A stretch of DNA of 64,000 nt from positions 10,449 through 74,448 of the forward strand of contig JAWDMB010000001.1 in assembly GCA_046536795.1 (NCBI GenBank), written 5' to 3'. The translations under genes were made by a program, and so were the position numbers. Positions 1 to 64,000 of this stretch are shown one piece after another (within the stretch, counting starts at the first letter, position 1; every line of letters starts with the position of its first letter). Under the pieces are notes generated by a model that was not told where the DNA came from, ran no database searches, and saw nothing but the letters and a program-made list of their open reading frames with translations. The DNA is from Candidatus Micrarchaeota archaeon. GTDB lineage: Archaea > Micrarchaeota > Micrarchaeia > Micrarchaeales > CABMGC01.

Positions 1-435
1 AGCTGTTGGCCAGAGGCAAAAAGTCAGGCAAATTCTATTACTCCGGGCAAATGGTACTTTTTAGTAAGCAGATATAATGGCTCTTCGCTTAGTTTGTGGA
101 TAAACGGCGTACAAGTAGCAAGTACAGGAGTAAGTGGCAATCTTGCACTTCAGGGAAATGGAAACTATGCATATATAGCAAGCAAATCAAATACTGGCGA
201 TTACTTCAACGGAAAAGTGGCAGACGCACAGATCTACAACACTTCTCTTTCTGCGAGCGAGATTCAGGCGATTTACATGGAGGGCATAGGCGGTGCACCC
301 ATTGACCTGCAGCACCTTGTTGGCTGGTGGCCACTCAACGGCAATGCAAACAACTACAGTGGCAATGGCAACAACGGGCAGATAAACAATGTAAATTTTG
401 TAAGCAACTGGTATAGTGGCTATACACCACCATAA
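1..435 (+). CDS. LamG/concanavalin-A-like domain protein, 3' part (5' end outside window); paralog of 54893..55798
   Basis: Frame 1 is open from nt 1 (..PGKWYFLVSRYNGSSLSLWINGVQVAS.., a LamG-like strand pattern). The last ~70 aa (IYNTSLSASEIQAIY..WWPLNGNANNYSGNGNNGQ..NVNFVSNWYSGYTPP) are nearly identical to the C-terminus of 54893..55798. Confidence 0.7.
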   Translation, partial: SCWPEAKSQANSITPGKWYFLVSRYNGSSLSLWINGVQVASTGVSGNLALQGNGNYAYIASKSNTGDYFNGKVADAQIYNTSLSASEIQAIYMEGIGGAPIDLQHLVGWWPLNGNANNYSGNGNNGQINNVNFVSNWYSGYTPP

Positions 436-457
436 TTTTTGTTAAGTTTGAAAGCAT

Positions 458-511
458 AGAGGCGGCCTTAGCCGCCCTCTAGGCCAGTGCAGAGGCGAAT
501 AGCGCACTGGC
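458..511 (+). terminator. two adjacent GC-rich hairpins just downstream of the stop codon (possible terminator or small structured element)
   Basis: AGAGGCGGC-CTTA-GCCGCC(C)TCT at 458-480 and GCCAGTGC-13 nt-GCACTGGC at 483-511. They form a GC island in an AT-rich spacer. Confidence 0.3.
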
Positions 512-1012
512 AATAATAATTATGCTTGTAAAGATTTATAAATTTTTATACTTCTGTATACTTTTTGTAGTAAAGTATAAATATATTTCTTTTTATATAA
601 TAAGCAGGAGAAAGCGTGCCAACGCTATATAAAATGGCAGTAGCGGCTTGTGCTGCTCTCTAGTTTTTGAGGCGATGGGATGGAGAATAGCGGAGGCACC
701 GGGGCAGAAGCATGGCCATACACAAAGAAAACAAAATACAAGCTGGTAACAGCACTGGAAGCAATATGGAAAGAAACAGAAAGAACAAAGAGCAAAGCAA
801 AGAAATTAGAAGAGCAAATAGACTATGCAAGCCTTGCTGAGATAGCAAGGTGCACTATGAGCATAGTAGAAGCGGCTGTGCTAAGCAAAAAACTAAAGAA
901 ATCTGGCGTAAACAAGAAATATGAGGCAAATGTATACATAGAAGATGGCAAGATTGCATGGCAGCTGACCGGCAACTCTGAGTTGCCGGGCCCCGGGCCC
1001 GTTCTCCATCCA

Positions 1013-1021
1013 ATATTTAAA
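1013..1021 (+). promoter_or_regulatory. TATA-like box for a leaderless nfo transcript
   Basis: ATATTTAAA is centred about 26 nt upstream of ATG 1043. The same spacing is seen upstream of mvk (CTAAAAAATC at 6770-6779 before ATG 6798). Confidence 0.4.
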
Positions 1022-1042
1022 GTTTTGAATCTAATTTTTATC

Positions 1043-1861
1043 ATGCTTAGAATAGGCTACCACGTTTCAATAGCAAAGAGCATAGACCTTTCATTTGACA
1101 GGGCTAAAGAATTAACATGCACAGCTATGCAGCTCTTTGTTACAAACCCAAGGGGCTGGAAGATGCGTGTGCTTAGCAGAGAGGAGAAAGAGCTTTTTGT
1201 TGAAAAGGAAAAGAGTTATGGTATTGAAGTTGTTGCACATATGCCTTATCTACCAAATCTGGCAAGCCCAAAAGAGAATGTTTACAAAGCAAGCATAGAA
1301 GCGCTTAAGCTTAACATAGCTAGGTGCAACGAGCTTGGCATAAAATATCTTGTAACACACCTTGGAAGCACTCTTGGCGTTAATGAGCATGCAGTTGAAA
1401 GAGTAGCAAATGCGATTGCAAGCTGCATAGATAGCTATGATGGCACGCTTCTCCTAGAAAATGAATCCGGCCAGCTGAACAGCGTTGGCTCAAAGCTTGA
1501 AGAGCTAAAAGCAATAAGCGATCTTGTTTCTAGCAAAAAGATAGGCTATTGCTTAGATACCTGCCATGCATTTGAAAGCGGCTATGATATAGCAAAGAAG
1601 GAGGTTGTTGCAGAAATAGCAAATAAGCTTGGCAAAGAAAAGATAAAGGTAATACACTTAAACGATGCAAAATATCCTCTTGGCTCTGGAAAGGATAGGC
1701 ATGCAAATATAGGCCTTGGCTATATAGGCAAAGAAGGCTTTAAGAGCTTCTTCTCAAACGAGTGGCCCAGAGAGAAGATAATTATACTTGAAACACCATA
1801 TAGCGATAAGATAAGCCCAGATGAAGAGCTTAGCCTAGCTAGGAAGCTTGCCGGATTCTAA
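1043..1861 (+). CDS. nfo: endonuclease IV (AP endonuclease family 2, TIM-barrel)
   Basis: From MLRIGYHVS: HMPYLPNLASP, YLVTHLGS, LLLENESG, CLDTCHAF, HLNDAK..GSGKDRHANIG, a typical Nfo metal-ligand pattern at ~272 aa. The track ORF continues in frame upstream to 680 (see finding). Confidence 0.85.
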   Translation: MLRIGYHVSIAKSIDLSFDRAKELTCTAMQLFVTNPRGWKMRVLSREEKELFVEKEKSYGIEVVAHMPYLPNLASPKENVYKASIEALKLNIARCNELGIKYLVTHLGSTLGVNEHAVERVANAIASCIDSYDGTLLLENESGQLNSVGSKLEELKAISDLVSSKKIGYCLDTCHAFESGYDIAKKEVVAEIANKLGKEKIKVIHLNDAKYPLGSGKDRHANIGLGYIGKEGFKSFFSNEWPREKIIILETPYSDKISPDEELSLARKLAGF

Positions 1862-1873
1862 TTTGGTGGTTTT

Positions 1874-3445
1874 TTGTTTGAAAACACTTTCGCTAGGGTA
1901 GAGAAGATATTATACCTTAGAAAAGGCTTTAAGCCAAAGTGGGCTTGGAAAAGGGTGTTTTTCAAAAGCTTTTCCTTGCCAAAAAGTATAAACAAGCATA
2001 TTCTTATTTCTGGCGAATCTGGCAGCGGCAAGTCAAACGCTGCTAAGATGCTCTTAAAGTATTTAAGCGAGAAAGGTGCTAACTTCATACTCTTTGATCC
2101 ACATGATGAATACATAGACCTTCCAAGCGCTACAAATGCAAGTATATACGATGCAAGCGTTATAGGCGCTGATATGTTTGCATTAGATGGTATGAGCATA
2201 AAGGAGAAGAGCATTGAATTGACAGAACTTTTTAGAAAGGTGTTTAGACTTGGCGAGGTGCAGAGCAATACACTTTACAGGCTCATAAGCTATACCTATA
2301 ATTTGTTTGCGGAGAAGGGCAAAGTGCCAAGCATTTCAAGCATTCTTTATTCAATAAGTGTTTTTAAGAAGCATGCAAGCAAGGGTGAGCTCGCTATTCT
2401 AAACAGCCTTGAAAAACGTTTCATGCTAGCAAGCGAGCTTGGAAGCAAAAGTATTGATATAGGCAAGCTTCTAAATGAAAAAAGCATATTTGCACTCTCT
2501 TCTTTGCATACAAGCGAGGCGCAAGCTATTTATATAGAAGGCTTTCTCAGGAAGCTCTATAGCTATATTCTAAGCAACAAGCATGCTCGCGAATTATATA
2601 TTGTTATAGATGAAATTGAGAAACTTGGGCAAAGCAGCATATTGGCTAGATTGGCAAACGAGGGCAGGAAGTATGGCATTGGCATTATAGCAATTGCACA
2701 GCATGCGAAGAGCGTTGAAAAGAGCATAAGAGGCAATGCCTCTACAGTACTAGCCTTTTACCAAAGGGAGCCTGAAGAGCTTAATTATGTAGCGAATATG
2801 ATATCTGGCGGCAATGAGCTTGATAGATTTATAGAGATAAAGAAAGAGCTTAGAAAGCTAAAGCAGGGCTATGCTATAGCTCTTACAACAAGCAATGTCG
2901 AGCTTGTAAAATTTGGCCTCTTTGAAGGCAGAGAGGATGTCAGCTATTATCTCTTCAAGCTTGCAAAAGAGCCGATAAGAGAAGAGACACTTTTTGAAAA
3001 GCTAAGCATGTTTGGCAGAGAGGAGATAATGAAAAGCATAGACATGCTAGCAAGCAAAGGGCTTCTTGGCTCCTATACCTTATATGCTAAGCAGTACAAG
3101 GGCAGGTATTATATGATTAAGCAAAGAAACAGCGTAGAGCATGACATTATGGTTCATTTAATAAGCATGCACCTCAAAAAGCATGGCATAGGCAATAAGG
3201 TGTATAATACAAGCTATGGCCCGGATATTATTGCAAGAATGGGCAGGAAAAGAATAGCGATAGAGTATGAGACTGGAAGAAAGAATGAGGAAGAAACATT
3301 AGCAATGCTTGAGAAAAGGAAAATGTATTTCGACAAGGTTATTGTAATTTCAAACATGCCTATTTTTTCAAAAATAAAATCTGAGGGCATAGAAACATTA
3401 AATGCAAATGAATTCTTTGAAAAAGAGCCAAGTAATTATTTTTAA
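1874..3445 (+). CDS. HerA/FtsK/VirB4-like (DUF87-type) P-loop ATPase with C-terminal wHTH-like and PD-(D/E)xK-like nuclease segments
   Basis: Walker A ISGESGSGKSNAAK, FDPHDEY, GEVQSNTLYRL, Walker B LYIVIDEIEKL, EGRKYGIGIIAIAQH. C-terminus has VEHDIMVHL..GPDIIARMGRKRIAIEYETG. TTG start. Confidence 0.7.
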   Translation: MFENTFARVEKILYLRKGFKPKWAWKRVFFKSFSLPKSINKHILISGESGSGKSNAAKMLLKYLSEKGANFILFDPHDEYIDLPSATNASIYDASVIGADMFALDGMSIKEKSIELTELFRKVFRLGEVQSNTLYRLISYTYNLFAEKGKVPSISSILYSISVFKKHASKGELAILNSLEKRFMLASELGSKSIDIGKLLNEKSIFALSSLHTSEAQAIYIEGFLRKLYSYILSNKHARELYIVIDEIEKLGQSSILARLANEGRKYGIGIIAIAQHAKSVEKSIRGNASTVLAFYQREPEELNYVANMISGGNELDRFIEIKKELRKLKQGYAIALTTSNVELVKFGLFEGREDVSYYLFKLAKEPIREETLFEKLSMFGREEIMKSIDMLASKGLLGSYTLYAKQYKGRYYMIKQRNSVEHDIMVHLISMHLKKHGIGNKVYNTSYGPDIIARMGRKRIAIEYETGRKNEEETLAMLEKRKMYFDKVIVISNMPIFSKIKSEGIETLNANEFFEKEPSNYF

Positions 3446-3897
3446 CTTGTAACTTTTGCTATTATCTTACCAAATGTTCCCTCGCTAATAAGAGAGGCTT
3501 CATCTGTATAATTAATAGAGATGTAGCCAGTATATACACTGCCAGCCCGCATGCCTTGAGCTCCTGAGCAATATGTGGTAAATGTATAGCTAGCACCTCT
3601 TGGCAGGTATACAGGCCCTATACTTTGCATGTTTGAAAGCGCTTTGCTTGAACAACCCAATGCTGTTATGTTTATAGGATCCTGCATAGTGTTCTCTATA
3701 GTTATATTAAGCAAGCCGTTTGATGATAAAGAGAAGGATTTGCATACAAAGCCCATAGGCAGTTCGCATCTGCTAATTACATATGTGCTTGAGTTAAAAA
3801 CTCCAAATGAGTAGAAAACAACAAGCATTAAAGAGATTATTGCTATTGTTGAAAGATAAGCGTTTAGATAATCGGCAACTACCTGAAGCCTCTTCAT
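3442..3897 (-). CDS. small class III signal peptide (archaeal type IV pilin-like) protein
   Basis: N-terminus QVVADYLNAYLSTIAIISLMLVVFYSFGVFN aligns residue for residue with QSAMEYLMTYGWAILIISVVLAALFQLGVFN of 54893..55798. Cys-containing, N-X-S/T-rich ectodomain. Confidence 0.55.
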   Translation of the reverse strand: MKRLQVVADYLNAYLSTIAIISLMLVVFYSFGVFNSSTYVISRCELPMGFVCKSFSLSSNGLLNITIENTMQDPINITALGCSSKALSNMQSIGPVYLPRGASYTFTTYCSGAQGMRAGSVYTGYISINYTDEASLISEGTFGKIIAKVTS

Positions 3898-3932
3898 GTA
3901 TTTGCTATGTGATTAAAAAATTTAAATAGCTA

Positions 3933-6623
3933 TTAAGCTCCTTGCTTTTCTTTTACAACATTCTTATCGCTTTCTTTTGCATTGCCATCGTTTTCCTTTG
4001 CAGCATTCTCATCAAGTTCTATCGATTTTTCATATTTCCTGAATAGACTATAGAAGAGCTCCTTCTCTGCTTCTACCACTTCCATCTTCTCCTTCAAGTC
4101 ATTCTTAAATCTATTTTCAATACTTGCTCTCAGCACCTCGCCTGAGCCAATCTCAATCTCAACATAGGCATAGCCGTTTAGCATATCGTCGCCTGGCACG
4201 CTTACATTTATTCTCTTAAGGAAAGGATCATCTGAACTTCTCTGAAGTGCTGGGCTAAATACTGCAATCTTTCCGTTAAATGCATAGCCTTCTGCAACAT
4301 GGTGGTGGCCGCTTGCTATTAGATTAGCGTTGCTCTTCTTTGCTATAAGAGAATTAGCAAAAGCGGTATTCTTTGGCATCTCATGAGCTACTTCTATTAC
4401 ATAGCTGTTTCCTTTGTAGTTTATTGTAAACACATCAGCTCCGTATTCGCCGCCGGGTGCTATCTTTATATGCTCCTTCCAGTCAGATGGCAATTCATTA
4501 GTATGGCTCTCAAGCACTGTAAACAGGTAATCCCTTATTCTTGTCGCCTCGTCAAACTGCCAGCCATCTTCGCTCTTGTTATAGTGGTTGCCTGAAGAAA
4601 GGAGCAAATAGCCGCCGCGCTTAATAAACTCAATAAGCGTTGGAAGCATAAGCCTTAGCACTATGCCTGTCTGCTCATCTATATTGTGTATTCTCCACAT
4701 CTCCTTCTCTTGGTAGTAGGCTAGCATTATTTCATTTATTTCTTCTTTTTGCAAGCCCTGCTTCTCAAGGAATGCCCTGAATCTTGTGCTATCATCAGTA
4801 AGGCTTGACTGCCTTTGCACATTCTTATAATTGTTGTGATTGCCTTCTATCAACTCTGACATTATTATTATATCCGGCTTTTTCTCTGCAATATCCCTTA
4901 TCGCGGCCTTCAGCATGGGCATATTTACATAATTGCCCATGTGTATATCTTGCAGTAATGCAATCTTTAGCTGCTTGCCCTCGATAATGTCGCCTTTTCT
5001 TAAAAGGGATTTTGCAAAATCTTCATCAATATACTTAAGCTCTCTTTCCTTTATCTCGCTAGGCCTCTTGTTTGACAATATAGCATGTTCAAGCTCCTGC
5101 TTGAATGCACCATTTCCATTGCGCCCCTTCTTTGGAGGGTTTTTAATCATGTTAAGAAGCTGTTCAAGCTTTGGCTGCTCTTCAATATCACTCTTTAATC
5201 TCTCATTAGCCAGGAAGCTAGGATAAAGTATTTCTATTTTAGGCGTTCCCTCATTAAGGGTTAGCATTGTGGCTGTTGAGCCGAGAAGCCCTTTATCAAC
5301 AGCTTTGGTCTCATCTGTTATAATTCCAAGATTATGCAGCATTGCCAATTTTTCCATATCTACGAATGGGCCCTGGTTTAATATAGTAAGCAAGCCTTTT
5401 GAATTGTTTAGCAATGGTCTAAACTTAAAATTAGTATATATGTTTCTTCCTCTTATAAATACAACATTTTCATCCTTGCCTATCTTGAATACACCATTTT
5501 CCATATATTTGTATAGCATGCTTGCCTCATCAACATTGCCCTTAAGCTTATAAGCCTCTATCGGGCTTTCTACAACGATTGTATGGCCATTTACCTTATA
5601 TTCAGCAACACGTTCAACCTGCAATATAAGATTCTGCCATCTTCCGAATGCATACTTTATAGATGACTTGTAGTAATCTAGCGCTATCTCATGTATAAGG
5701 TCTGCAGCCGATTTTGTAATAGGTATCTGCCTTGTAAAGATAAGAGCCTGCGACTTGCTTTTAGCTAGATTCTCTGTTGTATTCTCTTCAATGGATTCAT
5801 TAAGCCTTCTATCAAGAGCCCTTAGCTTTGAAGCTATACCTTTTGCTTTACCCTTAAGCTTATTGTATTCATCTATTGAGCCACCGCCCTCCTTTATCTT
5901 CTTCATCTCTTTTCTTATCTCCCTAAGCTTTGCTTTCTCTTTTTCTATAGAAGCCTTAATCTCTTCAGGATCTTTCTTCATTAAAGCCTTTTCATACAGC
6001 TCAGTTAGTAGCGAAGCCCTTTGCTGAAGCTCATCGGCCTCCTCCTTGTTTAGCTTTATCTTAGCATCTATATTAGCGAGCTCTTCAAACAGCTTAAACC
6101 TTTCTTCGTCAGTTGCATTGTTAAGCTGGGCCTTAAGCGCTTTTCTCGATTCTATTGTAGACTTTATTATTGCTTTCCTAGCGCTTATGCCTTCATAAAT
6201 AATCTCTATTCTCTTTGCTATTCCTTCTGGATTATAGTTGAATTCATAGATCAGCTGGTCTTCTATATGCTTAATATTCTCAACATCTTCCTTGCCAAAC
6301 GCATATACAACTTGTGCGTTTTGAGGAAGCTCTTTGAGTATTCTTTCAAGATGTGGCTTTATAACAGCAGCAGCATCTTCTATGTTTGCAACACCTTCCT
6401 CAACAACCAGCAAGCGGTTAAAGTTGCCGCGAGAGCCTTTTCTAGGCAAATCTGGAATGGCGCCTCCAATCACAACAACAAAATCAGGTCTTTTACTCTT
6501 TTCAAGCGTGCTAAGGTAATGCGCTAAGCCTATAAAATTATCGTCGCTCTCATATTTTGTAGAGCCGCCTATCTGATATAAGGCAAGAATCCTGCATTCC
6601 CCCACAGTAGTTGAGTCAGCCAT
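3933..6623 (-). CDS. 896-aa tandem metallophosphoesterase-like protein (degenerate N-terminal copy with coiled-coil insert, intact C-terminal copy)
   Basis: C-terminal copy has LLQDIHMGN, SELIEGNH, LLSSGNHYN, ASGHHHV (calcineurin/Mre11-type motifs I-V). The N-terminal copy has the same spacing with motifs lost (ALYQIGG, VIGGAIPD, AFGKED, IRGRNIY). K/E-rich heptad-like segment at aa ~145-300. Confidence 0.65.
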   Translation of the reverse strand: MADSTTVGECRILALYQIGGSTKYESDDNFIGLAHYLSTLEKSKRPDFVVVIGGAIPDLPRKGSRGNFNRLLVVEEGVANIEDAAAVIKPHLERILKELPQNAQVVYAFGKEDVENIKHIEDQLIYEFNYNPEGIAKRIEIIYEGISARKAIIKSTIESRKALKAQLNNATDEERFKLFEELANIDAKIKLNKEEADELQQRASLLTELYEKALMKKDPEEIKASIEKEKAKLREIRKEMKKIKEGGGSIDEYNKLKGKAKGIASKLRALDRRLNESIEENTTENLAKSKSQALIFTRQIPITKSAADLIHEIALDYYKSSIKYAFGRWQNLILQVERVAEYKVNGHTIVVESPIEAYKLKGNVDEASMLYKYMENGVFKIGKDENVVFIRGRNIYTNFKFRPLLNNSKGLLTILNQGPFVDMEKLAMLHNLGIITDETKAVDKGLLGSTATMLTLNEGTPKIEILYPSFLANERLKSDIEEQPKLEQLLNMIKNPPKKGRNGNGAFKQELEHAILSNKRPSEIKERELKYIDEDFAKSLLRKGDIIEGKQLKIALLQDIHMGNYVNMPMLKAAIRDIAEKKPDIIIMSELIEGNHNNYKNVQRQSSLTDDSTRFRAFLEKQGLQKEEINEIMLAYYQEKEMWRIHNIDEQTGIVLRLMLPTLIEFIKRGGYLLLSSGNHYNKSEDGWQFDEATRIRDYLFTVLESHTNELPSDWKEHIKIAPGGEYGADVFTINYKGNSYVIEVAHEMPKNTAFANSLIAKKSNANLIASGHHHVAEGYAFNGKIAVFSPALQRSSDDPFLKRINVSVPGDDMLNGYAYVEIEIGSGEVLRASIENRFKNDLKEKMEVVEAEKELFYSLFRKYEKSIELDENAAKENDGNAKESDKNVVKEKQGA

Positions 6624-6648
6624 AGACTCAATATTAAGGAAGCTTAAA

Positions 6649-6662
6649 AATATTTAAATATT
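6649..6662. promoter_or_regulatory. palindromic TATA-like element in a divergent promoter region
   Basis: AATATTTAAATATT is a perfect palindrome about 30 nt upstream of the ATG (6623) of the minus-strand phosphoesterase gene. Confidence 0.3.
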
Positions 6663-6797
6663 CCACAATTCCACTATTATACTTGTATACTTTCTTTACC
6701 TAAGCTACATTTTGTCTAGAAAAAGTAAACAAAACTGATTTAGTCAAATACCATAGCAATCGCTAAAGGCTAAAAAATCTAGCATAGATAAATAAGC

Positions 6798-7799
6798 ATG
6801 CAAGCAAGGGCACCAGGGGTTATTAAGCTATTGGGCGAGCATGCTGTTGTTTATGGCAAGCTTTCGCTAGCGAGTGCAATAAGCCTTTATGCACATGCAA
6901 AAGCAGAGAAGAAAGGTAGCGAATTTGCGATTGAGCTAAAGGATTTTTCAAAGAGCTATGAGCTGAGCGAGAATGAGCTAAGAAGAATATATCAAAAATA
7001 TGAAAAGAAGAAAAGCTTCGAAGAATTTGCAGCGAATGAAGATGCTATGCTATTGCCATACGCAACGATAGCAAGCATTCTAGCAAGGAAGCAGAGCTTA
7101 GAAGGCATAAAGATAAGCATAAGCTCAGAAATACCTGTGCAGAAGGGCTATGCAAGCAGTGCAGCATGCTCAACAGCATTTGCCTTGGCTTTGGCAAGCG
7201 CAATTGGCTTAGAAATGAGCGATAATGAAATGGTAGAGCTTGCGAGGAATGGCGACAAGGTAATACACAAGAACGAGGGTGCAGGAAGAATAGATATTAA
7301 TGCTTCTTACTATGGCGGCATAGTTAGCTACTCTAGCAAAGAAGGAGCAAAAAGGGAAGAGATAAACGCTAACTTAAACCTATTTGTTGTTGATACAGGC
7401 CCAAAGAAGAGCACAGCAGAGACCGTTGGCCACGTAGCACAGCTCTACAATGAAAGAAGAGAAGAAACGAATGCAATGCTAAATGAGATAGATGCAATAG
7501 CAAGGCAGGGCATAGCGTTGCTAAAGGCAAACAGGCTAAAGGAATTTGGCGAGCTAATGTATAGAAATCATGAATTGCTAAAAATGCTTGGCGTATCGAG
7601 CGAAGGATTAGACAAAGCGGTGGAGAAGGCAAGGGCACATGGCATGCTAGGGGCAAAGCTGAGCGGAGGTGGAGGCGGAGGTATCGCAATAGTATTAGCA
7701 GATGAAGGCAAAGAAGACTTAGATTTTTTCAAAGAGATGGGCTTTAGCGTTAGGAAGGTAAGCATAGATTATAATGGTGCAAAAGGATTAAGCAGGTAA
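6798..7799 (+). CDS. mvk: mevalonate kinase
   Basis: APGVIKLLGEHAVVYG, GYASSAACSTA, KLSGGGGGGIAI (GHMP kinase motifs in mevalonate-kinase arrangement). Confidence 0.9.
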   Translation: MQARAPGVIKLLGEHAVVYGKLSLASAISLYAHAKAEKKGSEFAIELKDFSKSYELSENELRRIYQKYEKKKSFEEFAANEDAMLLPYATIASILARKQSLEGIKISISSEIPVQKGYASSAACSTAFALALASAIGLEMSDNEMVELARNGDKVIHKNEGAGRIDINASYYGGIVSYSSKEGAKREEINANLNLFVVDTGPKKSTAETVGHVAQLYNERREETNAMLNEIDAIARQGIALLKANRLKEFGELMYRNHELLKMLGVSSEGLDKAVEKARAHGMLGAKLSGGGGGGIAIVLADEGKEDLDFFKEMGFSVRKVSIDYNGAKGLSR

Positions 7800-7943
7800 G
7801 TTAAATAGCTTAAATTTCTTTTTTCAAAATGATCTTGCAGAATTTTCGCAAGAAAAATAGAAGTGCGTTTATTTGTTTTTGAAAAATAAGGTATTTTAAA
7901 ATTAAAGTTAAAGTTGTATTAAAAATATGCAGAGGTAAATTTT

Positions 7944-10799
7944 ATGGGTAGAGCTTTTGAAACGAAACTTAATATTCTATTAAGCGAAATTCTCAATGAA
8001 AAATTAAAATTGCAAAGTGATGCTGAAACTAGAAGGGGCAGCGGAAGACGGCCAGATATATTGATTGATATAAGTGGAGTTAAAATTGTTATTGAAGCTT
8101 CATACTCACGAAACGATGCAGAAGCAGATGTTAATAAAAAAATAGAAGAAGGTTATGGTGATATAGGGGTAGCCCTTTATTATAAGGAACCGATTTCAGA
8201 TGCTGCTTCCGAACCCGAAATCAAAAACATATTAACTAATTCTAAATTTGAAATCAAAATTATTGCAAAACAAGATCTTTCCGAACTTAACAAAAAAAGG
8301 AGCATTCCTCTAACAGAATGGTCTGAAGTAGACATAGGAGAGCTTTCTTCTATATTAATAAATATCAAAGATTTTTTAGTTAATGAAACTTATACAACAG
8401 AAGCCATAAATGAGATCGAGATTAAGACCAACGATTTTGTCGAGAGGATGAAAACCTTAGACAAAGACAAATTTATGGCACAAAAACTTTATGATGTTTT
8501 TTACAAACTTCAAGGTCTCTACTATGGGGATTACAAAGAGATAGCGGAGCTGGTTTATGCCCAGTCTTTTCTTGCACTATTACTCTCTACGATGTTTTAT
8601 AACTCGATACAATCAACAAAAGGGCTAGACAGTTTAAACAAACTAAAATCGAATCTAGGGATAAAAGGGGCCCTACAAAAAGCTTATGAAGAAATACAAA
8701 ATAAAGTAGATTATAAACCAATATTTATATTAGCACAAGAAGTAATCGAGAATATCCCTTCAGAATTGCTTGATGTTATCTTCGAGCTAAGTATGAAATA
8801 TTCTAATACTTCACTTCTTAAGAAAGACTTTTCAGGAAAGTTATACCATAAGATAGTCGGAGACTGGCAAACCAGAAAAGGTTTTGCAACATATTTTACC
8901 ACAATACCCGCCTCTTATTTGTTATCCTATCTTACCGTATTTTCTGAATTTTCACCTGTCTCCAATGTAGAGGAGCTATCTGTCTGTGATTTTACTTGTG
9001 GTAGCGGGACACTTCTAAACGCTATTTATGCGGCTTTAAAAGACAAATATATTTTAGAAAACTTTGAAAAAGGAGAAGTGGATTTGGAGAAATTTCACAA
9101 AAATTTGTTAGAAAATAATTTATGGGGGTTTGATGCATTAAGGTACGCTGTACAAATAGCTTCACTAAACCTGGTATTCCAGAACCCCAATGTACCTCTG
9201 GAAACTATGAATCTACATACGATACCGTTGGGCCTAGATAAAAATGGGGAAATCGTTTTGGGTTCATTAAAGTTTTTATATAACGATAAATTGTTTCCTT
9301 ATTTTGATGACTACTTAGGAGAAGAAGTGTCTATCCTCGAAAAGCATAGACAGAATCCCACCCTTCCAAAATTTGATTTAATTATTATGAATCCCCCATT
9401 TACAAGGGCTACAGGAAGGCATGGGAAAAAAGGGGAACTATTTGGATTTATTGCTGACAAAGAGATACGCGCTGAGGTTAAAAAAGAATATAAAAAAGCA
9501 AGAGATTACGTTAAAAAGGCGTTACTTAAAACAGCAGACAAATACTTTAAAATTATTGAAGGAGACAGACAAACATATAGTGGGATAGGTCCTGCTGGTG
9601 AAGGCTTACTTTTTATGTATCTAGCTTCGCAGCATCTAAAAGACGGAGGGAGGATCGCGTTTGTCTTACCTAAGTCTATCCTTAGTGGCGTTAGTTGGTT
9701 TCTTATGCGAGCTTATCTTCTGGAAAGATTTCACATCGAATATATAGTAGTAAGTTATGACAAAAGAAAACAAGACGAAGGGGGAGGATACAATTTTTCA
9801 GAATCAACAAACCTGAGCGAAGTACTTATAGTTGCACAGAAGAAAAAGGAAAACGACTCAAAAACCAAATTTATTGCTTTACTAAAAAAACCAGATACTT
9901 CGTTTGAAGCCAAACGGTTGGCGAAATTAATTATAAAAAGTCAGTCATCAACTGACCTTAGCCCATTTTACGGAGTAATGCAAATTGTTTCTAAAAGTGA
10001 GTTAGAGGAGAACATAGATAACTGGATAAGATTTGTTGCTTTTCCAAGTCGGCAGTTAAATGATTTTGTTCGTTACTCAGCGAAGGGAATTATTGCAGGA
10101 CATAAGTTTGAAACGGTAAAGTTGCAAAAACTTGCACAAATAGGCATAGATGCACATCAATTTCGAGATTACTTTAAAGAAACTAATTTATCGGATGGCT
10201 ATCCTGCAGTTATAAGTGGTAAAGAAGAAAATAGGCGAAGACTAATAGTTAAGCCCAATGCAAAAATTATTGCTATAGAAGCCAAAGGAATAGAGCTTTT
10301 CAAGCAAATGTCAAGTAATCTTTTGATTCCGGATAGGATAAGGGTAAATACTGTACATTATTTAGCATTATATTCTGAAGAACCAGTAATGTCTAATTTA
10401 TTTTATTCTGTAAAGTTTATTAAAGAGACAGATGAGCAAAAATATAAAGCCCTTTGTTTGTGGTTGAATAGCGTGTGGGGCATGCTTACTATTTTATCTA
10501 ATAGAGAAGAAACAGAAGGAGGTTGGATAAGACTTAAAGAGGCACACTGGAGAGCACTACCAGTATTAGACGTTTCAAAACTCGATAATAGAACATTGGC
10601 AGAGCTAAGCAAAATATTTGACAAACATAGCAAAAATAGACTGAATAGGCTTACTGCGCAGTTTGACCCAAAGAATTTAGATCAAGCAAGAAAGACGCTT
10701 GATTTAGATTTCGCTGAAGCGATTGGTATAAAAATAACAGAAGAAGAACTAATAGAAGTATATAAAATTATACACGCCGCTTTTTCGGCATGGTTATAA
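7944..10799 (+). CDS. single-chain restriction-modification enzyme (Type IIG/IIL-like): N-terminal PD-(D/E)xK-like nuclease + gamma-class N6-adenine methyltransferase + C-terminal specificity region
   Basis: N-terminus RRPDILIDISGVKIVIEASYS. MTase motif I VCDFTCGSGTLL (~8985-9017), motif IV IIMNPPFTRATG (NPPF at 9389-9400), LKDGGRIAFVLPKSIL. About 350 aa follow the catalytic core. GAGGT lies 9 nt upstream of the ATG. AAA/GAA/TTA codon bias differs from neighbours. Confidence 0.75.
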   Translation: MGRAFETKLNILLSEILNEKLKLQSDAETRRGSGRRPDILIDISGVKIVIEASYSRNDAEADVNKKIEEGYGDIGVALYYKEPISDAASEPEIKNILTNSKFEIKIIAKQDLSELNKKRSIPLTEWSEVDIGELSSILINIKDFLVNETYTTEAINEIEIKTNDFVERMKTLDKDKFMAQKLYDVFYKLQGLYYGDYKEIAELVYAQSFLALLLSTMFYNSIQSTKGLDSLNKLKSNLGIKGALQKAYEEIQNKVDYKPIFILAQEVIENIPSELLDVIFELSMKYSNTSLLKKDFSGKLYHKIVGDWQTRKGFATYFTTIPASYLLSYLTVFSEFSPVSNVEELSVCDFTCGSGTLLNAIYAALKDKYILENFEKGEVDLEKFHKNLLENNLWGFDALRYAVQIASLNLVFQNPNVPLETMNLHTIPLGLDKNGEIVLGSLKFLYNDKLFPYFDDYLGEEVSILEKHRQNPTLPKFDLIIMNPPFTRATGRHGKKGELFGFIADKEIRAEVKKEYKKARDYVKKALLKTADKYFKIIEGDRQTYSGIGPAGEGLLFMYLASQHLKDGGRIAFVLPKSILSGVSWFLMRAYLLERFHIEYIVVSYDKRKQDEGGGYNFSESTNLSEVLIVAQKKKENDSKTKFIALLKKPDTSFEAKRLAKLIIKSQSSTDLSPFYGVMQIVSKSELEENIDNWIRFVAFPSRQLNDFVRYSAKGIIAGHKFETVKLQKLAQIGIDAHQFRDYFKETNLSDGYPAVISGKEENRRRLIVKPNAKIIAIEAKGIELFKQMSSNLLIPDRIRVNTVHYLALYSEEPVMSNLFYSVKFIKETDEQKYKALCLWLNSVWGMLTILSNREETEGGWIRLKEAHWRALPVLDVSKLDNRTLAELSKIFDKHSKNRLNRLTAQFDPKNLDQARKTLDLDFAEAIGIKITEEELIEVYKIIHAAFSAWL

Positions 10800-11019
10800 A
10801 ATAAATGTTTATATAAACTACAGTCAGAGAAAACAAAAATTCAAGCTTAAGAAGCTCAATGTTGAAGGCTTCGATGCTGAGCTATACTTTGATGTAAAAG
10901 ACATGCAAAACCTTAAGCTTGGGGAAGTCATTAATCTTATAGACAAGCTGCAAGCAAACGATAAAAAGATAGAAGCTTCATTTAGATATAATATTAAATA
11001 AACACCACGCTATATTTTA

Positions 11020-11928
11020 TCACTTCTTTTTAAATACTATATATTCGTCTTTTTTATGGGTTGGTTTGGCCTTTGCATTTAATATTATTACTTCTGCCCC
11101 ATCCTCTTTATAATCGGCTGCATATTCATTTATCTTGTTACCTCCAAGAAGACCTATATCTAAAATTATTATAGCCACTCCTTTATAGTGCAACAGTTTA
11201 TAATAATCTCTTATTTCTTTGAGTCCTTTGTTAAGCGTACCCTCATTATTAGCATATTTGAGCTCTAAAACGTATTGATCATCAACTGTTATATCTCCCC
11301 TGTTGTGTTGACTTCTCACATCTTTTATGTTCATACCAGGAAACTTAGCATGTAGAGAGGTCAGTAAAATGTTTCCAAAGTCGTCTTCACCAGATATCTC
11401 AAGTGATTTAATGTGTTCTCTAAATTCATTATCGATATAATTCATAACTATATTAAAATTATTTAAGTTCGTACCGGCTTTGGATGTGTTTTGAGCGTTA
11501 ACTTCATTTGTTTCAGTTTTTGTTTCAGATTTTTTGCTGCCTTCATTATGAGATATGCTATTAGACGGTGGCTCTTGTATCGCCTGTTGGGCTATTCTGC
11601 TTTCTGTAGATTCAGGATAAGGTGGTACATCTATGCGATGCTCTTGAACAAATTTTAATATAAACTTGCTAGGTACCTCATTCACTATAAAATCTTCGTA
11701 TGCGTCGCGATCAAGTGGACGCTTTTCTTTATCACCAGTTATGGGATCAACAGTGTAAGGTTTTGGGCTACTACCATACTCATCACATAATTGCTTTATT
11801 TGAGAAAATGTTAATATAGAAGCTACTGCCTCTTTCCAAGATTTTATTTCTTGAGATCTTTGATAGTTTTCTTTGGCAGTTTCTATTATCTTTTTAGTAC
11901 CTTCTTTTATAGAATCTAGTATTCCCAT
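11020..11928 (-). CDS. hypothetical protein with C-terminal PD-(D/E)xK nuclease-like domain
   Basis: C-terminal third has GEDDFGNILLTSL..RGDITVDDQYVLELKYANN..GVAIIILD (D..ExK core). Polar low-complexity linker. Same AAA-rich codon bias as the RM gene. Confidence 0.55.
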   Translation of the reverse strand: MGILDSIKEGTKKIIETAKENYQRSQEIKSWKEAVASILTFSQIKQLCDEYGSSPKPYTVDPITGDKEKRPLDRDAYEDFIVNEVPSKFILKFVQEHRIDVPPYPESTESRIAQQAIQEPPSNSISHNEGSKKSETKTETNEVNAQNTSKAGTNLNNFNIVMNYIDNEFREHIKSLEISGEDDFGNILLTSLHAKFPGMNIKDVRSQHNRGDITVDDQYVLELKYANNEGTLNKGLKEIRDYYKLLHYKGVAIIILDIGLLGGNKINEYAADYKEDGAEVIILNAKAKPTHKKDEYIVFKKK

Positions 11929-12059
11929 GATTTAATAAAGAATTATAAATTTTAAAAACCTTTCATAGGCTAACTATACGGCCATGATATTAAGTTTTGC
12001 TTTTTTATTCAGTGAAAAAGGAGAAGAGGTGAGAAAGCTGGAGTGGGGAAGTGCCTTCT

Positions 12060-12953
12060 CTACCTCTTTGTTCCTTCTAGCATAAGTTCCTTTGGATCAA
12101 TTCCTTTCATCAATTCTTCGTTTAGCAAATGCAATTCAGCGATATGCTGGTTTAGTGCTCTTATCCTTGCAATATTCTTAACCTTTGAAATTGTATTTGA
12201 ATTTATCATTGCAAGCTGCGTATTTAATTGATCGATTTTCTTGTTGTTCTCCTTGACCATATCCCTTATATAACTCTTAATCACAGTGGGTGAATTAGCG
12301 TATTCCAATACCTTTACCCCTGTCATAACGGCAAGGTAATTGTCTTTTAGCTTCCTGCCAAGTCCAACGATAAGGTTCGTTATAGCATTAGCATAATCCA
12401 TTAATTCATCGGTTGAGAAGGCTTTTTCAACAAGGAGCGGTATTATATGCACTTCATAATCCCATGAATTGCCGAGCTTGTCCCTTACATTTAGTATGTT
12501 GTCCATCAATATTGTTAGTTCGTTTATGCCTTCTACCTTGCTCATCCAGCTCTGCAATACAAGAACATTGTACGCTTCCTTCTTTCCTTCTCCAAACCTG
12601 CGTTTGTAATCATTAAGCAGCATGTTTGCAATCCTTGCCTTTGCATTCTCTGCACTCTTGTCTGCATTCGCCTTTTCCTCTTCCTTCAGTGCATTGTAAT
12701 GCATAACCAGGTCATTTACACTGTTTGATTCATTTATGAGCTCATAAACTGCTTTTTCTGCAGCACTTATGCTACCAAGCCTTTTATTATAGCTAAGCAT
12801 TAGCATACCTGTGAGCTCTGCATACCTCTTGTATTCACTCTTATTCTTAGACTTCTTCATAATAAGCTCGAAAAGCATGCTACTGCTTAACTGCTTATTC
12901 TTTTCTTGCATATAATCAAGCTCATCTATAGCCATATTAATCAGCATAAACAA
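12060..12953 (-). CDS. hypothetical all-alpha protein
   Basis: Long ORF with host-like (AAG/CTT/AGC) codon usage and no recognisable motifs. Confidence 0.5.
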   Translation of the reverse strand: MFMLINMAIDELDYMQEKNKQLSSSMLFELIMKKSKNKSEYKRYAELTGMLMLSYNKRLGSISAAEKAVYELINESNSVNDLVMHYNALKEEEKANADKSAENAKARIANMLLNDYKRRFGEGKKEAYNVLVLQSWMSKVEGINELTILMDNILNVRDKLGNSWDYEVHIIPLLVEKAFSTDELMDYANAITNLIVGLGRKLKDNYLAVMTGVKVLEYANSPTVIKSYIRDMVKENNKKIDQLNTQLAMINSNTISKVKNIARIRALNQHIAELHLLNEELMKGIDPKELMLEGTKR

Positions 12954-13039
12954 TCTGCCATGTATTGCGGCCTGTCTTTATTAGCTTTATAGGTCTATTC
13001 TCATCGTTCTTCGCTTGCGGATTATGCCTTCTAAGCTTG

Positions 13040-13408
13040 TCAAAAAACATCAGCCCACCTCTTATACATTACATAATGGCTCTCAAGATACCTACTTCTT
13101 AATGCATTCCTCTTTATAAACCTTTCTAATGCCTCGCTCTCATCCTTCTTAGCTGTTACAACATAGCCTGCTGAGCCGCTTGTTATTTGAACTTCTACAA
13201 CACCATTAAGGCCAAGAAGCTCATCAGCTATTTCCTTTGCGTTTGTATTAGGCTGCGGTTCGATAAAATAAAGGCCGTACTTGCCTGTCTTTATTGTCTT
13301 TACTCCCATTGATTTCTTCATAACCCCACCAGTGCTATAAGCATGAATGGCGATGGTGGTTGGATCTTTGGGGAGCATGAAAGAGTCGGGCGAATTATAA
13401 TTATGCAT
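13040..13408 (-). CDS. stand-alone RAM (Lrp/AsnC ligand-binding) domain protein
   Basis: GLYFIEPQPNTNAKEIADELLGLNGVVEVQITSGSAGYVVTAKKDESEALERFIKRN matches the beta-alpha-beta-beta-alpha-beta RAM pattern. The true start may be an internal Met (MKKSMGV). Confidence 0.55.
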   Translation of the reverse strand: MHNYNSPDSFMLPKDPTTIAIHAYSTGGVMKKSMGVKTIKTGKYGLYFIEPQPNTNAKEIADELLGLNGVVEVQITSGSAGYVVTAKKDESEALERFIKRNALRSRYLESHYVMYKRWADVF

Positions 13409-13525
13409 ATTTTCCCACCATCACCACGAGTAAATAATTTATTCTAAATAATATAAATATTTATTGGAATAATTTTACTAATGTTTGAGGATTTGTATTG
13501 AAACTTAGGTAATTAATTTTATATT

Positions 13526-14557
13526 TTGGGAATTATTATGCCTGCATCACTCGAAAAGCAAGAATACATAAAGAATGAATTGCCCTATGAGCTGCTAAAA
13601 GCACTTTATAATAACTCTAGATTATCGTTAAGAGACCTTGCCAAACAACATGGAGTATCGCACCATGTTGTAAGCTCTTTGCTAAAAAGATTGGAAAAGG
13701 ATTATGGCATAGTATATACATTAGACCTTGACGAGAACAAATTGGGCTTTGCAAATGGAAAGATTGTTACAATAAAATTCAAGAACAAGCCAGATATAGA
13801 GATAATAAAGGAAAAACTCATAAATGATCCTTTTGTACAAGACCTTTACCTAGCAGACGGTGACTTTGACCTTATTATGTATGTATCTGGCATAACAGAA
13901 GAAGAATTCATGCCTTGGCAGTGGCTTTTAAGACAGTACTTTAATAAGTATACACCCTTAGTTAGGATTTCTACGTTGACAAAAAAATACGCTGGCTTTA
14001 TGCCACTTAGAAACAAAGCAATAATGAATTCACCAAACCTATCTGAATTTGAGAAAAAAGTACTTACTATTCTGAACGAAAATTCAAGAGAAAAGATATC
14101 AGAGATAGCAAAAAAGGTTAAGGTAAAAGATCTAGACAAGGTTATCTATGTTATCAAAAAGCTAAAGGAAAGAGGTATAATAAAGAGGTTTACAGCAATA
14201 ACGACCAAACCAGGCAAGAGCATTATACAGGCCTTTGGTGCTACAATAAACCCAAGTAATAACCACCTTAACTACGTGATAAATTTTTATAACGAAGTAG
14301 TCAAAGAAGAGAAACACCAATTTGCAAGCGATTATATATTAATTATAGACACTTTAGGGTATTTTGATGGATTTTATATTGCAAGCTTCAGCCGAGGCGA
14401 AGATGCAGAAAAAAGAGGAGCAGAGATGTATAGAAAGATATTTGCAGATGAAATACTCTTGCTAGAGAAAGCAATAATAACAGATACATTGGTAGGCTAC
14501 TTACCCCTGCATATAGATTCTTTTGAAGTCTGGAAAAAAGAACTAAAATTAGAATAG
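13526..14557 (+). CDS. tandem-duplicated Lrp/AsnC-type transcriptional regulator (two HTH+RAM units)
   Basis: ELLKALYNNSRLSLRDLAKQHGVSHHVVSSLLKRLEKDYGI, and a second copy FEKKVLTILNENSREKISEIAKKVKV..VIYVIKKLKERGII. Each is followed by a RAM-like segment. Confidence 0.7.
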   Translation: MGIIMPASLEKQEYIKNELPYELLKALYNNSRLSLRDLAKQHGVSHHVVSSLLKRLEKDYGIVYTLDLDENKLGFANGKIVTIKFKNKPDIEIIKEKLINDPFVQDLYLADGDFDLIMYVSGITEEEFMPWQWLLRQYFNKYTPLVRISTLTKKYAGFMPLRNKAIMNSPNLSEFEKKVLTILNENSREKISEIAKKVKVKDLDKVIYVIKKLKERGIIKRFTAITTKPGKSIIQAFGATINPSNNHLNYVINFYNEVVKEEKHQFASDYILIIDTLGYFDGFYIASFSRGEDAEKRGAEMYRKIFADEILLLEKAIITDTLVGYLPLHIDSFEVWKKELKLE

Positions 14558-14891
14558 GTATGCACTTAGCCCCAGTAGTTTGCCTTTTACTTCACCGTGG
14601 TAATCATCACGTAGTATTGAAGTACTTCCTGAAATTTTTATGCGTGGGCAATTAGTGGTTTTATCAGTAAGAACAATTATTTTTGAATTTTTGGCATTAT
14701 AAATCTTCATTAGCACCACTTTTTTGTAATTTGTATGATTTCCAAAAACTTAAAAAGGTTTAGATTTCTTGCGTGTAAAAAGATAAAAGTTGCTAGACAT
14801 TTTGCTGCTTAGTAGTTTTTGCAATGCCAAACAAGTGAAAAAGTAGCTAACAAAAATAAAGAAAAGAATATATACCCAGGAGGATATAAAA

Positions 14892-15560
14892 ATGAAGGTG
14901 CTTGAGATGGAGTCAGAAAAAGATAGCAAAAATAGTGTTACAGACTTAAAAAATGTTGCAAGAAGGAATTCAGGAGGTGCTGAAGGCCCAAATACACAAA
15001 CCCAAGGAAACAATGCTCAGAAACAAATATTATACAAAGACAATACAATGACTATTGTAAGAGAGAAGGCAAAGATAAATGGAAGTGATTTCGAATTTTT
15101 GAAAATCGAAGAGAATGATGCGGTTGTTGTTCTAGCAGTGGTTGATGATCACATAATCCTAGAAAAGCAGTATAGGCCTGCAATAGGCAAATACATTTAT
15201 GAGCTTCCTGCTGGGCATATAGAAATAGAAGAGAATGAAAGCCCCATAAATGCTGCGATTAGAGAGATGCAAGAGGAGACAGGCTACACGCCAAAGAAAG
15301 TTTCATTCCTATTTAAAGGCTATCCAATGCCTGGAACAAATACAGCGATGGTTTATTTCTATCTTGCGGAAGACCTTTCTGAGGGCGAAGCCAATCCTGA
15401 AGCTGACGAAGATATAAGCGTTGTAAAGGTAAGCTTAGAAGACGCTATGAAGATGATACGCTCTGGAGAAATTATAGATTTGAAAACGATAACAGGCATT
15501 CTTTACTATTATTATATTTTCAAAAATGCGAATAGACGGCAGGCAAAGGAAGTTATATAA
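14892..15560 (+). CDS. NUDIX hydrolase (ADP-ribose pyrophosphatase-like)
   Basis: Nudix box GHIEIEENESPINAAIREMQEETGY, preceded by LEKQYRPAIGKYIYELPAG. The polar N-terminal ~50 aa may not be translated (alternative Met MTIVREK). Confidence 0.8.
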   Translation: MKVLEMESEKDSKNSVTDLKNVARRNSGGAEGPNTQTQGNNAQKQILYKDNTMTIVREKAKINGSDFEFLKIEENDAVVVLAVVDDHIILEKQYRPAIGKYIYELPAGHIEIEENESPINAAIREMQEETGYTPKKVSFLFKGYPMPGTNTAMVYFYLAEDLSEGEANPEADEDISVVKVSLEDAMKMIRSGEIIDLKTITGILYYYYIFKNANRRQAKEVI

Positions 15561-15595
15561 ATTTATACTGTTTATAATATGGTTTTGGGGGGGAT

Positions 15596-16180
15596 ATGGC
15601 AAAGAAATTTATTATTGCTGTCGATGTAGACGGTGTTCTTGCGGATAGCATAAAACAGATGTTAAGGATTATTGAAGAAGAGACAGGAGTAAAGAAGACA
15701 GAGGAGGAGATTAAGCACTATGATTTATCAGACATTGGCCTACCCCGGGAATATATAATGTATGCTTTTAGAAAGGCGTGGATGGAATATGAGAAGATTA
15801 AGCTTGTTGATCCAAATATTCCATACATTTTGAAGAAGCTTCATGAACAGGCAATAATCTATATTGTTACAAGTTCAATTGGAGCTGACAATGAAATAAT
15901 AGGCTGGCTAGAAATGAACAATATAGTTTATGACAAGCTTGTACATGTAAAAAAGGATAACGAGAAGCTTAGTGTTGAAGCGGATGTATTCATTGAAGAT
16001 AATCCATATTTGGCTATTGAGCTTGATAAGGTAGGGAAATCTGTAATAGTGCTTCAGCGGCCTTGGAATGGAGTGCTTCAGGAGCCTTGGATTAAGTTTA
16101 AAAACAATGGCATAACATTTGCAGTGAACTGGAGTGAACTGTTTGGCATACTTAATGAAAAACTGGTTGGCTCTAGCTAA
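15596..16180 (+). CDS. HAD-superfamily 5'(3')-deoxyribonucleotidase-like (NT5C family) phosphatase
   Basis: Motif I IIAVDVDGVLADS. Late motif VFIEDNPYLA. Size ~190 aa. Confidence 0.65.
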   Translation: MAKKFIIAVDVDGVLADSIKQMLRIIEEETGVKKTEEEIKHYDLSDIGLPREYIMYAFRKAWMEYEKIKLVDPNIPYILKKLHEQAIIYIVTSSIGADNEIIGWLEMNNIVYDKLVHVKKDNEKLSVEADVFIEDNPYLAIELDKVGKSVIVLQRPWNGVLQEPWIKFKNNGITFAVNWSELFGILNEKLVGSS

Positions 16181-16201
16181 TTTAACCTTATTTGAAAAAG
16201 C

Positions 16202-17341
16202 ATGCATAACGAATATATAGTATTTGTTGACCACAGGTTTAGCAAGATTGTAGAGAGGGAACTTGCCTCTTTGCCAAATTGCACCATCGAAGCCTATAAG
16301 GTTAGAAACAACCGCAAGCTCAATACCTTATTCTTTAAGGTATTAGCCAATAATAGCATAGATTTCGAAAAAGTTAGCAAAGCTTCAGCCTTTATTGATT
16401 TTGTCATAGGTGTTGACTTTACCCTGCAGATTAATACTCTCGACTATCAAAAGATAGAAGAAGCGATTGCAAAAATAATCAATGACTCGAACGCAAAAAC
16501 ATTCAAAATAGAGGTTAAGAAAATAGACTTCTCTTCAAATGAAACGGCAAAATCAATAGAGGTAAGGCTAGGAAGAGAGCTTGAGAAGCGGGGCTATATC
16601 GCAGATCTTAATAATCCAGAGCTTATAATTTACTGCCTGCTTCTTCGCAACGCTGTAATACTTGGTCAACCCATTGCAGGCTCAAAAAGAATTGTTCTAG
16701 ACCTTTTCAGGCAGGCCAACAAAGAAAAGGAGGATTTTGTAAATAGGGCAGAATATAAGCTCAAAGAAGCTGTAGAAGCTTTTGGTATAGATTTAAGCAT
16801 GCATAAAATCGCTCTTGATATAGGCGCAGCACCAGGCGGCTGGAGCCATTATCTATTGCAGCACGGAGTGAAGGTTGTTGCTGTGGATAATGCACTATTA
16901 GATTACAAAAAATTTATAGGCAAAAAGATGCTCGTTATTACAAATGAGAAGGAAAAGCTTGGACTTGATAAGATAGAAAATGTCTCAATCAAAGAATTTG
17001 GAGAAGAAATAGAGATAGGTGCATATGACTTAATACATATCAAAACAAATGTGCTGAATGAGCAGATAGCAAGATTGCTTAATAAGCTTGGCAAGTTTGA
17101 TATGCTTACTATAGATACAAATACAGCACCATTAGAGAGCGCCTCAATCGCTAATAAGCTTGCAGGCTTCTTAACCAATAACGCAGTATTAGTGATGACA
17201 ATAAAGCTAATAAGCAAAGCGTTCAGCAAGCATATATCTGAAGCAGTTGACGAGCTTTCTAAAAATTATGGCTTTGCTAAAGTAAAGAAGCTTCCACACA
17301 ACAGGCAGGAGGTTACACTTTTTGCTACTAAAAAAGCCTAG
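16202..17341 (+). CDS. THUMP-like domain + FtsJ/RlmM-type RNA 2'-O-ribose methyltransferase
   Basis: SAM motif ALDIGAAPGGWSHYLLQHG (the RlmM/FtsJ signature DxGAAPGGW), with an N-terminal ~170 aa THUMP-like region. Confidence 0.65.
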   Translation: MHNEYIVFVDHRFSKIVERELASLPNCTIEAYKVRNNRKLNTLFFKVLANNSIDFEKVSKASAFIDFVIGVDFTLQINTLDYQKIEEAIAKIINDSNAKTFKIEVKKIDFSSNETAKSIEVRLGRELEKRGYIADLNNPELIIYCLLLRNAVILGQPIAGSKRIVLDLFRQANKEKEDFVNRAEYKLKEAVEAFGIDLSMHKIALDIGAAPGGWSHYLLQHGVKVVAVDNALLDYKKFIGKKMLVITNEKEKLGLDKIENVSIKEFGEEIEIGAYDLIHIKTNVLNEQIARLLNKLGKFDMLTIDTNTAPLESASIANKLAGFLTNNAVLVMTIKLISKAFSKHISEAVDELSKNYGFAKVKKLPHNRQEVTLFATKKA

Positions 17342-17420
17342 CATTTATTGCTTTGCTCTTTCAACAAAATATAATTTATTAATTTAATCTGCAAATATTA
17401 ATTTAATCTATAGTGGTTTT

Positions 17421-19133
17421 GTGGAAAGCGTTGCTATAAGAATAGGTGGAGCAAACGGCGATGGAATAGATTCTGCGGGGCTTATGCTAGCAAAAATATT
17501 CAAAAGAATAGGCTATGATATATTTGCATTTAGAGGCTACCAGTCTGTAATAAGAGGAGGCGTAGTATGGTACCAGGTAAGAATATCTAATGAAAAGCTA
17601 TACAGCTATGGAAATGAGATTGATCTGCTTATAGCATTATCACGAGAAGCAGTTCAACAGAGCAGCGCACTTGTCAAAGAGAATGGCATTCTTGTTTATG
17701 ATTCAAGCATAGGAAATGTAGCTACAAAGCAGGGCATAAAGCTCATGCCTATTCCATTAACTGAACTAGCAATAAAGGCTGGCGGCTCTCTATATAGAAA
17801 TGTAGTTTCAATTGGTATAGCTTGCAAGATTCTAGGGCTTAGTGGCGAAGCTGCAAAAGATGTTTTAAGCTCTAGATTCAAGAACAAGCCTGATGTACTT
17901 GAAAGCAACTTAAAGGCTTTTGAGCTAGGCTACAATGCTGTTGAGCCTTTGATTAAAGCACCGCAGCCTGGAAAAGGTGCTAAATACTTGCTTAGCGGCA
18001 ATAACGCTCTTGCAATTGGAGCCTATGCTGCTGGCTGCAAGTTTTATGCTGCATACCCTATGACTCCAGCAAGCAGCATAATGGAGTGGTTCGCAAACCA
18101 TGAAGAGCTTGGTGTGTTTTTCAAACAAACAGAAGATGAAATAGCAGCAATAAACATGACTATAGGCGCCGCAAGTGCTGGTGTTAGAGCTATGTGTGGC
18201 ACAAGCGGCGGCGGTTTCTCGCTAATGGTAGAAGCATTAGGCCTTGCTGGCATGATAGAAGTGCCTATAGTAGTTGTCGAATCACAGCGAGCAGGGCCAA
18301 GCACAGGCTTGCCTACTAAAACTGAGCAAGGTGATTTGCTCTTTGTAATGCATGCTTCACAAGGTGATTTTCCAAGAATAGTTATCGCTCCAAGAAGTGT
18401 TGAGGAATGTTTTTATGTTGGAGCAAATGCATTTAACCTTGCTGAGAAATATCAGTGCCCTGTAATAATATTGCTTGATCTCTTCTTATCTGAGCATGTT
18501 GAGAGCGTTGATATAGATCCAAGCAAAATAAGCATAGACCGTGGAAAAATACAGAAAGAGCCTGTCAAAGACTTTAAGCGCTATCAGATAACAGACGACG
18601 GCATTTCGCCAAGGTCTTTGCCTGGAACAAAAGGCCTTGCTTTTGTTGCTGCAAGCGATGAACATGATGAGTATGGCAACCTTATAAGCGATGTGCTCGT
18701 GGGCTTGCCTGAATATGCTGAGCTTAGGAAAAAGATGCATGAGAAAAGGTTAAGAAAGCTTGAAACAATGATTAAAAATAATGATATTGAAATGCCTATG
18801 GTTTTGAATGAGAATGCTGATATATTCATAGTAACCTTTGGCTCAACTACAGAAAGCTCAATAGAAGCTATTTCTTTGCTAAAAGAGCGAGGCATAAATG
18901 CGGGGCTTATTGCATTTTCTTATCTGCACCCAATGAAAAGCGAAGAGGTGAAGAAGCTTCTGAGTGGCAAAAGGCTCGTTGATGTTGAGTGCAATGCAAC
19001 AGGCCAGCTTGCAAAGCTCATAGCAATGAATACAGGCATTATAATAAAGGACAAGGTGCTAAGGTATGATGGCGAAGCTATAACAAGCAAGGAAATAGCC
19101 GATGGTGTTGAAAAATACTTTAGGGGTGTTTAA
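17421..19133 (+). CDS. korA: 2-oxoacid:ferredoxin oxidoreductase, fused gamma-alpha subunit
   Basis: IGGANGDGIDSAG (gamma-like N-terminus), GNNALAIGAYAAGCKFYAAYPMTPAS, ESQRAGPSTGLPTKTEQGDL. GTG start. Confidence 0.85.
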   Translation: MESVAIRIGGANGDGIDSAGLMLAKIFKRIGYDIFAFRGYQSVIRGGVVWYQVRISNEKLYSYGNEIDLLIALSREAVQQSSALVKENGILVYDSSIGNVATKQGIKLMPIPLTELAIKAGGSLYRNVVSIGIACKILGLSGEAAKDVLSSRFKNKPDVLESNLKAFELGYNAVEPLIKAPQPGKGAKYLLSGNNALAIGAYAAGCKFYAAYPMTPASSIMEWFANHEELGVFFKQTEDEIAAINMTIGAASAGVRAMCGTSGGGFSLMVEALGLAGMIEVPIVVVESQRAGPSTGLPTKTEQGDLLFVMHASQGDFPRIVIAPRSVEECFYVGANAFNLAEKYQCPVIILLDLFLSEHVESVDIDPSKISIDRGKIQKEPVKDFKRYQITDDGISPRSLPGTKGLAFVAASDEHDEYGNLISDVLVGLPEYAELRKKMHEKRLRKLETMIKNNDIEMPMVLNENADIFIVTFGSTTESSIEAISLLKERGINAGLIAFSYLHPMKSEEVKKLLSGKRLVDVECNATGQLAKLIAMNTGIIIKDKVLRYDGEAITSKEIADGVEKYFRGV

Positions 19134-20003
19134 ATGCTAACACAACAAGATTATAGATCAAATATAAAGCCGATATTCTGCCCTGGCTGCGGCGACTATG
19201 GCGTGCTTGCCGCATTAACAAAGGCCATGGCAGATCTGCAACTAGATCCAGATAATACCGTGCTTGTCTCTGGTATAGGCTGCAGCTCTAGTATAGCGCA
19301 TGACTTAAAGGTATATGGTATACACGGCATACATGGTAGGCTACTTCCTATAGCTGAAGGCGTTAAATTTGCAAACAAGAATCTAACAGTCATTGGTGCG
19401 GGCGGCGATGGCGATGGCTACGGCATAGGCTTAAATCATTTTATACATGCGATAAGAAGGAATGTTGATATAACATACATAGTCATGAATAATGAGATTT
19501 ATGGCTTAACAACAGGCCAGGCATCGCCAACAAGCATTCTAGGCCATAAGACAAAGACAAGCCCATATGGTGTTATTGAAAGGCCAGTTAATCCTATAGC
19601 GCTAGCACTTGCCGCTGGAGCAACATATGTAGCTAGAGGCTTCTCTGGTGATCCAAACCACTTGGCAATGCTTATAGAAAATGGTATAAAGCACAAAGGC
19701 TTCGCGCTTATCGATGTTCTGAGCCCGTGCGTTAGCTTCAACACGCTAAATACATATGACTGGTTCAGAAAAAGGATCTACAAGCTTGAAGATGCTGGCC
19801 ACGATCCAAGCAATTTTGAAAAAGCTATGCAAAAGGCTATTGAGTTTGATCTAGACAATAATAAAATGCCTATAGGCTTGTTCTATAAAAAGGATCTAGC
19901 AACATATGAAGATCTTGATGTTGCTGAGAAGAAAGGGGCTATTGTAGATGAGCCTTTCCCAAGCAAGGAAGATGTAGCAAGAGTATTGGAAGAGAATGCT
20001 TAG
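19134..20003 (+). CDS. korB: 2-oxoacid:ferredoxin oxidoreductase, beta (TPP-binding) subunit
   Basis: FCPGCGDYG, SGIGCSS, GGDGDGYGIGLNH, VMNNEIYGLTTGQ. The start abuts the korA stop. Confidence 0.9.
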   Translation: MLTQQDYRSNIKPIFCPGCGDYGVLAALTKAMADLQLDPDNTVLVSGIGCSSSIAHDLKVYGIHGIHGRLLPIAEGVKFANKNLTVIGAGGDGDGYGIGLNHFIHAIRRNVDITYIVMNNEIYGLTTGQASPTSILGHKTKTSPYGVIERPVNPIALALAAGATYVARGFSGDPNHLAMLIENGIKHKGFALIDVLSPCVSFNTLNTYDWFRKRIYKLEDAGHDPSNFEKAMQKAIEFDLDNNKMPIGLFYKKDLATYEDLDVAEKKGAIVDEPFPSKEDVARVLEENA

Positions 20004-21224
20004 CTAGAAGAATGGTGTTTCTTTTATCGCCTTAACCTCATCTGCATTTAGCCTGTATTTGCTTTCAAAGAAGTCTAAAACCTTTTCCTCACCATATTCT
20101 TTGCTTGCTTTATCTATCATGAGCTTAAGCATGGGCAGGTATTCGCTTATTATGTAGCGCCTGTGCGTATGCAGCAGATAAAGCAGCTTCTGTGCTATAA
20201 CTGTTCTTACCTCTCTTTCCTTCTTTGTACTGCTCATAAACTTTATCTTTACAGGAAATGAATAGTTCTTTATTAAGCTTATATTGCCATCATTTGCAAG
20301 GCTAATGCCAGCAATAAGTTCTTTGCTATATCTTAGGTATGCATAGTAGCTTGTCCTTCCAGCCTTTTCCTCAAAGAAGCTTGCCCTTGAAAGATATAGA
20401 TATGCTTCATTTATACTCTCTTTTGATTTATACCTTACAGGTATATTTTCATCAACCCAGTTTATTAGCATATCAAGTTCTGTATCACTATTATCTATAG
20501 CACGCCTTGCCTGAACAGCATTTCTTGAAGTGAATATTTTATCAAGCACAGTAAAAATTTCCATCTGCCTATCCCTAATGCCAAGTACTTCCATTTCATC
20601 AGGCTTGCCAGCAAGAAGGAATTCTAGATCGTTTATTGCACCTCTTAAGTCGCCACTGCTCCTGTTCGCAAGGGCAAGCAATACATCGTCGCTTACCTTT
20701 GCCTTTTCCTTTTCTGCTATTTTCTTCAAAACCTTGAATATCTCTTCTGGGCTTAGCCTTCTAAACTCTACAGGCTCTACTTTGCCACGTAGAAAAGCTA
20801 TCTTTCTATCCCAGTAATCGTTTGCTATAAATATTATTGGGTGCTTTGATACGCGGATTAGCTCTGTTATCGCCGCTTCTGCACCCGAATCAAACTTTGT
20901 TGAAAGCTCATCTATCTCGTCAAGCAATATAAGGAATTTTGTCTTGAATAAGCCTGTAGATGTGCTCGCAGGCAAAAGGACCTTTTCAAGCTTAGCCTTG
21001 TCTCTATAGTCGCTTGCATTTAATTCGATAAGCTCAAGGCCATTAGAATAAGCAAGTGCATGAGCTGCTGTTGTCTTGCCTGTACCTGGCGGACCATAAA
21101 GAAGTAGCGGCTTGCTATACTTACCATTCTGCACATCTATCGCAAACTGCATAAGCTTGGCAACAGCCTCGCTATTGCCAGCAATGCCATTAAGAGAATA
21201 TGGGGCATATTTTTCGCAGAGCAT
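20004..21224 (-). CDS. rfcL: replication factor C large subunit
   Basis: EKYAP..L..IAGN, LLLYGPPGTGKTTAAHALA, ILLDEIDEL, SGDLRGAINDLE. Confidence 0.85.
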   Translation of the reverse strand: MLCEKYAPYSLNGIAGNSEAVAKLMQFAIDVQNGKYSKPLLLYGPPGTGKTTAAHALAYSNGLELIELNASDYRDKAKLEKVLLPASTSTGLFKTKFLILLDEIDELSTKFDSGAEAAITELIRVSKHPIIFIANDYWDRKIAFLRGKVEPVEFRRLSPEEIFKVLKKIAEKEKAKVSDDVLLALANRSSGDLRGAINDLEFLLAGKPDEMEVLGIRDRQMEIFTVLDKIFTSRNAVQARRAIDNSDTELDMLINWVDENIPVRYKSKESINEAYLYLSRASFFEEKAGRTSYYAYLRYSKELIAGISLANDGNISLIKNYSFPVKIKFMSSTKKEREVRTVIAQKLLYLLHTHRRYIISEYLPMLKLMIDKASKEYGEEKVLDFFESKYRLNADEVKAIKETPFF

Positions 21225-21310
21225 TCAATCAGTATTATAGCCTTATGCAGATAAATTATAAGTGTTTATCTTTCCAAAAAAGCTTTTAAGGATAAAGCTT
21301 AATATTAACT

Positions 21311-21385
21311 GCTCTGGTCGTCTAGTCCGGTCAAGGACACAGGCCTCTCGAGTCTGTAACCCGGGTTCAAATCCCGGCCAGAGCA
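21311..21385 (+). tRNA. tRNA-Glu (anticodon CUC), no intron
   Basis: Hand fold: acceptor GCTCTGG/CCAGAGC, D stem GTCT/GGAC, anticodon stem CAGGC/GTCTG with loop CTCTCGA, T arm CCGGG-TTCAAAT-CCCGG, discriminator A. Confidence 0.85.
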
Positions 21386-21413
21386 CTCAAATAAAGGTTT
21401 TAATCTCAAGTGG

Positions 21414-21707
21414 CTATGCAAGCCTCTTAATTATGTGGTAGCCAAACCTTGTTTTTACTATTCCTGATATCTCTCCAGGCTTAAGGCTGAAAGCCGCATC
21501 CTCAAACTCCTTTACCATCACGCCTCTGCCGAAATAGCCTAAATCGCCGCCGCGCTTTCTTGAGCTGTCTATTGAGTATTCTTGCGCCAGTTTAGAAAAG
21601 CTTTCTCCATTCTTAAGCTTTTCAAGCACCTCTTTTGCCTTTGATTCTTTATCTACCAGTATATGCGCACATCTTATCTTTTCGGCCATAAAACCACTAA
21701 TTTGCAA
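21414..21707 (-). CDS. parvulin-type peptidyl-prolyl cis-trans isomerase
   Basis: [71 protein letters not shown]. Confidence 0.85.
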
Positions 21708-21749
21708 ATGCCCAAATGCATATTTATTTCTTTTTATCTTTTTGCTTTG

Positions 21750-22826
<1,077 letters not shown>

Positions 22827-22991
22827 TTACCTATTATTCAACACCAATTGCTAAATTTATTTCAAAAAGATTTATGGAATCTTGCTTTTCTTTACCCCCT
22901 AAATGCTACTTGATATAAATCTTAAGATGGTGTGTAAGTGCTATACCAGTTGCTAAATGCCATTATTTTCTTTGAAAGTTTCTAGACTAGA

Positions 22992-23834
22992 TTATTTGTA
23001 TGCAAGTACACCCTCATAACTTTTTAGGGCCTTTCTGAACCCCGCAGCATAGAGCCTTTTAATCACACCTTTTGTATAATCCACCTTATATTCTTTTGGA
23101 GCTCTTCCCCCACCTACAAAATGGTATAAAACACCGCCGCGTTCAAGGACACGATAAAGCTCTTTGTAAAATGCAAGTGAGTAGAGATCACCATTGATTT
23201 TGATATTTGGTGGATCATGCAATATAAATGAAAACTTTTCTTCAGAAAACTTCTTTATTGTGGGAATTATATCTGCATTATGTATCAATATTTTGTTACT
23301 GCTAAAGGCTTCCCTGGACCATGGGTTTACTTTAGCAATTTCAAGCACCGCTTTTGATATCTCATAGGTATAGACTTTATCGGCACCAGCATTTTTAAGC
23401 TCTATTGCAGTATACCCTAGACCGAAGCAGGTATCAAGGACCTCTCCGCTAATCTCGCCAAATAGTTTTACTTTATTCTTTACATCTTCTACCGGATTTG
23501 AGACAGAAATAGTGTGCATAACGCTACCATTAATCCATAATGTCGGCGGGTAATCTATGTGCGGTTCGTATAGCTTGTAAACTGTTTGATTTTCAAAAAT
23601 ATAAATAAAGTAGAGGGAATTCTTTTCAACTAAGAAACAATCGTTTTCATTTCTTTTATTGGCTTTCTTAATAGTATTTATATCTAATTCTTGTCCATCT
23701 GGAAAGATTACGTGCTCACCCTCCCATGTTATTTTACTTTTGCTTATGCCGAGATCTAAACTTATATCAAAAGTTTCATTCTGGTGCTTTAAAATTTCGG
23801 AGAGATGAAAACCAGATAATACAAACTTATTCAT
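22992..23834 (-). CDS. class I SAM-dependent methyltransferase, substrate unknown
   Basis: VLDTCFGLGYTAIEL (motif I) and FILHDPPN (DPPx motif IV-like). AAA/TTT-rich codon usage. Lies 208 nt from tRNA-Ser. Confidence 0.55.
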   Translation of the reverse strand: MNKFVLSGFHLSEILKHQNETFDISLDLGISKSKITWEGEHVIFPDGQELDINTIKKANKRNENDCFLVEKNSLYFIYIFENQTVYKLYEPHIDYPPTLWINGSVMHTISVSNPVEDVKNKVKLFGEISGEVLDTCFGLGYTAIELKNAGADKVYTYEISKAVLEIAKVNPWSREAFSSNKILIHNADIIPTIKKFSEEKFSFILHDPPNIKINGDLYSLAFYKELYRVLERGGVLYHFVGGGRAPKEYKVDYTKGVIKRLYAAGFRKALKSYEGVLAYK

Positions 23835-24042
23835 CTAATCTCCAATGATTTTTTGGCGACTAATATACAATTATACGAGATTTGAATTTATATAACCTGC
23901 AGTAAGATAAGTTACGAAGAAACAGCTAGGCTTGTTGAAGATGCATCACGCCATATTTTTACGTGACACTATTTGCATTTATGCCTTCTCTAGAGCCTAA
24001 TGGCAATAAAATAAAAATGTATTCTTATAAATTTAAATTTGT

Positions 24043-24167
24043 GCCAGGGTGGCAGAATCCGGTAATGCGCCGGTCTTGAGCTTGCAAAGCTTCAAGAGCT
24101 GATTAGTGATGCAACACGCAAACCGGTGCCCTTCGCGGGCTTTAGGGTTCGAATCCCTACCCTGGCG
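24043..24167 (+). tRNA. tRNA-Ser (anticodon UGA), class II, with a 40-nt intron at the canonical 37/38 position
   Basis: Acceptor GCCAGGG/CCCTGGC, discriminator G, anticodon stem CCGGT/ACCGG, loop CT-TGA-G[intron]A, long variable arm TGCCCTTCGCGGGCTT, T arm TAGGG-TTCGAAT-CCCTA. Mature length is 85 nt. Confidence 0.8.
24081..24120 (+). other. tRNA-Ser intron (canonical position)
   Basis: Intron segment AAGCTTCAAGA can pair with the anticodon-loop region TCTTGAGCTT, as expected for a bulge-helix-bulge substrate. Boundaries are inferred from the cloverleaf. Confidence 0.6.
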
Positions 24168-24225
24168 CATAGATAAAAGGTTGGTGAAAAGAAGGCTTTT
24201 AAAAAATTAAGGTGCTAAAATAATT

Positions 24226-24948
24226 ATGCTTCCTGATTCGCTGGAGGCCAATGGCCTATCATATAAAATTGAATATGTTTATACTGATTCAAGAATAGCT
24301 AAGGCTGCTGTTGAAAATAATAAAGTGATAATGAAGCTGCCAAAGCATGCGCCTTTTATAGAGAAAATTAAGGTAGCAAATATACTTAAGGCAAAGGTTG
24401 TAAAAAAGCTACTGAAAGATCCAGATTGGGGAAGGCTTACAATCCCTGACTTCTATGATGGCCAGGTTCTAAAAATATTAGGCAGGGATTATGTAGTGCA
24501 CATAGAGAAAGGCGCAAAGGGTTATAGTAAGCTTATTGGAAATGAGATTTTTCTAAGGATCCCTTTTGACAGAGAAGAAAAAAGGGCAAAGCTTATAGCT
24601 ATGCGCAGGCTTCTTGCAAGGCATATGCTAGAAGAAATTAAGAGAAGAGTAGACGAGATAAACAAGAGGTATTTCAATTTTGAGGTAAGGAAGGTTAACC
24701 TTAGATATGCTAAAAGTAGATGGGGCAGCTGCAACAGGCTTAACCATTCAATAAATATAAATTTACTTGCGCTTTTTGCACCAGATGAGATTTTTGAATA
24801 TATAGTAGTACACGAGCTTGCACATATGAAGGAATCAAATCACTCAGAAAGATTCTGGAACCTTGTAAAAACAGCTTGCCCAGAATATAAAGAAAGAGCA
24901 AGATGGCTCAGAAAAAACGGAAAGAAATTATATTCAGGAATGCTATGA
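24226..24948 (+). CDS. YgjP/DUF45-family (M48-like) zinc metallohydrolase
   Basis: YIVVHELAHMKESNHSERFWNLV (HExxH followed by NHS..FW, the DUF45 signature). Confidence 0.75.
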   Translation: MLPDSLEANGLSYKIEYVYTDSRIAKAAVENNKVIMKLPKHAPFIEKIKVANILKAKVVKKLLKDPDWGRLTIPDFYDGQVLKILGRDYVVHIEKGAKGYSKLIGNEIFLRIPFDREEKRAKLIAMRRLLARHMLEEIKRRVDEINKRYFNFEVRKVNLRYAKSRWGSCNRLNHSININLLALFAPDEIFEYIVVHELAHMKESNHSERFWNLVKTACPEYKERARWLRKNGKKLYSGML

Positions 24949-24952
24949 ATTT

Positions 24953-26083
24953 GTGATTGTTATGGAAATATCAATATCAAAAACAGCAGATATGAAAGGA
25001 CTTTTGGATAATAGAAATGTTATTGCAGTTACACACCTAAAGGATATAGACGGCATAGCAAGCGCTGCTATAGCAATGAATGTTTTTGGTGAAAGGCTAA
25101 GCGGTGTTGTCTTTTCTGATTTTGAAGTTGATGCAATAAAAGAGGCCAACCAAATTTTAAATAAACTAAACCCCAAAAATTCTGTTGTAATATTTGCTGA
25201 CCTAAACTTTAATGACAATGCAATTGAGCTATATGAAGAAACATTTAAAATGCTCAAAGCAAATGGCAATATAATTATATGGCTTGACCACCACACAATT
25301 GCGAGCAATAATGTAAAAGAACTTATTGAAAAATATGCAGATTATATAATAGCTGGAGAAAACAAGAATTATTGCGGTGCTGAACTTGTAGCTGAGCACA
25401 TAGCAAAGCCACTAGGTAAATACGATGAGAAGGTAGCAAAGTTAGCAAAGACGGCACATACTTCGGATTTTGCACTTCATGATGAAGATGATGAAAAACG
25501 CAAAAAACTAAGCTACGCTATAGCAAGCTACCTTGATACGAAAGATTTTCAAGAACTCCAGGAGGGACTGCTTAAAATTGCAAAAGCTGTTGCAAAAGAT
25601 CCAAATAATTATGATAATGATGAATTTATAAAGAAACGTGCAGCTTTCTACGAAGAAAAACAGAGATCACTAAAAGAAGAGCTAGGTAAGAATGCTCATG
25701 TAATAAATTTGAATGATCATACAATAGTGATTGGCTTTAACTTTTCTGGCTCTTTGCAAACAAATGATGGCTGTAATCATTTATTCTCATTAGCTGCAGC
25801 TTCTGGCAAAAAGGCCGATATGGCTTTATACATAAAAGTTGATCGAGGTACAGGCCACATCAGGGTAGCAGATAACTCAAACATAAATTCCGTACCTCTT
25901 GCACAGATTTTTGGTGGTAATGGTCATCCAAAAGCAAGTGCATTTACTATACCAGAAGATTTGCTTAATGAGCTTAGAAATCCAAATATGAGGAAAGAAG
26001 CAGAGCAGAGCTCCATTAAGCGTATAGAAGAAAAATGGAAACCATTATTGGCCAAAAATGATAAAACTGTGGTAAATAGCTAG
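24953..26083 (+). CDS. DHH/DHHA1-family phosphoesterase
   Basis: VTHLKDIDGIASAAI, IIWLDHH, GGNGHPKASAF. GTG start at 24953 (ATG at 24962 is an alternative). Confidence 0.75.
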   Translation: MIVMEISISKTADMKGLLDNRNVIAVTHLKDIDGIASAAIAMNVFGERLSGVVFSDFEVDAIKEANQILNKLNPKNSVVIFADLNFNDNAIELYEETFKMLKANGNIIIWLDHHTIASNNVKELIEKYADYIIAGENKNYCGAELVAEHIAKPLGKYDEKVAKLAKTAHTSDFALHDEDDEKRKKLSYAIASYLDTKDFQELQEGLLKIAKAVAKDPNNYDNDEFIKKRAAFYEEKQRSLKEELGKNAHVINLNDHTIVIGFNFSGSLQTNDGCNHLFSLAAASGKKADMALYIKVDRGTGHIRVADNSNINSVPLAQIFGGNGHPKASAFTIPEDLLNELRNPNMRKEAEQSSIKRIEEKWKPLLAKNDKTVVNS

Positions 26084-26152
26084 AGATGTTAAGCTCACCT
26101 TAACTCATATAGACAAAAGTTTATTTTATATACGTCTTTTAACGATGAGTGC

Positions 26153-26172
26153 CAATTCTTTTAAAAGAATTG
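26153..26172. promoter_or_regulatory. perfect 20-bp palindrome between the DHH gene and the HMG-CoA reductase gene
   Basis: CAATTCTTTTAAAAGAATTG (10+10, no mismatch), about 60 nt upstream of ATG 26231. Confidence 0.3.
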
Positions 26173-26230
26173 AACAATATACTCGTTAGCATGGAAACTG
26201 AAAAAGAGAAAAAAAGAAAGGATCTTAGAG

Positions 26231-27440
26231 ATGCTCAAAAGAGGCGAGATAAAACCATATCAGATAGGGGAGCTTGCAGGCGATGAAAACCTTGCTGCAG
26301 AAATAAGACGTGAATTTTTAGAAATTAAATACTCTATAAAGCTTGAGAACATTTCAGAGCATATAATAGATTTTAACGACGCAAGCAATAGAAATATAGA
26401 GAATGCGATAGGGGCTGTACAAATGCCATTAGGCTTTGTAGAGATTCAAGTCAATGGCGAATATTTGCATGGCTTAAAGCCACTCTTTCTTGCAACTACA
26501 GAAGGAAAGCTTGTTGCAGGCATTAATAGAGGTGCATCTGCGATAAACAAAAGCGGTGGTGCAACAACAAGAATAATAAAGAGTGGCATGACAAGAAGTG
26601 TTATCTTAGAATTTAATTCGGTAAAAGATACGCTCAGCGCTATTTCTTATATAAATTCTGAGGAAGCCAAAGAGGTTATAAACAATGCATTTAAAGAGAA
26701 GAGTAAAAGGTTATCATTGAATAATATTGAGACATTCACAGAAGGTAGATTTTTGTTTATACGCTACTCAGCGGAGACGCAAGCAGCGATGGGCATGAAT
26801 ATGCTTACAATTGCTTCGACATATGCTACAGAGAAGCTTGTAGAAAAGCTAAGAGAAAAAGGTATAGAAGCAAGATTTATTAGTGAGAGCGGCAATATGT
26901 GCACAGATAAAAAACCTTCTTCGATAAACCTAATAGAGGGCCGTGGAATATCGATAGTTGCAGAAGCAATAATTAAAAAAGAGGTTTTAGAAAGCTACTT
27001 TAAAGTAGATGCAAAGAGCATAGGAAAGGCTAAATTATGCAAAGAATCATATAGGCTCTACGCTTGCCGGAGCAGCACATAATGCACATGTAGCAAATGT
27101 ACTTGCAGCAACATTTATCGCTTATGGCCAAGATGTTGCACAGATAGTCGATGGCTCTATGGCAATTGTTGATACAGAAGCGAGAGGAGAAGATCTTTAT
27201 ATTTCTGTTTATATTCCTGCACTTGAAGTAGGCACATATGGTGGTGGCACAGGAAGAAAAACCGCAAAAGAGCTTCTTATTGCTAGTGGAGTTTATGGTG
27301 AAGGTGACGAAAAAGGAGTTAGCAAATATATGCTCGCCGAGTTAATAGCTAGCGGTGTACTTGCTGGCGAGCTCAATCTGCTAGCTGCAGAGGCAGGAAA
27401 AGAGCTATCTTCAGCACATGCTGCACTAAGAAGAGGCTGA
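26231..27440 (+). pseudogene. hmgA: HMG-CoA reductase (class I type) interrupted by a single frameshift near 27020-27024
   Basis: Frame 2 has ENAIGAVQMPLG, ATTEGKLVAG.NRG, QAAMGMNM, SGNMCTDKKPSSINLIEGRG. Homology continues in frame 0 from 27024: ERLNYAKNHIGSTLAGAAHNAHVANVLAATFIAYGQDVAQIV..LEVGTYGGGT..VLAGELNLLAA. Frame 2 ends at TAA 27080. Confidence 0.85.
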
Positions 27441-27458
27441 CTAAACCTTTACAATCTA

Positions 27459-28259
27459 CTATGGCTTAACTACGGTAAAGTAGCCGCTATTGTGCAAAAG
27501 GGCTTCCTTTATTGCTCCCTTCCTGTTACCATTCGTTATTATGCCAATCCCTTTTGTCTTCTTTACCATCTCATGCAAAAGTAGAATCTTTGTATACATG
27601 CCGCCTGTAACATCTATTTTGTGCGAACCGCCTGCGCCTTTTATTACTTCATTTATGTTCTTCGAGCTAACTTCCCTTATTAGCTTTGCATCTTTGTTTA
27701 CCTTTGGATCCTTGTCAAAAATACCATCTACATCTGTTGCAAGTATAAACTTGTTTGCCTTTATTTCTCTGCTTAGCCCTTCAAAAACCGCTTCTGTTGA
27801 AGCTATAGCAACACCTTTCTTTTTGTCTATTACCGCATCGCCATAAACTACAGGAATAAAACCCCTTTCTAATGCTTCCTTTATATGCTCAACGTAGCTG
27901 TTTAATGCACGTTCACCATTCCATACCAAAAAGCTTGAAGGAACGAAAGGAAAGAGGTCTAGGCCAAGCTTTATGCCTTCATTTACAACTATCTCATTCA
28001 GCTTTTGAGCTACTAAATGCGTTATCGTTGTGCCTTTCCTGCTAAACTTGTAAATAAGACCTTCGTTTACTTTATACTTATGTGCGGGAATATGTGGAAA
28101 AGAGCCGCCGCCATGACCTATTATAAGATTGAAATCTTTCTCCTTCTTTGCTTCTTTTATCTCGTTTAACACCCTTCTTATCGTCCCCATCTTTGCTGTA
28201 TAAGGCTTTTCTGTATCTGTTATTACACTTCCCCCAAGCTTTATAAAATATGTTTGCAT
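27459..28259 (-). CDS. ipk: isopentenyl phosphate kinase
   Basis: FIKLGGSVITDT, IIGHGGGSFPH, ATDVDGIFDKDP, DVTGGM (amino-acid-kinase fold with IPK-type motifs). Confidence 0.85.
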   Translation of the reverse strand: MQTYFIKLGGSVITDTEKPYTAKMGTIRRVLNEIKEAKKEKDFNLIIGHGGGSFPHIPAHKYKVNEGLIYKFSRKGTTITHLVAQKLNEIVVNEGIKLGLDLFPFVPSSFLVWNGERALNSYVEHIKEALERGFIPVVYGDAVIDKKKGVAIASTEAVFEGLSREIKANKFILATDVDGIFDKDPKVNKDAKLIREVSSKNINEVIKGAGGSHKIDVTGGMYTKILLLHEMVKKTKGIGIITNGNRKGAIKEALLHNSGYFTVVKP

Positions 28260-28329
28260 AACCTCACTTCTGATTTGATATTATTAGTATATCTTTAAAA
28301 GTTTTTCATAAATTAGACAAAAAAACAAT

Positions 28330-29019
28330 TCAAAGTATGAAGAAGAGCAAAATTGCAACGATTATAAATAGTATTCCTGTAAATAAATGCAGGTATCTTT
28401 TTATTACATCACCTTTAGTCTTAACCGCCTCAATCTCTATTAAACCAAAGTACAAGGCAAGGACAGCTATTATAAGAGGAACAAGCATAAAGAGTATGTA
28501 TATGAAGATAAAGAAGAATGCTGCGGCACTGCCAATATTATGAGTAACAAGATATGTAATATATGCAAACGCCCAACCGCTTGCACAAGGAATATCTGCT
28601 AAACCAACAAGAACGCCCAGCAAAAGTATGCTTGCGAGCGTTGCATCTGAGATAAGAATGCCTGCACGAGCTTTTGCTGCATGTGACATCTCAAGGCTAA
28701 ACCACTTGCCTGGAGCAAAATAATCTTTTAGTTGGAGCACACCCCATATAATTAATATTATAGCCATAACATATCTGATCCAGTTTGTATATGGCAGTAT
28801 TGCTGCAACATTCAAAAATCCCATAAAGAGGCCTAGCATAAAGAAATAGTAGATAACACCGATCATAGCAGCATAAAGGAAGCCATAGAATAGCATTCTG
28901 CGCTTTGTCCCTAATTCGAGAAGGTAAGTGATTAAGAATAAAAGTACGCTTATATCACATACATCTATAATTCCATCAGCTACCCCAAAGGATGCTGTTA
29001 TTGCCCATATACCATTCAT
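28330..29019 (-). CDS. polytopic membrane protein, CcdA/DsbD-like thiol-disulfide transporter candidate
   Basis: About 6 TM helices with one Cys in an early helix (DVCDIS) and one in a later helix (ADIPCASGW). The start overlaps the stop of the upstream thioredoxin-like gene (ATGA, 29016-29019). Confidence 0.45.
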   Translation of the reverse strand: MNGIWAITASFGVADGIIDVCDISVLLFLITYLLELGTKRRMLFYGFLYAAMIGVIYYFFMLGLFMGFLNVAAILPYTNWIRYVMAIILIIWGVLQLKDYFAPGKWFSLEMSHAAKARAGILISDATLASILLLGVLVGLADIPCASGWAFAYITYLVTHNIGSAAAFFFIFIYILFMLVPLIIAVLALYFGLIEIEAVKTKGDVIKRYLHLFTGILFIIVAILLFFIL

Positions 29020-29627
29020 TTTCTATCCTTTTTTGTCTTTTTAATTGCAATCGCTATGTAGATTGCAGCTAAAATCAATATAGACAAAAGAATATAGGTC
29101 AATGCATTTATTATTTTGCCTTTTTCTTGGAGAGATTTTGCTTCTGCAGGCGTGACAACAGTATATTTGGCAGATAAATTAAAAGGCAAAGCCGGGCATG
29201 AATTATTTGTTAAATTGTCTAATGCGCTGAGAAGCTGTGCACTATAACCTATATATAACTTTGAGTTAGCTTGTTTACCATATGTCGCATTGCCATACGC
29301 AAATCCAAGGAAGGCTTTACTACCTATTATTATTAACGGCACACCACCTCCAGAATTATAGTAGTTTGAGAGGTTATAAAATAGTGGAATAACATCGGGG
29401 TTTTCAACACTGTATTCATGAAGGGTCAGATTATAGGAAGAGCTGATATTGTATAAGAAGTTTAGCGCGGCTTCGCAATGCGGACAAGTAGGTAGATAAA
29501 AGATATCTATGCACCTTGCGTTCGCTAACTGCGATAAAAGAATAAAAAAGACTGGCAAAATATACTTTGTATTCATACCACCAGCCTTAGTAGATAATAT
29601 TGCAACGCTTATATATTTTTTGTGCAT
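29016..29627 (-). CDS. secreted/membrane-anchored thioredoxin-fold protein (CPHC active site)
   Basis: Signal-like MNTKYILPVFFILLSQLANA, FYLPTCPHCEAAL, C-terminal TM anchor plus KKTKKDRK, several N-X-S/T sequons. Confidence 0.65.
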   Translation of the reverse strand: MHKKYISVAILSTKAGGMNTKYILPVFFILLSQLANARCIDIFYLPTCPHCEAALNFLYNISSSYNLTLHEYSVENPDVIPLFYNLSNYYNSGGGVPLIIIGSKAFLGFAYGNATYGKQANSKLYIGYSAQLLSALDNLTNNSCPALPFNLSAKYTVVTPAEAKSLQEKGKIINALTYILLSILILAAIYIAIAIKKTKKDRK

Positions 29628-29686
29628 TTCTGGCGCAAGAGCAAGAAAAAGATTAAAAGATTGAAAAGATAATTGAAATAGATTGG

Positions 29687-30658
29687 ATGAAAAAAGTCTA
29701 TGCTATACTTATTGCAATTTTACTCTTGCTAATCATTGCATATATTATAACTTTTGCAATTAAAAACACGACTTATGCTTTTCCTAAAAGTGTTAACTTT
29801 ACCCTTGGAGTGTGCACACATGGCAATGAAAGCTCTGAGCTTTATGCCTTAAATCATGGAATAAAGTATTTTAGGACAGATATAAGCAACACACCAGAAC
29901 AGATAAAACTTCTTTATTATGAGCATACTCTTGGTGCAAAATATCTTGGTATACTTGACTATTCTACACTACCTGGCGGGATAAGCAACAAAAACTGGAA
30001 TCTAAGTACTTGGAATACAAGTGTGGAAGAAGCTGTTGCAAATTATCCTTGGATAAATACATGGGAGATATGGAATGAGCCATATGTTCCGAATTTCGAA
30101 ACAGGCTTTATGAATGGAAGCGCATATAATTATTATCTTATAATCAAAAGTGCTTCTACGATAATAAAGGAGCATGAGCCTAATGCAACGATCGTTTGCT
30201 TTGGAGGTGCGCCTATTGGAAATAGCAATATATTTTATTGGTATGCTGAAGTTTGGAGCTACGGTGCAGCGAAGTATTGTGATGCGATTTCTATACACGC
30301 TTATCCCCAATACGCTAGCTTAATGAACAGCGATGAAATTAATGAGTGGAACCAGACGTTGCTTGCTTATGAAGAGCTTACCCAAAAGCCTATATGGGTA
30401 ACAGAAATAGGCATGCCCGCAAGCTCAAGGCTCTTAACAGGCTTTTCTCCGAGCTTGCAGAATGAGTTTATGATCCAAAGTTTTGATTTGCTAAACAGCA
30501 TGAGGTTTGTGAAAAGGGTTTACTGGTATGACCTTTGGGGCTTGTCGGATGGTGCAGAAGGAAACGACTTTGGATTGTTAAACCTTTCAAATCCTGTTCT
30601 AGAGCCAAAGCCTGCGTGGTATACATTCATGCACTTCTACAATCTCAGCATACATTAA
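29687..30658 (+). CDS. membrane-anchored clan GH-A glycoside hydrolase (GH5/GH39-like)
   Basis: N-terminal TM anchor, TWEIWNEP (acid/base Glu), IWVTEIG (nucleophile Glu), AISIHAY. Confidence 0.65.
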   Translation: MKKVYAILIAILLLLIIAYIITFAIKNTTYAFPKSVNFTLGVCTHGNESSELYALNHGIKYFRTDISNTPEQIKLLYYEHTLGAKYLGILDYSTLPGGISNKNWNLSTWNTSVEEAVANYPWINTWEIWNEPYVPNFETGFMNGSAYNYYLIIKSASTIIKEHEPNATIVCFGGAPIGNSNIFYWYAEVWSYGAAKYCDAISIHAYPQYASLMNSDEINEWNQTLLAYEELTQKPIWVTEIGMPASSRLLTGFSPSLQNEFMIQSFDLLNSMRFVKRVYWYDLWGLSDGAEGNDFGLLNLSNPVLEPKPAWYTFMHFYNLSIH

Positions 30659-30718
30659 ACTAAATATAATTGGTGATTGTATCGATGAAGTTTTAAAAAT
30701 TTAGAACTTAAAAATATT

Positions 30719-31174
30719 ATGCGCGTTTATTCGAATAAATATATAAACACAATACTCTTTGTGCTTTCTGCTATAGGGCTTATTGCAGCAGGAATTGTTT
30801 TTGTAGATTATTATATTGAACATTCTACATCATTGCCTTTGTGCGAAGTAGGGGAAAACTTAGGCGGCACTTTACAAGTTAGCTGTTCTGTTATTTCAAG
30901 CAGTTTTAGTAGAGTATTTGGAATTCCATTAGATTTCCTTGCGATTGCATGGTTTGGCGTAAATCTTATCTTACTGGCAATTTTAGTTATTATGAATAGA
31001 AGCAAGGTAATGGTGCTTTTGCTGGCATGGAGTATTCTTGGGGTGTTAGTGGTACCTTATCTTATCTATATAGAGCTATACGTTTTACACGCGTTGTGCA
31101 TTTACTGTACAACAATGCATATTGCAATATTTTTGAACTTCCTAATTGTTTTATATCTCTTTTTGAAGAGCTGA
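30719..31174 (+). CDS. vitamin K epoxide reductase (VKOR) family protein
   Basis: 4 TM helices, loop cysteines C..(x13)..C followed by SS.FSRVFGIPL, and a CIYC redox motif in the last helix region. Confidence 0.75.
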   Translation: MRVYSNKYINTILFVLSAIGLIAAGIVFVDYYIEHSTSLPLCEVGENLGGTLQVSCSVISSSFSRVFGIPLDFLAIAWFGVNLILLAILVIMNRSKVMVLLLAWSILGVLVVPYLIYIELYVLHALCIYCTTMHIAIFLNFLIVLYLFLKS

Positions 31175-31257
31175 AATAACATTAAGTGGTATGCTTTTGA
31201 GATGCACTTTTAAAGCAAACAGGTAGTAATTTAAAAATTAGATACATTATTTTAATT

Positions 31258-32019
31258 ATGAAAAGTGTATGGAAAGGCTCTATAGGTTTTGGCCTTGTAA
31301 ACATACCGGTAAAGCTCTACCTTGCGATAAGAGAAAGAGAAGTTCCATTGCACTCACTTTGCAAGAACGGGCATAGAATAGTATATAAGAGATGGTGCCC
31401 TGTCGAAGATAGAGAGGTTACCTGGCAGGAGCTAAAGAAGGGCTTCGAGATAAGCAAAGATAAATATGTAGTTTTGGATAAAGAAGACTTGGAGAAGATA
31501 AAGATACCTTCAACAAAAACGATAGAGATAAAGGAGTTTGTAGATTCACAAATAGATCCAATCTACGTTGAGAAAAGCTACTATGTCGTACCAGATAAAA
31601 ACGGTGAGAGAGCTTATGCACTTCTTTTCCAAACACTAGCCCTTGCAAACAAAGTAGGAATAGGAAAGTTTACAATGAAAGACAAAGAGCATGTTGTTGC
31701 ATTGAGAGCATATAAGAAAGGCCTTCTCCTCCAAACCCTATACTATGAGAGCGAGATAATAAGCATGGATCTATTGGCAGAGCTTGAAGAATTGCCAAAG
31801 CCTGAGAAGAAGGAGCTTGAGCTTGCACAAATGCTAGTAGAGAAGCTCAGCAAGGAAGAATTTGATATATCAAAATTCAAAGATGAATATACAGAAGCAC
31901 TTAAGCAGCTTATACAGGCAAAGGTTGCTGGAAAGAGCTATGAGATTAAGGCTGAGAAAGAGGTAAAGAAGGCAAAAAGCCTGATAGAAAGCCTTACAGA
32001 GAGCCTGAAGCAAAAGTAG
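31258..32019 (+). CDS. ku: Ku DNA end-binding protein (prokaryotic type)
   Basis: VWKGSIGFGLVNIPVKLY, EIKEFVD...IDPIYVEKSYYV.PD, typical ~250 aa. Confidence 0.9.
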   Translation: MKSVWKGSIGFGLVNIPVKLYLAIREREVPLHSLCKNGHRIVYKRWCPVEDREVTWQELKKGFEISKDKYVVLDKEDLEKIKIPSTKTIEIKEFVDSQIDPIYVEKSYYVVPDKNGERAYALLFQTLALANKVGIGKFTMKDKEHVVALRAYKKGLLLQTLYYESEIISMDLLAELEELPKPEKKELELAQMLVEKLSKEEFDISKFKDEYTEALKQLIQAKVAGKSYEIKAEKEVKKAKSLIESLTESLKQK

Positions 32020-32996
32020 TGTTTTTGATGCTCTGGAACAGTGAGATGAAACTGGTAAAGCCCATGCTTGCATTTCCAGCAAAGCCTTTTGATTCAAAGG
32101 ATTTTCTTATGGAGATAAAGTATGATGGAACTAGGGGAATAGCCTATATTGACAAAAATGAAAAGATGGTTAAACTTCTTAACAGAAGGAACAAATTCTT
32201 CGAATACCGCTATCCGGAGCTCTTGCATTTATATGATCAGATAAATGCAAAAAAAGCAATTTTAGATGGTGAGGTTGTTGTATTTGAAAACGGAAAACCC
32301 AATTTTTACCTTCTTGAAGAAAGAGAGCAAAGCGAGAATAAAGCGAGAATAGAATTGCTATCAAAAGCACATCCTGCGGTGTATGTAGTTTTTGATATAC
32401 TCCATGTTGATGGTGAAGATCTTTTAGAAAAACCCCTTATAGAAAGAAAAAAGGTGCTTGAAGAGGTTCTTGAAGAGAGCGATTTTTGCATGAACTCAAG
32501 GTATATCTTTGAAAAAGGTATAGAGCTTTTCAATAGAGTAAAGAAGGAGGGACTAGAAGGAATAATGGCTAAGAAGATAAATTCAACATATCAGCAAAAA
32601 AGAAGTGCAGATTGGCTGAAGATAAAGGCAAACAATACAATTGATGCTGTTATAATAGGCTATACAACAAGCGAAAAAGAGGAGCTAAGCGCTTTGATAC
32701 TCGGGGTTTACGACAAAGGTAAGATAAGATATATCGGTAGGGTTGGCACAGGATTTGATGAGGAAAAGAGGGCTTTGCTTCTTGAGAAGCTTAAAAATGC
32801 AAAAAAGGCAGAATATAAAATTGAAATAAATCTCGAGCTTGGAAAGAAAGCGTTTTTTGTGGAGCCAGAGCTTGTTGCAGAGGTAAAATACCTAGAGCTT
32901 ACACGCGATAATATTCTTAGGGCACCTTCTTTCATTAGGCTTAGAGATGACAAGCTTCCAAAAGAGTGTACACTAGAAAGCCAGATAGCTCAATAA
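32019..32996 (+). CDS. ligD: ATP-dependent DNA ligase (LigD ligase-domain-only type)
   Basis: KPMLA, adenylation motif MEIKYDGTRG, LDGEVV, VVFDIL, EGIMAKK, WLKIK. The track start is GTG 32019, overlapping the ku stop. ATG 32028 or 32046 are alternatives. Confidence 0.85.
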   Translation: MFLMLWNSEMKLVKPMLAFPAKPFDSKDFLMEIKYDGTRGIAYIDKNEKMVKLLNRRNKFFEYRYPELLHLYDQINAKKAILDGEVVVFENGKPNFYLLEEREQSENKARIELLSKAHPAVYVVFDILHVDGEDLLEKPLIERKKVLEEVLEESDFCMNSRYIFEKGIELFNRVKKEGLEGIMAKKINSTYQQKRSADWLKIKANNTIDAVIIGYTTSEKEELSALILGVYDKGKIRYIGRVGTGFDEEKRALLLEKLKNAKKAEYKIEINLELGKKAFFVEPELVAEVKYLELTRDNILRAPSFIRLRDDKLPKECTLESQIAQ

Positions 32997-34615
32997 GGAA
33001 GTTCTAGCTCGAATGCTATAGCAGGCTCTTCTATTCCAAAATTGTTTAGCACCTCTGGGTGCAATTCACCAAAGAACCCTTTAATATTGTTTGATTCTAT
33101 CCTTGCACACCTTCCTTCTATAAATGAGCCTATCTTTTCTTCACTTACCTTGAATTCAAGGCCAAGAGCATGCATTAGAGAGCTAACAATAGCTTTTATA
33201 TCATTGAAGTTTGCTTTTGGAGAAACGACCACACCCGCTAGATGATAAGATTCTATGACTTGATCTTTATCTATATTGAAAACCATGTCAAGCTCGAAAA
33301 CCTTTTGCGGCATGCTCTCATGCGAAGAGAAGCCAAGAACATTAAGCAATGAAGGCAAAAGCCATGTGCGCATCATAGTTATATTTTCTGTCTTTGCACC
33401 TTTTATTTGAACGTGTGGCTTTTCCTCTATTAGCATGTTCTTAAAGTTCATTCTTTCATTTGTTAGATAGTTGTTGTTTGTCTCTGTAAAGCCTAAGCCA
33501 AGCATAAGTGTTACAAGCTTTCGGTTAAGCTTTGTTTTTTCTTCTAGTCTACCACCACTAGCTACTGTTAGAAGAGGTATTGGGTGTATATAAGTATAGC
33601 CATACGCTATCGCTATATCCTCTATTATATCCTGCTCATTTATTATATCAAACCTATATGGCGGAACAAAAAATCTTACCCTTCTATTTACAAACACAGC
33701 CTTATAGCCCATCTTAGTTGCTAGTGAAAGAATGTTGTTGAAGCCTATTGCGGCACCAATATGCTCCTCCACTTCCTTTGGCTTTATCTCTATTATTCTA
33801 TTTTCCATTCTAGGCGTTATTACACTTTTCTTTCTATATTTTATCCTAACGCGCTTAACATCTCCGCCCAAATCCATAAACATGCACGCAAACATATCCG
33901 CTGCCTTTTCAACAATATATTGTGAAGTGCCTGTAATGTCTACAAGCATGTCTTTAGTATTGCTAGTAACCTTTGTCCTATCAGAATTTATTATTGGTAT
34001 AAGCGATAGTATTCCTTTTTCATCTTCAAGAACAGGGTAGAGAGAACCTTTTATTGTATGCGCATATTCGATCCCTTTTGCGTGCGTATCCATTATTTCC
34101 TTGAAGCTCATCTCGCTTTTACTATTCAATGGCACAAACTTTCCTTCTATCTTAGCATCATATCTAAGATTGCCTTCTATCTTTGATAGGTCATGTAAGC
34201 CCATTGCAAGTTTCTCTCTCTTTCTCCCAAAAGTCTCGCTAAACTTCTCTGTAAACTGAATAATATATTTTAGGCTTTCATCTGTAAGGTTTAACCCATT
34301 TACAATAAGGGCGGCTATGAATGGCCTTACCTTGCCAACATTTTCACCAACCTCTATCGTTGTTGCTGGTTCTTCATCTTTTAAGCTGTATACAAGCTTT
34401 TCGCGGAAATGCATATAGTTTCTCAGTGCTCTGGCAAACCCGACTATGTCAAGTAGGTCTGGCCTGTTCGGCGTTATATCAATACTTATCTCCTCTGTGG
34501 TAAGGCCTTCTACACTCATACCCAAGTCAAAGACATATTTGCTTAGCCTTTTATCGCTTATACTCTTGCCAACAAGCTTGAAAAGATAATTTTTGTTAAA
34601 TGTAACTACAGCTAT
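32990..34615 (-). CDS. pheT: phenylalanine--tRNA ligase beta subunit (archaeal type); start codon uncertain
   Basis: ITPNRPDLL and other archaeal PheT B3/4/B5-type conservation. The frame stays open and conserved upstream of the track start (TTG 34525): (I)AVVTFNKNYLFKLVGKSISDKRLSKYVFDLG. No ATG/GTG/TTG is present there. Confidence 0.8.
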   Translation of the reverse strand: MAVVTFNKNYLFKLVGKSISDKRLSKYVFDLGMSVEGLTTEEISIDITPNRPDLLDIVGFARALRNYMHFREKLVYSLKDEEPATTIEVGENVGKVRPFIAALIVNGLNLTDESLKYIIQFTEKFSETFGRKREKLAMGLHDLSKIEGNLRYDAKIEGKFVPLNSKSEMSFKEIMDTHAKGIEYAHTIKGSLYPVLEDEKGILSLIPIINSDRTKVTSNTKDMLVDITGTSQYIVEKAADMFACMFMDLGGDVKRVRIKYRKKSVITPRMENRIIEIKPKEVEEHIGAAIGFNNILSLATKMGYKAVFVNRRVRFFVPPYRFDIINEQDIIEDIAIAYGYTYIHPIPLLTVASGGRLEEKTKLNRKLVTLMLGLGFTETNNNYLTNERMNFKNMLIEEKPHVQIKGAKTENITMMRTWLLPSLLNVLGFSSHESMPQKVFELDMVFNIDKDQVIESYHLAGVVVSPKANFNDIKAIVSSLMHALGLEFKVSEEKIGSFIEGRCARIESNNIKGFFGELHPEVLNNFGIEEPAIAFELELPY

Positions 34616-36069
34616 ACAATCACCTTTCTTCTAAGCCAACCAAGATTGCTGTTGAAGAGCTCTGTTATTGAATTTATGCTCTTATCCTTTGCCATAAGTG
34701 CTCTTTCAACGCCTAGGCCCCACGCAAGCACAGTTATTTTCTTGCTTACAATATCAGTTATTTCTTTTCTTATAATGCCCGCACCACCAAGCTCAAGCCA
34801 TTCATCATTGTATAATATATCAACTTCAACTCCCGGTTCTACAAAAGGAAAGTATGAAGGCTTGAATTTTATTTCCACACCTATGTTTGCATATATTCGT
34901 TTGAGTACATCGAAAAGGTTTGCAAGCGTTAGGTTTATACCTATCACTATACCGTCTGTTTGATAGAACTCTGCTAGATGCTTGTAATCTATGCTTTCAT
35001 TTCTAAAGACACGCCCTACAGAGAAGAGCTGAAGTGGCTTTACTGACGATATGCTTGCAAGCTCCTTCAAATTCTCTCTAAGCTTATATATGAACCTTGC
35101 AGAAACGCTTGTAGTATGTGTTCTAAGCAATGCCTGCTCGGCAACCTCTTTATACCAATTTATGTGCCATGCTTTCTCATGCATTGCCTTGACCTTTTTA
35201 ATAAGTTTTTCGTCTTTAACATTGACCTTTCCTGGATTAATAAGATAGAAAGTATCTTGCATCTCCCTTGCTGGATGATCCTGCGGAACAAAAAGGGAGT
35301 CAAATACCCAAAATGAAGGCTCTATTATTGGTCCCGATATTTCCTTGAAGCCCATGCTTAGATAGGCATCTTTTATCTCATCTATAAAATTCTTAAGTGG
35401 ATGCCTTTTCGCCATCAATGCATCTTCTACGCTTATATTAATATCATACTTCCTGAACTTCTTTCCTTGCCAAGACTTGTTAGCAATGATCTCTCTGTTC
35501 AGCTCGCCTATATCTTCTTCTATGCTTATCTTCTCCTTTTTGCCAAGCTCTGTTATCTCTATGCTCTCTATCTCTTCTTTTTCCTTTATAGAAACAAGCT
35601 TTCTTTTCAAGAGGTTTTCAAATGCCTGCTTATGCTCTGAAATGAGCTTATCAGCTTCGTCTGGCTTTTGATAAAGCGCTCTTAGCAAGCTACCCTCTTC
35701 TATTTCTTTTGGGCCTTCTTTTAGCACGATAAAGCCTTCTTTTATCTCAACAAGCCCTTTTGCCTTGAGCCATTGGAAACCTATCCTTTCTTCGTTATTT
35801 AATTCGCTTATCTTAACCTCTTCCTTAGTCAATCGCTTGAGGAGCGCTTCCTCTGGAAGCATTGCCTGAGCATATCTCAAACCTTCGTCTGAAAATATAA
35901 TTGAAATAGACTTTCTTTTCTTCAAGACCACAAGCCCTTTGCTTTGCAACTCTTCTAGGGCCCAGAGTACAGCATCTTTGGTTAAGCGAGTTTCTTCTAT
36001 AAGTTTGTTTAGCGAAGAACTTTTTTCCTTCTGTAGAACGCTTAAAACAGAAGCAACGTACTTATGCAC
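34612..36069 (-). CDS. pheS: phenylalanine--tRNA ligase alpha subunit
   Basis: QDHPAREMQDTFY, LRTHTTSVS, FRNE..D..H..EF.Q.DG, GGAGI (class II aaRS motifs 1-3), N-terminal wHTH repeats. Confidence 0.9.
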   Translation of the reverse strand: MHKYVASVLSVLQKEKSSSLNKLIEETRLTKDAVLWALEELQSKGLVVLKKRKSISIIFSDEGLRYAQAMLPEEALLKRLTKEEVKISELNNEERIGFQWLKAKGLVEIKEGFIVLKEGPKEIEEGSLLRALYQKPDEADKLISEHKQAFENLLKRKLVSIKEKEEIESIEITELGKKEKISIEEDIGELNREIIANKSWQGKKFRKYDINISVEDALMAKRHPLKNFIDEIKDAYLSMGFKEISGPIIEPSFWVFDSLFVPQDHPAREMQDTFYLINPGKVNVKDEKLIKKVKAMHEKAWHINWYKEVAEQALLRTHTTSVSARFIYKLRENLKELASISSVKPLQLFSVGRVFRNESIDYKHLAEFYQTDGIVIGINLTLANLFDVLKRIYANIGVEIKFKPSYFPFVEPGVEVDILYNDEWLELGGAGIIRKEITDIVSKKITVLAWGLGVERALMAKDKSINSITELFNSNLGWLRRKVIV

Positions 36070-36073
36070 CTAT

Positions 36074-36847
36074 TCACCCAAGAACAAGCCTAATATATAG
36101 ATAGACTACAACCCCGACAATTATTATTATAGCAAAGGCATAGATTTCTAACCCATATTTAGCGAATAGATTTGAGAAATAGTTTACCACTTCTTGCTGC
36201 AGAGATTCTGTTATAATGTATGAGAATGAAAACTTCGATAGAGGTTCGCCTGAGTACCACGAAAATTCGGTATAGCCGGTATAGTTGCCAGGCATAGATG
36301 GCGTTGGATAGTCTGGAGCTGGGTATATTGATACAACCTGTGCACCCTTTGGTATTATTATATTTAGCCTACTGTTCGGATAAAGAGCTTGACCACTTGC
36401 TGTATGCATAAAGTTGAATACCTTGTCATTGAAGGTGTATTCAAACTTCCTTGGTGCTATTATGCGCTCTGTAGTAACATTGCCTACATAGTAATCCATA
36501 GTAAGATATGCAATACCACTTCCATTAATATTTCTCATTACTGGCCCGGGAAGGAAAGTAAACCTTGATATGCTTGATTCAGGGTTTATTATGTGCTCGA
36601 TAAGATAGTTTGTACCGAGTGCATTATCCCAGTTGCTTAGAGTCAAGTTTATAGCTTGTCTATATTGCAAGTATTGCGAAACTGAAGAATTGCTCATGAA
36701 GAGTGTTACAACTTCTATAACATGGGCACTTGTGTCGTTTTGTAGTATTACTGTAGTATTAAGATATGTTACATTAAAGTATGCGTTAGCCTGTAGCATA
36801 AGAAAAGAAGCGATTAGAAGTGCAAAAGGTATTAAAAGAGACCTCAT
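36074..36847 (-). CDS. secreted, C-terminally anchored glycoprotein (hypothetical)
   Basis: Signal peptide ..FLMLQANA, at least 8 N-X-S/T sequons, C-terminal TM IYAFAIIIIVGVVVYLYI. Confidence 0.55.
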   Translation of the reverse strand: MRSLLIPFALLIASFLMLQANAYFNVTYLNTTVILQNDTSAHVIEVVTLFMSNSSVSQYLQYRQAINLTLSNWDNALGTNYLIEHIINPESSISRFTFLPGPVMRNINGSGIAYLTMDYYVGNVTTERIIAPRKFEYTFNDKVFNFMHTASGQALYPNSRLNIIIPKGAQVVSIYPAPDYPTPSMPGNYTGYTEFSWYSGEPLSKFSFSYIITESLQQEVVNYFSNLFAKYGLEIYAFAIIIIVGVVVYLYIRLVLG

Positions 36848-37062
36848 TTAGATCACTATTTATTTCAAAATAAAACAATTTAATATTATTGTTTTTGGGG
36901 GTTTTTGCTGGGTTAATGGTATACCGATGCTGACATCCCAACGAATAAATTCGTAGGCTTTCTGCTATGCGTTCTGCAAACTAGATAATATCGTGCTTGA
37001 TAGGGGTTTAAAGTAGATCGACGACAAAAGTTTTGATTATGTGAATTCTTGTTAAAATTCAT

Positions 37063-37323
37063 GTGCACAGCGGTGATGCAACAATCTTCACACCATACAT
37101 AAACAGTACAGCTTCGCAGGAGCGCATGAAGGAGATAGCATTAAGGCTAACAGATAACAACCTGCGCAGATATGATTACATTGTCAGAAGGGCGGCTGCA
37201 GACTTCAATGTTCCGATGATACTCAATGGGAGGCTAGGCAAAGCTATTGCAGAGGCAGCAAATGAAAAAACAACAGCATATGATCTTAGAGAATACTGGA
37301 GTAGTAGAAGCCCAGATAAATAA
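37063..37323 (+). CDS. short MGS-like-domain fragment protein (possibly a gene remnant)
   Basis: TIFTPY...YIVRRAAADFNVPMILNGRLGKAIAEA resembles only the C-terminal half of a methylglyoxal-synthase-like domain (..INTP....IRR.A....P..T....A.A). GTG start. Confidence 0.35.
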   Translation: MHSGDATIFTPYINSTASQERMKEIALRLTDNNLRRYDYIVRRAAADFNVPMILNGRLGKAIAEAANEKTTAYDLREYWSSRSPDK

Positions 37324-37384
37324 TACTGAGCACAATCAAAAGATATATAAATCAATATTTAGCATATTTATAGAGAGTGATTTT

Positions 37385-37792
37385 ATGATAACAGGAATAA
37401 ATATAGACAAAGTAGAAGCATCAAGGCTCTCTAAAGACATGATAACAAACATGAAGTTCAATATAAACTTCGATGACGTTAAGATAGACAACGATAATGT
37501 TGAAGTTGCGTTTACGTTTGTGACCTCATACGAGGGTGGCAATGAAAGCTCTCCAAAGAACGTTGGAGAGATAAGAATAAAAGGTAGTGTAATCTCAAAA
37601 GAAGACAAGAAGAGTATAGAAGAGATAGCAGATGCCTGGAAGAATAAGAAAACACTTCCACTCAACTTTGCAGAAAACATAATAAATCTATTAAACTTTG
37701 AGTGCGGAGCAAGAGGAACACTACTTGCTTATTCAATAGGCTTCGTTGCTCCTCTCCCATTGACAAGGGCGAAGCTTCAAGAATCAAAGTAA
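37385..37792 (+). CDS. hypothetical protein with a SecB-like sequence pattern
   Basis: From ATG 37385 (MITGINIDK): VEVAFTFV...GEIRIKGSV...LPLNFAENIINLL...GTLLAYSIGFVAPLPLTRAKL resembles SecB (beta-sheet followed by ..P.ILFPYAR..I......G..PL.L.P.NF). The upstream part of the track ORF (37247) overlaps the preceding ORF and is probably not coding. Confidence 0.4.
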   Translation: MITGINIDKVEASRLSKDMITNMKFNINFDDVKIDNDNVEVAFTFVTSYEGGNESSPKNVGEIRIKGSVISKEDKKSIEEIADAWKNKKTLPLNFAENIINLLNFECGARGTLLAYSIGFVAPLPLTRAKLQESK

Positions 37793-37843
37793 ATAGAGCC
37801 TTTTGACATCTCTTTTTATTTTTTTAAGCTTAAAGATTAGATT

Positions 37844-40225
37844 ATGGAACTTGAGGGCATAATATTAGATATAGATTATATTATCCTTGGCGAACGGGGC
37901 ATTATTAGATTTGCCCTCAAAACCAACGAAAAAGTATACGAGCTTATTGATAAGAGTTTTTATCCCTATTTTTACCTCATTCCTATAAATGATAGAATAA
38001 GCAAGGAAATGCTTGCTAACTTTGAAATTCCCGAAGCTAAGGTAAGGCAAGTAGAAGAAAAAAAGGCCTACCTTCTTGGAAAAGAGGTTAGGGTTTTCCA
38101 GATATTTACAGACAACCCAAGAAACATACCTGCTCTAAGCGAAGCTATGAGAGAATTTGGTGAGCGCTACGAGCACGATATAGTATTTTGGAAGAGATAT
38201 ATTATAGATAAAGATATTTCTCCTTTAAAAGGTGTAAAGGTAATTGCACATGAAGAAGATGGAAAGCTTGTTGTTGATAATATAGAAAGCGCTAGCCTGA
38301 ATGAAATCGCATTGAGCCACATCTCTTTTGATATAGAAACATATAATCCGAAAGGTGTACCAAGGCCACAGAAGGATCCGGTAATAATGATAAGCTATAC
38401 CAATGGCAGTGATAGCAAGGTTCTTACAACAAAAAAGGTTGAGAAAGATTTTGTACTTGTATTTGAGAACGAAAAGTCGCTTATTCAAGGCTTTTCAAAT
38501 ATAATTAGTGAGCTTGATCCAGATATAATTGCTGGCTATAATTCGTCAAATTTTGACTTGCCTTATCTTCTTGCAAGAAGCAAAGCTACTAAGGCAAGCT
38601 TTTCTATAGGCAGACTTTCAGGCGATGTTAAAAAAGAGCACCATGGTTTGATAGAAGCGGTGCATATTCCTGGAAGAGTGAACTTAGATATTTACAATGT
38701 TGCAAAGTTTGTTTCTGTTGTGGGCGCTGCTGAGAAACTTATTAAGGTTAACAACTTCAAGCTTGATGAGATTTACACCGCTGTGACAGGGAAAAAGAAG
38801 AAGATGGTTGAAAGAAGTGATATTTGGCGCCTTTGGGATAGCAATGAACTTGACGAGCTCGCAGAGTATTCGCTTGGCGATTCGCTTGTGCTTGATGAAC
38901 TTTATAATTTCTTTATTCCGCTTGAGCTTGAGGTAGCAAAAGTTAGCGGGACAACTCTTGGCGAAGCCGCAATTTCGACAACAGGCCAGCTCGTTGAATG
39001 GCTTCTTATGAGAGAAGCACATAAGAATAATCAGATAATACCAAATAAGCCTAGCGATGAAGAGATAGAAAGAAGGCTTGCAAATCCGGTAGAAGGAGCA
39101 TATGTTAAAACGCCAGAGGCAGGCATATACAAGAATATTGCTGTGCTTGACTTTAGAGGACTGTACCCTTCAATAATAGTTGCACATAATATAGACCCTT
39201 CCACCATATGCAATGATTGCACGGATTATTATGAATCACCAATAGGGGTTAGATTTAGAAAGGAGCCTATTGGAATAGCACCTAAACTTCTCAAATCATT
39301 GATAGAAGAGAGGGTAGAGGTTAAGAAAGCTTATAAGAAAGACCCTGACAACAAGGCGCTCGGCGCCAGGAACATGGCTCTTAAGATTCTGGCAAATTCA
39401 TTCTATGGCTATTTAGGCTATGCAAGGTCGAGATGGTATTCTAGGGAGTGCGCTGGAAGTGTAACAGCTTATGGCAGGCAGTATATAATGAATGTTATAA
39501 AGGAAGCGGAGAAGAGTGGCTTTAAATCAATTTATACAGATACAGATAGCGTATTCTTGCTGCTTGAAGGAAAGAGCAAGGATGATGTCTTTGCTTTTCT
39601 AAAGAAGATAAATTCCATGCTGCCGAGCGGCATGGAACTTGAGCTAGAAGACTTCTATACAAGCGGCGTTTTTGTGGGCAAAAGAAGTGGAGATGTTGGT
39701 GCAAAGAAAAAGTATGCACTCCTTTCAGAGAACGGAAGAATTAAGATAAGAGGATTTGAACTTGTTAGAAGAGACTGGGCAGAAATAGCGAGGGATACAC
39801 AAAGGAAGGTATTAGAGCTTATACTAAAAGGAGGGAGCAAAGAAAAGGTAATAGAAACAGTAAGAGAGGTAATAGAAAAACTCAGAAGCGGAAATGTACC
39901 AATAAAGGAGCTTGTAATACACACACAATTAAGAAAAAGTATAAGAAGCTATGATGTAACATCACCAGAGCTTGCTGCAGCAAAAAAAGCAATAGAACGT
40001 GGGCAAAAGAAGGTAGATGAACTAGAGGGCACAACTATAGGCTATGTAATAACAAAGCACGGCAATTCGATATCTGAGAAGGCAGAGCTCGAGGAATTTG
40101 CAAAGGATTATGACCCAGATTATTATATAGAGCACCAGGTAATACCAGCGACGCTTAAGATCTTAAAGGAGCTTGGCTATAGTGCTGATGAGCTCAACGG
40201 AAAAGGTGTACAAAAGAGGTTGTGA
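37844..40225 (+). CDS. polB: family B DNA polymerase
   Basis: Exo I SFDIETYN, Exo II YNSSNFDLPYL, Exo III YSLGDSLVL, motif A LDFRGLYPSIIVAHNI, motif B KILANSFYGYLGY, motif C IYTDTDSVF. No intein. Confidence 0.95.
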   Translation: MELEGIILDIDYIILGERGIIRFALKTNEKVYELIDKSFYPYFYLIPINDRISKEMLANFEIPEAKVRQVEEKKAYLLGKEVRVFQIFTDNPRNIPALSEAMREFGERYEHDIVFWKRYIIDKDISPLKGVKVIAHEEDGKLVVDNIESASLNEIALSHISFDIETYNPKGVPRPQKDPVIMISYTNGSDSKVLTTKKVEKDFVLVFENEKSLIQGFSNIISELDPDIIAGYNSSNFDLPYLLARSKATKASFSIGRLSGDVKKEHHGLIEAVHIPGRVNLDIYNVAKFVSVVGAAEKLIKVNNFKLDEIYTAVTGKKKKMVERSDIWRLWDSNELDELAEYSLGDSLVLDELYNFFIPLELEVAKVSGTTLGEAAISTTGQLVEWLLMREAHKNNQIIPNKPSDEEIERRLANPVEGAYVKTPEAGIYKNIAVLDFRGLYPSIIVAHNIDPSTICNDCTDYYESPIGVRFRKEPIGIAPKLLKSLIEERVEVKKAYKKDPDNKALGARNMALKILANSFYGYLGYARSRWYSRECAGSVTAYGRQYIMNVIKEAEKSGFKSIYTDTDSVFLLLEGKSKDDVFAFLKKINSMLPSGMELELEDFYTSGVFVGKRSGDVGAKKKYALLSENGRIKIRGFELVRRDWAEIARDTQRKVLELILKGGSKEKVIETVREVIEKLRSGNVPIKELVIHTQLRKSIRSYDVTSPELAAAKKAIERGQKKVDELEGTTIGYVITKHGNSISEKAELEEFAKDYDPDYYIEHQVIPATLKILKELGYSADELNGKGVQKRL

Positions 40226-40229
40226 TTTT

Positions 40230-41114
40230 ATGGATGAGATAGATTACAAAGGCTATGAAGAAGTTGGAAAAGCTACAAGGTCTGCGCTAGAGTATGGAAA
40301 GGGCTTAATAAAGGAAGGTGCTAGGCTTGTTGAGGTAGCAGAAAAGATAGAAAAATATCTAAATGAAAAAGGATTTGATTTCGCTTTTCCTGTAAATATA
40401 TCGCTAGATGATGAGGCTGCGCATTATACACCTATGAAAGATGATGCAAAGGTGTTTGGCAAGAATGTTGTTAAGCTGGATCTTGGAGCAAGAAAGGATG
40501 CTTACCTAGGCGACTCTGCATTAACTATAGATCTTTCTGGTGAGTATGGTGCATTAGTAGAAAGCAGTGAAGAAGCAGCTAAAGAGGCTATAAGCCTTGT
40601 AAAAGCAGGCTTAAGTGTTAGTGAGATAGGCAAAGCTGTAGAAGAATTGGTTAGAAAAAAGGGCTTTAACCCTATTAGAAATCTAGGAGGCCACGGTATA
40701 ACCAAAGAGGAGCTTCATGCAAACATTTTTATTCCAAACTTCAACAATGGCGATAAAACAAAACTAGAAGAGGGTGATGTTATAGCTATAGAGGTCTTTG
40801 TAACCACAGGCGAGGGCTATGTCAAGGATGGCGATTATGTACAAATATTCAAAAAATTCCCCGGCATGCCAAGAAGCCCTATTGCCAGAGATGTTGCCTC
40901 TTTTATCGATTCAAATTATAAGACTTACCCTTTTGCAATGAGGTGGCTTCTAAGCAAATTTGACGAGTTTAAGGTAAAGGCTTCACTTAATGAGCTTGCA
41001 AGGCTAAATCTGCTTGAAGCTTATCCTGTACTCGTTGAAAGGAGCAAAGGGATTGTTGCACAAACAGAGTATGAGATGATTGTTGAAAAGGATTCATGCA
41101 AACTTATAACATAA
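40230..41114 (+). CDS. map: methionine aminopeptidase, type 2 (archaeal)
   Basis: From MDEIDYKGYEEVGK: FAFPVNISLDDEAAHYTP, DLGA..DAYLGDSA, GHGI, VIAIEVF, VAQTEYEMIV. The track ORF start at 40173 overlaps polB. Confidence 0.85.
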   Translation: MDEIDYKGYEEVGKATRSALEYGKGLIKEGARLVEVAEKIEKYLNEKGFDFAFPVNISLDDEAAHYTPMKDDAKVFGKNVVKLDLGARKDAYLGDSALTIDLSGEYGALVESSEEAAKEAISLVKAGLSVSEIGKAVEELVRKKGFNPIRNLGGHGITKEELHANIFIPNFNNGDKTKLEEGDVIAIEVFVTTGEGYVKDGDYVQIFKKFPGMPRSPIARDVASFIDSNYKTYPFAMRWLLSKFDEFKVKASLNELARLNLLEAYPVLVERSKGIVAQTEYEMIVEKDSCKLIT

Positions 41115-41624
41115 TTATTTTGTAAAGAATTTCCCAAGGATCTCTTTTTTACCCTCTTTTGTATATTGAGAAGCCATTCCAAGATAATAGTAGATTAGCA
41201 GGATATTGACAATAATAAAAGCGAGCAAAATAAATGCGTTATATGATGCCAAAAAAGTATACAAATATGAAGCCTCTACCGTATTTAAGCCGATAAAATA
41301 AAGCAGGGTTATAAGCAATGGGGCTTGGCAACCACATGAGACAAAAAAGCTGCCAAGAAGGCTTGCAACAACAGAATATACGCCGCCAGCGTACCCACTT
41401 GGCTTTGATGCACTTTTTATAATAAATGTTGCTATAACAAGCAAAACAGATGATGAGAGTATTAGCAAACTAATTAGCACTTCTGATACCCTGCTCAATA
41501 TTATAAATTTGTTTGTGCTCATTATCGCTAAGTATATTAGAGTGTATATAAAAGAGCTTAAAACAAATTCAAGAAGATAAAGTTTCTTTGCAAATATATA
41601 TTTGAATGTTTTTGCTTTAGCCAT
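41115..41624 (-). CDS. 4-TM membrane protein with intramembrane CGC motif
   Basis: Hydrophobic helices; FFVSCGCQAPLLITLL. Lies 5 nt downstream of the DUF929-like gene on the same strand. Confidence 0.5.
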   Translation of the reverse strand: MAKAKTFKYIFAKKLYLLEFVLSSFIYTLIYLAIMSTNKFIILSRVSEVLISLLILSSSVLLVIATFIIKSASKPSGYAGGVYSVVASLLGSFFVSCGCQAPLLITLLYFIGLNTVEASYLYTFLASYNAFILLAFIIVNILLIYYYLGMASQYTKEGKKEILGKFFTK

Positions 41625-41629
41625 ATTTT

Positions 41630-42766
41630 TTAACTGTTATAGCCGTATACGCTTTCAATTTTCTGTATCGCTGGCAGAGCGCATATAGGTGCTGTATTAT
41701 TTATTGAAGCACATGTCATTGCTATGTAAAGGTCTGCCGCGGCATATTCACGCCATGCAAACATATCGTTTGGATGTGCTAGCTGTGAAAGAACCTGCTC
41801 GTGAGTCATATACTCTAGGGGTATTGGAGGCTGCGAAGGATTTACATTGCCAAGGTCAACAGCGTCAGCACCAGGAACTACGAACCTACCCCATATTGTA
41901 TATGGCGTACCTTGGAAGTTGTTGAGTTTGGATATCAATTGAAGAGCAGCAACATAAGGTGCGCTGCCTGTAGACTCAGCCTGTTGTATGAAATAAGAGA
42001 GTGGCTGTATCTCAAATCCCTGCCTTATAGGCGAAGCATAATCTATTGAAATAAAATTGATATAGCTGCTGTTATAGAAATCGCCGAAGTCTACGGCGCT
42101 ACTTGCATTATATTCTGCGGGCGCCCAATAAAGAGTAGGCAAATCATAATCGCCAAATGAGCTGTAGCCCTTAAACAGTGCATTGAACTTTCCAAACCTT
42201 CCAAGGGCAAGAGCCATAGCCCACTTGTTTTCACTACAGAAGAGGCAAGAGATGGCGCCAAGATATATTACCGATGGCTTGCCATTGACTATTAGAAGCG
42301 GGGCCTTCTGAGGTTGAACACCGACCGCATCTATAGAACCATTTAATAGCATTAAGCCTGCCTGCTCAAAATACGAATCGGATGCATTATTTATGATAGC
42401 AAGCTCGCTTGCATTTAGAGGCTCATTTATGTTTGTAAGCCTTGACCCAAAGCTTTGGTTTTGTGTTATTATAGGAGCATCTGGAAGAGACATGCTAGGT
42501 GTTATCAGCGAGCCATTTACAAATATCGCTTTTGAAAATGAAGCATTTGAAATTGTTGTTACAGGAGCAACAGAAGTAACGCTTGTAGGCACACTAGTCT
42601 TTGGCAAAGATACTATTGCTAATATGCCGACTATTATTGCTAATATTCCTATAACCAATGCAGACCACGATACTATCTTCAGCGATTTGACTACATCTTC
42701 TATCTTCTTTTCTTCTTTTTTCTCTTCTTTTATCTCTTTTTCCAAATTTTCTTTTGAATCCACCAT
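41630..42766 (-). CDS. DUF929-like membrane-anchored thioredoxin-fold protein
   Basis: K/E-rich N-terminus, one TM anchor, then GAISCLFCSENKWAMALALGRFGKF (CxxC followed by the W..ALsRFG.F pattern typical of DUF929). Confidence 0.6.
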   Translation of the reverse strand: MVDSKENLEKEIKEEKKEEKKIEDVVKSLKIVSWSALVIGILAIIVGILAIVSLPKTSVPTSVTSVAPVTTISNASFSKAIFVNGSLITPSMSLPDAPIITQNQSFGSRLTNINEPLNASELAIINNASDSYFEQAGLMLLNGSIDAVGVQPQKAPLLIVNGKPSVIYLGAISCLFCSENKWAMALALGRFGKFNALFKGYSSFGDYDLPTLYWAPAEYNASSAVDFGDFYNSSYINFISIDYASPIRQGFEIQPLSYFIQQAESTGSAPYVAALQLISKLNNFQGTPYTIWGRFVVPGADAVDLGNVNPSQPPIPLEYMTHEQVLSQLAHPNDMFAWREYAAADLYIAMTCASINNTAPICALPAIQKIESVYGYNS

Positions 42767-42955
42767 TTAAACCACAACCTCAGCAAAAGATAACTAGATC
42801 TTTTTTTATTCTCAGATTTAAATACTTTTGCTTTAAAATTTGAATTTGAAAAAGATAAAAATAAATTTTATCAGTACCAATGCAGCAAGAATTTGCGAAG
42901 CTTTATAGTTTATTTATTCTTACATTATCATATATAAAACAAATTTGGTAATATC

Positions 42956-43708
42956 ATGTATCAGGTAGCCTATTCCGCAGAAAAAATGAAGCAGACTATT
43001 GCTTATTCTGATGCCCACTGCCATCTAAACTTATTTGCAGATCCAAAAAAGGCTGTGGAGAATGCACTCGCCAATGGCGTAGAGCTTATTGTTACTGCGG
43101 GTGGTGGAAAAGCAGATAATATAGCCATGCTTAACCTCCTAAACGATAATGTTTTTGGAGTTGTTGGAATAGACCCTGAGCATCTTGAAGATTCGCAGGC
43201 TGTTGAAGAGATTAAAGGTATTATTGAAAAAAGTAAAAATATAATAGGTATAGGCGAAATAGGTTTAGATAAAAAGGTTGCAAATAATGAAGAGTATTAT
43301 AAGCGAGAAATTGCTCTTTTTGAAAAACAGCTTGAACTGGCAGAGGAGCTAGATCTGCCTGTGGTAATACACTCTAGAAATGCACTAGATGATGTTCTTA
43401 CATTACTTAATAATTTTAAGCTAAGGACCATGTTCCACTTTTTTGAAGGGGATGAAAAATATGTTGAAAAAATAAAGATGCGCAACTATATTATCTCTAT
43501 ACCACCTGTAGAGACGAGCAAGAGGAATAGGGCGATAAAAGGAACGCCGCTAAGCAATATTGTAATTGAGACAGATGCGCCGATTGTAGGCAAGGATATA
43601 TTAGATGTTATAAAATCTGCATCTATTGTTTCAAAGATAAAGGGAATTAGCATGGAAGAGGTTGCAGAAGCCACTACTGAAAACTTAAGAAATTTTTTCT
43701 ACATATAA
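42956..43708 (+). CDS. tatD: TatD-family metal-dependent hydrolase/DNase
   Basis: SDAHCHLN, IGEIGLDK, PVVIHSR, ETDAP. The start may be the internal Met (MKQTIAY). Confidence 0.85.
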   Translation: MYQVAYSAEKMKQTIAYSDAHCHLNLFADPKKAVENALANGVELIVTAGGGKADNIAMLNLLNDNVFGVVGIDPEHLEDSQAVEEIKGIIEKSKNIIGIGEIGLDKKVANNEEYYKREIALFEKQLELAEELDLPVVIHSRNALDDVLTLLNNFKLRTMFHFFEGDEKYVEKIKMRNYIISIPPVETSKRNRAIKGTPLSNIVIETDAPIVGKDILDVIKSASIVSKIKGISMEEVAEATTENLRNFFYI

Positions 43709-43767
43709 AATCTAGTAACTCAATATCTGCATGTGTTTTTATATATAGTAGTATAATATTTAGTCTA

Positions 43768-43855
43768 GGGCCCGTAGCTCAGCTTGGATAGAGCGGCAGC
43801 CTTCTAAGCTGATGGTCGTGGGTTCAAAATGCTCATGAAAATCCCGCCGGGCCCG
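43768..43855 (+). tRNA. tRNA-Arg (anticodon UCU) with a 13-nt insertion (putative non-canonical intron) in the T-loop
   Basis: Acceptor GGGCCCG/CGGGCCC, D arm GCTC-AGCTTGGATA-GAGC, anticodon arm GCAGC-CTTCTAA-GCTGA (27:43 is G-A), T stem GTGGG/CCCGC enclosing 20 nt, TTCAAAATGCTCATGAAAAT, instead of 7. TTTTT follows the discriminator. Confidence 0.7.
43829..43841 (+). other. putative 13-nt T-loop intron of tRNA-Arg (boundaries ambiguous within 43826-43842)
   Basis: Removing 13 nt restores the T-loop TTCAAAT. The flanking AAAAT direct repeat makes the exact splice points indeterminable by eye. Confidence 0.45.
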
Positions 43856-43862
43856 TTTTTAG

Positions 43863-44141
43863 GTGGTTTCTATGAAAGACCAGAAGAAGTATGAAGCTAC
43901 GATACAACAGATAAAACAACAGATTGACTTATTGCTAAATGACAATAGTGTGCCGAGAAATGTAAAGACTGCACTTGATGAAGCTAAGAGTGCTTTGGAC
44001 AAAGAAGAGGGAAGCTATGCTGTAAAAGCCTCAGCTGCTACATATAAAATAGATGAGGTTAGCAATGATATAAACCTCCCACCGTATGCGAGAACTGTTA
44101 TTTGGAATATACTCAGTCTTCTTGAATCTATAAAAGATTGA
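43863..44141 (+). CDS. UPF0147-family small helical protein
   Basis: DNSVPRNVKTAL.EA...L......AVKASAA.YKIDEVSNDINLPPYARTVIWNILSLLE. GTG start. Confidence 0.6.
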   Translation: MVSMKDQKKYEATIQQIKQQIDLLLNDNSVPRNVKTALDEAKSALDKEEGSYAVKASAATYKIDEVSNDINLPPYARTVIWNILSLLESIKD

Positions 44142-44153
44142 TGCATGGTTTAG

Positions 44154-44408
44154 ATGGAAGGCCTAAAAAGAAGTGTAACCTTCTGGGAGGCACTTTCAAT
44201 AAATATTAGTGCAATAATAGGTGCAGGCATCTTTACTGTAAGTGGAGTAGCTGCTGGGCTTGCCGGGCCCTCTTCAGTATTAGCTGTAATTTTAACATTC
44301 TGGACCCTGATAATAATAACCTTCTACTATGTATTGCTAAGAGCTGAAAGAGAAAGACTTGGAATAAAGAGCGTTTATAAGAAAGGAAAGAAAAAGAGAA
44401 ATTGGTAG
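44154..44408 (+). pseudogene. N-terminal remnant of an APC-family amino-acid permease (or a small 2-TM protein derived from one)
   Basis: LKRSVTFWEALSINISAIIGAGIFTVSGVAAGLAGPSSVLAVIL matches the first two helices of amino-acid/polyamine permeases. The ORF ends after 84 aa in a K-rich tail, and the next gene starts 12 nt later. Confidence 0.45.
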
Positions 44409-44420
44409 CAATTTTCTGCG

Positions 44421-45959
44421 TTGCTTATTTATAATTATTCAGGCAAATTTATATGGGGGACAATGGAAAAGCTTAAGCAACTAGCAAGCAGGCTCACAGG
44501 TAGGGTTATAATAAGCTCAGAGGTAAGAGAAGAGGATTTAGCGGATATTGAAATAGAGCCCCTTATAGGCCATATTATAACCTATTTTGACGGCAAGCCG
44601 ATAGGTATATTGGATAAGGCAACTCTCAAAAAAATAATAGAAGAGATGAATAGTGAGAAGAAACCGGTTGAGATAGAGGTTAACAGGGTTGCTGATTTTA
44701 AACCCAATGCAAAGGAGTTCGATGCGGATATAAAGATTAGGGAAAGCAATATAGAAAAAACGGCAGGAACCACAGATGATTTTGTTGCTTATCTCAATGA
44801 TAGATTCAAGAGAATAAGTGAGATTGTTAATCAAAGCATGCTGAGCATGGCTACCGGTAGGATAAACAGTATAGAAAAGTTAAAGGAGTATGCGAATGGT
44901 AGAGAAGCAACTATAGTGGGTATGGTTTTTGATAAAAGGGTAACAAAGAACGGAAATATACTAGTAAATCTTGAAGATAGTACAGGAATAGCAAAAGTAA
45001 TCTTCACGAACAACGACAGAAACAGCGAGCTTTATAAAAATGCGAAGAAGATTGCAAACGATGATATTATTGCGGTAAAAGGTAAGATATCTGGTGCTTT
45101 TCTCATTGCAAATGCAATACTATGGCCAGATATACCAATCCATAATAGGCATGCTGCAAAAGAGGACCTTGCAGCGGCTTTTATCTCAGATATACATGTT
45201 GGAAGCAAACTCTTCCTTGAGAAAAAATTCAGCCAAATGCTAAGATGGCTTAATGGAGAGGTAGATTATAGAAAGGACCTAGCACAAAAGATTAAATATG
45301 TAATAGTAGCTGGCGATCTTGTAGATGGGATAGGCATATACCCCAATCAAGAGAAAGAGCTCGCCGTAGCTGATATATACAAGCAGTATTCCCTTCTATT
45401 TAACTTCCTTTCATCCATACCAGAGTATATACATGTGTTTGTGCTTGCTGGCAACCATGATGCTGTTCAAAGCACAGAACCTCAGCCAAGGCTCACAAAA
45501 GAGCTTATAAGCGATTTCAAATTTGATAATATGCATCTAGTTACAAACCCTTCTTATATAAAGATACACGGCGTTAATGTGCTTGCTTACCACGGCACAT
45601 CCCTTGACTCAGTTATACAGGCAATCCCTGGCTGTAGCTATGCAAAGCCTGAAACAGCGATGGTTGAGATCTTAAGGAGAAGGCATCTCTCACCAATTTA
45701 TGGTGGCAACAAAGTATTGCCAACAAGAAGGGATTATCTTGTAATAGATGAGGTTCCGGATATCTTGCATATGGGCCATATACATAAAAATGGATCAACA
45801 GAGTATCACGGGACCCTAGTAATAAACAGTGGTACATGGCAAAGCAGGACAACATTCCAGATAAAGCAAGGTCACATACCTTCACCAGCAATACTTCCGG
45901 TATACGAGCTTAAGAGTATGAATCTATCATATGTAGACTTCAATACGCTGGGTGAGTAG
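44421..45959 (+). CDS. dp1: DNA polymerase D small subunit (DP1, Mre11-like phosphoesterase exonuclease)
   Basis: OB-fold region, then AAFISDIHVGS, VAGDLVDGIGIYP, LAGNHDA, GHIHKNG. The true start may be ATG 44463 (MEKLKQL). Confidence 0.9.
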   Translation: MLIYNYSGKFIWGTMEKLKQLASRLTGRVIISSEVREEDLADIEIEPLIGHIITYFDGKPIGILDKATLKKIIEEMNSEKKPVEIEVNRVADFKPNAKEFDADIKIRESNIEKTAGTTDDFVAYLNDRFKRISEIVNQSMLSMATGRINSIEKLKEYANGREATIVGMVFDKRVTKNGNILVNLEDSTGIAKVIFTNNDRNSELYKNAKKIANDDIIAVKGKISGAFLIANAILWPDIPIHNRHAAKEDLAAAFISDIHVGSKLFLEKKFSQMLRWLNGEVDYRKDLAQKIKYVIVAGDLVDGIGIYPNQEKELAVADIYKQYSLLFNFLSSIPEYIHVFVLAGNHDAVQSTEPQPRLTKELISDFKFDNMHLVTNPSYIKIHGVNVLAYHGTSLDSVIQAIPGCSYAKPETAMVEILRRRHLSPIYGGNKVLPTRRDYLVIDEVPDILHMGHIHKNGSTEYHGTLVINSGTWQSRTTFQIKQGHIPSPAILPVYELKSMNLSYVDFNTLGE

Positions 45960-48900
45960 TTGAATATTACTGATTATTTCAACAGCCTTTCTCAAAAATT
46001 TAATGAAGCATTTGAAGTAGCTGCTAAAGCACGCTCAAAAGGTTATGATCCAAAGACCGAGGTAGAGATAAAGCCAGCTCCCGACCTTGCAAGCCGCGTT
46101 GAAGGTATTATAGGCATACGAGGGCTCGCTGAGATGATAAGAAAGAACTACGGCAAAGATAAAACAGAGACAGCCTTCAAAGTGGTAAAAGAGGTCTGCA
46201 CAAATGAAATGTTTGCTTCTTATGAAACGCTAAAGAGAATAGAGCTCGCTACAAGGATTGGATTAGCAATAATAACAGATGGTGTAGTTGTTGCACCAAC
46301 AGAAGGTATACAAGGTGTTGCACGATACAGAAATAATGATAATACAGATTACATAGCAGTTATATACGCTGGCCCTATAAGAGGCGCTGGTGGTACTGCG
46401 GCTGCTCTTTCTGTTGCGTTTGCAGACTATGCAAGGCGCTTCTTCAATATAGGTGCATACAAACCCACGCAAGATGAAATCGAGAGATATGTTGAAGAGG
46501 TTGAACTTTATCATATGAAGCAGCATCTTCAGTATAGACCAAGCGATGATGATTTAAGAAGTATAGTAACCAACTGCCCTGTCTGCGTTGATGGGGTTGC
46601 AACAGAAGATGTTGAAGTTACTGCACATAGAGATATTAAAAGGATAGATTATAATGGAAAAGAGGTAGTTCTTACAAATAGGGTAAGAGGGGGCGTAGCT
46701 CTTGTACTCTGCGAAGGAATAGCCCAGAAGGCTAAGAAGCTCGTAAAAGAAGTGAAAAGCGGAAATCTGGATTGGGACTGGCTCAACACTATAATAAAGG
46801 TAAACAAGATTGAAAAGAGCGAGGATGAAGAAAAAGTCTCTGTGTTTTTGGAAGAGCTCGTCGCTGGAAGGCCTGTAATCGCTTACCCTGGCTATATTGG
46901 CGGTTTAAGACTTAGATACGGAAGAAGTAGGCTAACAGGAATAGCCGCAAAAGGTTTCAGCCCCGCCACCATGATTATATTGAACAATTTTGTAGCTATA
47001 GGAACGCAGCTCAAGGTGGAGCTTCCAGGAAAGGGCTGTGTTGCTTCGCCAGTAGATTCTATAGAGGGACCTTTTGTTGTTCTTAAATCGGGTGAGGCGT
47101 TAAGAATCAATACAGCAGAAAAGGCACTTGAGCTAAAAGATGAGGTAGCAAAGATAATCTCGCTTGGTGATATATTAATTACCTTTGGCGATTTTAGAAA
47201 ATCAAACACACCTATACAGCCGACAAGCTATGTTGAAGAATTCTGGAATCTTGAGCTAAAAAATGCGGGCTACGAGAAAGAGGTTAACAATCCTAGCTTT
47301 GAAGAAGCATACACGCTTGCGCTAACATACCATGTGCCTATACATCCAAAATACCTTTTTGAATTTCAGAGCATTGACATAAAAGAGCTTGAGGAGCTTG
47401 CAAAAGCAATAATAAGGAAATCCAAAATAGAATATAATGGCGATGAAAAACTGTTAAATATAGAAAGGCTTGTTATACAAGAGGGTAGCGTTAAGAATAC
47501 ATTAGAGCTCCTCCAAGTGCCACACAAAGTGGATGAATCTGGAATAATAATTGAAAAAGATTATGCAGAATCGCTTATAGCAAGCCTGGGCTTTGCAAAA
47601 GGAATTGAAGGTGAACTAGATATAAGCGAAAGGGTAATGGATAAATATGCAAACAGCAAAGATACCCTTGAAGCTGTGAACAGCGTTGCACCCTTCAAGA
47701 TACCGAAGCGCTCAACATATATAGGCGCAAGGGTTGGCAGGCCAGAAAAAGCAAAAGAGAGATTAATGAAGCCTGCACCAAATGTGCTATTCCCAATAGG
47801 TGATTATGGCGGCAAGGAAAGAAATATAACAAAGGCTTATATTATAGACGAGAAAAAGTTTAGCAATAAAGGGATAGAAGTTGAGATAGCAAATTATAAA
47901 TGTGAAAAGTGTAAGCGCTACTTACCAGGACCTTTCTGCTATGATTGCGAAACAAGAGCTGCCATAGAGAGGGTTTGCCCAAAATGTGGTTTTCATACCT
48001 ATAGCGAAAAATGCGAACGCTGCGGAAGCGAGACAGTAGGTTATGCAACTAGGAATATAGACATAAAGAGCCTTATTGTGGATGCGATGAAAAGGCTTAA
48101 GCTTGGAAAATTGCCAGACACACTAAAAGGGGTTAAAGGTCTTACAAACAAAAATAAAGTAGCTGAACCAATAGAAAAAGGTATTTTGAGAAGCTTACAC
48201 AATGTATATATATTCAAAGATGGTACAGCAAGGTTTGATGCAACAGATGTACCTATAACGCACTTCTATCCTGCAGAGATAGGTACAAGTATAGAAAGGC
48301 TAAAACAATTAGGCTATGAAAAAGATATTTATGGAAATGATCTTGTAAGCGATGACCAGCTTGTTGAGATAAGACACCAAGACGTTATAATAAATAGAAG
48401 GGGCGCTGAATACCTGCTTCGCGTTGCAAACTTTGTTGATGATTTGCTCGTTCATTTTTATGGCCTTGAACCTTATTATAATGCAAAGAGCATAGAAGAT
48501 CTTGTTGGACAGCTTGTAATCACTTTATCGCCACATACCTCATGCGGGGTAATGGGCAGGATAATAGGCTTTACCGATGCAAATGTGGGCTTTGCTCATC
48601 CTTATATGATCTCTGCAAGAAGAAGGAACTGCGATGGTGATGAAGATACAACAATGCTTCTACTTGATGCACTCATAAATTTTTCGAGGGAGTATTTGCC
48701 AACAACAATAGGCGGCACTATGGATGCGCCACTTATATTAACAATTCATGTAATGCCTGAAGAGGTTGACGATGAAGTTCATTCAATGGAAACAATCACT
48801 TCTTATCCTCTTGAATTTTATCAGAAAAGCTATAGCTATCCATCACCAAGCGAGATTAATATAGAAACTGTAAAAGATAGACTTGATAAAGAAAGCAGAT

Positions 48901-49388
48901 TCTACAATATAAATATAACACATATTGATAGCAAAAACTCTATCGCTTCCGCACCAAAGAAGAGCGCTTATACAACATTCAAGAGCATGCATGAGAAGGT
49001 TGAGGCAGAATTTAAGCTTATGGATATGATAAACAGCGTTGACAAGAGAGATGCAGCTAAAAGGCTAATAATAAGCCACTTTATACCTGATCTTATAGGC
49101 AATCTGCATACCTTTTCTAAGCAAGAATTTAGGTGCAGCGTTTGCAATGCAAAATACAGGCGCGTTCCTTTAAGCGGAAAATGCCCGAAAGATGGTGGCA
49201 AGCTGTTGCTAACCGTATCAAAAGGAGGTATAGAAAAATACCTTGATTTGGCCCTTAATCTAGCAGATAGATATGAACTTGAGCCTTACATAAAACAAAG
49301 ACTTGCCTTGATAAGGGATGAAATAACCAATCTGTTTGATGAAAGCAGTATACCAACAAAACAGTTTAGCTTGTCAAACTTTATCTGA
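45960..49388 (+). CDS. dp2: DNA polymerase D large subunit (DP2)
   Basis: 1142 aa. N-terminus YF..L...F.EAFEVAAKARSKGYDP, Zn-finger clusters CEKCKR..CYDCE and CPKCG..CERCG, RRNCDGDEDT catalytic segment, C-terminal CSVCNAKYRRVPLSGKCPKDGGKL. No intein. Confidence 0.95.
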   Translation: MNITDYFNSLSQKFNEAFEVAAKARSKGYDPKTEVEIKPAPDLASRVEGIIGIRGLAEMIRKNYGKDKTETAFKVVKEVCTNEMFASYETLKRIELATRIGLAIITDGVVVAPTEGIQGVARYRNNDNTDYIAVIYAGPIRGAGGTAAALSVAFADYARRFFNIGAYKPTQDEIERYVEEVELYHMKQHLQYRPSDDDLRSIVTNCPVCVDGVATEDVEVTAHRDIKRIDYNGKEVVLTNRVRGGVALVLCEGIAQKAKKLVKEVKSGNLDWDWLNTIIKVNKIEKSEDEEKVSVFLEELVAGRPVIAYPGYIGGLRLRYGRSRLTGIAAKGFSPATMIILNNFVAIGTQLKVELPGKGCVASPVDSIEGPFVVLKSGEALRINTAEKALELKDEVAKIISLGDILITFGDFRKSNTPIQPTSYVEEFWNLELKNAGYEKEVNNPSFEEAYTLALTYHVPIHPKYLFEFQSIDIKELEELAKAIIRKSKIEYNGDEKLLNIERLVIQEGSVKNTLELLQVPHKVDESGIIIEKDYAESLIASLGFAKGIEGELDISERVMDKYANSKDTLEAVNSVAPFKIPKRSTYIGARVGRPEKAKERLMKPAPNVLFPIGDYGGKERNITKAYIIDEKKFSNKGIEVEIANYKCEKCKRYLPGPFCYDCETRAAIERVCPKCGFHTYSEKCERCGSETVGYATRNIDIKSLIVDAMKRLKLGKLPDTLKGVKGLTNKNKVAEPIEKGILRSLHNVYIFKDGTARFDATDVPITHFYPAEIGTSIERLKQLGYEKDIYGNDLVSDDQLVEIRHQDVIINRRGAEYLLRVANFVDDLLVHFYGLEPYYNAKSIEDLVGQLVITLSPHTSCGVMGRIIGFTDANVGFAHPYMISARRRNCDGDEDTTMLLLDALINFSREYLPTTIGGTMDAPLILTIHVMPEEVDDEVHSMETITSYPLEFYQKSYSYPSPSEINIETVKDRLDKESRFYNINITHIDSKNSIASAPKKSAYTTFKSMHEKVEAEFKLMDMINSVDKRDAAKRLIISHFIPDLIGNLHTFSKQEFRCSVCNAKYRRVPLSGKCPKDGGKLLLTVSKGGIEKYLDLALNLADRYELEPYIKQRLALIRDEITNLFDESSIPTKQFSLSNFI

Positions 49389-50696
49389 TTTAGAAACTTC
49401 TTTAACTGCATCTTCAAATATATCTAAGCCTTTTTCTATATTTTCCATCTTCATTGTAAGAGGAGGTATTATCCTTATTGAAGATATGCCTGCAGGAAGC
49501 AATAGAAGGCCGTTATTGAAACACTTATTTAATATTTCTTCTCTCTCTTTAATACCATATTCCTTTGTATACTTATTCTTTACAACTTCAACGCCTATCA
49601 TCATGCCTATGCCTCTAACGTCGCCTATAATCTCATAACTCTTTTCCATCTCTTTCAGTCTTTTCATTATGAAGGAACCTTTCTTCTTTATGGCTGTGCT
49701 CAAGCGCTTCATATTTCTCTTTACATAATCAAGAGAGGCGTTTGCCGCTGCTATCGATACTAAATTGCCACCAAATGTATTTGCATGCGAGCCTATAGGT
49801 ATTGTACCTAGAGAATTTCTTGAAATTGTTGCACCTATCGGCAAGCCCGCACCAAGAGCCTTAGCCATTGTATATATGTCTGCCTCTACACCAAAATTAT
49901 CTAGTGCGAGGAATTTGCCTGTTCGCATGTAGCCGGCTTGAACCTCATCATCAACAAGCAATATGCCATTTTCCTTTGCAAGTTTGCTGAGCCTTTTAAA
50001 ATAATCCTTTGGCGGCACTATATAGCCACCTTCTCCTTGTATAGGCTCTATAAATATGGCTGCAACCTCGCTTGGCTCAACCTCCTTGCTAAGTGGATAA
50101 TCTTTTATGAAATCAATACATGCAAAGTTGCATGAGGGATATTCCAAATGGAATGGGCATCTATAGCAATATGCAAAAGGAACATGTATTGTTGAGTTGA
50201 AAGGACCAAAGCCGGAGCGCTGTATATTTTTTGATGCTGTAAGCGAGAGCGAGCCCATTGTTCTTCCATGAAATGCGTTGTAAAATGCTATCGTATACTG
50301 CCTTTTTGTAAAGATTCTTGCAAACTTTAGCGCAGCTTCATTTGCTTCGGTGCCTGAATTCGAGAAAAAGACTTTTCCAAAACCCTTTGGAAACATTGTT
50401 ACAAGCTTTTCTGCAAACCTAACAGGAAGCTCTGAATAATAATCAGTAAAAGCTGAATGCATAAGCTTATCTATCTGTTGCTTTACCGCATTTCTTATTT
50501 GCTTATTTGCATTTACACCCAAATTGTATACAGCAATAAAACTTGAGAAATCTATAAACTTGTTGCCCGCAACATCATATACAAAATCGCCATCCCCATG
50601 CGAAGAAACGAATGGATAGCTTTCCCTTGTTGTGGGCATTATTACTCTTTTGTCCCTCTCAATAATATTCTTTATCTTCTTTGTTATTTTTATCAT
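49374..50696 (-). CDS. class III pyridoxal-phosphate aminotransferase (GabT/ArgD/LysJ-like)
   Basis: FSNSGTEANEAALKFAR, LLVDDEVQAGYMRTGKF, YTMAKALGAG (PLP lysine), YCYRCPF..C..C segment. Confidence 0.8.
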   Translation of the reverse strand: MIKITKKIKNIIERDKRVIMPTTRESYPFVSSHGDGDFVYDVAGNKFIDFSSFIAVYNLGVNANKQIRNAVKQQIDKLMHSAFTDYYSELPVRFAEKLVTMFPKGFGKVFFSNSGTEANEAALKFARIFTKRQYTIAFYNAFHGRTMGSLSLTASKNIQRSGFGPFNSTIHVPFAYCYRCPFHLEYPSCNFACIDFIKDYPLSKEVEPSEVAAIFIEPIQGEGGYIVPPKDYFKRLSKLAKENGILLVDDEVQAGYMRTGKFLALDNFGVEADIYTMAKALGAGLPIGATISRNSLGTIPIGSHANTFGGNLVSIAAANASLDYVKRNMKRLSTAIKKKGSFIMKRLKEMEKSYEIIGDVRGIGMMIGVEVVKNKYTKEYGIKEREEILNKCFNNGLLLLPAGISSIRIIPPLTMKMENIEKGLDIFEDAVKEVSKSDKV

Positions 50697-50717
50697 ATTT
50701 TAGGTTTACCAGAAAAC

Positions 50718-50984
50718 TTATTTATGCGTTGCCTTTTCTTTTTTCTGTTCTTCGCTTTTCTCTAACGTTATTCCCAGTACTCTTTGGAGTTGCGCTTTGT
50801 CGTTTGGATCTATCTTTTCGCTGAGAAACTCCAAATGCTTGACATTGCATTTTCTTTCCTTTGGTCTTTCTGCAGTTATTATATTTACAAAATTCTTGTC
50901 TATGATCTTTGTAATCACCGCTCTACTTCCGGCATCTCTTCCGAACTTTTTAATACACACTCTTCCTACTTCTATTAAAGCCAA
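50718..50984 (-). CDS. rpl14e: ribosomal protein eL14 (L14e)
   Basis: KOW-like IEVGRVCIKKFGRDAGSRAVI..IDKNFV.I, and its position after cmk. Confidence 0.8.
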   Translation of the reverse strand: MALIEVGRVCIKKFGRDAGSRAVITKIIDKNFVNIITAERPKERKCNVKHLEFLSEKIDPNDKAQLQRVLGITLEKSEEQKKEKATHK

Positions 50985-51013
50985 TTAATCACCCTTACCT
51001 TTCTTATTTTTCT

Positions 51014-51592
51014 TTATTGCTTTTTATCTTTTTTCTTTATTGCTTTTCTCCTGCTTTTCTTTATCCCTTCTATTATAATGTTTGCTACCTCCTTTGGGGA
51101 AAGTTTTTCTGTATCTATTACCAAATCGAATGGCTTCTTATCTTTTCCAAAGTTTATGCCATAGAGCCTTTTATATAAGAGGTAGTTTTCCCTATCTCTT
51201 TTCTTTATTATTTCTGCTGCTTTCTCGATGCTTATCTTGTCCCTTTTTGCAAGCCTCTTAGCCCTTTCTTCTGAGCTTGCATCGAGCCAAACCTTGTAGC
51301 CTGTTTTTGAGAGCCATGGCATCACGTAGCTTGCTATTACTATGTTGCCCCTCTTTATTATGCGCAGCACGGCTCTATCTACGCTTTTGTCTATCTCTTC
51401 GTTCTTCTCGCGCAATCTTAGAGCAGAAAAGCCACTTGCTGTGTCCCAGTAGTCGTTTGATGCTGCTTCAGTGAATTTCGATTTTAAGATGTCACCAACG
51501 TTTATCGCTTTCACGTTTAGCTTCTTTGAAATAATCTCCGCAACTGTACTCTTACCAGACGCTGGCAAACCAGATATTATTATCGCTTTCAT
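51014..51592 (-). CDS. cmk: cytidylate kinase (archaeal type)
   Basis: IIISGLPASGKSTVAEIISKKL P-loop, and the conserved eL34-cmk-eL14 gene order. Confidence 0.75.
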   Translation of the reverse strand: MKAIIISGLPASGKSTVAEIISKKLNVKAINVGDILKSKFTEAASNDYWDTASGFSALRLREKNEEIDKSVDRAVLRIIKRGNIVIASYVMPWLSKTGYKVWLDASSEERAKRLAKRDKISIEKAAEIIKKRDRENYLLYKRLYGINFGKDKKPFDLVIDTEKLSPKEVANIIIEGIKKSRRKAIKKKDKKQ

Positions 51593-51598
51593 AAACAG

Positions 51599-51925
51599 CT
51601 AATGCGAAATAAGCTGCAATACATAATTCCTTTGCTTTATTCCTATCTCGTTGAGCTTTAGCTCGCCGTTCTCTATTCTGCTTGCAAGCTTAACTATGTC
51701 TGCCGCACAATTTGCACATAGTACGCCACCGAAGATTCTTGCATTAGCTCTTAAGCTCTTTCCTTTCGCATTCTTGCTAACATTAATACCGTTAAGCTCT
51801 TTACCGCATATAGCACAGTGCGGCCTATTGCTTGCCTTCTTTTTGTAATGCATTACATTTCTCTTTTTAGGCGTGACTCTAGCTAGCTTTCTTAAGCTTC
51901 TTGACCTATACATTGGTCTAGGCAC
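51599..51925 (-). CDS. rpl34e: ribosomal protein eL34 (L34e)
   Basis: MPRPMYRSRSLRKL.RVTP..R.V.HYKKK....P.CA.CGK.L.G. Confidence 0.85.
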   Translation of the reverse strand: MPRPMYRSRSLRKLARVTPKKRNVMHYKKKASNRPHCAICGKELNGINVSKNAKGKSLRANARIFGGVLCANCAADIVKLASRIENGELKLNEIGIKQRNYVLQLISH

Positions 51926-52001
51926 TTAAACACCCAAAATTAAGTATAAGATTAAAGAAAGAATATATATAAAATACTTTTTATCATCGCCTTAGCCTTA
52001 G

Positions 52002-52475
52002 TTAAGTTTTTGATTGCATCTCCGCTTGGTTTAGCTTTGTTTGTTGCTCCTTTTTCCTCCTATTTCTATCAATAAGCATAACTGAGAATGAAAGTATTAA
52101 TCCAAAGATAAAGACCACAATTATAAAGAATGTATTATATGCAAATTTTATGCCATCGATTATTACCTGGGGATGCGTAGGAAAGATTAAAGGAAGAAGC
52201 CAGTAGTAAACAACTAAGAATAGGGGCAGTATTATTATCATGGGCTTCATCTGGTTAATCATACTTTCTGATGCTAACGACATTACCTCTCGCTGTTTAA
52301 GCATAAGCTCTTCATTTTTTGCACCATTTTTAACCATATCGCTTAGCTCTTTGCTCTTTTGCTTTATTATTTCTTGTATCTCATAAACCTTTTTCATGTT
52401 AGCCATCTTTCTCTGAATTACAAAAGAAAAAAGTGTATAAAGAAGAGCAATAAGCACTATTAACAAAGCTATCAT
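52002..52475 (-). CDS. DUF106/EMC3-like membrane protein (archaeal Oxa1/YidC-like insertase candidate)
   Basis: 3 TM helices with a coiled cytoplasmic hairpin between TM1 and TM2. Conserved position between adk and rpl34e. Confidence 0.65.
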   Translation of the reverse strand: MIALLIVLIALLYTLFSFVIQRKMANMKKVYEIQEIIKQKSKELSDMVKNGAKNEELMLKQREVMSLASESMINQMKPMIIILPLFLVVYYWLLPLIFPTHPQVIIDGIKFAYNTFFIIVVFIFGLILSFSVMLIDRNRRKKEQQTKLNQAEMQSKT

Positions 52476-53080
52476 CTTATCAGCTCATTTAATGCTTTTT
52501 CAAGCTCGCCTGCTACCTCATCAGCCATACCTTCACTATTTCTAAATATGAGTATTGGTATATTGAGCTCTGAAGCAGCAGAAGCCATAAACGCAATGTT
52601 TAATGATCTCTGCGTATTTATCTCTTCCTCACTCTCATTTTCTCTCTTCCTGCTCTTATCCTTTTCGCGTCTTGCTATTATTTCCTTTGCGCTAGCATCT
52701 ATATAGATAAGCGCTTTTGTGTTCAGCTTCTTTAACTCACTTATTGAAAAGCCTGGCAGGAACCTGCCATTCTGCTCCACTGTGAGGTGTGTATCTATTA
52801 TAACATTGCCACCCTTTCTTATAAGTCCTCTTATGGCCCTTGCTCTAAGCTCCTTTTGCTCCTCAAAGCTCAAGTACCTGAGCTTATCCCTATCAGATAG
52901 CTTAGCGTATTTAAGTATTTCACTTCCCATATTAACAAGCTTTGCGTTCTTTAGTTTAACCTTGGAAAGGAGAGTAGATTTACCTGCCCCAGGAGTGCCA
53001 GCAATTATAAAGGATCTTATCTTTTCCACGCAATCAGATAAAAATAGGAGGAAAAATAATAAAAAACAAACTAATTTCAA
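52472..53080 (-). CDS. adkA: adenylate kinase (archaeal AdkA type)
   Basis: [24 protein letters not shown], position in the secY-distal cluster. The hydrophobic first 17 codons are doubtful, and GTG 53029 (VEKIRS) is a likely start. Confidence 0.75.
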
Positions 53081-54726
53081 TCCTCCATGCCTGCCCCTTC
53101 TCCGCCTGGAGTTGGGTTAGATGCTGGCTTGCTCTTCGCGCTTATCATATCATCTATTCTCAGTATTATCTCTGATGCCTCGCTTGCACTTATTATTGCC
53201 TGCTCCTTTACCTTGAGTGGTTCTATTACGCCTAGCTTCTCCATATCGCCTATAGTGTTCTTGTAAACGTCTACGCCATATACGCGGCCATCAGGGCTAT
53301 TGTGCTTGCTTCTCAGCTGCACCAAGGTATCGATAGGATCCATGCCAGCGCTCTCTGCAAGCGTCTTAGGGACTATTTCTATTGCGTCTGCAAATGCTTG
53401 TATAGCTAGTTGCTCTCTGCCGCCTGTATTGTTTGCATATGCGCGTAGGCCGTTTGCAACGTCTATTTCTATGCTGCCACCACCTATTACATACTTGCCT
53501 TCCTCTATCGCACTAGATATTGCACCTATCACATCGTTGAGTGACCTCTCTACTTCATTTACCACTTGCTGGGTGCTTCCTCTTATGAATATTGTAACGC
53601 TCTTTGGATCCTTGCATTTCTCTACAAAGACCATCTGCTCGCCTGCTATCTTGCGCTCTTCTACAAGGCCTGCGAATCCAAGATCTTTTTCTGATAGATC
53701 ATCAAGGCTTGTCACTATGTTAGCTCCTGTTGCCTTTGTGAGCTTCTCCATATCGCTCTTCTTTACACGCCTAACCGCCATTATGCCTGCTTTTGCAAGA
53801 TAGTGCTGTGCTACATCGTCTATGCCCTTTTCTACAAAAATCACATTTGCCTTGCTTGCCGCTATCTTATCTACCATTTCCTTTAACATCTTTTCTTCCT
53901 GTGCAAGGAATGCCTGCATCTGCTCTGGCGATGTTATCTCTATCCTTGCGTCTGTTTCTGTCTTCTCTATTTCAAGAGCAAGGTCAAGAAGCGCTATCCT
54001 TGCGTTCTTTACCGATTTCGGCATGCCTGGGTGAACGACCTCTTTATCTATAAGCACACCATTTATAAACTCTGTGTCTTCTATGCCGCCACCCTCCTTC
54101 TTTTCAAGCTTTATGAAGTCATGATCTATTACTATTTTGTTTCCATCCTTAGTAGCTACCTGCTTTATTGCTTGGATTGCAAGTTTTGATAAATATCTTT
54201 TTGTGCTCTCTCCGCCTATATTCTTTGAACCCAGAGATATCATTGCTATCTTTTCAAGCGTGTCCTCATCGTCCATGCTTACGTTGAAGCTCTTTTCCCT
54301 TAGCAACTCTTTTGCTTTTTCTGCTGCCATCTTATAGCCCTTTATTATTATTGTAGGGTGTATGCCCTGTTCTATAAGATTGCCTGCAGCTTTTAGAAGC
54401 TCTCCAGCAATTATTACCGCTGTTGTTGTACCATCGCCAACCTCTTTGTCTTGTGTTTTTGCTATGTCTACCATTATCTTTGCTATCGGGTGCTCGACAT
54501 TCATTTCTTCGAGTATTGTAGCACCATCGTTTGTTATTACTATATCTCCAAGTTCGCTTACCAGCATCTTGTCCATACCTTTAGGACCTAGCGTCGTCTT
54601 TACAGCGCTTGCTACAGCATAGCCCACAGCTATGTTTGTCCTCTGGGCTTCTCTGCCCAGTATTCTTGTAGCCCCTTCAGGCAAGATTAGATACTGTTGT
54701 CCTGCACCAAGCTGATTTTCGGCCAT
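53077..54726 (-). CDS. ths: thermosome subunit (group II chaperonin)
   Basis: [41 protein letters not shown]-terminal GGEGAGMED tail. Confidence 0.95.
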
Positions 54727-54892
54727 TATATCACCATTTTACAATTAGCATACATTTTTTATGGGTATAGATTGATAAAAATCCTTTATATAATATATAA
54801 TCCAATAATCTTTTTATACTTATTCTTTCCTACTAGCCATATATTCGTGACTTTTACTTTGTTCTGCCTCAGAAATGCTATCGGTATAAACC

Positions 54893-55798
54893 TTATGGTG
54901 GCGTATAGCCACTATACCAATTGCTTACAAAATTTACATTGCTTGCTTGACCGTTGTTGCCGTTGCCACTATAATCGTTTGCATTGCCATTAAGTGGCCA
55001 CCATGCAACAAGGTGCTGCAAGTCAATAGGCGCACCGCCTATGCCTTCTTGATAAAGTGCCTGAATTTCGCTTGCTGAAAGAGAGGTGTTGTAGATTTGG
55101 ACGTTTGCAATTGAGCCATTAAAGTATCTGTCCCACTTGCCAATTTGACCTCCCCCAAAGTAGCCTATACATCCTATATATTTTCCATCAGGATACGCTA
55201 CATCATTTATATACCCACTATACGCTACACCGTTTTTCAAAACTAAAGCAGTAAATAGCCATTTATCTTTGAAATTACCTGATGCAAGCCAGTTATTACC
55301 TATGCTGGAGTTTCTAAGTTCAAATCTAAAAGAATTGTCATTATATTCTATGTCATCCCAGCCAGATTGGGCAGCGCCACTGACCCAAAAACCTACCACA
55401 CCCCCCATGGTTCCCGACATTCCAGAATCATATGACCACGCAACCAGAGTAAGATTGCAAAAGACACCTCTATATAAAGAAGAGGGTAAAACAGATATGA
55501 GACTACTTTGCCCATTAAACTGTGCCACATACTGCGGCAACTCGCCACTGCATATTCCTTCGAGGTTTATGAAAGAGGTTGTGTAAGGCCCATCTGGCCT
55601 AAAGACTTGACATGAGCCAGGTGGCGCTTTAGGAGCAAATGTCATTGGATTAAAAACGCCGAGCTGAAAAAGTGCTGCAAGCACGACGCTTATAATAAGT
55701 ATAGCCCAGCCATAAGTCATTAAGTACTCCATCGCGCTTTGCGCTTTCGATGAAGCCTTTCTTAAAGGCTTCTTCCTAAAAGTTTTCATAACACTCAA
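54893..55798 (-). CDS. class III signal peptide (type IV pilin-like) LamG-domain surface protein
   Basis: KAQSAMEYLMTYGWAILIISVVLAALFQLGVFN (archaeal prepilin-type signal), then a LamG-like body ending FNGSIANVQIYNTSLSASEIQALY. Confidence 0.7.
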   Translation of the reverse strand: MSVMKTFRKKPLRKASSKAQSAMEYLMTYGWAILIISVVLAALFQLGVFNPMTFAPKAPPGSCQVFRPDGPYTTSFINLEGICSGELPQYVAQFNGQSSLISVLPSSLYRGVFCNLTLVAWSYDSGMSGTMGGVVGFWVSGAAQSGWDDIEYNDNSFRFELRNSSIGNNWLASGNFKDKWLFTALVLKNGVAYSGYINDVAYPDGKYIGCIGYFGGGQIGKWDRYFNGSIANVQIYNTSLSASEIQALYQEGIGGAPIDLQHLVAWWPLNGNANDYSGNGNNGQASNVNFVSNWYSGYTPP

Positions 55799-55957
55799 AC
55801 ATACTAGCGTATTAAATTTTTAAAAAACCTTATTTTTCGATGCAGATAACCCTCGCGTGGGATTTAATATATCAAAACAAAGTTTTACGCCATAATGGTG
55901 GCAGCCAAGCAATTAGAAAGATTAATAAACTATTATTGAAATAAAAATAATGATTTT

Positions 55958-56263
55958 ATGGAGCAAAAGAGAACACTTAACCTGAAGCCTACTATAAAGA
56001 TACAGAATATTGTTGTAAGCGCGGATCTACACGCAACGATAGACCTTTATGCGCTCTCAAGAAATGTAAAGGAAGTTGACTACGAGCCTGAGCAGTTCCC
56101 TGGAGCGATATTTAGAATAAAAGAGCCAAAGGCTGTGATAATATTATTCAAGAACGGCAAGCTGATCTGCACGGGGTCAAGCACAGAAGCGGGCATAAAA
56201 AAGGTTCTCGAATACGCAACAAAGATTATATCAAAGTATGTGATAGATGAAGAGAAAGAATAG
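55958..56263 (+). CDS. single-repeat TATA-box-binding-protein (TBP) domain protein, 101 aa
   Basis: IKIQNIVVSADL...IDL..L.....VDYEPEQFPGAIFRIKEPKAVIILFKNGKLICTGSSTEAG matches one TBP repeat (best the C-terminal repeat: EYEPEQFPGVIYR..EPK.V.LLF.SGK.V..GAKS). There is an in-frame stop shortly upstream of the ATG. Confidence 0.8.
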   Translation: MEQKRTLNLKPTIKIQNIVVSADLHATIDLYALSRNVKEVDYEPEQFPGAIFRIKEPKAVIILFKNGKLICTGSSTEAGIKKVLEYATKIISKYVIDEEKE

Positions 56264-56266
56264 CCA

Positions 56267-57397
56267 TTATTCTTTTTTCTTTGCCACTTTTCTTACTAGT
56301 TTGTCAAAGCTCTTAAAGAAACTTTCCCAAGAGTACTTTTCTTCTATTCTCTTTCTCGCAGCCTTGCCCATCTCTTCAGCAATTTTTGGGTGCTCTACCA
56401 AGAAGAGCATCTTCTCTGCCATCTCTTCAATTGAATTTACCAAGAATCCTGTTTTATTGTTTAATATAGTTTCCTTTGGGCCGCCCTCATTCACAGAAAT
56501 TATAGGCTTGTAGCTTGCACCAGCTTCAAGAGGTATATAGCCAAAATCCTCGTTTATTGCTGCAAACAGAATAGCGGTTGCTTTTGCATAAAGGTTCTTT
56601 AGCTCGCTGTCGCTTATATTTATCTTAAATTCAACTCCTTCGCTCGCTATTTTTTTAAGCTTCTCGAAATAATTTATATGCTCTTTATCCTTTGACAATG
56701 CACCCGCTATTATAAGTTTATAACCTTTCTTTCTCTTTTCAAAAAGCTTGAATGCATTAATAACATAATCCTGCCTCTTGTTAGGTATTATCCTTGATGG
56801 ATATAGAAAATATTTATTGTCGCCCTCGTTCCTAAACTCATTGTAGTCTATTGCTGGATTTATTATTGTTGCCTCTCTATTGAAATACTGCATTATCCTG
56901 CTAGCAGTATTCCTGCTGTTTGTTGCTATTTCCTCTATATCCTTCACAATACCTTCTGCTATGAATTTATAGGATTTAGTGAATGTAGCGTAGATGAATT
57001 TTTCCGTCGGGCTTCTATTCTTCATTCTTTCTGCATATAAATCATAGACCTCTCTTGGCGGCGTGTGGCAATACCATAATACCCTTTCATTCTTATGCCT
57101 TATCCACTCGCTTGGCGAGATATGCGCATTTATAACATCGTAATCCTCTTTGATTAAAGTATTGTAGAAGGTGTAGCCGTATCTTAGCCCCTGTGAAGCC
57201 CTGTAAGGCAATATATTTGCAAGAGGAATGTGCTTCTTTATTATCTCCACATCAAAATTCTTAAACTCAGGAAAAGTTCCTTTTGGGTCAAATTCTGTTG
57301 TATATATCTTTGCTTTATAATGCTCTGCTATCTTTAATATTACCCTTTCTGCTCCGCCCCTAATGGTGAGGTAGGGCTGAGCTATTATTACCTTCAT
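56267..57397 (-). CDS. GT4-family glycosyltransferase
   Basis: EDFGYIPLEAGASYKPIISVNEGGPKETI..NKTGFLV (E-x7-E GT-B motif). Confidence 0.8.
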   Translation of the reverse strand: MKVIIAQPYLTIRGGAERVILKIAEHYKAKIYTTEFDPKGTFPEFKNFDVEIIKKHIPLANILPYRASQGLRYGYTFYNTLIKEDYDVINAHISPSEWIRHKNERVLWYCHTPPREVYDLYAERMKNRSPTEKFIYATFTKSYKFIAEGIVKDIEEIATNSRNTASRIMQYFNREATIINPAIDYNEFRNEGDNKYFLYPSRIIPNKRQDYVINAFKLFEKRKKGYKLIIAGALSKDKEHINYFEKLKKIASEGVEFKINISDSELKNLYAKATAILFAAINEDFGYIPLEAGASYKPIISVNEGGPKETILNNKTGFLVNSIEEMAEKMLFLVEHPKIAEEMGKAARKRIEEKYSWESFFKSFDKLVRKVAKKKE

Positions 57398-57402
57398 TCA
57401 AT

Positions 57403-60400
57403 CTAACCCGGCATAGTGTAGTTATTGTGCACCCAGCTTGGCTTTGGCGTTACATAAGGCAAACCACCGGTGTAGTTGTTTAATGCTAATATGACAACAG
57501 GGTTTGTTGAATTCATGTAGTTTATTCCTGTGAAGTTGCTAGGATATACGCGCGTAAAGCCAGGGAGCTCGCCTAAGAAGAAACCTTTGTAGTAATTAGA
57601 GCTGTAGAACTCTGTAGGTGCATTAGTTATAGTATAATTATTACTGTTTGGCGTATATACAACCATGAAGTCTGCATAGGTTTGACCATAAAGGTTTATT
57701 GTTCCAAAATAGAATTCTGTGTTTGGAACGATAAATGCATTGCTTATCTTTGTTCCATTTGAATAGTATATGTTTACAGGCTTTGTTGCATTGTAGAGGC
57801 TTGTTGGTATGCAATATGTCCCGTTTATATATACTTGGTTTCCTATAAGCAGTATTGCCTTCACCATAGGCTCAGTTGAATTGCTGAGCATGCAGTAGTT
57901 GTTTATGTTGTTAAGAGTTACAGGTATCAGTGCATATACAGGATCATGATTAAGCTCACATGTCGAGGTGCCGAGCCTATATGGTTGGCCTACTAGCGCA
58001 CCTTGGCTTTCTGCAAATGACATGTTTGTTTCGTTGACATGTATGCATGCTAAAAAGTCGAGAGCACCCCACTTTGGCAATAGTTGATCATCAAGCAGAA
58101 GATATTTTGCGTGAACAACGTTGTTCATAAAGCTTGCCATCTCTTTAGCGCCATAGCCGTCAGCAGGACCAAGTACATATTGTGCTGCTGCAGCATAATC
58201 TAGAGTTGGCACCGCATTATCGCCACGGAGCACAGCGTTGCTGTTGCCAAACCAGTTGATCCAATCACCATAGTCCCACCAAGAGAGTATTCTGGGACCA
58301 AATGGGCCAACGTTAGCACGCATCCATGCTGTAGCGTTAAGCCAATAATTTGGCACAACGTTGCAGAACAGATCATAGCCTATAGCATTTCCGCTATTTA
58401 CTATGCTTGTACAGTTTGGATTAATTATTGCAGAGATGAGAGGTATAAACGTTGCCGCTTCTAAAAGTGCAACAAGAATTGCAACACCATAAAGAGCTCT
58501 CATTGCCTTTGGATTGTATTCTGCTTTTCTGGGCTTAAAGCTATAGCCGTTTTGTATGTAGAGAATAAGTTCACCGATTATTGCGCCTATTGCTATTATA
58601 TAGCCAACACCAAAGTGTGGCAGGTACTTAACTTCTATCATGCCTGCTACAGCAAGCGGCCATACGGCTGCGAGAGCCATTATGCTTGTTTTTGAATTTC
58701 TATAATAAATTGCCAAAAGCTCCAGAATAGTAAATAATGCTAGAACAAGCCATACAATAATGTTAACTCCACCTATGCTAATGCCTATAATTCCAAAGCC
58801 TGCAGAGCCAAAATTAAAATTAATCCCTGTTGGTGCATACTCTTGCACTGTCATGAATAGGGGTATAGATGGTGTTACAAAATGGGTGCTTAATTGTATA
58901 TATTTCTTGAACGGTACCCCAAGAGGCGTGAATATTATAAGAAGCAGAGCAAAGAATACAAGAAGAGAAAATATGCTAAACTTTGATAACCCTTTAATAT
59001 CACGCTTAAATCTACCAAATAATGCTTCAAAAAATATGACAAATGCGCCAAAAAGAGAAAGTATAGAAAAGACTGCTATCGCTAAGCTGTTTTTCTCTAA
59101 TTTTTCTGCGTATAGCTTAGATAGATAATCAAACAGTATTACAAAGATTAGTGCAAAAAGCGGAAATGCGATTATTATAGGTATGCCAATCACTGAAGGG
59201 GTTCTTTCTGTAAGTGTTGCAGAGTATGGTGCATAAAGAATGTAGAATATTGAGAACACTATAATAACTATTAAATTCATCTTATAGAACTCCTTCATGC
59301 CTTCATTTCTTATAACGCTTATAACGCCTTGTGCTATTATATAAGCAGCGAGCACACCAGCATTAACTGTATAGTAGTGTGCACCGAGGAATGTTGAGGC
59401 ATAAGCTATACCAGCGAGTATGGCGAATCTCGGCTCTTTCATATATTTTACAGCAACTATGTATGTTGCATAGAAGAAGAACATTGCAAATATACCCCAC
59501 GGCTCGAGAAGCTGCTCGCCTGCTATGAATGTTGTAACCAATGCTGGCATACTTGCAATTAGGGTTGCACCTATCAGTGCAGGAAACTTGCCATATTCAT
59601 GATAAAGGAAGAAGAACACAACAAATACCAGAAGCGCTGCGGTTATAGGCGGATACCAACTACTTACAAGGCTAAGCAAATTTATATCAACGCTTGTTGC
59701 ACTGGCAGGATGTGTATTTGCAAGATCATACCAGTAAGCTTCTAGATAAGGCACTATCGGCTGAATTCTATGTATGGTTCCATTTACTACAGTCGGCCAA
59801 GCTGAATGATCATGTAGCAATTGGTAGCCATATGTTAGTATATATTCTGTGCTTATCATATCAAAATAAGGGTCAAACTCAAAATACCTCGGAGCTACAC
59901 CTATATTTGCAATTCTCGTTGCAAAGGTAAGAAACATAAGGAAAAGTAGGAAGAGCCAGACATAGCTCATGTTCGCTTTCTCTTTGCTAGCACCTTTTTT
60001 GTGAGCTTCAAGGATAAGCCTCTCTTCGGCTTCATGCATCTCTATTAGCTCTTTCTCTTCTTTCTTATGCAGAGAGATTATTCTTTCCTTCTCCTCTGCG
60101 CTCATGCTGCTTATTGCTGCTTCTTCGCTCTCGTGCTTTCTCTCAAGCGCCTTCTCCTCATCTTCATGCTTTTTGATAAGATCTAGCTCAAGATTTAGCT
60201 CACGCATCTCTGCTCTTATATCATTTATTCTTTTCTTATAGTCTTCTTCCCTCTTAGCCTCTTCGCTTTTTTCCTTACTAAATTTAAATGCGCCCTGCTG
60301 GAAAGACAAAGCTATACCTATTATTGTAAGAAGTATCACATTTGCATTATAAAGCGATTCAGAGAAGGAAAAGAAGTGTATATATGGTATTAAATAGCTT

Positions 60401-60564
60401 TCAAGCCAGACGAGCGCGGGAGGAAATATTAGACCAAAGATAAATCCAAATATTGTTATTTCAAACATTGAAAGATGTGTTTTTCTAAGAAGGGCTAACG
60501 CTAGAAAGAAGCCAGGCACCATTATTGAGAGAAATGCTTCTAATATAACAATAAACAAAGACAT
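57403..60564 (-). CDS. aglB: oligosaccharyltransferase AglB (STT3 family) with ~200-aa N-terminal extension
   Basis: WWDYGDWI (WWDYG motif), EFDPYFD after the canonical first TM helix, at least 13 TM helices, large C-terminal sequon-rich globular domain. Confidence 0.9.
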   Translation of the reverse strand: MSLFIVILEAFLSIMVPGFFLALALLRKTHLSMFEITIFGFIFGLIFPPALVWLESYLIPYIHFFSFSESLYNANVILLTIIGIALSFQQGAFKFSKEKSEEAKREEDYKKRINDIRAEMRELNLELDLIKKHEDEEKALERKHESEEAAISSMSAEEKERIISLHKKEEKELIEMHEAEERLILEAHKKGASKEKANMSYVWLFLLFLMFLTFATRIANIGVAPRYFEFDPYFDMISTEYILTYGYQLLHDHSAWPTVVNGTIHRIQPIVPYLEAYWYDLANTHPASATSVDINLLSLVSSWYPPITAALLVFVVFFFLYHEYGKFPALIGATLIASMPALVTTFIAGEQLLEPWGIFAMFFFYATYIVAVKYMKEPRFAILAGIAYASTFLGAHYYTVNAGVLAAYIIAQGVISVIRNEGMKEFYKMNLIVIIVFSIFYILYAPYSATLTERTPSVIGIPIIIAFPLFALIFVILFDYLSKLYAEKLEKNSLAIAVFSILSLFGAFVIFFEALFGRFKRDIKGLSKFSIFSLLVFFALLLIIFTPLGVPFKKYIQLSTHFVTPSIPLFMTVQEYAPTGINFNFGSAGFGIIGISIGGVNIIVWLVLALFTILELLAIYYRNSKTSIMALAAVWPLAVAGMIEVKYLPHFGVGYIIAIGAIIGELILYIQNGYSFKPRKAEYNPKAMRALYGVAILVALLEAATFIPLISAIINPNCTSIVNSGNAIGYDLFCNVVPNYWLNATAWMRANVGPFGPRILSWWDYGDWINWFGNSNAVLRGDNAVPTLDYAAAAQYVLGPADGYGAKEMASFMNNVVHAKYLLLDDQLLPKWGALDFLACIHVNETNMSFAESQGALVGQPYRLGTSTCELNHDPVYALIPVTLNNINNYCMLSNSTEPMVKAILLIGNQVYINGTYCIPTSLYNATKPVNIYYSNGTKISNAFIVPNTEFYFGTINLYGQTYADFMVVYTPNSNNYTITNAPTEFYSSNYYKGFFLGELPGFTRVYPSNFTGINYMNSTNPVVILALNNYTGGLPYVTPKPSWVHNNYTMPG

Positions 60565-60631
60565 CTCAGCACCAGAAGTTAAAAATATTAAATAAGTAAA
60601 TTATAAAACCGTATCTATAAAAAGCGATTGA

Positions 60632-61723
60632 ATGAAGTGCATCATTGTAGGCGCAGGAACAAGCGGGCTCATTGCCGCGAGGGAACTTGCACGCTATGGA
60701 GTAGATGTAGAGGTATACGAAAGAAAAAAGGTAATAAAGATATCTACGAGCTCTGGAATCCTCTCACTTAACGGACTTAAAGAATTGAATATATTTTACA
60801 AAGAGGCTCTGCTAAACAAGCTTTTTGGGGCAAGATTATTTTTTGGAAATACAGTTATAGAAGTAAAGGCAAAAAAGGCTAAAGCATATAGCGTAGATAG
60901 AAATGTGTTGAACAAGAAGCTAATGGAAGAAGCACAGAGAAGTGGCGCTGAAATATTTTATGGTGAAAATATATCAAAGGAGAAGCTAAAGGAGATAAGC
61001 AAAAATAAAGAAAATATAATTATAGGAGCTGACGGCGCTGTTTCTAATGTTGCAAGCTTTTTTGGGTTTCCACCCATAAAAAGGTTTATATTAACTTATA
61101 GAATGGAGTATAGAGTGCAAAAAGAAGATGATGATTTTGTTGAGCTTTTCTTTGACAACAAAGTAACAAAAGGTTTATTTGGATGGATAGCGCCACATGG
61201 CGATAATACAGAAATAGGAGTTGGCATAGACGAAAGGTTTGGAAAAAGCAGCGATGCCCTAAGACTTTTCTTAATGAGAAAAGAGGTTAAAGAAGCTATA
61301 CGCAATGCAAGGCCTTTAGAAGGGGGCGCAAACATCATTCCGATTTCGCTCAGAAAAAAGTTTGTTGATGAAAATAAGAGAGTATTGCTTGTTGGCGATG
61401 CCGCAGGACAAGTAAAAAGCTCAACAGGAGGTGGTATAATCTTTGGCGGCCACGCCGCGATGATTGCTTCGAAGGTTGTAAAAGATTATTTGGATAACAA
61501 TGCTAGCTTAGCCACTTATCAAAGCCTATGGCTTAAGGAGTTCAAGAAAGAAATAATTATTCACAATATAATACATGCTCTTTACTCTTCGCTAAGTAAC
61601 TCTATGCTAAGCGGCATAGCGAGCTTTGCTAAGCTTCTTGGAATAGAGAAATTGCTTTCTGAGTATGGTGATATGGACAGGCCTAGCAAAATAATAAGAA
61701 GCATGCTAGGACTTAAGACTTAG
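60632..61723 (+). CDS. geranylgeranyl reductase-family FAD-dependent oxidoreductase
   Basis: KCIIVGAGTSGLIAARELARYG (dinucleotide fold), GADGA.S, LLVGDAAGQVKSSTGGGI. Confidence 0.8.
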   Translation: MKCIIVGAGTSGLIAARELARYGVDVEVYERKKVIKISTSSGILSLNGLKELNIFYKEALLNKLFGARLFFGNTVIEVKAKKAKAYSVDRNVLNKKLMEEAQRSGAEIFYGENISKEKLKEISKNKENIIIGADGAVSNVASFFGFPPIKRFILTYRMEYRVQKEDDDFVELFFDNKVTKGLFGWIAPHGDNTEIGVGIDERFGKSSDALRLFLMRKEVKEAIRNARPLEGGANIIPISLRKKFVDENKRVLLVGDAAGQVKSSTGGGIIFGGHAAMIASKVVKDYLDNNASLATYQSLWLKEFKKEIIIHNIIHALYSSLSNSMLSGIASFAKLLGIEKLLSEYGDMDRPSKIIRSMLGLKT

Positions 61724-62249
61724 CTTCTCCTTGCTGCTCATTTTTCTTTGCTTTCTCTAAAAGCTCCCTTCCAAGCTTCTCCCTTCTCTCAAGGCTCTCC
61801 TTTATCTTTTCGAAGTCTTCCTTTGAGAGAACCTTGCTTAATATATATTGTGAATAATTTACTGATATTTGGGCAACATCTAATACTATAGACTGCATCT
61901 CGCTCGTTTTTAGTATATATTCCTTCTCTGGCTTCAATATTTCAACGCCTGCTGGCGCATAATTGAATGCAAGATTTAGAAGAGCTCCAAAATCCTTGAA
62001 CAAGATTGTCAAGGCTGCGCTTGTTGAATATGTTAATTCATCTACTTTTATTGGTTCGTCTATGCTACCATAGCAGTATATAACACCTGGTGCCTTTAAG
62101 ATATTGTTGTTTATCATCTCTGTCATTAGCGGTTGCAAGTCATCGGGCTTTTCACTCTGCATATCAAAATAGAGCTTTGCAAGTATGCCGCCGTTGTCTA
62201 ATACTTTTTTTGTAACTTCTTCGACACTATCTTTCTTCAATTTATTCAC
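61713..62249 (-). CDS. hypothetical protein
   Basis: Long ORF with host-like codon usage. Its start overlaps the hisS stop by 8 nt. No motif recognised. Confidence 0.45.
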   Translation of the reverse strand: MNKLKKDSVEEVTKKVLDNGGILAKLYFDMQSEKPDDLQPLMTEMINNNILKAPGVIYCYGSIDEPIKVDELTYSTSAALTILFKDFGALLNLAFNYAPAGVEILKPEKEYILKTSEMQSIVLDVAQISVNYSQYILSKVLSKEDFEKIKESLERREKLGRELLEKAKKNEQQGEAKS

Positions 62250-63519
62250 CTTTTATTACCTTAATTGCTTCCTCTATGTCTAAAAGCTCTTCGTTTCCTG
62301 ATACCATATCTCTTAGCTTAAGCTTGTTGCTAGACTGCTCGCGCTCGCCTATAATAACAACATATCTAAACCTCATCGCATTAGCATATTCAAGCTGCTT
62401 TGCGATATTTCTTTTTGTAACATTAATATCTGTATTTATGCCTGCAGCTCTAAGAGCATTAGCCACATAAAGCGAATAGTCTAGCACATTGCCCATAGAA
62501 GCAACATAAACCCTTGCATAGCTTTTCGTTTCTTCGCTTGAGCCTATAACATTCATTATCCTATCTATACCAATAGATATGCCTGTAGCTGGAATCTGCT
62601 GATTTAAGAAGATGCCTATAAGATTGTCGTACCTGCCGCCAGCAACTATTGTAGGAAGCCGCTTGCCGTTCTCATCGTATACAATAAATTCCCACACAAA
62701 ACTAGTATAGTAATCAAAACCCCTTGCAAGTGAAAGATCAACAACTATATCGCCTTTAACTTTGTATAGCTCAATAAGTCTAATGAGCTCTCTAAGCTTG
62801 TTTATCTCCTCTTTTATACCTATGTTCGCTTCTACCCTGTTGAGCTTCTCATCGTTATCTTCTTCTTTTATGATAAATTCGATTAGGCTTCTTGCATTTT
62901 CCTGCTTAACGCCAAGCCCAACGAGTCCTTTTATCACTTCTTCGTTACCCACTTTAGGAAGCTTATCTATGAGCCTAATTGCTTCTACATTTTTCTCGTT
63001 TGGAACACCGAAAAATGATAGTATTCCGTTCAGTATTATTCTGTCATTTATCAATATCTTATAGCCTGAAACGCCCAGCTCATCTAGTACCTGTGCAGCA
63101 ACCGCAACCACCTCTGCATCAGATATTAGTTCACTGCTTCCGATAATATCTATATCCGCTTGTAGAAATTCTCTATAGCGCATTCTTTGCGGTTCATCCT
63201 TTCTCCATATAGGACCAATCTGGTAGCGCTTAAATGGAAGTGGCGTATCTTTGTTCATTGCGATAAACCTTGCCAATGGCACTGTAAAATCATATCTAAG
63301 CGCAGCATCTTCTCCTTCTATTTTAAAGATCTCCTTTCCTGATTCCTCACCGTAAGTCTTAGCATAAAGTACATTTAGATTTTCAAGCGCTGGCGTCTCT
63401 ATAGGCGAAAAGCCAAATCTTCTAAATATCTCTTCTACCACAGCTAATACTTCACGCCTTGCTATAGCTTCGGCTGTATTGAAGTCACGCATACCCCTAG
63501 GAAGTGAAGGTTCTACCAT
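62242..63519 (-). CDS. hisS: histidine--tRNA ligase
   Basis: LPRGMRDF, FKRYQIGPIWRKDEPQ..RYREFLQADIDIIG, AGGRYDNL, anticodon-binding C-terminus. Confidence 0.95.
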   Translation of the reverse strand: MVEPSLPRGMRDFNTAEAIARREVLAVVEEIFRRFGFSPIETPALENLNVLYAKTYGEESGKEIFKIEGEDAALRYDFTVPLARFIAMNKDTPLPFKRYQIGPIWRKDEPQRMRYREFLQADIDIIGSSELISDAEVVAVAAQVLDELGVSGYKILINDRIILNGILSFFGVPNEKNVEAIRLIDKLPKVGNEEVIKGLVGLGVKQENARSLIEFIIKEEDNDEKLNRVEANIGIKEEINKLRELIRLIELYKVKGDIVVDLSLARGFDYYTSFVWEFIVYDENGKRLPTIVAGGRYDNLIGIFLNQQIPATGISIGIDRIMNVIGSSEETKSYARVYVASMGNVLDYSLYVANALRAAGINTDINVTKRNIAKQLEYANAMRFRYVVIIGEREQSSNKLKLRDMVSGNEELLDIEEAIKVIKGE

Positions 63520-63575
63520 TTAACCACAGCTATTATTATTTGCTATGCAAGGTATTTATTCTTTCCAATGCTGTG

Positions 63576-63905
63576 TTAAAGATTTTCATCAAGCCATTTC
63601 TTAAAAGTTTCTTGCGGTATAGCACCTATAGAAATAGCCTTTAATTCCCCACCCTCAAATAACGCAGCTGTTGGTATGCTCATTATATTATATGCAACAG
63701 CTATTTCTGGGTTCTCATCTGTATTGAGTTTGTAAAACTTCACCCTGCCTTTATACTTTTCTTCTTCAGATACCTTCTCAATAATAGGAGAGAATATCCT
63801 ACATGGGCCGCACCACTCTGCCCAAAAATCAACTACCACAGGCTTGTCGGATTTTAACACTTCTTGCTCAAATCTTGTCTTGTCGATATCTTCCACTACC
63901 ATCAC
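63576..63905 (-). CDS. trxA: thioredoxin
   Basis: VVVDFWAEWCGPCR, MSIPT..LF.GG. Confidence 0.9.
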   Translation of the reverse strand: MMVVEDIDKTRFEQEVLKSDKPVVVDFWAEWCGPCRIFSPIIEKVSEEEKYKGRVKFYKLNTDENPEIAVAYNIMSIPTAALFEGGELKAISIGAIPQETFKKWLDENL

Positions 63906-64000
63906 ATCACAAAAGTAGCAATTATATTTTTCTAAATAAAATATTTAAATGTTCTTTAGCAAATCGGAAGAAATTAGATATAAGCTCATTCTATTTTTTA

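Follow-up and report, generated by a model that had tools for sequence, protein, structure and literature searches.

We favor, with moderate confidence, the reading that the genes at 1874-6623 of the window (the whole 64,000-nt stretch of DNA analyzed) are two separate Micrarchaeota-specific core genes and not one machine: an ATPase-nuclease that forms a repair pair with the endonuclease IV gene nfo, and an independent phosphoesterase. This reading builds on observed domain identities, residue conservation and gene-neighborhood statistics. The three ORFs concerned are genuine chromosomal genes of a Micrarchaeota archaeon, and their coordinates as first noted are exact: the ATPase-nuclease (1874-3445, + strand, 523 aa, TTG start), a small ORF (3442-3897, − strand, 151 aa) that overlaps it convergently by 4 nt at 3442-3445, as the earlier note recorded, and the large phosphoesterase (3933-6623, − strand, 896 aa). 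Micrarchaeota are tiny symbiotic archaea, and the window is ordinary chromosome that encodes PolD, PolB, a thermosome and aminoacyl-tRNA synthetases. The ATPase and 896-aa families were both recovered almost only from Micrarchaeota, in the same narrow phyletic range, and the viral contigs searched held no relatives of either.

The evidence supports the 523-aa protein as a HerA-clade, translocase-type ATPase (HerA/DndH/VirB4 type) fused to a nuclease-like domain. Residues 1-355 (1874..2938, + strand) form an FtsK/HerA-superfamily P-loop ATPase core that matches the Pfam DUF87/HerA central domain at 7.8e-17 and TrwB_AAD_bind at 1e-11, and the confident model of the protein (pLDDT 91) has DndH-C (9.4e-18), Sulfolobus HerA (SsoHerA, 3.5e-16) and VirB4 (2.5e-13) as its best Foldseek matches. 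The HerA/FtsK/VirB4-like P-loop ATPase proposed earlier is thus borne out, and the protein does not class with conjugative VirB4/TraC-type proteins. Walker A (GESGSGKS, residues 47-54, nt 2012-2035), Walker B (VIDE, residues 244-247) and an EGRK motif (residues 263-266) are all invariant across the homologues; the N-terminus begins ~40 residues ahead of the P-loop, and the N-terminal HAS barrel is absent.

A winged-helix-like domain follows at residues 356-415 (2939..3118, + strand), where the AF2 model (pLDDT ~90) places helices at 356-363, 370-376 and 382-394 and then a β-hairpin of strands 398-403 and 410-415; no profile matches it. The stretch at 3128..3445 (+ strand) is a putative restriction-endonuclease-like domain of PD-(D/E)xK type, with an α-β-β-β-α-β topology predicted by AF2 over residues 421-493. 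Among 44 ATPase homologues, N419, H423, P450, D451, E464, Y465 and E466 are invariant and E422 is kept in at least 90%, giving an E…D…ExE motif whose D…ExE part is invariant; E422, D451, E464 and E466 are candidate catalytic residues, with K470 close by. The domain has no significant structure-library match of its own and was found in the ATPase family alone. The wHTH-like and PD-(D/E)xK-like C-terminus seen at first reading therefore fits the predicted topology and the conserved motif but finds no counterpart among Pfam or PDB sequence profiles, and because of this the term PD-(D/E)xK-like is to be read as a statement about motif and predicted topology only.

The gene immediately upstream, nfo (680..1861, + strand; TIGR00587 nfo 2.6e-67, Pfam AP_endonuc_2 2.3e-45), encodes an endonuclease IV whose N-terminus is extended by ~120 aa, and its stop lies 12 nt from the ATPase start. 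It is the consistent upstream partner of the ATPase-nuclease gene, being found on its strand and no more than 2 kb away in 23 of the 26 assessable lineage clusters and missing upstream in three; the pairing spans 42-97% ATPase identity, most gaps measure 12-250 nt, and the other flanks vary. This co-directional pair is probably co-transcribed, and its best reading is a DNA-repair operon, although the adjacency could be inherited synteny instead of a functional link. A DNA-processing role for the fusion protein is plausible, and the conserved pairing with endonuclease IV strengthens the case.

The archaeal HerA-NurA end-resection complex (Sulfolobus, Thermococcus; PDB 4d2i, 9x1l/9x1m) has the same RecA-like FtsK/HerA fold, 4d2i being the Sulfolobus HerA match above, and pairs an ATPase with a nuclease by the same working logic. 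The window protein differs in lacking the HAS barrel, in scoring 33-37 bits against HerA NCBIfam models whose cut-offs are 800-970, and in having nfo, not mre11-rad50-nurA, as its partner gene. Its putative nuclease, moreover, is in cis and of predicted restriction-endonuclease topology, whereas the NurA fold is RNase-H-like. Structurally, the ATPase comes closest to the C-terminal domain of DndH from the DndFGH restriction complex (PDB 7es4; PADLOC DndH 1.3e-11), and a further likeness is to anti-phage HerA-DUF4297, where a HerA ring is coupled to an effector of PD-(D/E)xK-type fold. DndFGH, HerA-DUF4297 and HerA-SIR2 are, however, patchy multi-gene defense systems, whereas the window ATPase is a lineage-wide core gene beside nfo, with its nuclease fused and no separate effector gene.

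We infer ring formation by the ATPase, nuclease activity and cooperation with nfo. The protein would be a ring-forming HerA/DndH-type dsDNA translocase, each subunit of which would carry a winged helix together with a restriction-fold nuclease resembling BamHI (D…ExE). Endonuclease IV would incise at abasic sites or clean blocked 3′ ends, following which the ring would load on the nicked or broken DNA via its winged helices and ATP would drive threading of the DNA into the ATPase's own nuclease domains, thereby widening the nick or end to a gap or overhang. The ATPase-nuclease would in this way parallel HerA-NurA, except that its nuclease is in cis.

The 896-aa protein is best read as the product of a separate Micrarchaeota gene, independent of the ATPase; just 34 relatives turned up when 1.84 billion representatives were searched exhaustively. 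Its C-terminal calcineurin-like metallophosphoesterase domain (residues 546-840; 4104..4988, − strand) shows PF00149 motifs I-V: D559-x-H561 (I), S589-E590 in place of the GD of most relatives (II), G678-N679-H680 (III), H747 (IV) and G772-H773-H774-H775 (V). Although the window protein itself has no Pfam Metallophos match, 16 of 27 family members do (best 1.2e-10), and across these 27 members (21-84% identity) the metal ligands of the domain are invariant or nearly so, bearing out the metallophosphoesterase claim at family level. The more specific label Mre11-type is not supported, as Foldseek returns generic calcineurin-like folds (E 1e-4 to 1e-3) headed by Rv0805 and purple acid phosphatases, with PolD DP1, Mre11 and the Pol-alpha B subunit also at E ≤ 1e-3, the weak family matches are to YaeI and LpxG, and SbcD/Mre11 profiles match at E 0.06-0.6. 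Compared with PF00149 enzymes (Mre11/SbcD, PolD DP1, YaeI, Rv0805), whose motifs and fold it has, the family is divergent, Micrarchaeota-restricted and without specific Mre11 affinity, and ahead of its C-domain it has a probable second, degenerate copy that carries a helical insertion.

Upstream of the C-domain, a linker (residues 471-545; 4989..5213, − strand) contains the family-signature motif NKRPSEIK, in which P521, S522 and E523 are nearly invariant, and AF2 secondary structure defines a middle α/β region (residues 327-470; 5214..5645, − strand). The N-terminal β-α-β start of a degenerate phosphoesterase-like domain (residues 8-112; 6288..6602, − strand) has YQIGG where DxH is expected, IGGAI for GD and FGKED for GNH. 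hhalign places the N-domain in register with the C-domain (P 1e-3 to 3e-3, probability 10-22%), which is suggestive only, and residues 8-112 and 327-470 probably make up one degenerate, metal-ligand-free phosphoesterase-like domain; the AF2 model of the 896-aa protein is of mediocre quality (pLDDT 65), and the proposed tandem phosphoesterase is to be taken as suggestive. Between these two segments lies a helical, coiled-coil-like insertion (residues 111-326; 5646..6293, − strand) with AF2 helices at 111-130, 132-167, 172-214, 219-246, 250-281 and 304-326, whose profile matches are designed or natural coiled coils and, weakly, LmuB/SMC-type proteins. What the earlier note called a long coiled coil is this insertion of ~215 aa, whose five or six helices run for 20-43 residues each. 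A Rad50 equivalent is not supported: the protein has no ABC ATPase head, and the translation of residues ~209-262, read by eye, contains no cysteine and so no CxxC zinc hook there. The surroundings of the gene yielded no Rad50-type partner.

Eukaryotic replicative polymerase B subunits, among the fold matches, offer a precedent for a calcineurin-fold scaffold lacking metal ligands, but the 896-aa protein would combine in one polypeptide an inactive copy with one that looks active, and has neither an OB fold nor a polymerase link. As a tandem calcineurin-fold protein working independently of the ATPase, it would probably use its inactivated N-terminal copy and helical insertion for oligomerization or scaffolding, and its C-terminal copy is predicted to be a catalytically competent two-metal phosphodiesterase. 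Our preferred candidates for its substrate, by inference, are nucleic-acid or nucleotide phosphodiesters.

The principal competing explanation, which we regard as unlikely, has the products of the two large genes process DNA ends together as a compact counterpart to HerA-NurA plus Mre11-Rad50; some versions of it place nfo within the same ancestral cluster. In its support, 7/22 assessable lineage clusters have the 896-aa gene no more than 1.5 kb from the ATPase, always convergently; these clusters represent two branches that are distant from each other in the ATPase tree, the basal one included, and the adjacency is therefore old and long kept in about a third of lineages. The two families also share their phyletic range, the PDB profile reaches only SbcD/Mre11 and PolD DP1 phosphoesterases (at the E values of 0.06-0.6 above), and no canonical Mre11, Rad50, HerA or NurA was found by Pfam among ~34 window proteins scanned, a set that takes in roughly half of the ORFs of at least 120 aa in 12-64 kb. 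Yet the genes cannot share a transcript because they converge on opposite strands, and the adjacency is absent in 14 of the 22 clusters though both genes persist (in one more they lie 7 kb apart), which counts against a dedicated two-protein module; the genes are neighbors in some lineages, though the pattern largely approaches one in which they never are. Apart from the adjacency each gene sits in varied housekeeping contexts, at least five different ones for the 896-aa gene, and the generic fold and family matches, the missing ATPase head, the lack of cysteine in the stretch read by eye, and the shortness of the helical insertion likewise weigh against this explanation. The convergent adjacency is probably partly retained ancestral synteny, although its long retention could reflect function. 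Less likely still, the 896-aa protein would serve metabolism or salvage, as a phosphodiesterase for nucleotides and nucleic acids or for isoprenoid and lipid pyrophosphates that has no part in DNA repair and whose gene neighbors hint at the pathway. The YaeI and LpxG matches would suit this explanation, and the neighbors of the 896-aa gene recur from two themes, the mevalonate pathway (MVK in clade A, UbiD-AcnX-IPK-MVK in L002, an HMG-CoA-synthase-like gene in clade C, an AcnX fragment in L022) and nucleotide housekeeping (the order DHH, 896-aa gene, Ham1 in L022; PNP/UDP phosphorylase in clade D). However, no neighbor is kept across clades, the HMGCS-like match falls under Pfam's threshold (2e-4), chance adjacency to such genes is likely in small genomes, and a ~900-aa architecture with a helical insertion would be unusual in a simple metabolic hydrolase.

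Two further explanations concern mainly the ATPase. An anti-phage system, either a HerA-type ATPase with a nuclease effector or a MADS-like system with the methyltransferase-like gene at 7944-10799, is in our view very improbable, even though the ATPase has mad8 as its top PADLOC match (7e-24, along almost the full profile), matches several anti-phage HerA models as well and has solved complexes of HerA-DUF4297 and HerA-SIR2 as structural neighbors, and the 951-aa methyltransferase weakly matches mad2 (1.5e-13). MADS is an eight-gene operon reported from Proteobacteria, NCBIfam scores are 22-40 bits against cut-offs of 800-850, and the methyltransferase and its neighbors are missing from related loci. 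Defense genes are patchy, the opposite of an ATPase family that persists throughout Micrarchaeota at 41-97% identity, its housekeeping contexts being syntenic, and the defense role raised in the earlier note is not supported for either family, given their near restriction to Micrarchaeota, their synteny with core genes and the want of viral or mobile-element relatives. A DNA-transfer ATPase (Ced/Ted/VirB4/TraD-like) working alongside the pilin-like gene for DNA uptake or conjugation is also highly unlikely. CedD is the best NCBIfam match of the ATPase (8.4e-22), but the 77 bits fall short of the cut-off of 600, and CedD includes both a transmembrane domain and an N-terminal domain of VirB4-like type, whereas the ATPase starts ~40 residues before the P-loop; TrwB/TraD-type matches, the abutting pilin-like gene and ATPase-only relatives near pilin-like genes in L083 point toward transfer, whereas no other T4SS or Ced genes occur in the 30 neighborhoods examined, and the pilin-like gene is at this position only where the ATPase is 96-97% identical.

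That last gene (3442..3897, − strand, 151 aa) is best read as having no conserved link to the ATPase or the 896-aa gene. It is not at this position in L001, L003, L009-L011 or L030; the large protein of L030 is 83% identical to that of the window, and the position is likewise empty in the 53-55% relatives. The two-gene unit with the phosphoesterase described in the earlier note is thus not conserved. A gap of 413-493 nt between the convergent genes occurs only in L031, L032 and L043, the loci of the 96-97% identical ATPases. The description pilin-like itself is supported: the N-terminus resembles a degenerate class III signal peptide, and a homologue elsewhere in the L002 locus (41% identical, E 1e-31) starts KAQSAMEYLMTYGWAIL, a canonical class III signal peptide.

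The ATPase gene, a 523-aa ORF at 1874-3445 (+), meets two genes on the opposite strand tail to tail with a 4-nt overlap, a 151-aa ORF at 3442-3897 (-) and an 896-aa ORF at 3933-6623 (-), and the placement of all three in the earlier note proved exact. The endonuclease IV gene nfo (680-1861, +; TIGR00587, 2.6e-67) lies directly upstream of the ATPase gene, and the mevalonate kinase gene (6798-7799, +; TIGR00549, 4.9e-61) follows the large ORF. Because the remaining genes of the window encode, among others, PolD DP1 and DP2, PolB, a thermosome subunit and aminoacyl-tRNA synthetases, we regard the stretch as ordinary chromosome. Micrarchaeota are uncultivated symbionts with reduced genomes, and to our knowledge their DNA repair is largely unknown. 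The named relatives of the ATPase and of the 896-aa protein are all Micrarchaeota, bar one labelled Marsarchaeota, and the closest large protein (98% identity) is found on a contig of 'Candidatus Micrarchaeota archaeon F8S.bin.15' (L012).

Conservation of the arrangement was judged over 101 loci, which were scored by tblastn with the window proteins and collapsed into lineage clusters at 75% or greater ATPase identity; the counts take in only full-length orthologues whose flanks were long enough for a judgement. The nfo gene lies upstream of the ATPase gene, on the same strand and within 2 kb, in 23 clusters and is absent from that position in 3, with gaps mostly of 12-250 nt (12 nt in the window). 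The gene for the 896-aa protein lies no more than 1.5 kb downstream of the ATPase gene, always convergent, in 7 clusters, is absent in 14 and is found 7 kb away in 1. The nfo and ATPase-nuclease genes are a conserved, co-directional and nearly abutting pair, and the ATPase and phosphoesterase genes are not, such that the dedicated ATPase-phosphoesterase module advanced in the earlier note is not borne out by these counts.

Convergent adjacency within one clade is no evidence for a module, and the seven clusters with an adjacent large gene fall into two groups. One is the window's own clade, with large-protein identities of 53% or more; the other, made up of three distant loci (L022, L055 and L069), is basal in a rough neighbour-joining tree and has large proteins of 21-26% identity, the two genes lying 511-797 nt apart and a Ham1 gene occupying the gap in L022. 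Because adjacency occurs both in the window clade and in this distant basal group, the order in which nfo and the ATPase gene converge on the large gene is probably ancestral and has since been broken in most lineages. The neighbours of the large gene vary among clades and include an ABC transporter, a PNP/UDP phosphorylase, a ROK kinase, a mevalonate-pathway cluster and a weakly matching HMG-CoA-synthase-like gene, as well as the order DHH, large gene, Ham1. The large gene recurs beside mevalonate-pathway genes (UbiD-AcnX-IPK-MVK and the weak HMG-CoA-synthase-like gene) and beside nucleotide-housekeeping genes (DHH phosphoesterase, Ham1 and PNP/UDP phosphorylase), in the related loci L002 (574-8504), L015 (8069-12616), L022 (93-5342) and L020 (9130-12595); this recurrence may reflect chance in small genomes or may hint at a substrate. 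The nfo product of the window carries an N-terminal extension of ~120 aa (680-1040, +) that matches no Pfam family, and in some relatives (L002 and L028) the counterpart of this extension is encoded on its own, as a small ORF immediately ahead of an nfo of 270-281 aa.

The ATPase matches the DUF87/HerA central domain (7.8e-17) and TrwB_AAD_bind (1e-11) in Pfam, and an AlphaFold model built from a 44-sequence alignment (pLDDT 91, pTM 0.88) has as its best PDB neighbours in Foldseek DndH-C (9.4e-18), Sulfolobus HerA (3.5e-16) and VirB4 (2.5e-13), with anti-phage HerA complexes also among them. We searched for the Walker A, Walker B and arginine finger that define a RecA-like core; GESGSGKS (residues 47-54), VIDE (244-247) and EGRK (263-266) are all invariant, and together with the Pfam and Foldseek matches they confirm the FtsK/HerA-type core proposed in the earlier note. 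The protein lacks the HAS barrel of a true HerA because only ~40 residues precede the P-loop, where the model places two strands, and its alignments with HerA begin at HerA residue ~139. It scores 33-37 bits against the HerA models NF040819 and NF040937, whose cut-offs are 800-970, and its best curated matches, CedD (77.5 bits, cut-off 600), mad8 (7e-24) and various HerA and DndH models, all fall well under the family cut-offs. Among the scanned proteins of the window and at the ATPase loci L001-L011, L022-L023 and L026-L101, no nurA, mre11 or rad50 was seen. A set of ATPase-only relatives (398 aa, 32-35% identity; L081-L093) is encoded away from nfo and has neither the winged helix nor the nuclease-like domain; in L083 the neighbours of such a gene (6887-8083) are one with a class III (pilin-like) signal and one for a 1447-aa coiled-coil membrane protein.

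Beyond the core, the model places three helices and a β-hairpin at residues 356-415, forming a winged helix, followed at 421-493 by an α-β-β-β-α-β unit. Among 44 homologues of 40-90% identity, N419, H423, P450, D451, E464, Y465 and E466 are invariant and E422 is kept in at least 90%. The PD-(D/E)xK core is an α-β-β-β-α-β arrangement with acidic E…D…(D/E)xK residues on helix 1 and strands 2-3, to which E422, D451 and E464-x-E466 conform in the predicted topology; as modelled, the layout is that of a restriction-endonuclease fold in which the (D/E)xK motif takes the form ExE, a variant for which BamHI is a precedent. Searches with this domain against Pfam and PDB profiles gave no match, and since homologue and profile searches returned only fragments of the same ATPase family and nothing outside it, the domain is not tied to any named nuclease family. 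The earlier description of the protein as an ATPase with a winged helix and a nuclease-like C-terminus is right overall, its nuclease part being a putative assignment drawn from motif and predicted topology.

Single-sequence searches with the 896-aa protein against Pfam, NCBIfam, PADLOC and PDB returned nothing significant, and a word-indexed search recovered only seven relatives. With the C-terminal 357 residues as query, phmmer run exhaustively over 1.84 billion representatives yielded 34, nearly all of 850-990 aa and matching at the C-terminus; related loci were collected with a 10-sequence alignment. Only family-level scanning exposed the domain: Pfam Metallophos is matched by 16 of 27 members (best 1.2e-10) and Metallophos_2 by 13 of 27, with the window protein on its own under the PF00149 threshold. 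That family is defined by the motif series DxH, GD, GNH(D/E), H and GHxH on a β-α-β-α-β sandwich fold, and the window protein has D559-x-H561, S589-E590, G678-N679-H680, H747 and H773-x-H775, with D559, H561, position 590, N679, H680, H747, H773 and H775 invariant or nearly so as metal ligands or catalytic residues. Motif II (residues 589-590; 4854-4859, -) reads SE in the window and GD in most members (at least 90%), the change of the metal-bridging Asp to Glu being confined to the window protein and relatives of 81% identity or more. The 896-aa protein is a calcineurin-like phosphoesterase and is probably active.

The label 'Mre11-type' is not sustained for this protein. In profile searches SbcD/Mre11 and DP1 come up no better than E 0.06-0.6, SbcD/Mre11 being matched over motifs I-II only; the mediocre model (pLDDT 65) gives generic calcineurin-like fold matches of E 1e-4 to 1e-3, namely Rv0805, purple acid phosphatases, PolD DP1, M. 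jannaschii Mre11 and the Pol-alpha B subunit, among which Mre11 does not rank first; and across the 27 members the weak NCBIfam matches are to YaeI (11), LpxG (3) and DP1 (1), with none to Mre11/SbcD. Nor is the protein a Rad50 equivalent. Rad50 and SMC proteins combine a split ABC ATPase head, a long antiparallel coiled coil and a CxxC zinc hook or hinge; residues 111-326 are predicted to form five or six helices of 20-43 residues each, the stretch ~209-262 of this helical insertion holds no cysteine or zinc hook, no ABC or other ATPase family in Pfam or NCBIfam matches the protein anywhere, and no rad50/sbcC-like gene occurs among the large-gene neighbours in 21 clustered loci. In an hhalign comparison the first 110 residues line up, in register, with the C-terminal domain at motifs I-II and in the motif III region, with YQIGG in place of DxH, IGGAI in place of GD and FGKED in place of GNH, and although the match between the two halves is weak (P~1e-3, probability 10-22%), the N-terminal half is plausibly a first phosphoesterase copy that has degenerated and holds the helical insertion. 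Such an architecture, a dead copy with a helical insertion and then a live copy, would be unusual among the calcineurin-like superfamily.

The 'two-gene unit' of small and large ORFs is specific to the window and near-identical strains. The small ORF is not found between the large genes in L001, L003, L009-L011 or L030; in L030, whose large protein has 83% identity, the ATPase gene and the large gene directly overlap each other, and a gap of 413-493 nt between them is seen only in three metagenome contigs with a 96-97% identical ATPase. A homologue of the small ORF (41% identity, E 1e-31) sits elsewhere in the L002 locus. By a criterion of N-terminal K/R-(G/A), Q-x-S-x-E-x-x-x-L and then a hydrophobic helix, this homologue starts with a canonical archaeal class III (pilin) signal, KAQSAMEYLMTYGWAIL, with the cleavage region KA/QSAMEYLMTYGWAIL; the window ORF reads KRLQVVADYLNAYLSTIAII, in which the helix and the acidic +5 residue are kept and the cleavage site is atypical, and it has no Pfam match.

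Because nfo, and not the phosphoesterase gene, is the conserved neighbour of the ATPase gene, we read the ATPase as a DNA-repair motor that would work like HerA-NurA with the nuclease in cis, and the nfo and ATPase-nuclease genes, of which nfo falls outside the interval singled out in the earlier note (1874-6623), look like the real functional unit. Endonuclease IV would make or clean a nick or end, the ATPase ring would load via its winged helices, and ATP hydrolysis would then thread DNA into the fused nuclease domains; in this scheme we infer that the ATPase forms a ring, that it has nuclease activity and that it is functionally tied to nfo. The ATPase and phosphoesterase may still form a module, as the earlier note had it, since their genes have long been neighbours and remain so in about a third of lineages. 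Against an obligate partnership, however, the genes converge, they are often separated, and the 896-aa protein shows no feature specific to Mre11 or Rad50. We consider it unlikely that all three genes, nfo, the ATPase-nuclease and the converging tandem phosphoesterase, form an ancestral Micrarchaeota cluster for DNA repair that replaces the canonical HerA-NurA-Mre11-Rad50 set, which would then be absent from these reduced genomes; in such a cluster endonuclease IV would incise, the ATPase would use ATP to thread DNA into the restriction-fold nuclease fused to it in cis, and a two-metal phosphoesterase resembling Mre11, tethered by helices of its own, would act with them. A role in defence, as a HerA-effector system or as part of MADS, conflicts with families that are phylum-wide and syntenic in housekeeping contexts, and scans of viral contigs found no relatives of the ATPase or the 896-aa protein. 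MADS is an eight-gene operon (mad1-mad8) that includes the mad2 methyltransferase; a mad8-like ATPase domain and a weak mad2-like methyltransferase 4.5 kb away recall it, but the methyltransferase is missing from relatives, and architecture and scores also speak against membership. DNA transfer or conjugation of the CedD/VirB4 type was likewise rejected: CedD has a transmembrane segment and a VirB4-like N-terminal domain, both missing here, the ATPase part alone aligns, and the pilin-like gene is strain-specific.

If this reading is true, nfo and the ATPase gene make up a phylum-wide operon in which endonuclease IV is coupled to a HerA-type motor with a nuclease of its own, a new organisation of nick or end processing. 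Such a system would parallel HerA-NurA and the anti-phage HerA-nuclease complexes, with its nuclease fused in cis, and it is a clear target for biochemistry. The 896-aa protein is best regarded as an independent tandem calcineurin-fold protein, specific to this lineage and with a candidate active C-terminal two-metal site; it serves as a lineage marker, and its substrate is worth finding. The literature searched held no description of either family in Micrarchaeota, and neither is present in the curated libraries scanned (Pfam, NCBIfam and PADLOC); the fusion of an FtsK/HerA ATPase to a putative nuclease and the predicted tandem architecture of the phosphoesterase thus appear to be new.

A strain-variable island lies at 7944-14557, between the mevalonate kinase and POR genes; the related loci L001-L003 and L009 have no equivalent of any of its genes. 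The island encodes a 951-aa protein that resembles N6-adenine methyltransferases and has a nuclease-like motif near its N-terminus and weak mad2/PglX/Eco57I matches, a 302-aa ORF containing D…ELK (weak NucT match), a 297-aa ORF, an Lrp/AsnC-like gene and a double winged-helix regulator, and is probably a restriction-modification or defence islet. Elsewhere in the window, a LamG/Laminin_G_3-type protein is encoded upstream of nfo (94-435, +), where it is cut by the window start and has a 309-aa equivalent in L030 (6198-7127), and a 1053-aa ORF (57403-60564, -), which has no Pfam match even at E 0.01, adjoins a GT4 glycosyltransferase gene.

Follow-up and report, generated by a model that had tools for sequence, protein, structure and literature searches.

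A conserved half-size TATA-binding protein in Micrarchaeales and its possible pairing with a second single-repeat paralogue

Known TBP arrangements and the half-size gene

The TATA-binding protein, or TBP, serves as the textbook case of a protein presumed to have passed from homodimer through gene duplication to fusion, and to our knowledge every characterised cellular TBP is already fused. Free-standing single TBP domains have nevertheless been described in archaea (Brindefalk et al. 2013, PMC3597702): the TbpA-type proteins of Halobacterium cluster with true TBPs, closely resemble their own species' full-length TBP, occur beside it and are non-essential, while the monopartite family of the Thermococcales (P. 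furiosus NP_578195) is a stand-alone TBP fold of ~91-97 aa that is distant from TBP and always found beside a normal one. That study was the only nearby work in our literature search, which turned up no account of TBP genes that are half-size or paired, whether in Micrarchaeota or elsewhere among DPANN archaea. Single-TBP-domain proteins are already known, then, as accessories to a full TBP; the paired half-TBP arrangement discussed below is not described in the literature searched. A first-pass annotation of the present DNA, which knew of no characterised free-standing single-repeat archaeal TBP, had missed TbpA and the Thermococcales family, so that this part of its novelty claim was too strong.

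The window, by which we mean the whole 64-kb stretch of DNA analysed, has a G+C content of 38% and carries archaeal housekeeping genes (PolB, PolD DP1/DP2, PheRS alpha and beta, HisRS, a thermosome subunit, L34e and POR); no TFB gene lies within these 64 kb. The features needed here are as follows.

55915..55929, + strand: putative archaeal promoter, purine-rich BRE-like AGAAAG (55915-55920) and then TATA-like TTAATAAA (55922-55929), by sequence inspection
55958..56263, + strand: coding sequence of the single-repeat TBP (family A paralogue), ATG start, 101 aa, from the ORF listing and one PF00352 repeat
56003..56014, + strand: Q16-N17-I18-V19 in strand S1, with N17/V19 aligned to yeast N69/V71 and N159/V161; N17 and V19 invariant
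56081..56104, + strand: stirrup Y42-E-P-E-Q-F47-P-G49, aligned to yeast YEPELFPG (E186/E188/L189/F190); invariant in all one- and two-repeat relatives
56147..56149, + strand: F64, the second DNA-kinking Phe, inside the clade-specific LFKNGK; invariant, aligned to yeast F116 and F207
56267..57397, - strand: converging GT4 glycosyltransferase (Pfam PF00534 and PF13439), which marks the family-A locus

By sequence the 101-aa product belongs to the PF00352 TBP-repeat family: it holds one repeat that fills the profile (positions 2-85 of 85, E=1.3e-25, 89.5 bits against a cut-off of 22.9), and TBPs of the PDB are matched at E values down to 7.5e-40. It has one repeat where a canonical chain has two in tandem, and it matches the full-length TBP models of NCBIfam over half their length, with scores far under their cut-offs. 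The N-terminal domain of RNase HIII (DUF3378, PF11858) is matched below its threshold (19.7 bits against 27, E=0.001) and over residues 45-78 only. The first-pass annotation had described an intact, free-standing one-repeat gene with a stop shortly before its ATG, and the details bear this out: the motif quoted for the ORF is an exact match to its translation, an in-frame TGA (55937-55939) lies six codons 5' of the ATG, and the stop-to-stop segment around the ORF is 107 aa. Likewise, the 159 nt that separate the ORF from the divergent LamG-like gene (start 55798) contain no second or frameshifted repeat in six frames, just as tblastn and the repeat HMM found no second TBP-like sequence anywhere in the 64-kb window; and the ORF indeed ends 3 nt short of the end of the converging GT4 gene, which is locus context and not a functional partner of the half-TBP.

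Compared with the canonical archaeal TBPs of P. woesei (1PCZ/1AIS), S. acidocaldarius (1MP9) and M. jannaschii (2Z8U), the window protein has PF00352 in common and is about 34-40% identical to each repeat; it shares with them the order of secondary-structure elements (predicted as S1-H1-S2-S3-S4-S5-H2 from a structural model), the minor-groove Asn/Val, the Phe pair and the YEPEQFPG stirrup, which matches archaeal C-terminal repeats residue for residue. We take N17 and V19 to be the counterparts of the Asn and Val that contact the minor groove in TBP-DNA structures, and the Y42-G49 stirrup presumably provides the first of the DNA-kinking Phe residues together with those acidic residues which, from TBP mutants, bind TFB/TFIIB in canonical C-terminal repeats. 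The DNA-contact set of N17, V19, F47 and F64 is complete (yeast equivalents N69/V71/F99/F116 and N159/V161/F190/F207), and the putative TFB/TFIIB-binding acidic stirrup is retained. With all of these residues kept, TATA binding and bending as well as TFB recruitment would be expected. The difference is one of architecture, as the canonical TBP has two repeats per chain, whereas the window protein has one and its saddle would come from two chains; since a single repeat is half of a saddle, the protein must act as a dimer. A head-to-tail self-fusion was modelled confidently (pLDDT 91.3, pTM 0.80) and superposed on complete TBPs with TM 0.81-0.89 and RMSD 2.1-3.4 Å over ~190 columns, whereas a single-sequence AlphaFold model of the same fusion reached a pLDDT of 36. 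The confident model is a compatibility check only, because its alignment consisted of natural relatives that included real two-repeat TBPs.

The TATA-like TTAATAAA lies at -36 to -29 from the ATG; the same promoter-like element is kept in a close relative (L005), and a similar TTTATAA stands at equal distance in two more (L012 and L068). From the position of this putative TATA box, the half-TBP mRNA may be leaderless or have a very short leader.

Several neighbours in the window deserve mention in their own right. LamG/concanavalin-like genes (PF13385) lie at 54893-55798 (-) and 94-435 (+); the N-terminus of the protein encoded 5' of the half-TBP gene is hydrophobic, and genes of this kind stand beside the family-A TBP in L031, L068, L093 and L124-L133. 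Just past the GT4 gene, 57403-60564 (-) encodes a 1053-aa multi-pass membrane protein that gives no Pfam match even at E<=0.01 and is kept at 55-58% identity in the family-A loci L012, L068 and L115. HMG-CoA reductase is spread over two ORFs in different frames, 26231-27082 and 27159-27440 (+), which are separated by ~76 nt and cover PF00368 profile positions 2-235 and 286-368; the frameshift could mean that the gene is a pseudogene, is truly split or was misassembled, and intact mevalonate kinase-like (6798-7799) and isopentenyl-phosphate-kinase-like (27459-28259) genes are present. Ku (PF02735; 31258-32019, +) adjoins an ATP-dependent DNA ligase (PF01068 and PF04679; 32019-32996, +); together they make up an NHEJ pair of bacterial type within a small DPANN genome. 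A 951-aa Eco57I-like fused restriction-modification methylase (7944-10799, +) and a HerA/DUF87-type ATPase (1874-3445, +) are possible defence or mobile-element genes.

Conservation and origin of the half-TBP family

The window protein is 100% identical to RXR32_01080, encoded on a 285-kb contig of a Candidatus Micrarchaeota MAG. The first-pass annotation had proposed a survey for orthologous half-TBPs, and these proved to be abundant: a homology search gave 269 clusters, and the best 120 listed are all single-repeat proteins of 90-174 aa, whose core of ~86 aa is 75-100% identical and whose variation is confined to Lys-rich tails. At the DNA level, we surveyed one genome per GTDB species for sequence encoding YEPEQFPGAI, which yielded at least 119 tiles from at least 118 assemblies and, being motif-based, registers only TBPs carrying this motif. 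The tiles listed comprise 71 one-repeat and 48 two-repeat ORFs, one of the 71 being a two-repeat gene that runs off the end of its contig. The one-repeat ORFs fall into family A, to which the window protein belongs (26), family B with its subgroups B1 and B2 (25), family C (7) and smaller groups, some of them interleaved with two-repeat proteins.

The gene order of family A, in which an FAD-dependent reductase is followed by the half-TBP and the convergent GT4 gene, is well kept, with GT4 downstream and convergent in 23 of the 26 tiles and the reductase present in 17; the same placement of GT4 recurs in L001-L004, and the gene order is found again on a 940-kb contig. The median dN/dS is 0.086 over 22 orthologues (0.103 in family B), and the family-A half-TBP is under strong purifying selection. 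It occurs in both GTDB families of Micrarchaeales, Micrarchaeaceae and CABMGC01. No second or frameshifted repeat was found near the gene at any of the 71 one-repeat loci, and neither the 120 listed family-A proteins nor the 26 genome tiles include an A-A fusion. That the gene is a pseudogene or an annotation artefact, i.e. a truncated two-repeat TBP or a chance ORF, has nothing in its favour beyond the half size of the product; with a dN/dS of 0.09, conserved synteny, single-repeat homologues in all 120 of the 269 clusters that are listed, same-locus orthologues that are all single-repeat, and no remnant of a second repeat, we rejected this reading and regard it as barely conceivable.

A few family-A records stand apart. 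In the genome YF1.bin64 (L101 1399-2889, -) the TBP repeat is the C-terminal end of a 497-aa stop-to-stop ORF, which could stem from read-through or fusion involving the upstream gene, or from faulty assembly. In the assembly DAHVQB01 a Cas12f1-like/TnpB gene (PF07282; L144 1-170) lies directly 5' of the family-A TBP, which places a transposon-associated gene at the locus in one lineage. P0141 (127 aa, on a 2-kb ENA contig) is A-like in its N-terminal part and B-like in its C-terminal part, with the junction at the shared YEPEQFPGAI; it is probably a chimeric assembly and possibly a recombinant. Half-TBP genes of Micrarchaeales type also turn up in MAGs labelled Methanothrix, Acidoferrum, Saccharimonadales, Baltobacteraceae and Marsarchaeota (L030, L066; P0083, P0109; L006, L015, L065, L070, L074), which are probably mis-binned contigs or mislabelled MAGs.

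In an exhaustive search of 1.84 billion representatives, the closest full-size relatives, at 47-49% identity, were TBPs of Diapherotrites/Iainarchaeota, and ordinary-length two-repeat TBPs occur in other lineages of Micrarchaeota, e.g. Anstonellales. These two-repeat TBPs of Micrarchaeota and Iainarchaeota are the nearest relatives of the window protein (41-53% identical) and have YEPEQFPGAI, LFKNGK-IC-G and Lys-rich tails in common with it, YEPEQFPGAI and LFKNGK being found in every repeat of the clade. They differ from it in being fused, in standing at the ancestral locus and in having repeats unusually like one another, whereas the window protein is single and at a new locus: the N- and C-repeats of one protein are on average 57% identical in Diapherotrites and as much as 81-88% identical in some Micrarchaeota, while the figure for 149 other TBPs is ~41%. 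The C-terminal-repeat likeness that the first-pass annotation had read in the gene stands weakly against the wider family (39.8% to the C-repeat and 29.5% to the N-repeat of P. woesei TBP; means of 39.3% and 36.5% for 149 two-repeat representatives) and is gone against the nearest relatives (Diapherotrites N 50.6%, C 47.0%; two-repeat Micrarchaeota N 46%, C 52%).

The known single-domain proteins are further away. The near-identity of TbpA-type proteins to a full TBP with which they coexist is not seen here, where identity to the best two-repeat relative does not exceed 53% and that relative belongs to other lineages; and while TbpA resides with a full TBP, the co-resident of family A is another single repeat. 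From the Thermococcales family, going by its published description, the window protein is set apart by its 89.5 bits to PF00352 and its 40% identity to the P. woesei C-repeat.

Families B and C, other one-repeat genes and the two-repeat TBPs share a neighbourhood of L21e, RpoF/Rpb4, DUF655 and KsgA (Pfam), and the L21e-RpoF-DUF655 neighbourhood is the ancestral TBP locus. Family A is never found at the L21e/RpoF/DUF655/KsgA locus (26 tiles). It is also a sequence outlier with 45-55% identity to every other group, and it carries the substitutions A20V, A34S, L61I and L62I at positions otherwise invariant across the clade; family B, in comparison, is 58-64% identical to the ancestral types. Its own locus, its outlier identity and these substitutions mark family A as a paralogue that is derived and has moved, and not as a survivor of the ancestral state. 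The suggestion of the first-pass annotation that the protein resembles the postulated ancestral TBP must therefore be given up, as the phylum otherwise has two-repeat TBPs or single-repeat TBPs at the ancestral locus.

Two proteins, P0403 and P0405, consist of two B-like repeats that are 85-88% identical to each other, and the gene of the second (locus L151 5001-5591) sits in a family-B1 neighbourhood, with MoxR, RpoF, DUF655 and L21e on one side of the TBP and DedA/VTT, Pelota and KsgA on the other; P0405 looks like a very recent in-situ tandem duplication and re-fusion of a single-repeat gene. A clean fission into an N-half and a C-half was rejected, as neither family corresponds to N or to C; the neighbour-joining tree of the repeats, built on 77 columns, is poorly resolved. 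Family C is a third single-repeat clade (L108 = JBAZVF010000001.1, a 1.3-Mb contig; L032, L051, L070, L081, L098, L123), with ~89% identity within the group, at the ancestral locus. The two-repeat TBP genes of L020 and L092, from one Micrarchaeota MAG and one Bathyarchaeota MAG, are broken by frameshifts, which are either sequencing errors or signs of decaying genes.

Two half-TBP genes in one genome

Exact-sequence look-up placed both families in the same genome twice: KGH61_00585 (A) with KGH61_00965 (B1), 76 gene numbers apart, and ACP5K5_00040 (A) with ACP5K5_02685 (B2). The two families are 51-55% identical overall and 51-53% within one genome. Family B (KGH61_00965, ACP5K5_02685, P0234) is like A in size, fold, genomes, functional residues and purifying selection, and differs from it in keeping the ancestral L21e-RpoF-DUF655 locus, unlinked to A, and a near-ancestral sequence, where A has a new locus and its four substitutions. 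The complete Micrarchaeales genome Mia14 points the same way, with two arCOG01764 (TBP) proteins and one arCOG01981 (TFB) protein in its arCOG table (PMC5498576). When the tiles were placed with the GTDB classification of MAGs from AMD sediment (PMC12153355), the B2 tiles belonged to Micrarchaeaceae in all five classified cases and the B1 tiles to CABMGC01 in all four, and the genus JAKATK01 was found to include two species with an A tile and two with a B2 tile.

Among the at least 119 survey tiles listed, no assembly had both A and B, which weighs little given the extent of the listing, and none had both A and a two-repeat locus. The contigs of P0029, P0051, P0047, P0099 and P0118 had no assembly in common with the B tiles, and GC content did not discriminate between A and B tiles. 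An Iainarchaeum MAG, JAGGYF01, has two single-repeat TBP genes that are 69% identical, one at the ancestral locus (L099, JAGGYF010000007.1) and one elsewhere (L011, JAGGYF010000044.1); this pair is an independent parallel to A and B, unless it is an artefact of binning or MAG contamination.

From the published Mia14 count and the YEPEQFPGAI motif scan, we infer that the genomes with A and B lack a two-repeat TBP. The canonical TBP is fused, whereas Micrarchaeales have two half genes at different loci and apparently no fused gene. An accessory role beside a full TBP with the YEPEQFPGAI motif was rejected, as no A-bearing assembly has a two-repeat locus among the tiles listed and Mia14 has only two members of the TBP family. 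The first-pass annotation had imagined heterodimerisation or competition with the full-length factor, and this loses its object in genomes that probably have no full TBP and in which the co-resident is the family-B half.

Could the half-size protein instead be the sole TBP, an obligate homodimer that copies the pre-duplication ancestor? The 64-kb window has no other TBP and no assembly among the survey tiles listed has both A and B, both of which would fit; however, A and B occur together in two same-genome cases, by which the idea is contradicted for those two genomes, and in one genus, the TBP family has two members in Mia14, and A is a derived form and not the ancestral one. For the window genome, a sole TBP would require the specific loss of its family-B gene. 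This reading was rejected and strikes us as very improbable. The family-B copy of the window genome would lie outside the 64-kb window, as in KGH61.

Pairing of the two chains and its implications

Taking these findings together, the window protein is very probably a functional TBP subunit that dimerises and occurs alongside family B. We propose that two chains with one repeat each would form the complete, ten-stranded DNA-binding saddle by dimerising, that a dimer containing A would bind TATA-like promoter DNA, bend it and bring in the single TFB, and that an A.B heterodimer would amount to a TBP split over two genes. The partner of A, be it B or a second A chain, is what we infer here with less assurance. 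For the A.B heterodimer as at least a partial, and probably the main, state in the cell, the chances stand at even or a shade above, and for the whole statement of a functional dimerising subunit, a coexisting B and mainly A.B pairing we lean modestly in favour.

The preference for A.B has several grounds. By default, co-expressed chains with a conserved interface in common should mix; genomes of ~1 Mb retain both genes, and do so under strong constraint; Mia14 has one TFB only; and the divergence between A and B (51-53% identity) is about what separates the two repeats, N and C, in ordinary archaeal TBPs. If both chains were needed, this would account for the retention of both genes in ~1-Mb, one-TFB genomes.

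The main rival is that A2 and B2 homodimers are two separate symmetric general factors, serving different promoter sets or conditions, for which the multiple TBP paralogues of haloarchaea and Methanosarcina offer a parallel. That B-type repeats can pair with themselves is evident from P0403 and P0405, each of which joins near-identical B-like repeats in one protein, the latter at a B1-type locus; B2 homodimers are therefore probably viable, and A is not obviously needed as a partner for B. The A-A self-fusion model, subject to the real two-repeat TBPs in its alignment, is a confident saddle, and the core substitutions unique to A within the clade could enforce self-pairing. Transcription polarity in archaea is set by the contact of TFB with the BRE, so that a symmetric TBP would be workable. 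No division of labour between A and B is visible, the TFB stirrup and all DNA contacts being kept in both paralogues. Against this, Mia14 has a single TFB, two redundant general factors are unexpected at a genome size of ~1 Mb, co-expressed chains would mix unless pairing specificity had evolved, and A-A fusions are absent from the 120 listed family-A proteins as well as from the 26 tiles. We consider two separate homodimers possible but doubtful.

A further alternative, already raised in the first-pass annotation, would put A outside the productive factor altogether, as a regulator or decoy that pairs with B or competes for TATA or TFB and so damps or redirects transcription. The derived and relocated state of A beside a near-ancestral B would suit such a role. 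On the other hand, the loss of one of the two interfaces would be expected of a decoy, whereas every DNA-contact and TFB-stirrup residue is kept in A; and A is even more conserved than B (dN/dS 0.086 against 0.103), is found in both sampled families of Micrarchaeales and has no evident full-length TBP as a target. Since neither interface has decayed, a decoy role is improbable, and the pairing of A with B stays the preferred reading.

Micrarchaeales include the cultured Mancarchaeum and Micrarchaeum lineages, and the proteins concerned are small and easily expressed and the organisms available in co-culture, so the arrangement is accessible to experiment. It would open to such work the questions of how much asymmetry a TBP requires, how polarity is set with a symmetric or two-chain TBP, and whether fusion is reversible. 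For annotation, half-TBPs are missed by the full-length TBP models of NCBI, and most are named hypothetical. If the proposal is true, a whole archaeal order would be running its basal transcription on half-size TBP chains only, as a conserved pair, and the relatives with halves at the ancestral locus and with recent re-fusions (85-88% identical repeats) would extend the picture. We regard as evenly poised the wider view that Micrarchaeales are without any two-repeat TBP and build the saddle from A and B chains, and that Micrarchaeota and Iainarchaeota switch repeatedly between one-repeat, paired one-repeat and freshly re-fused two-repeat forms, which would make them a living model of the pathway from homodimer through duplication to fusion.
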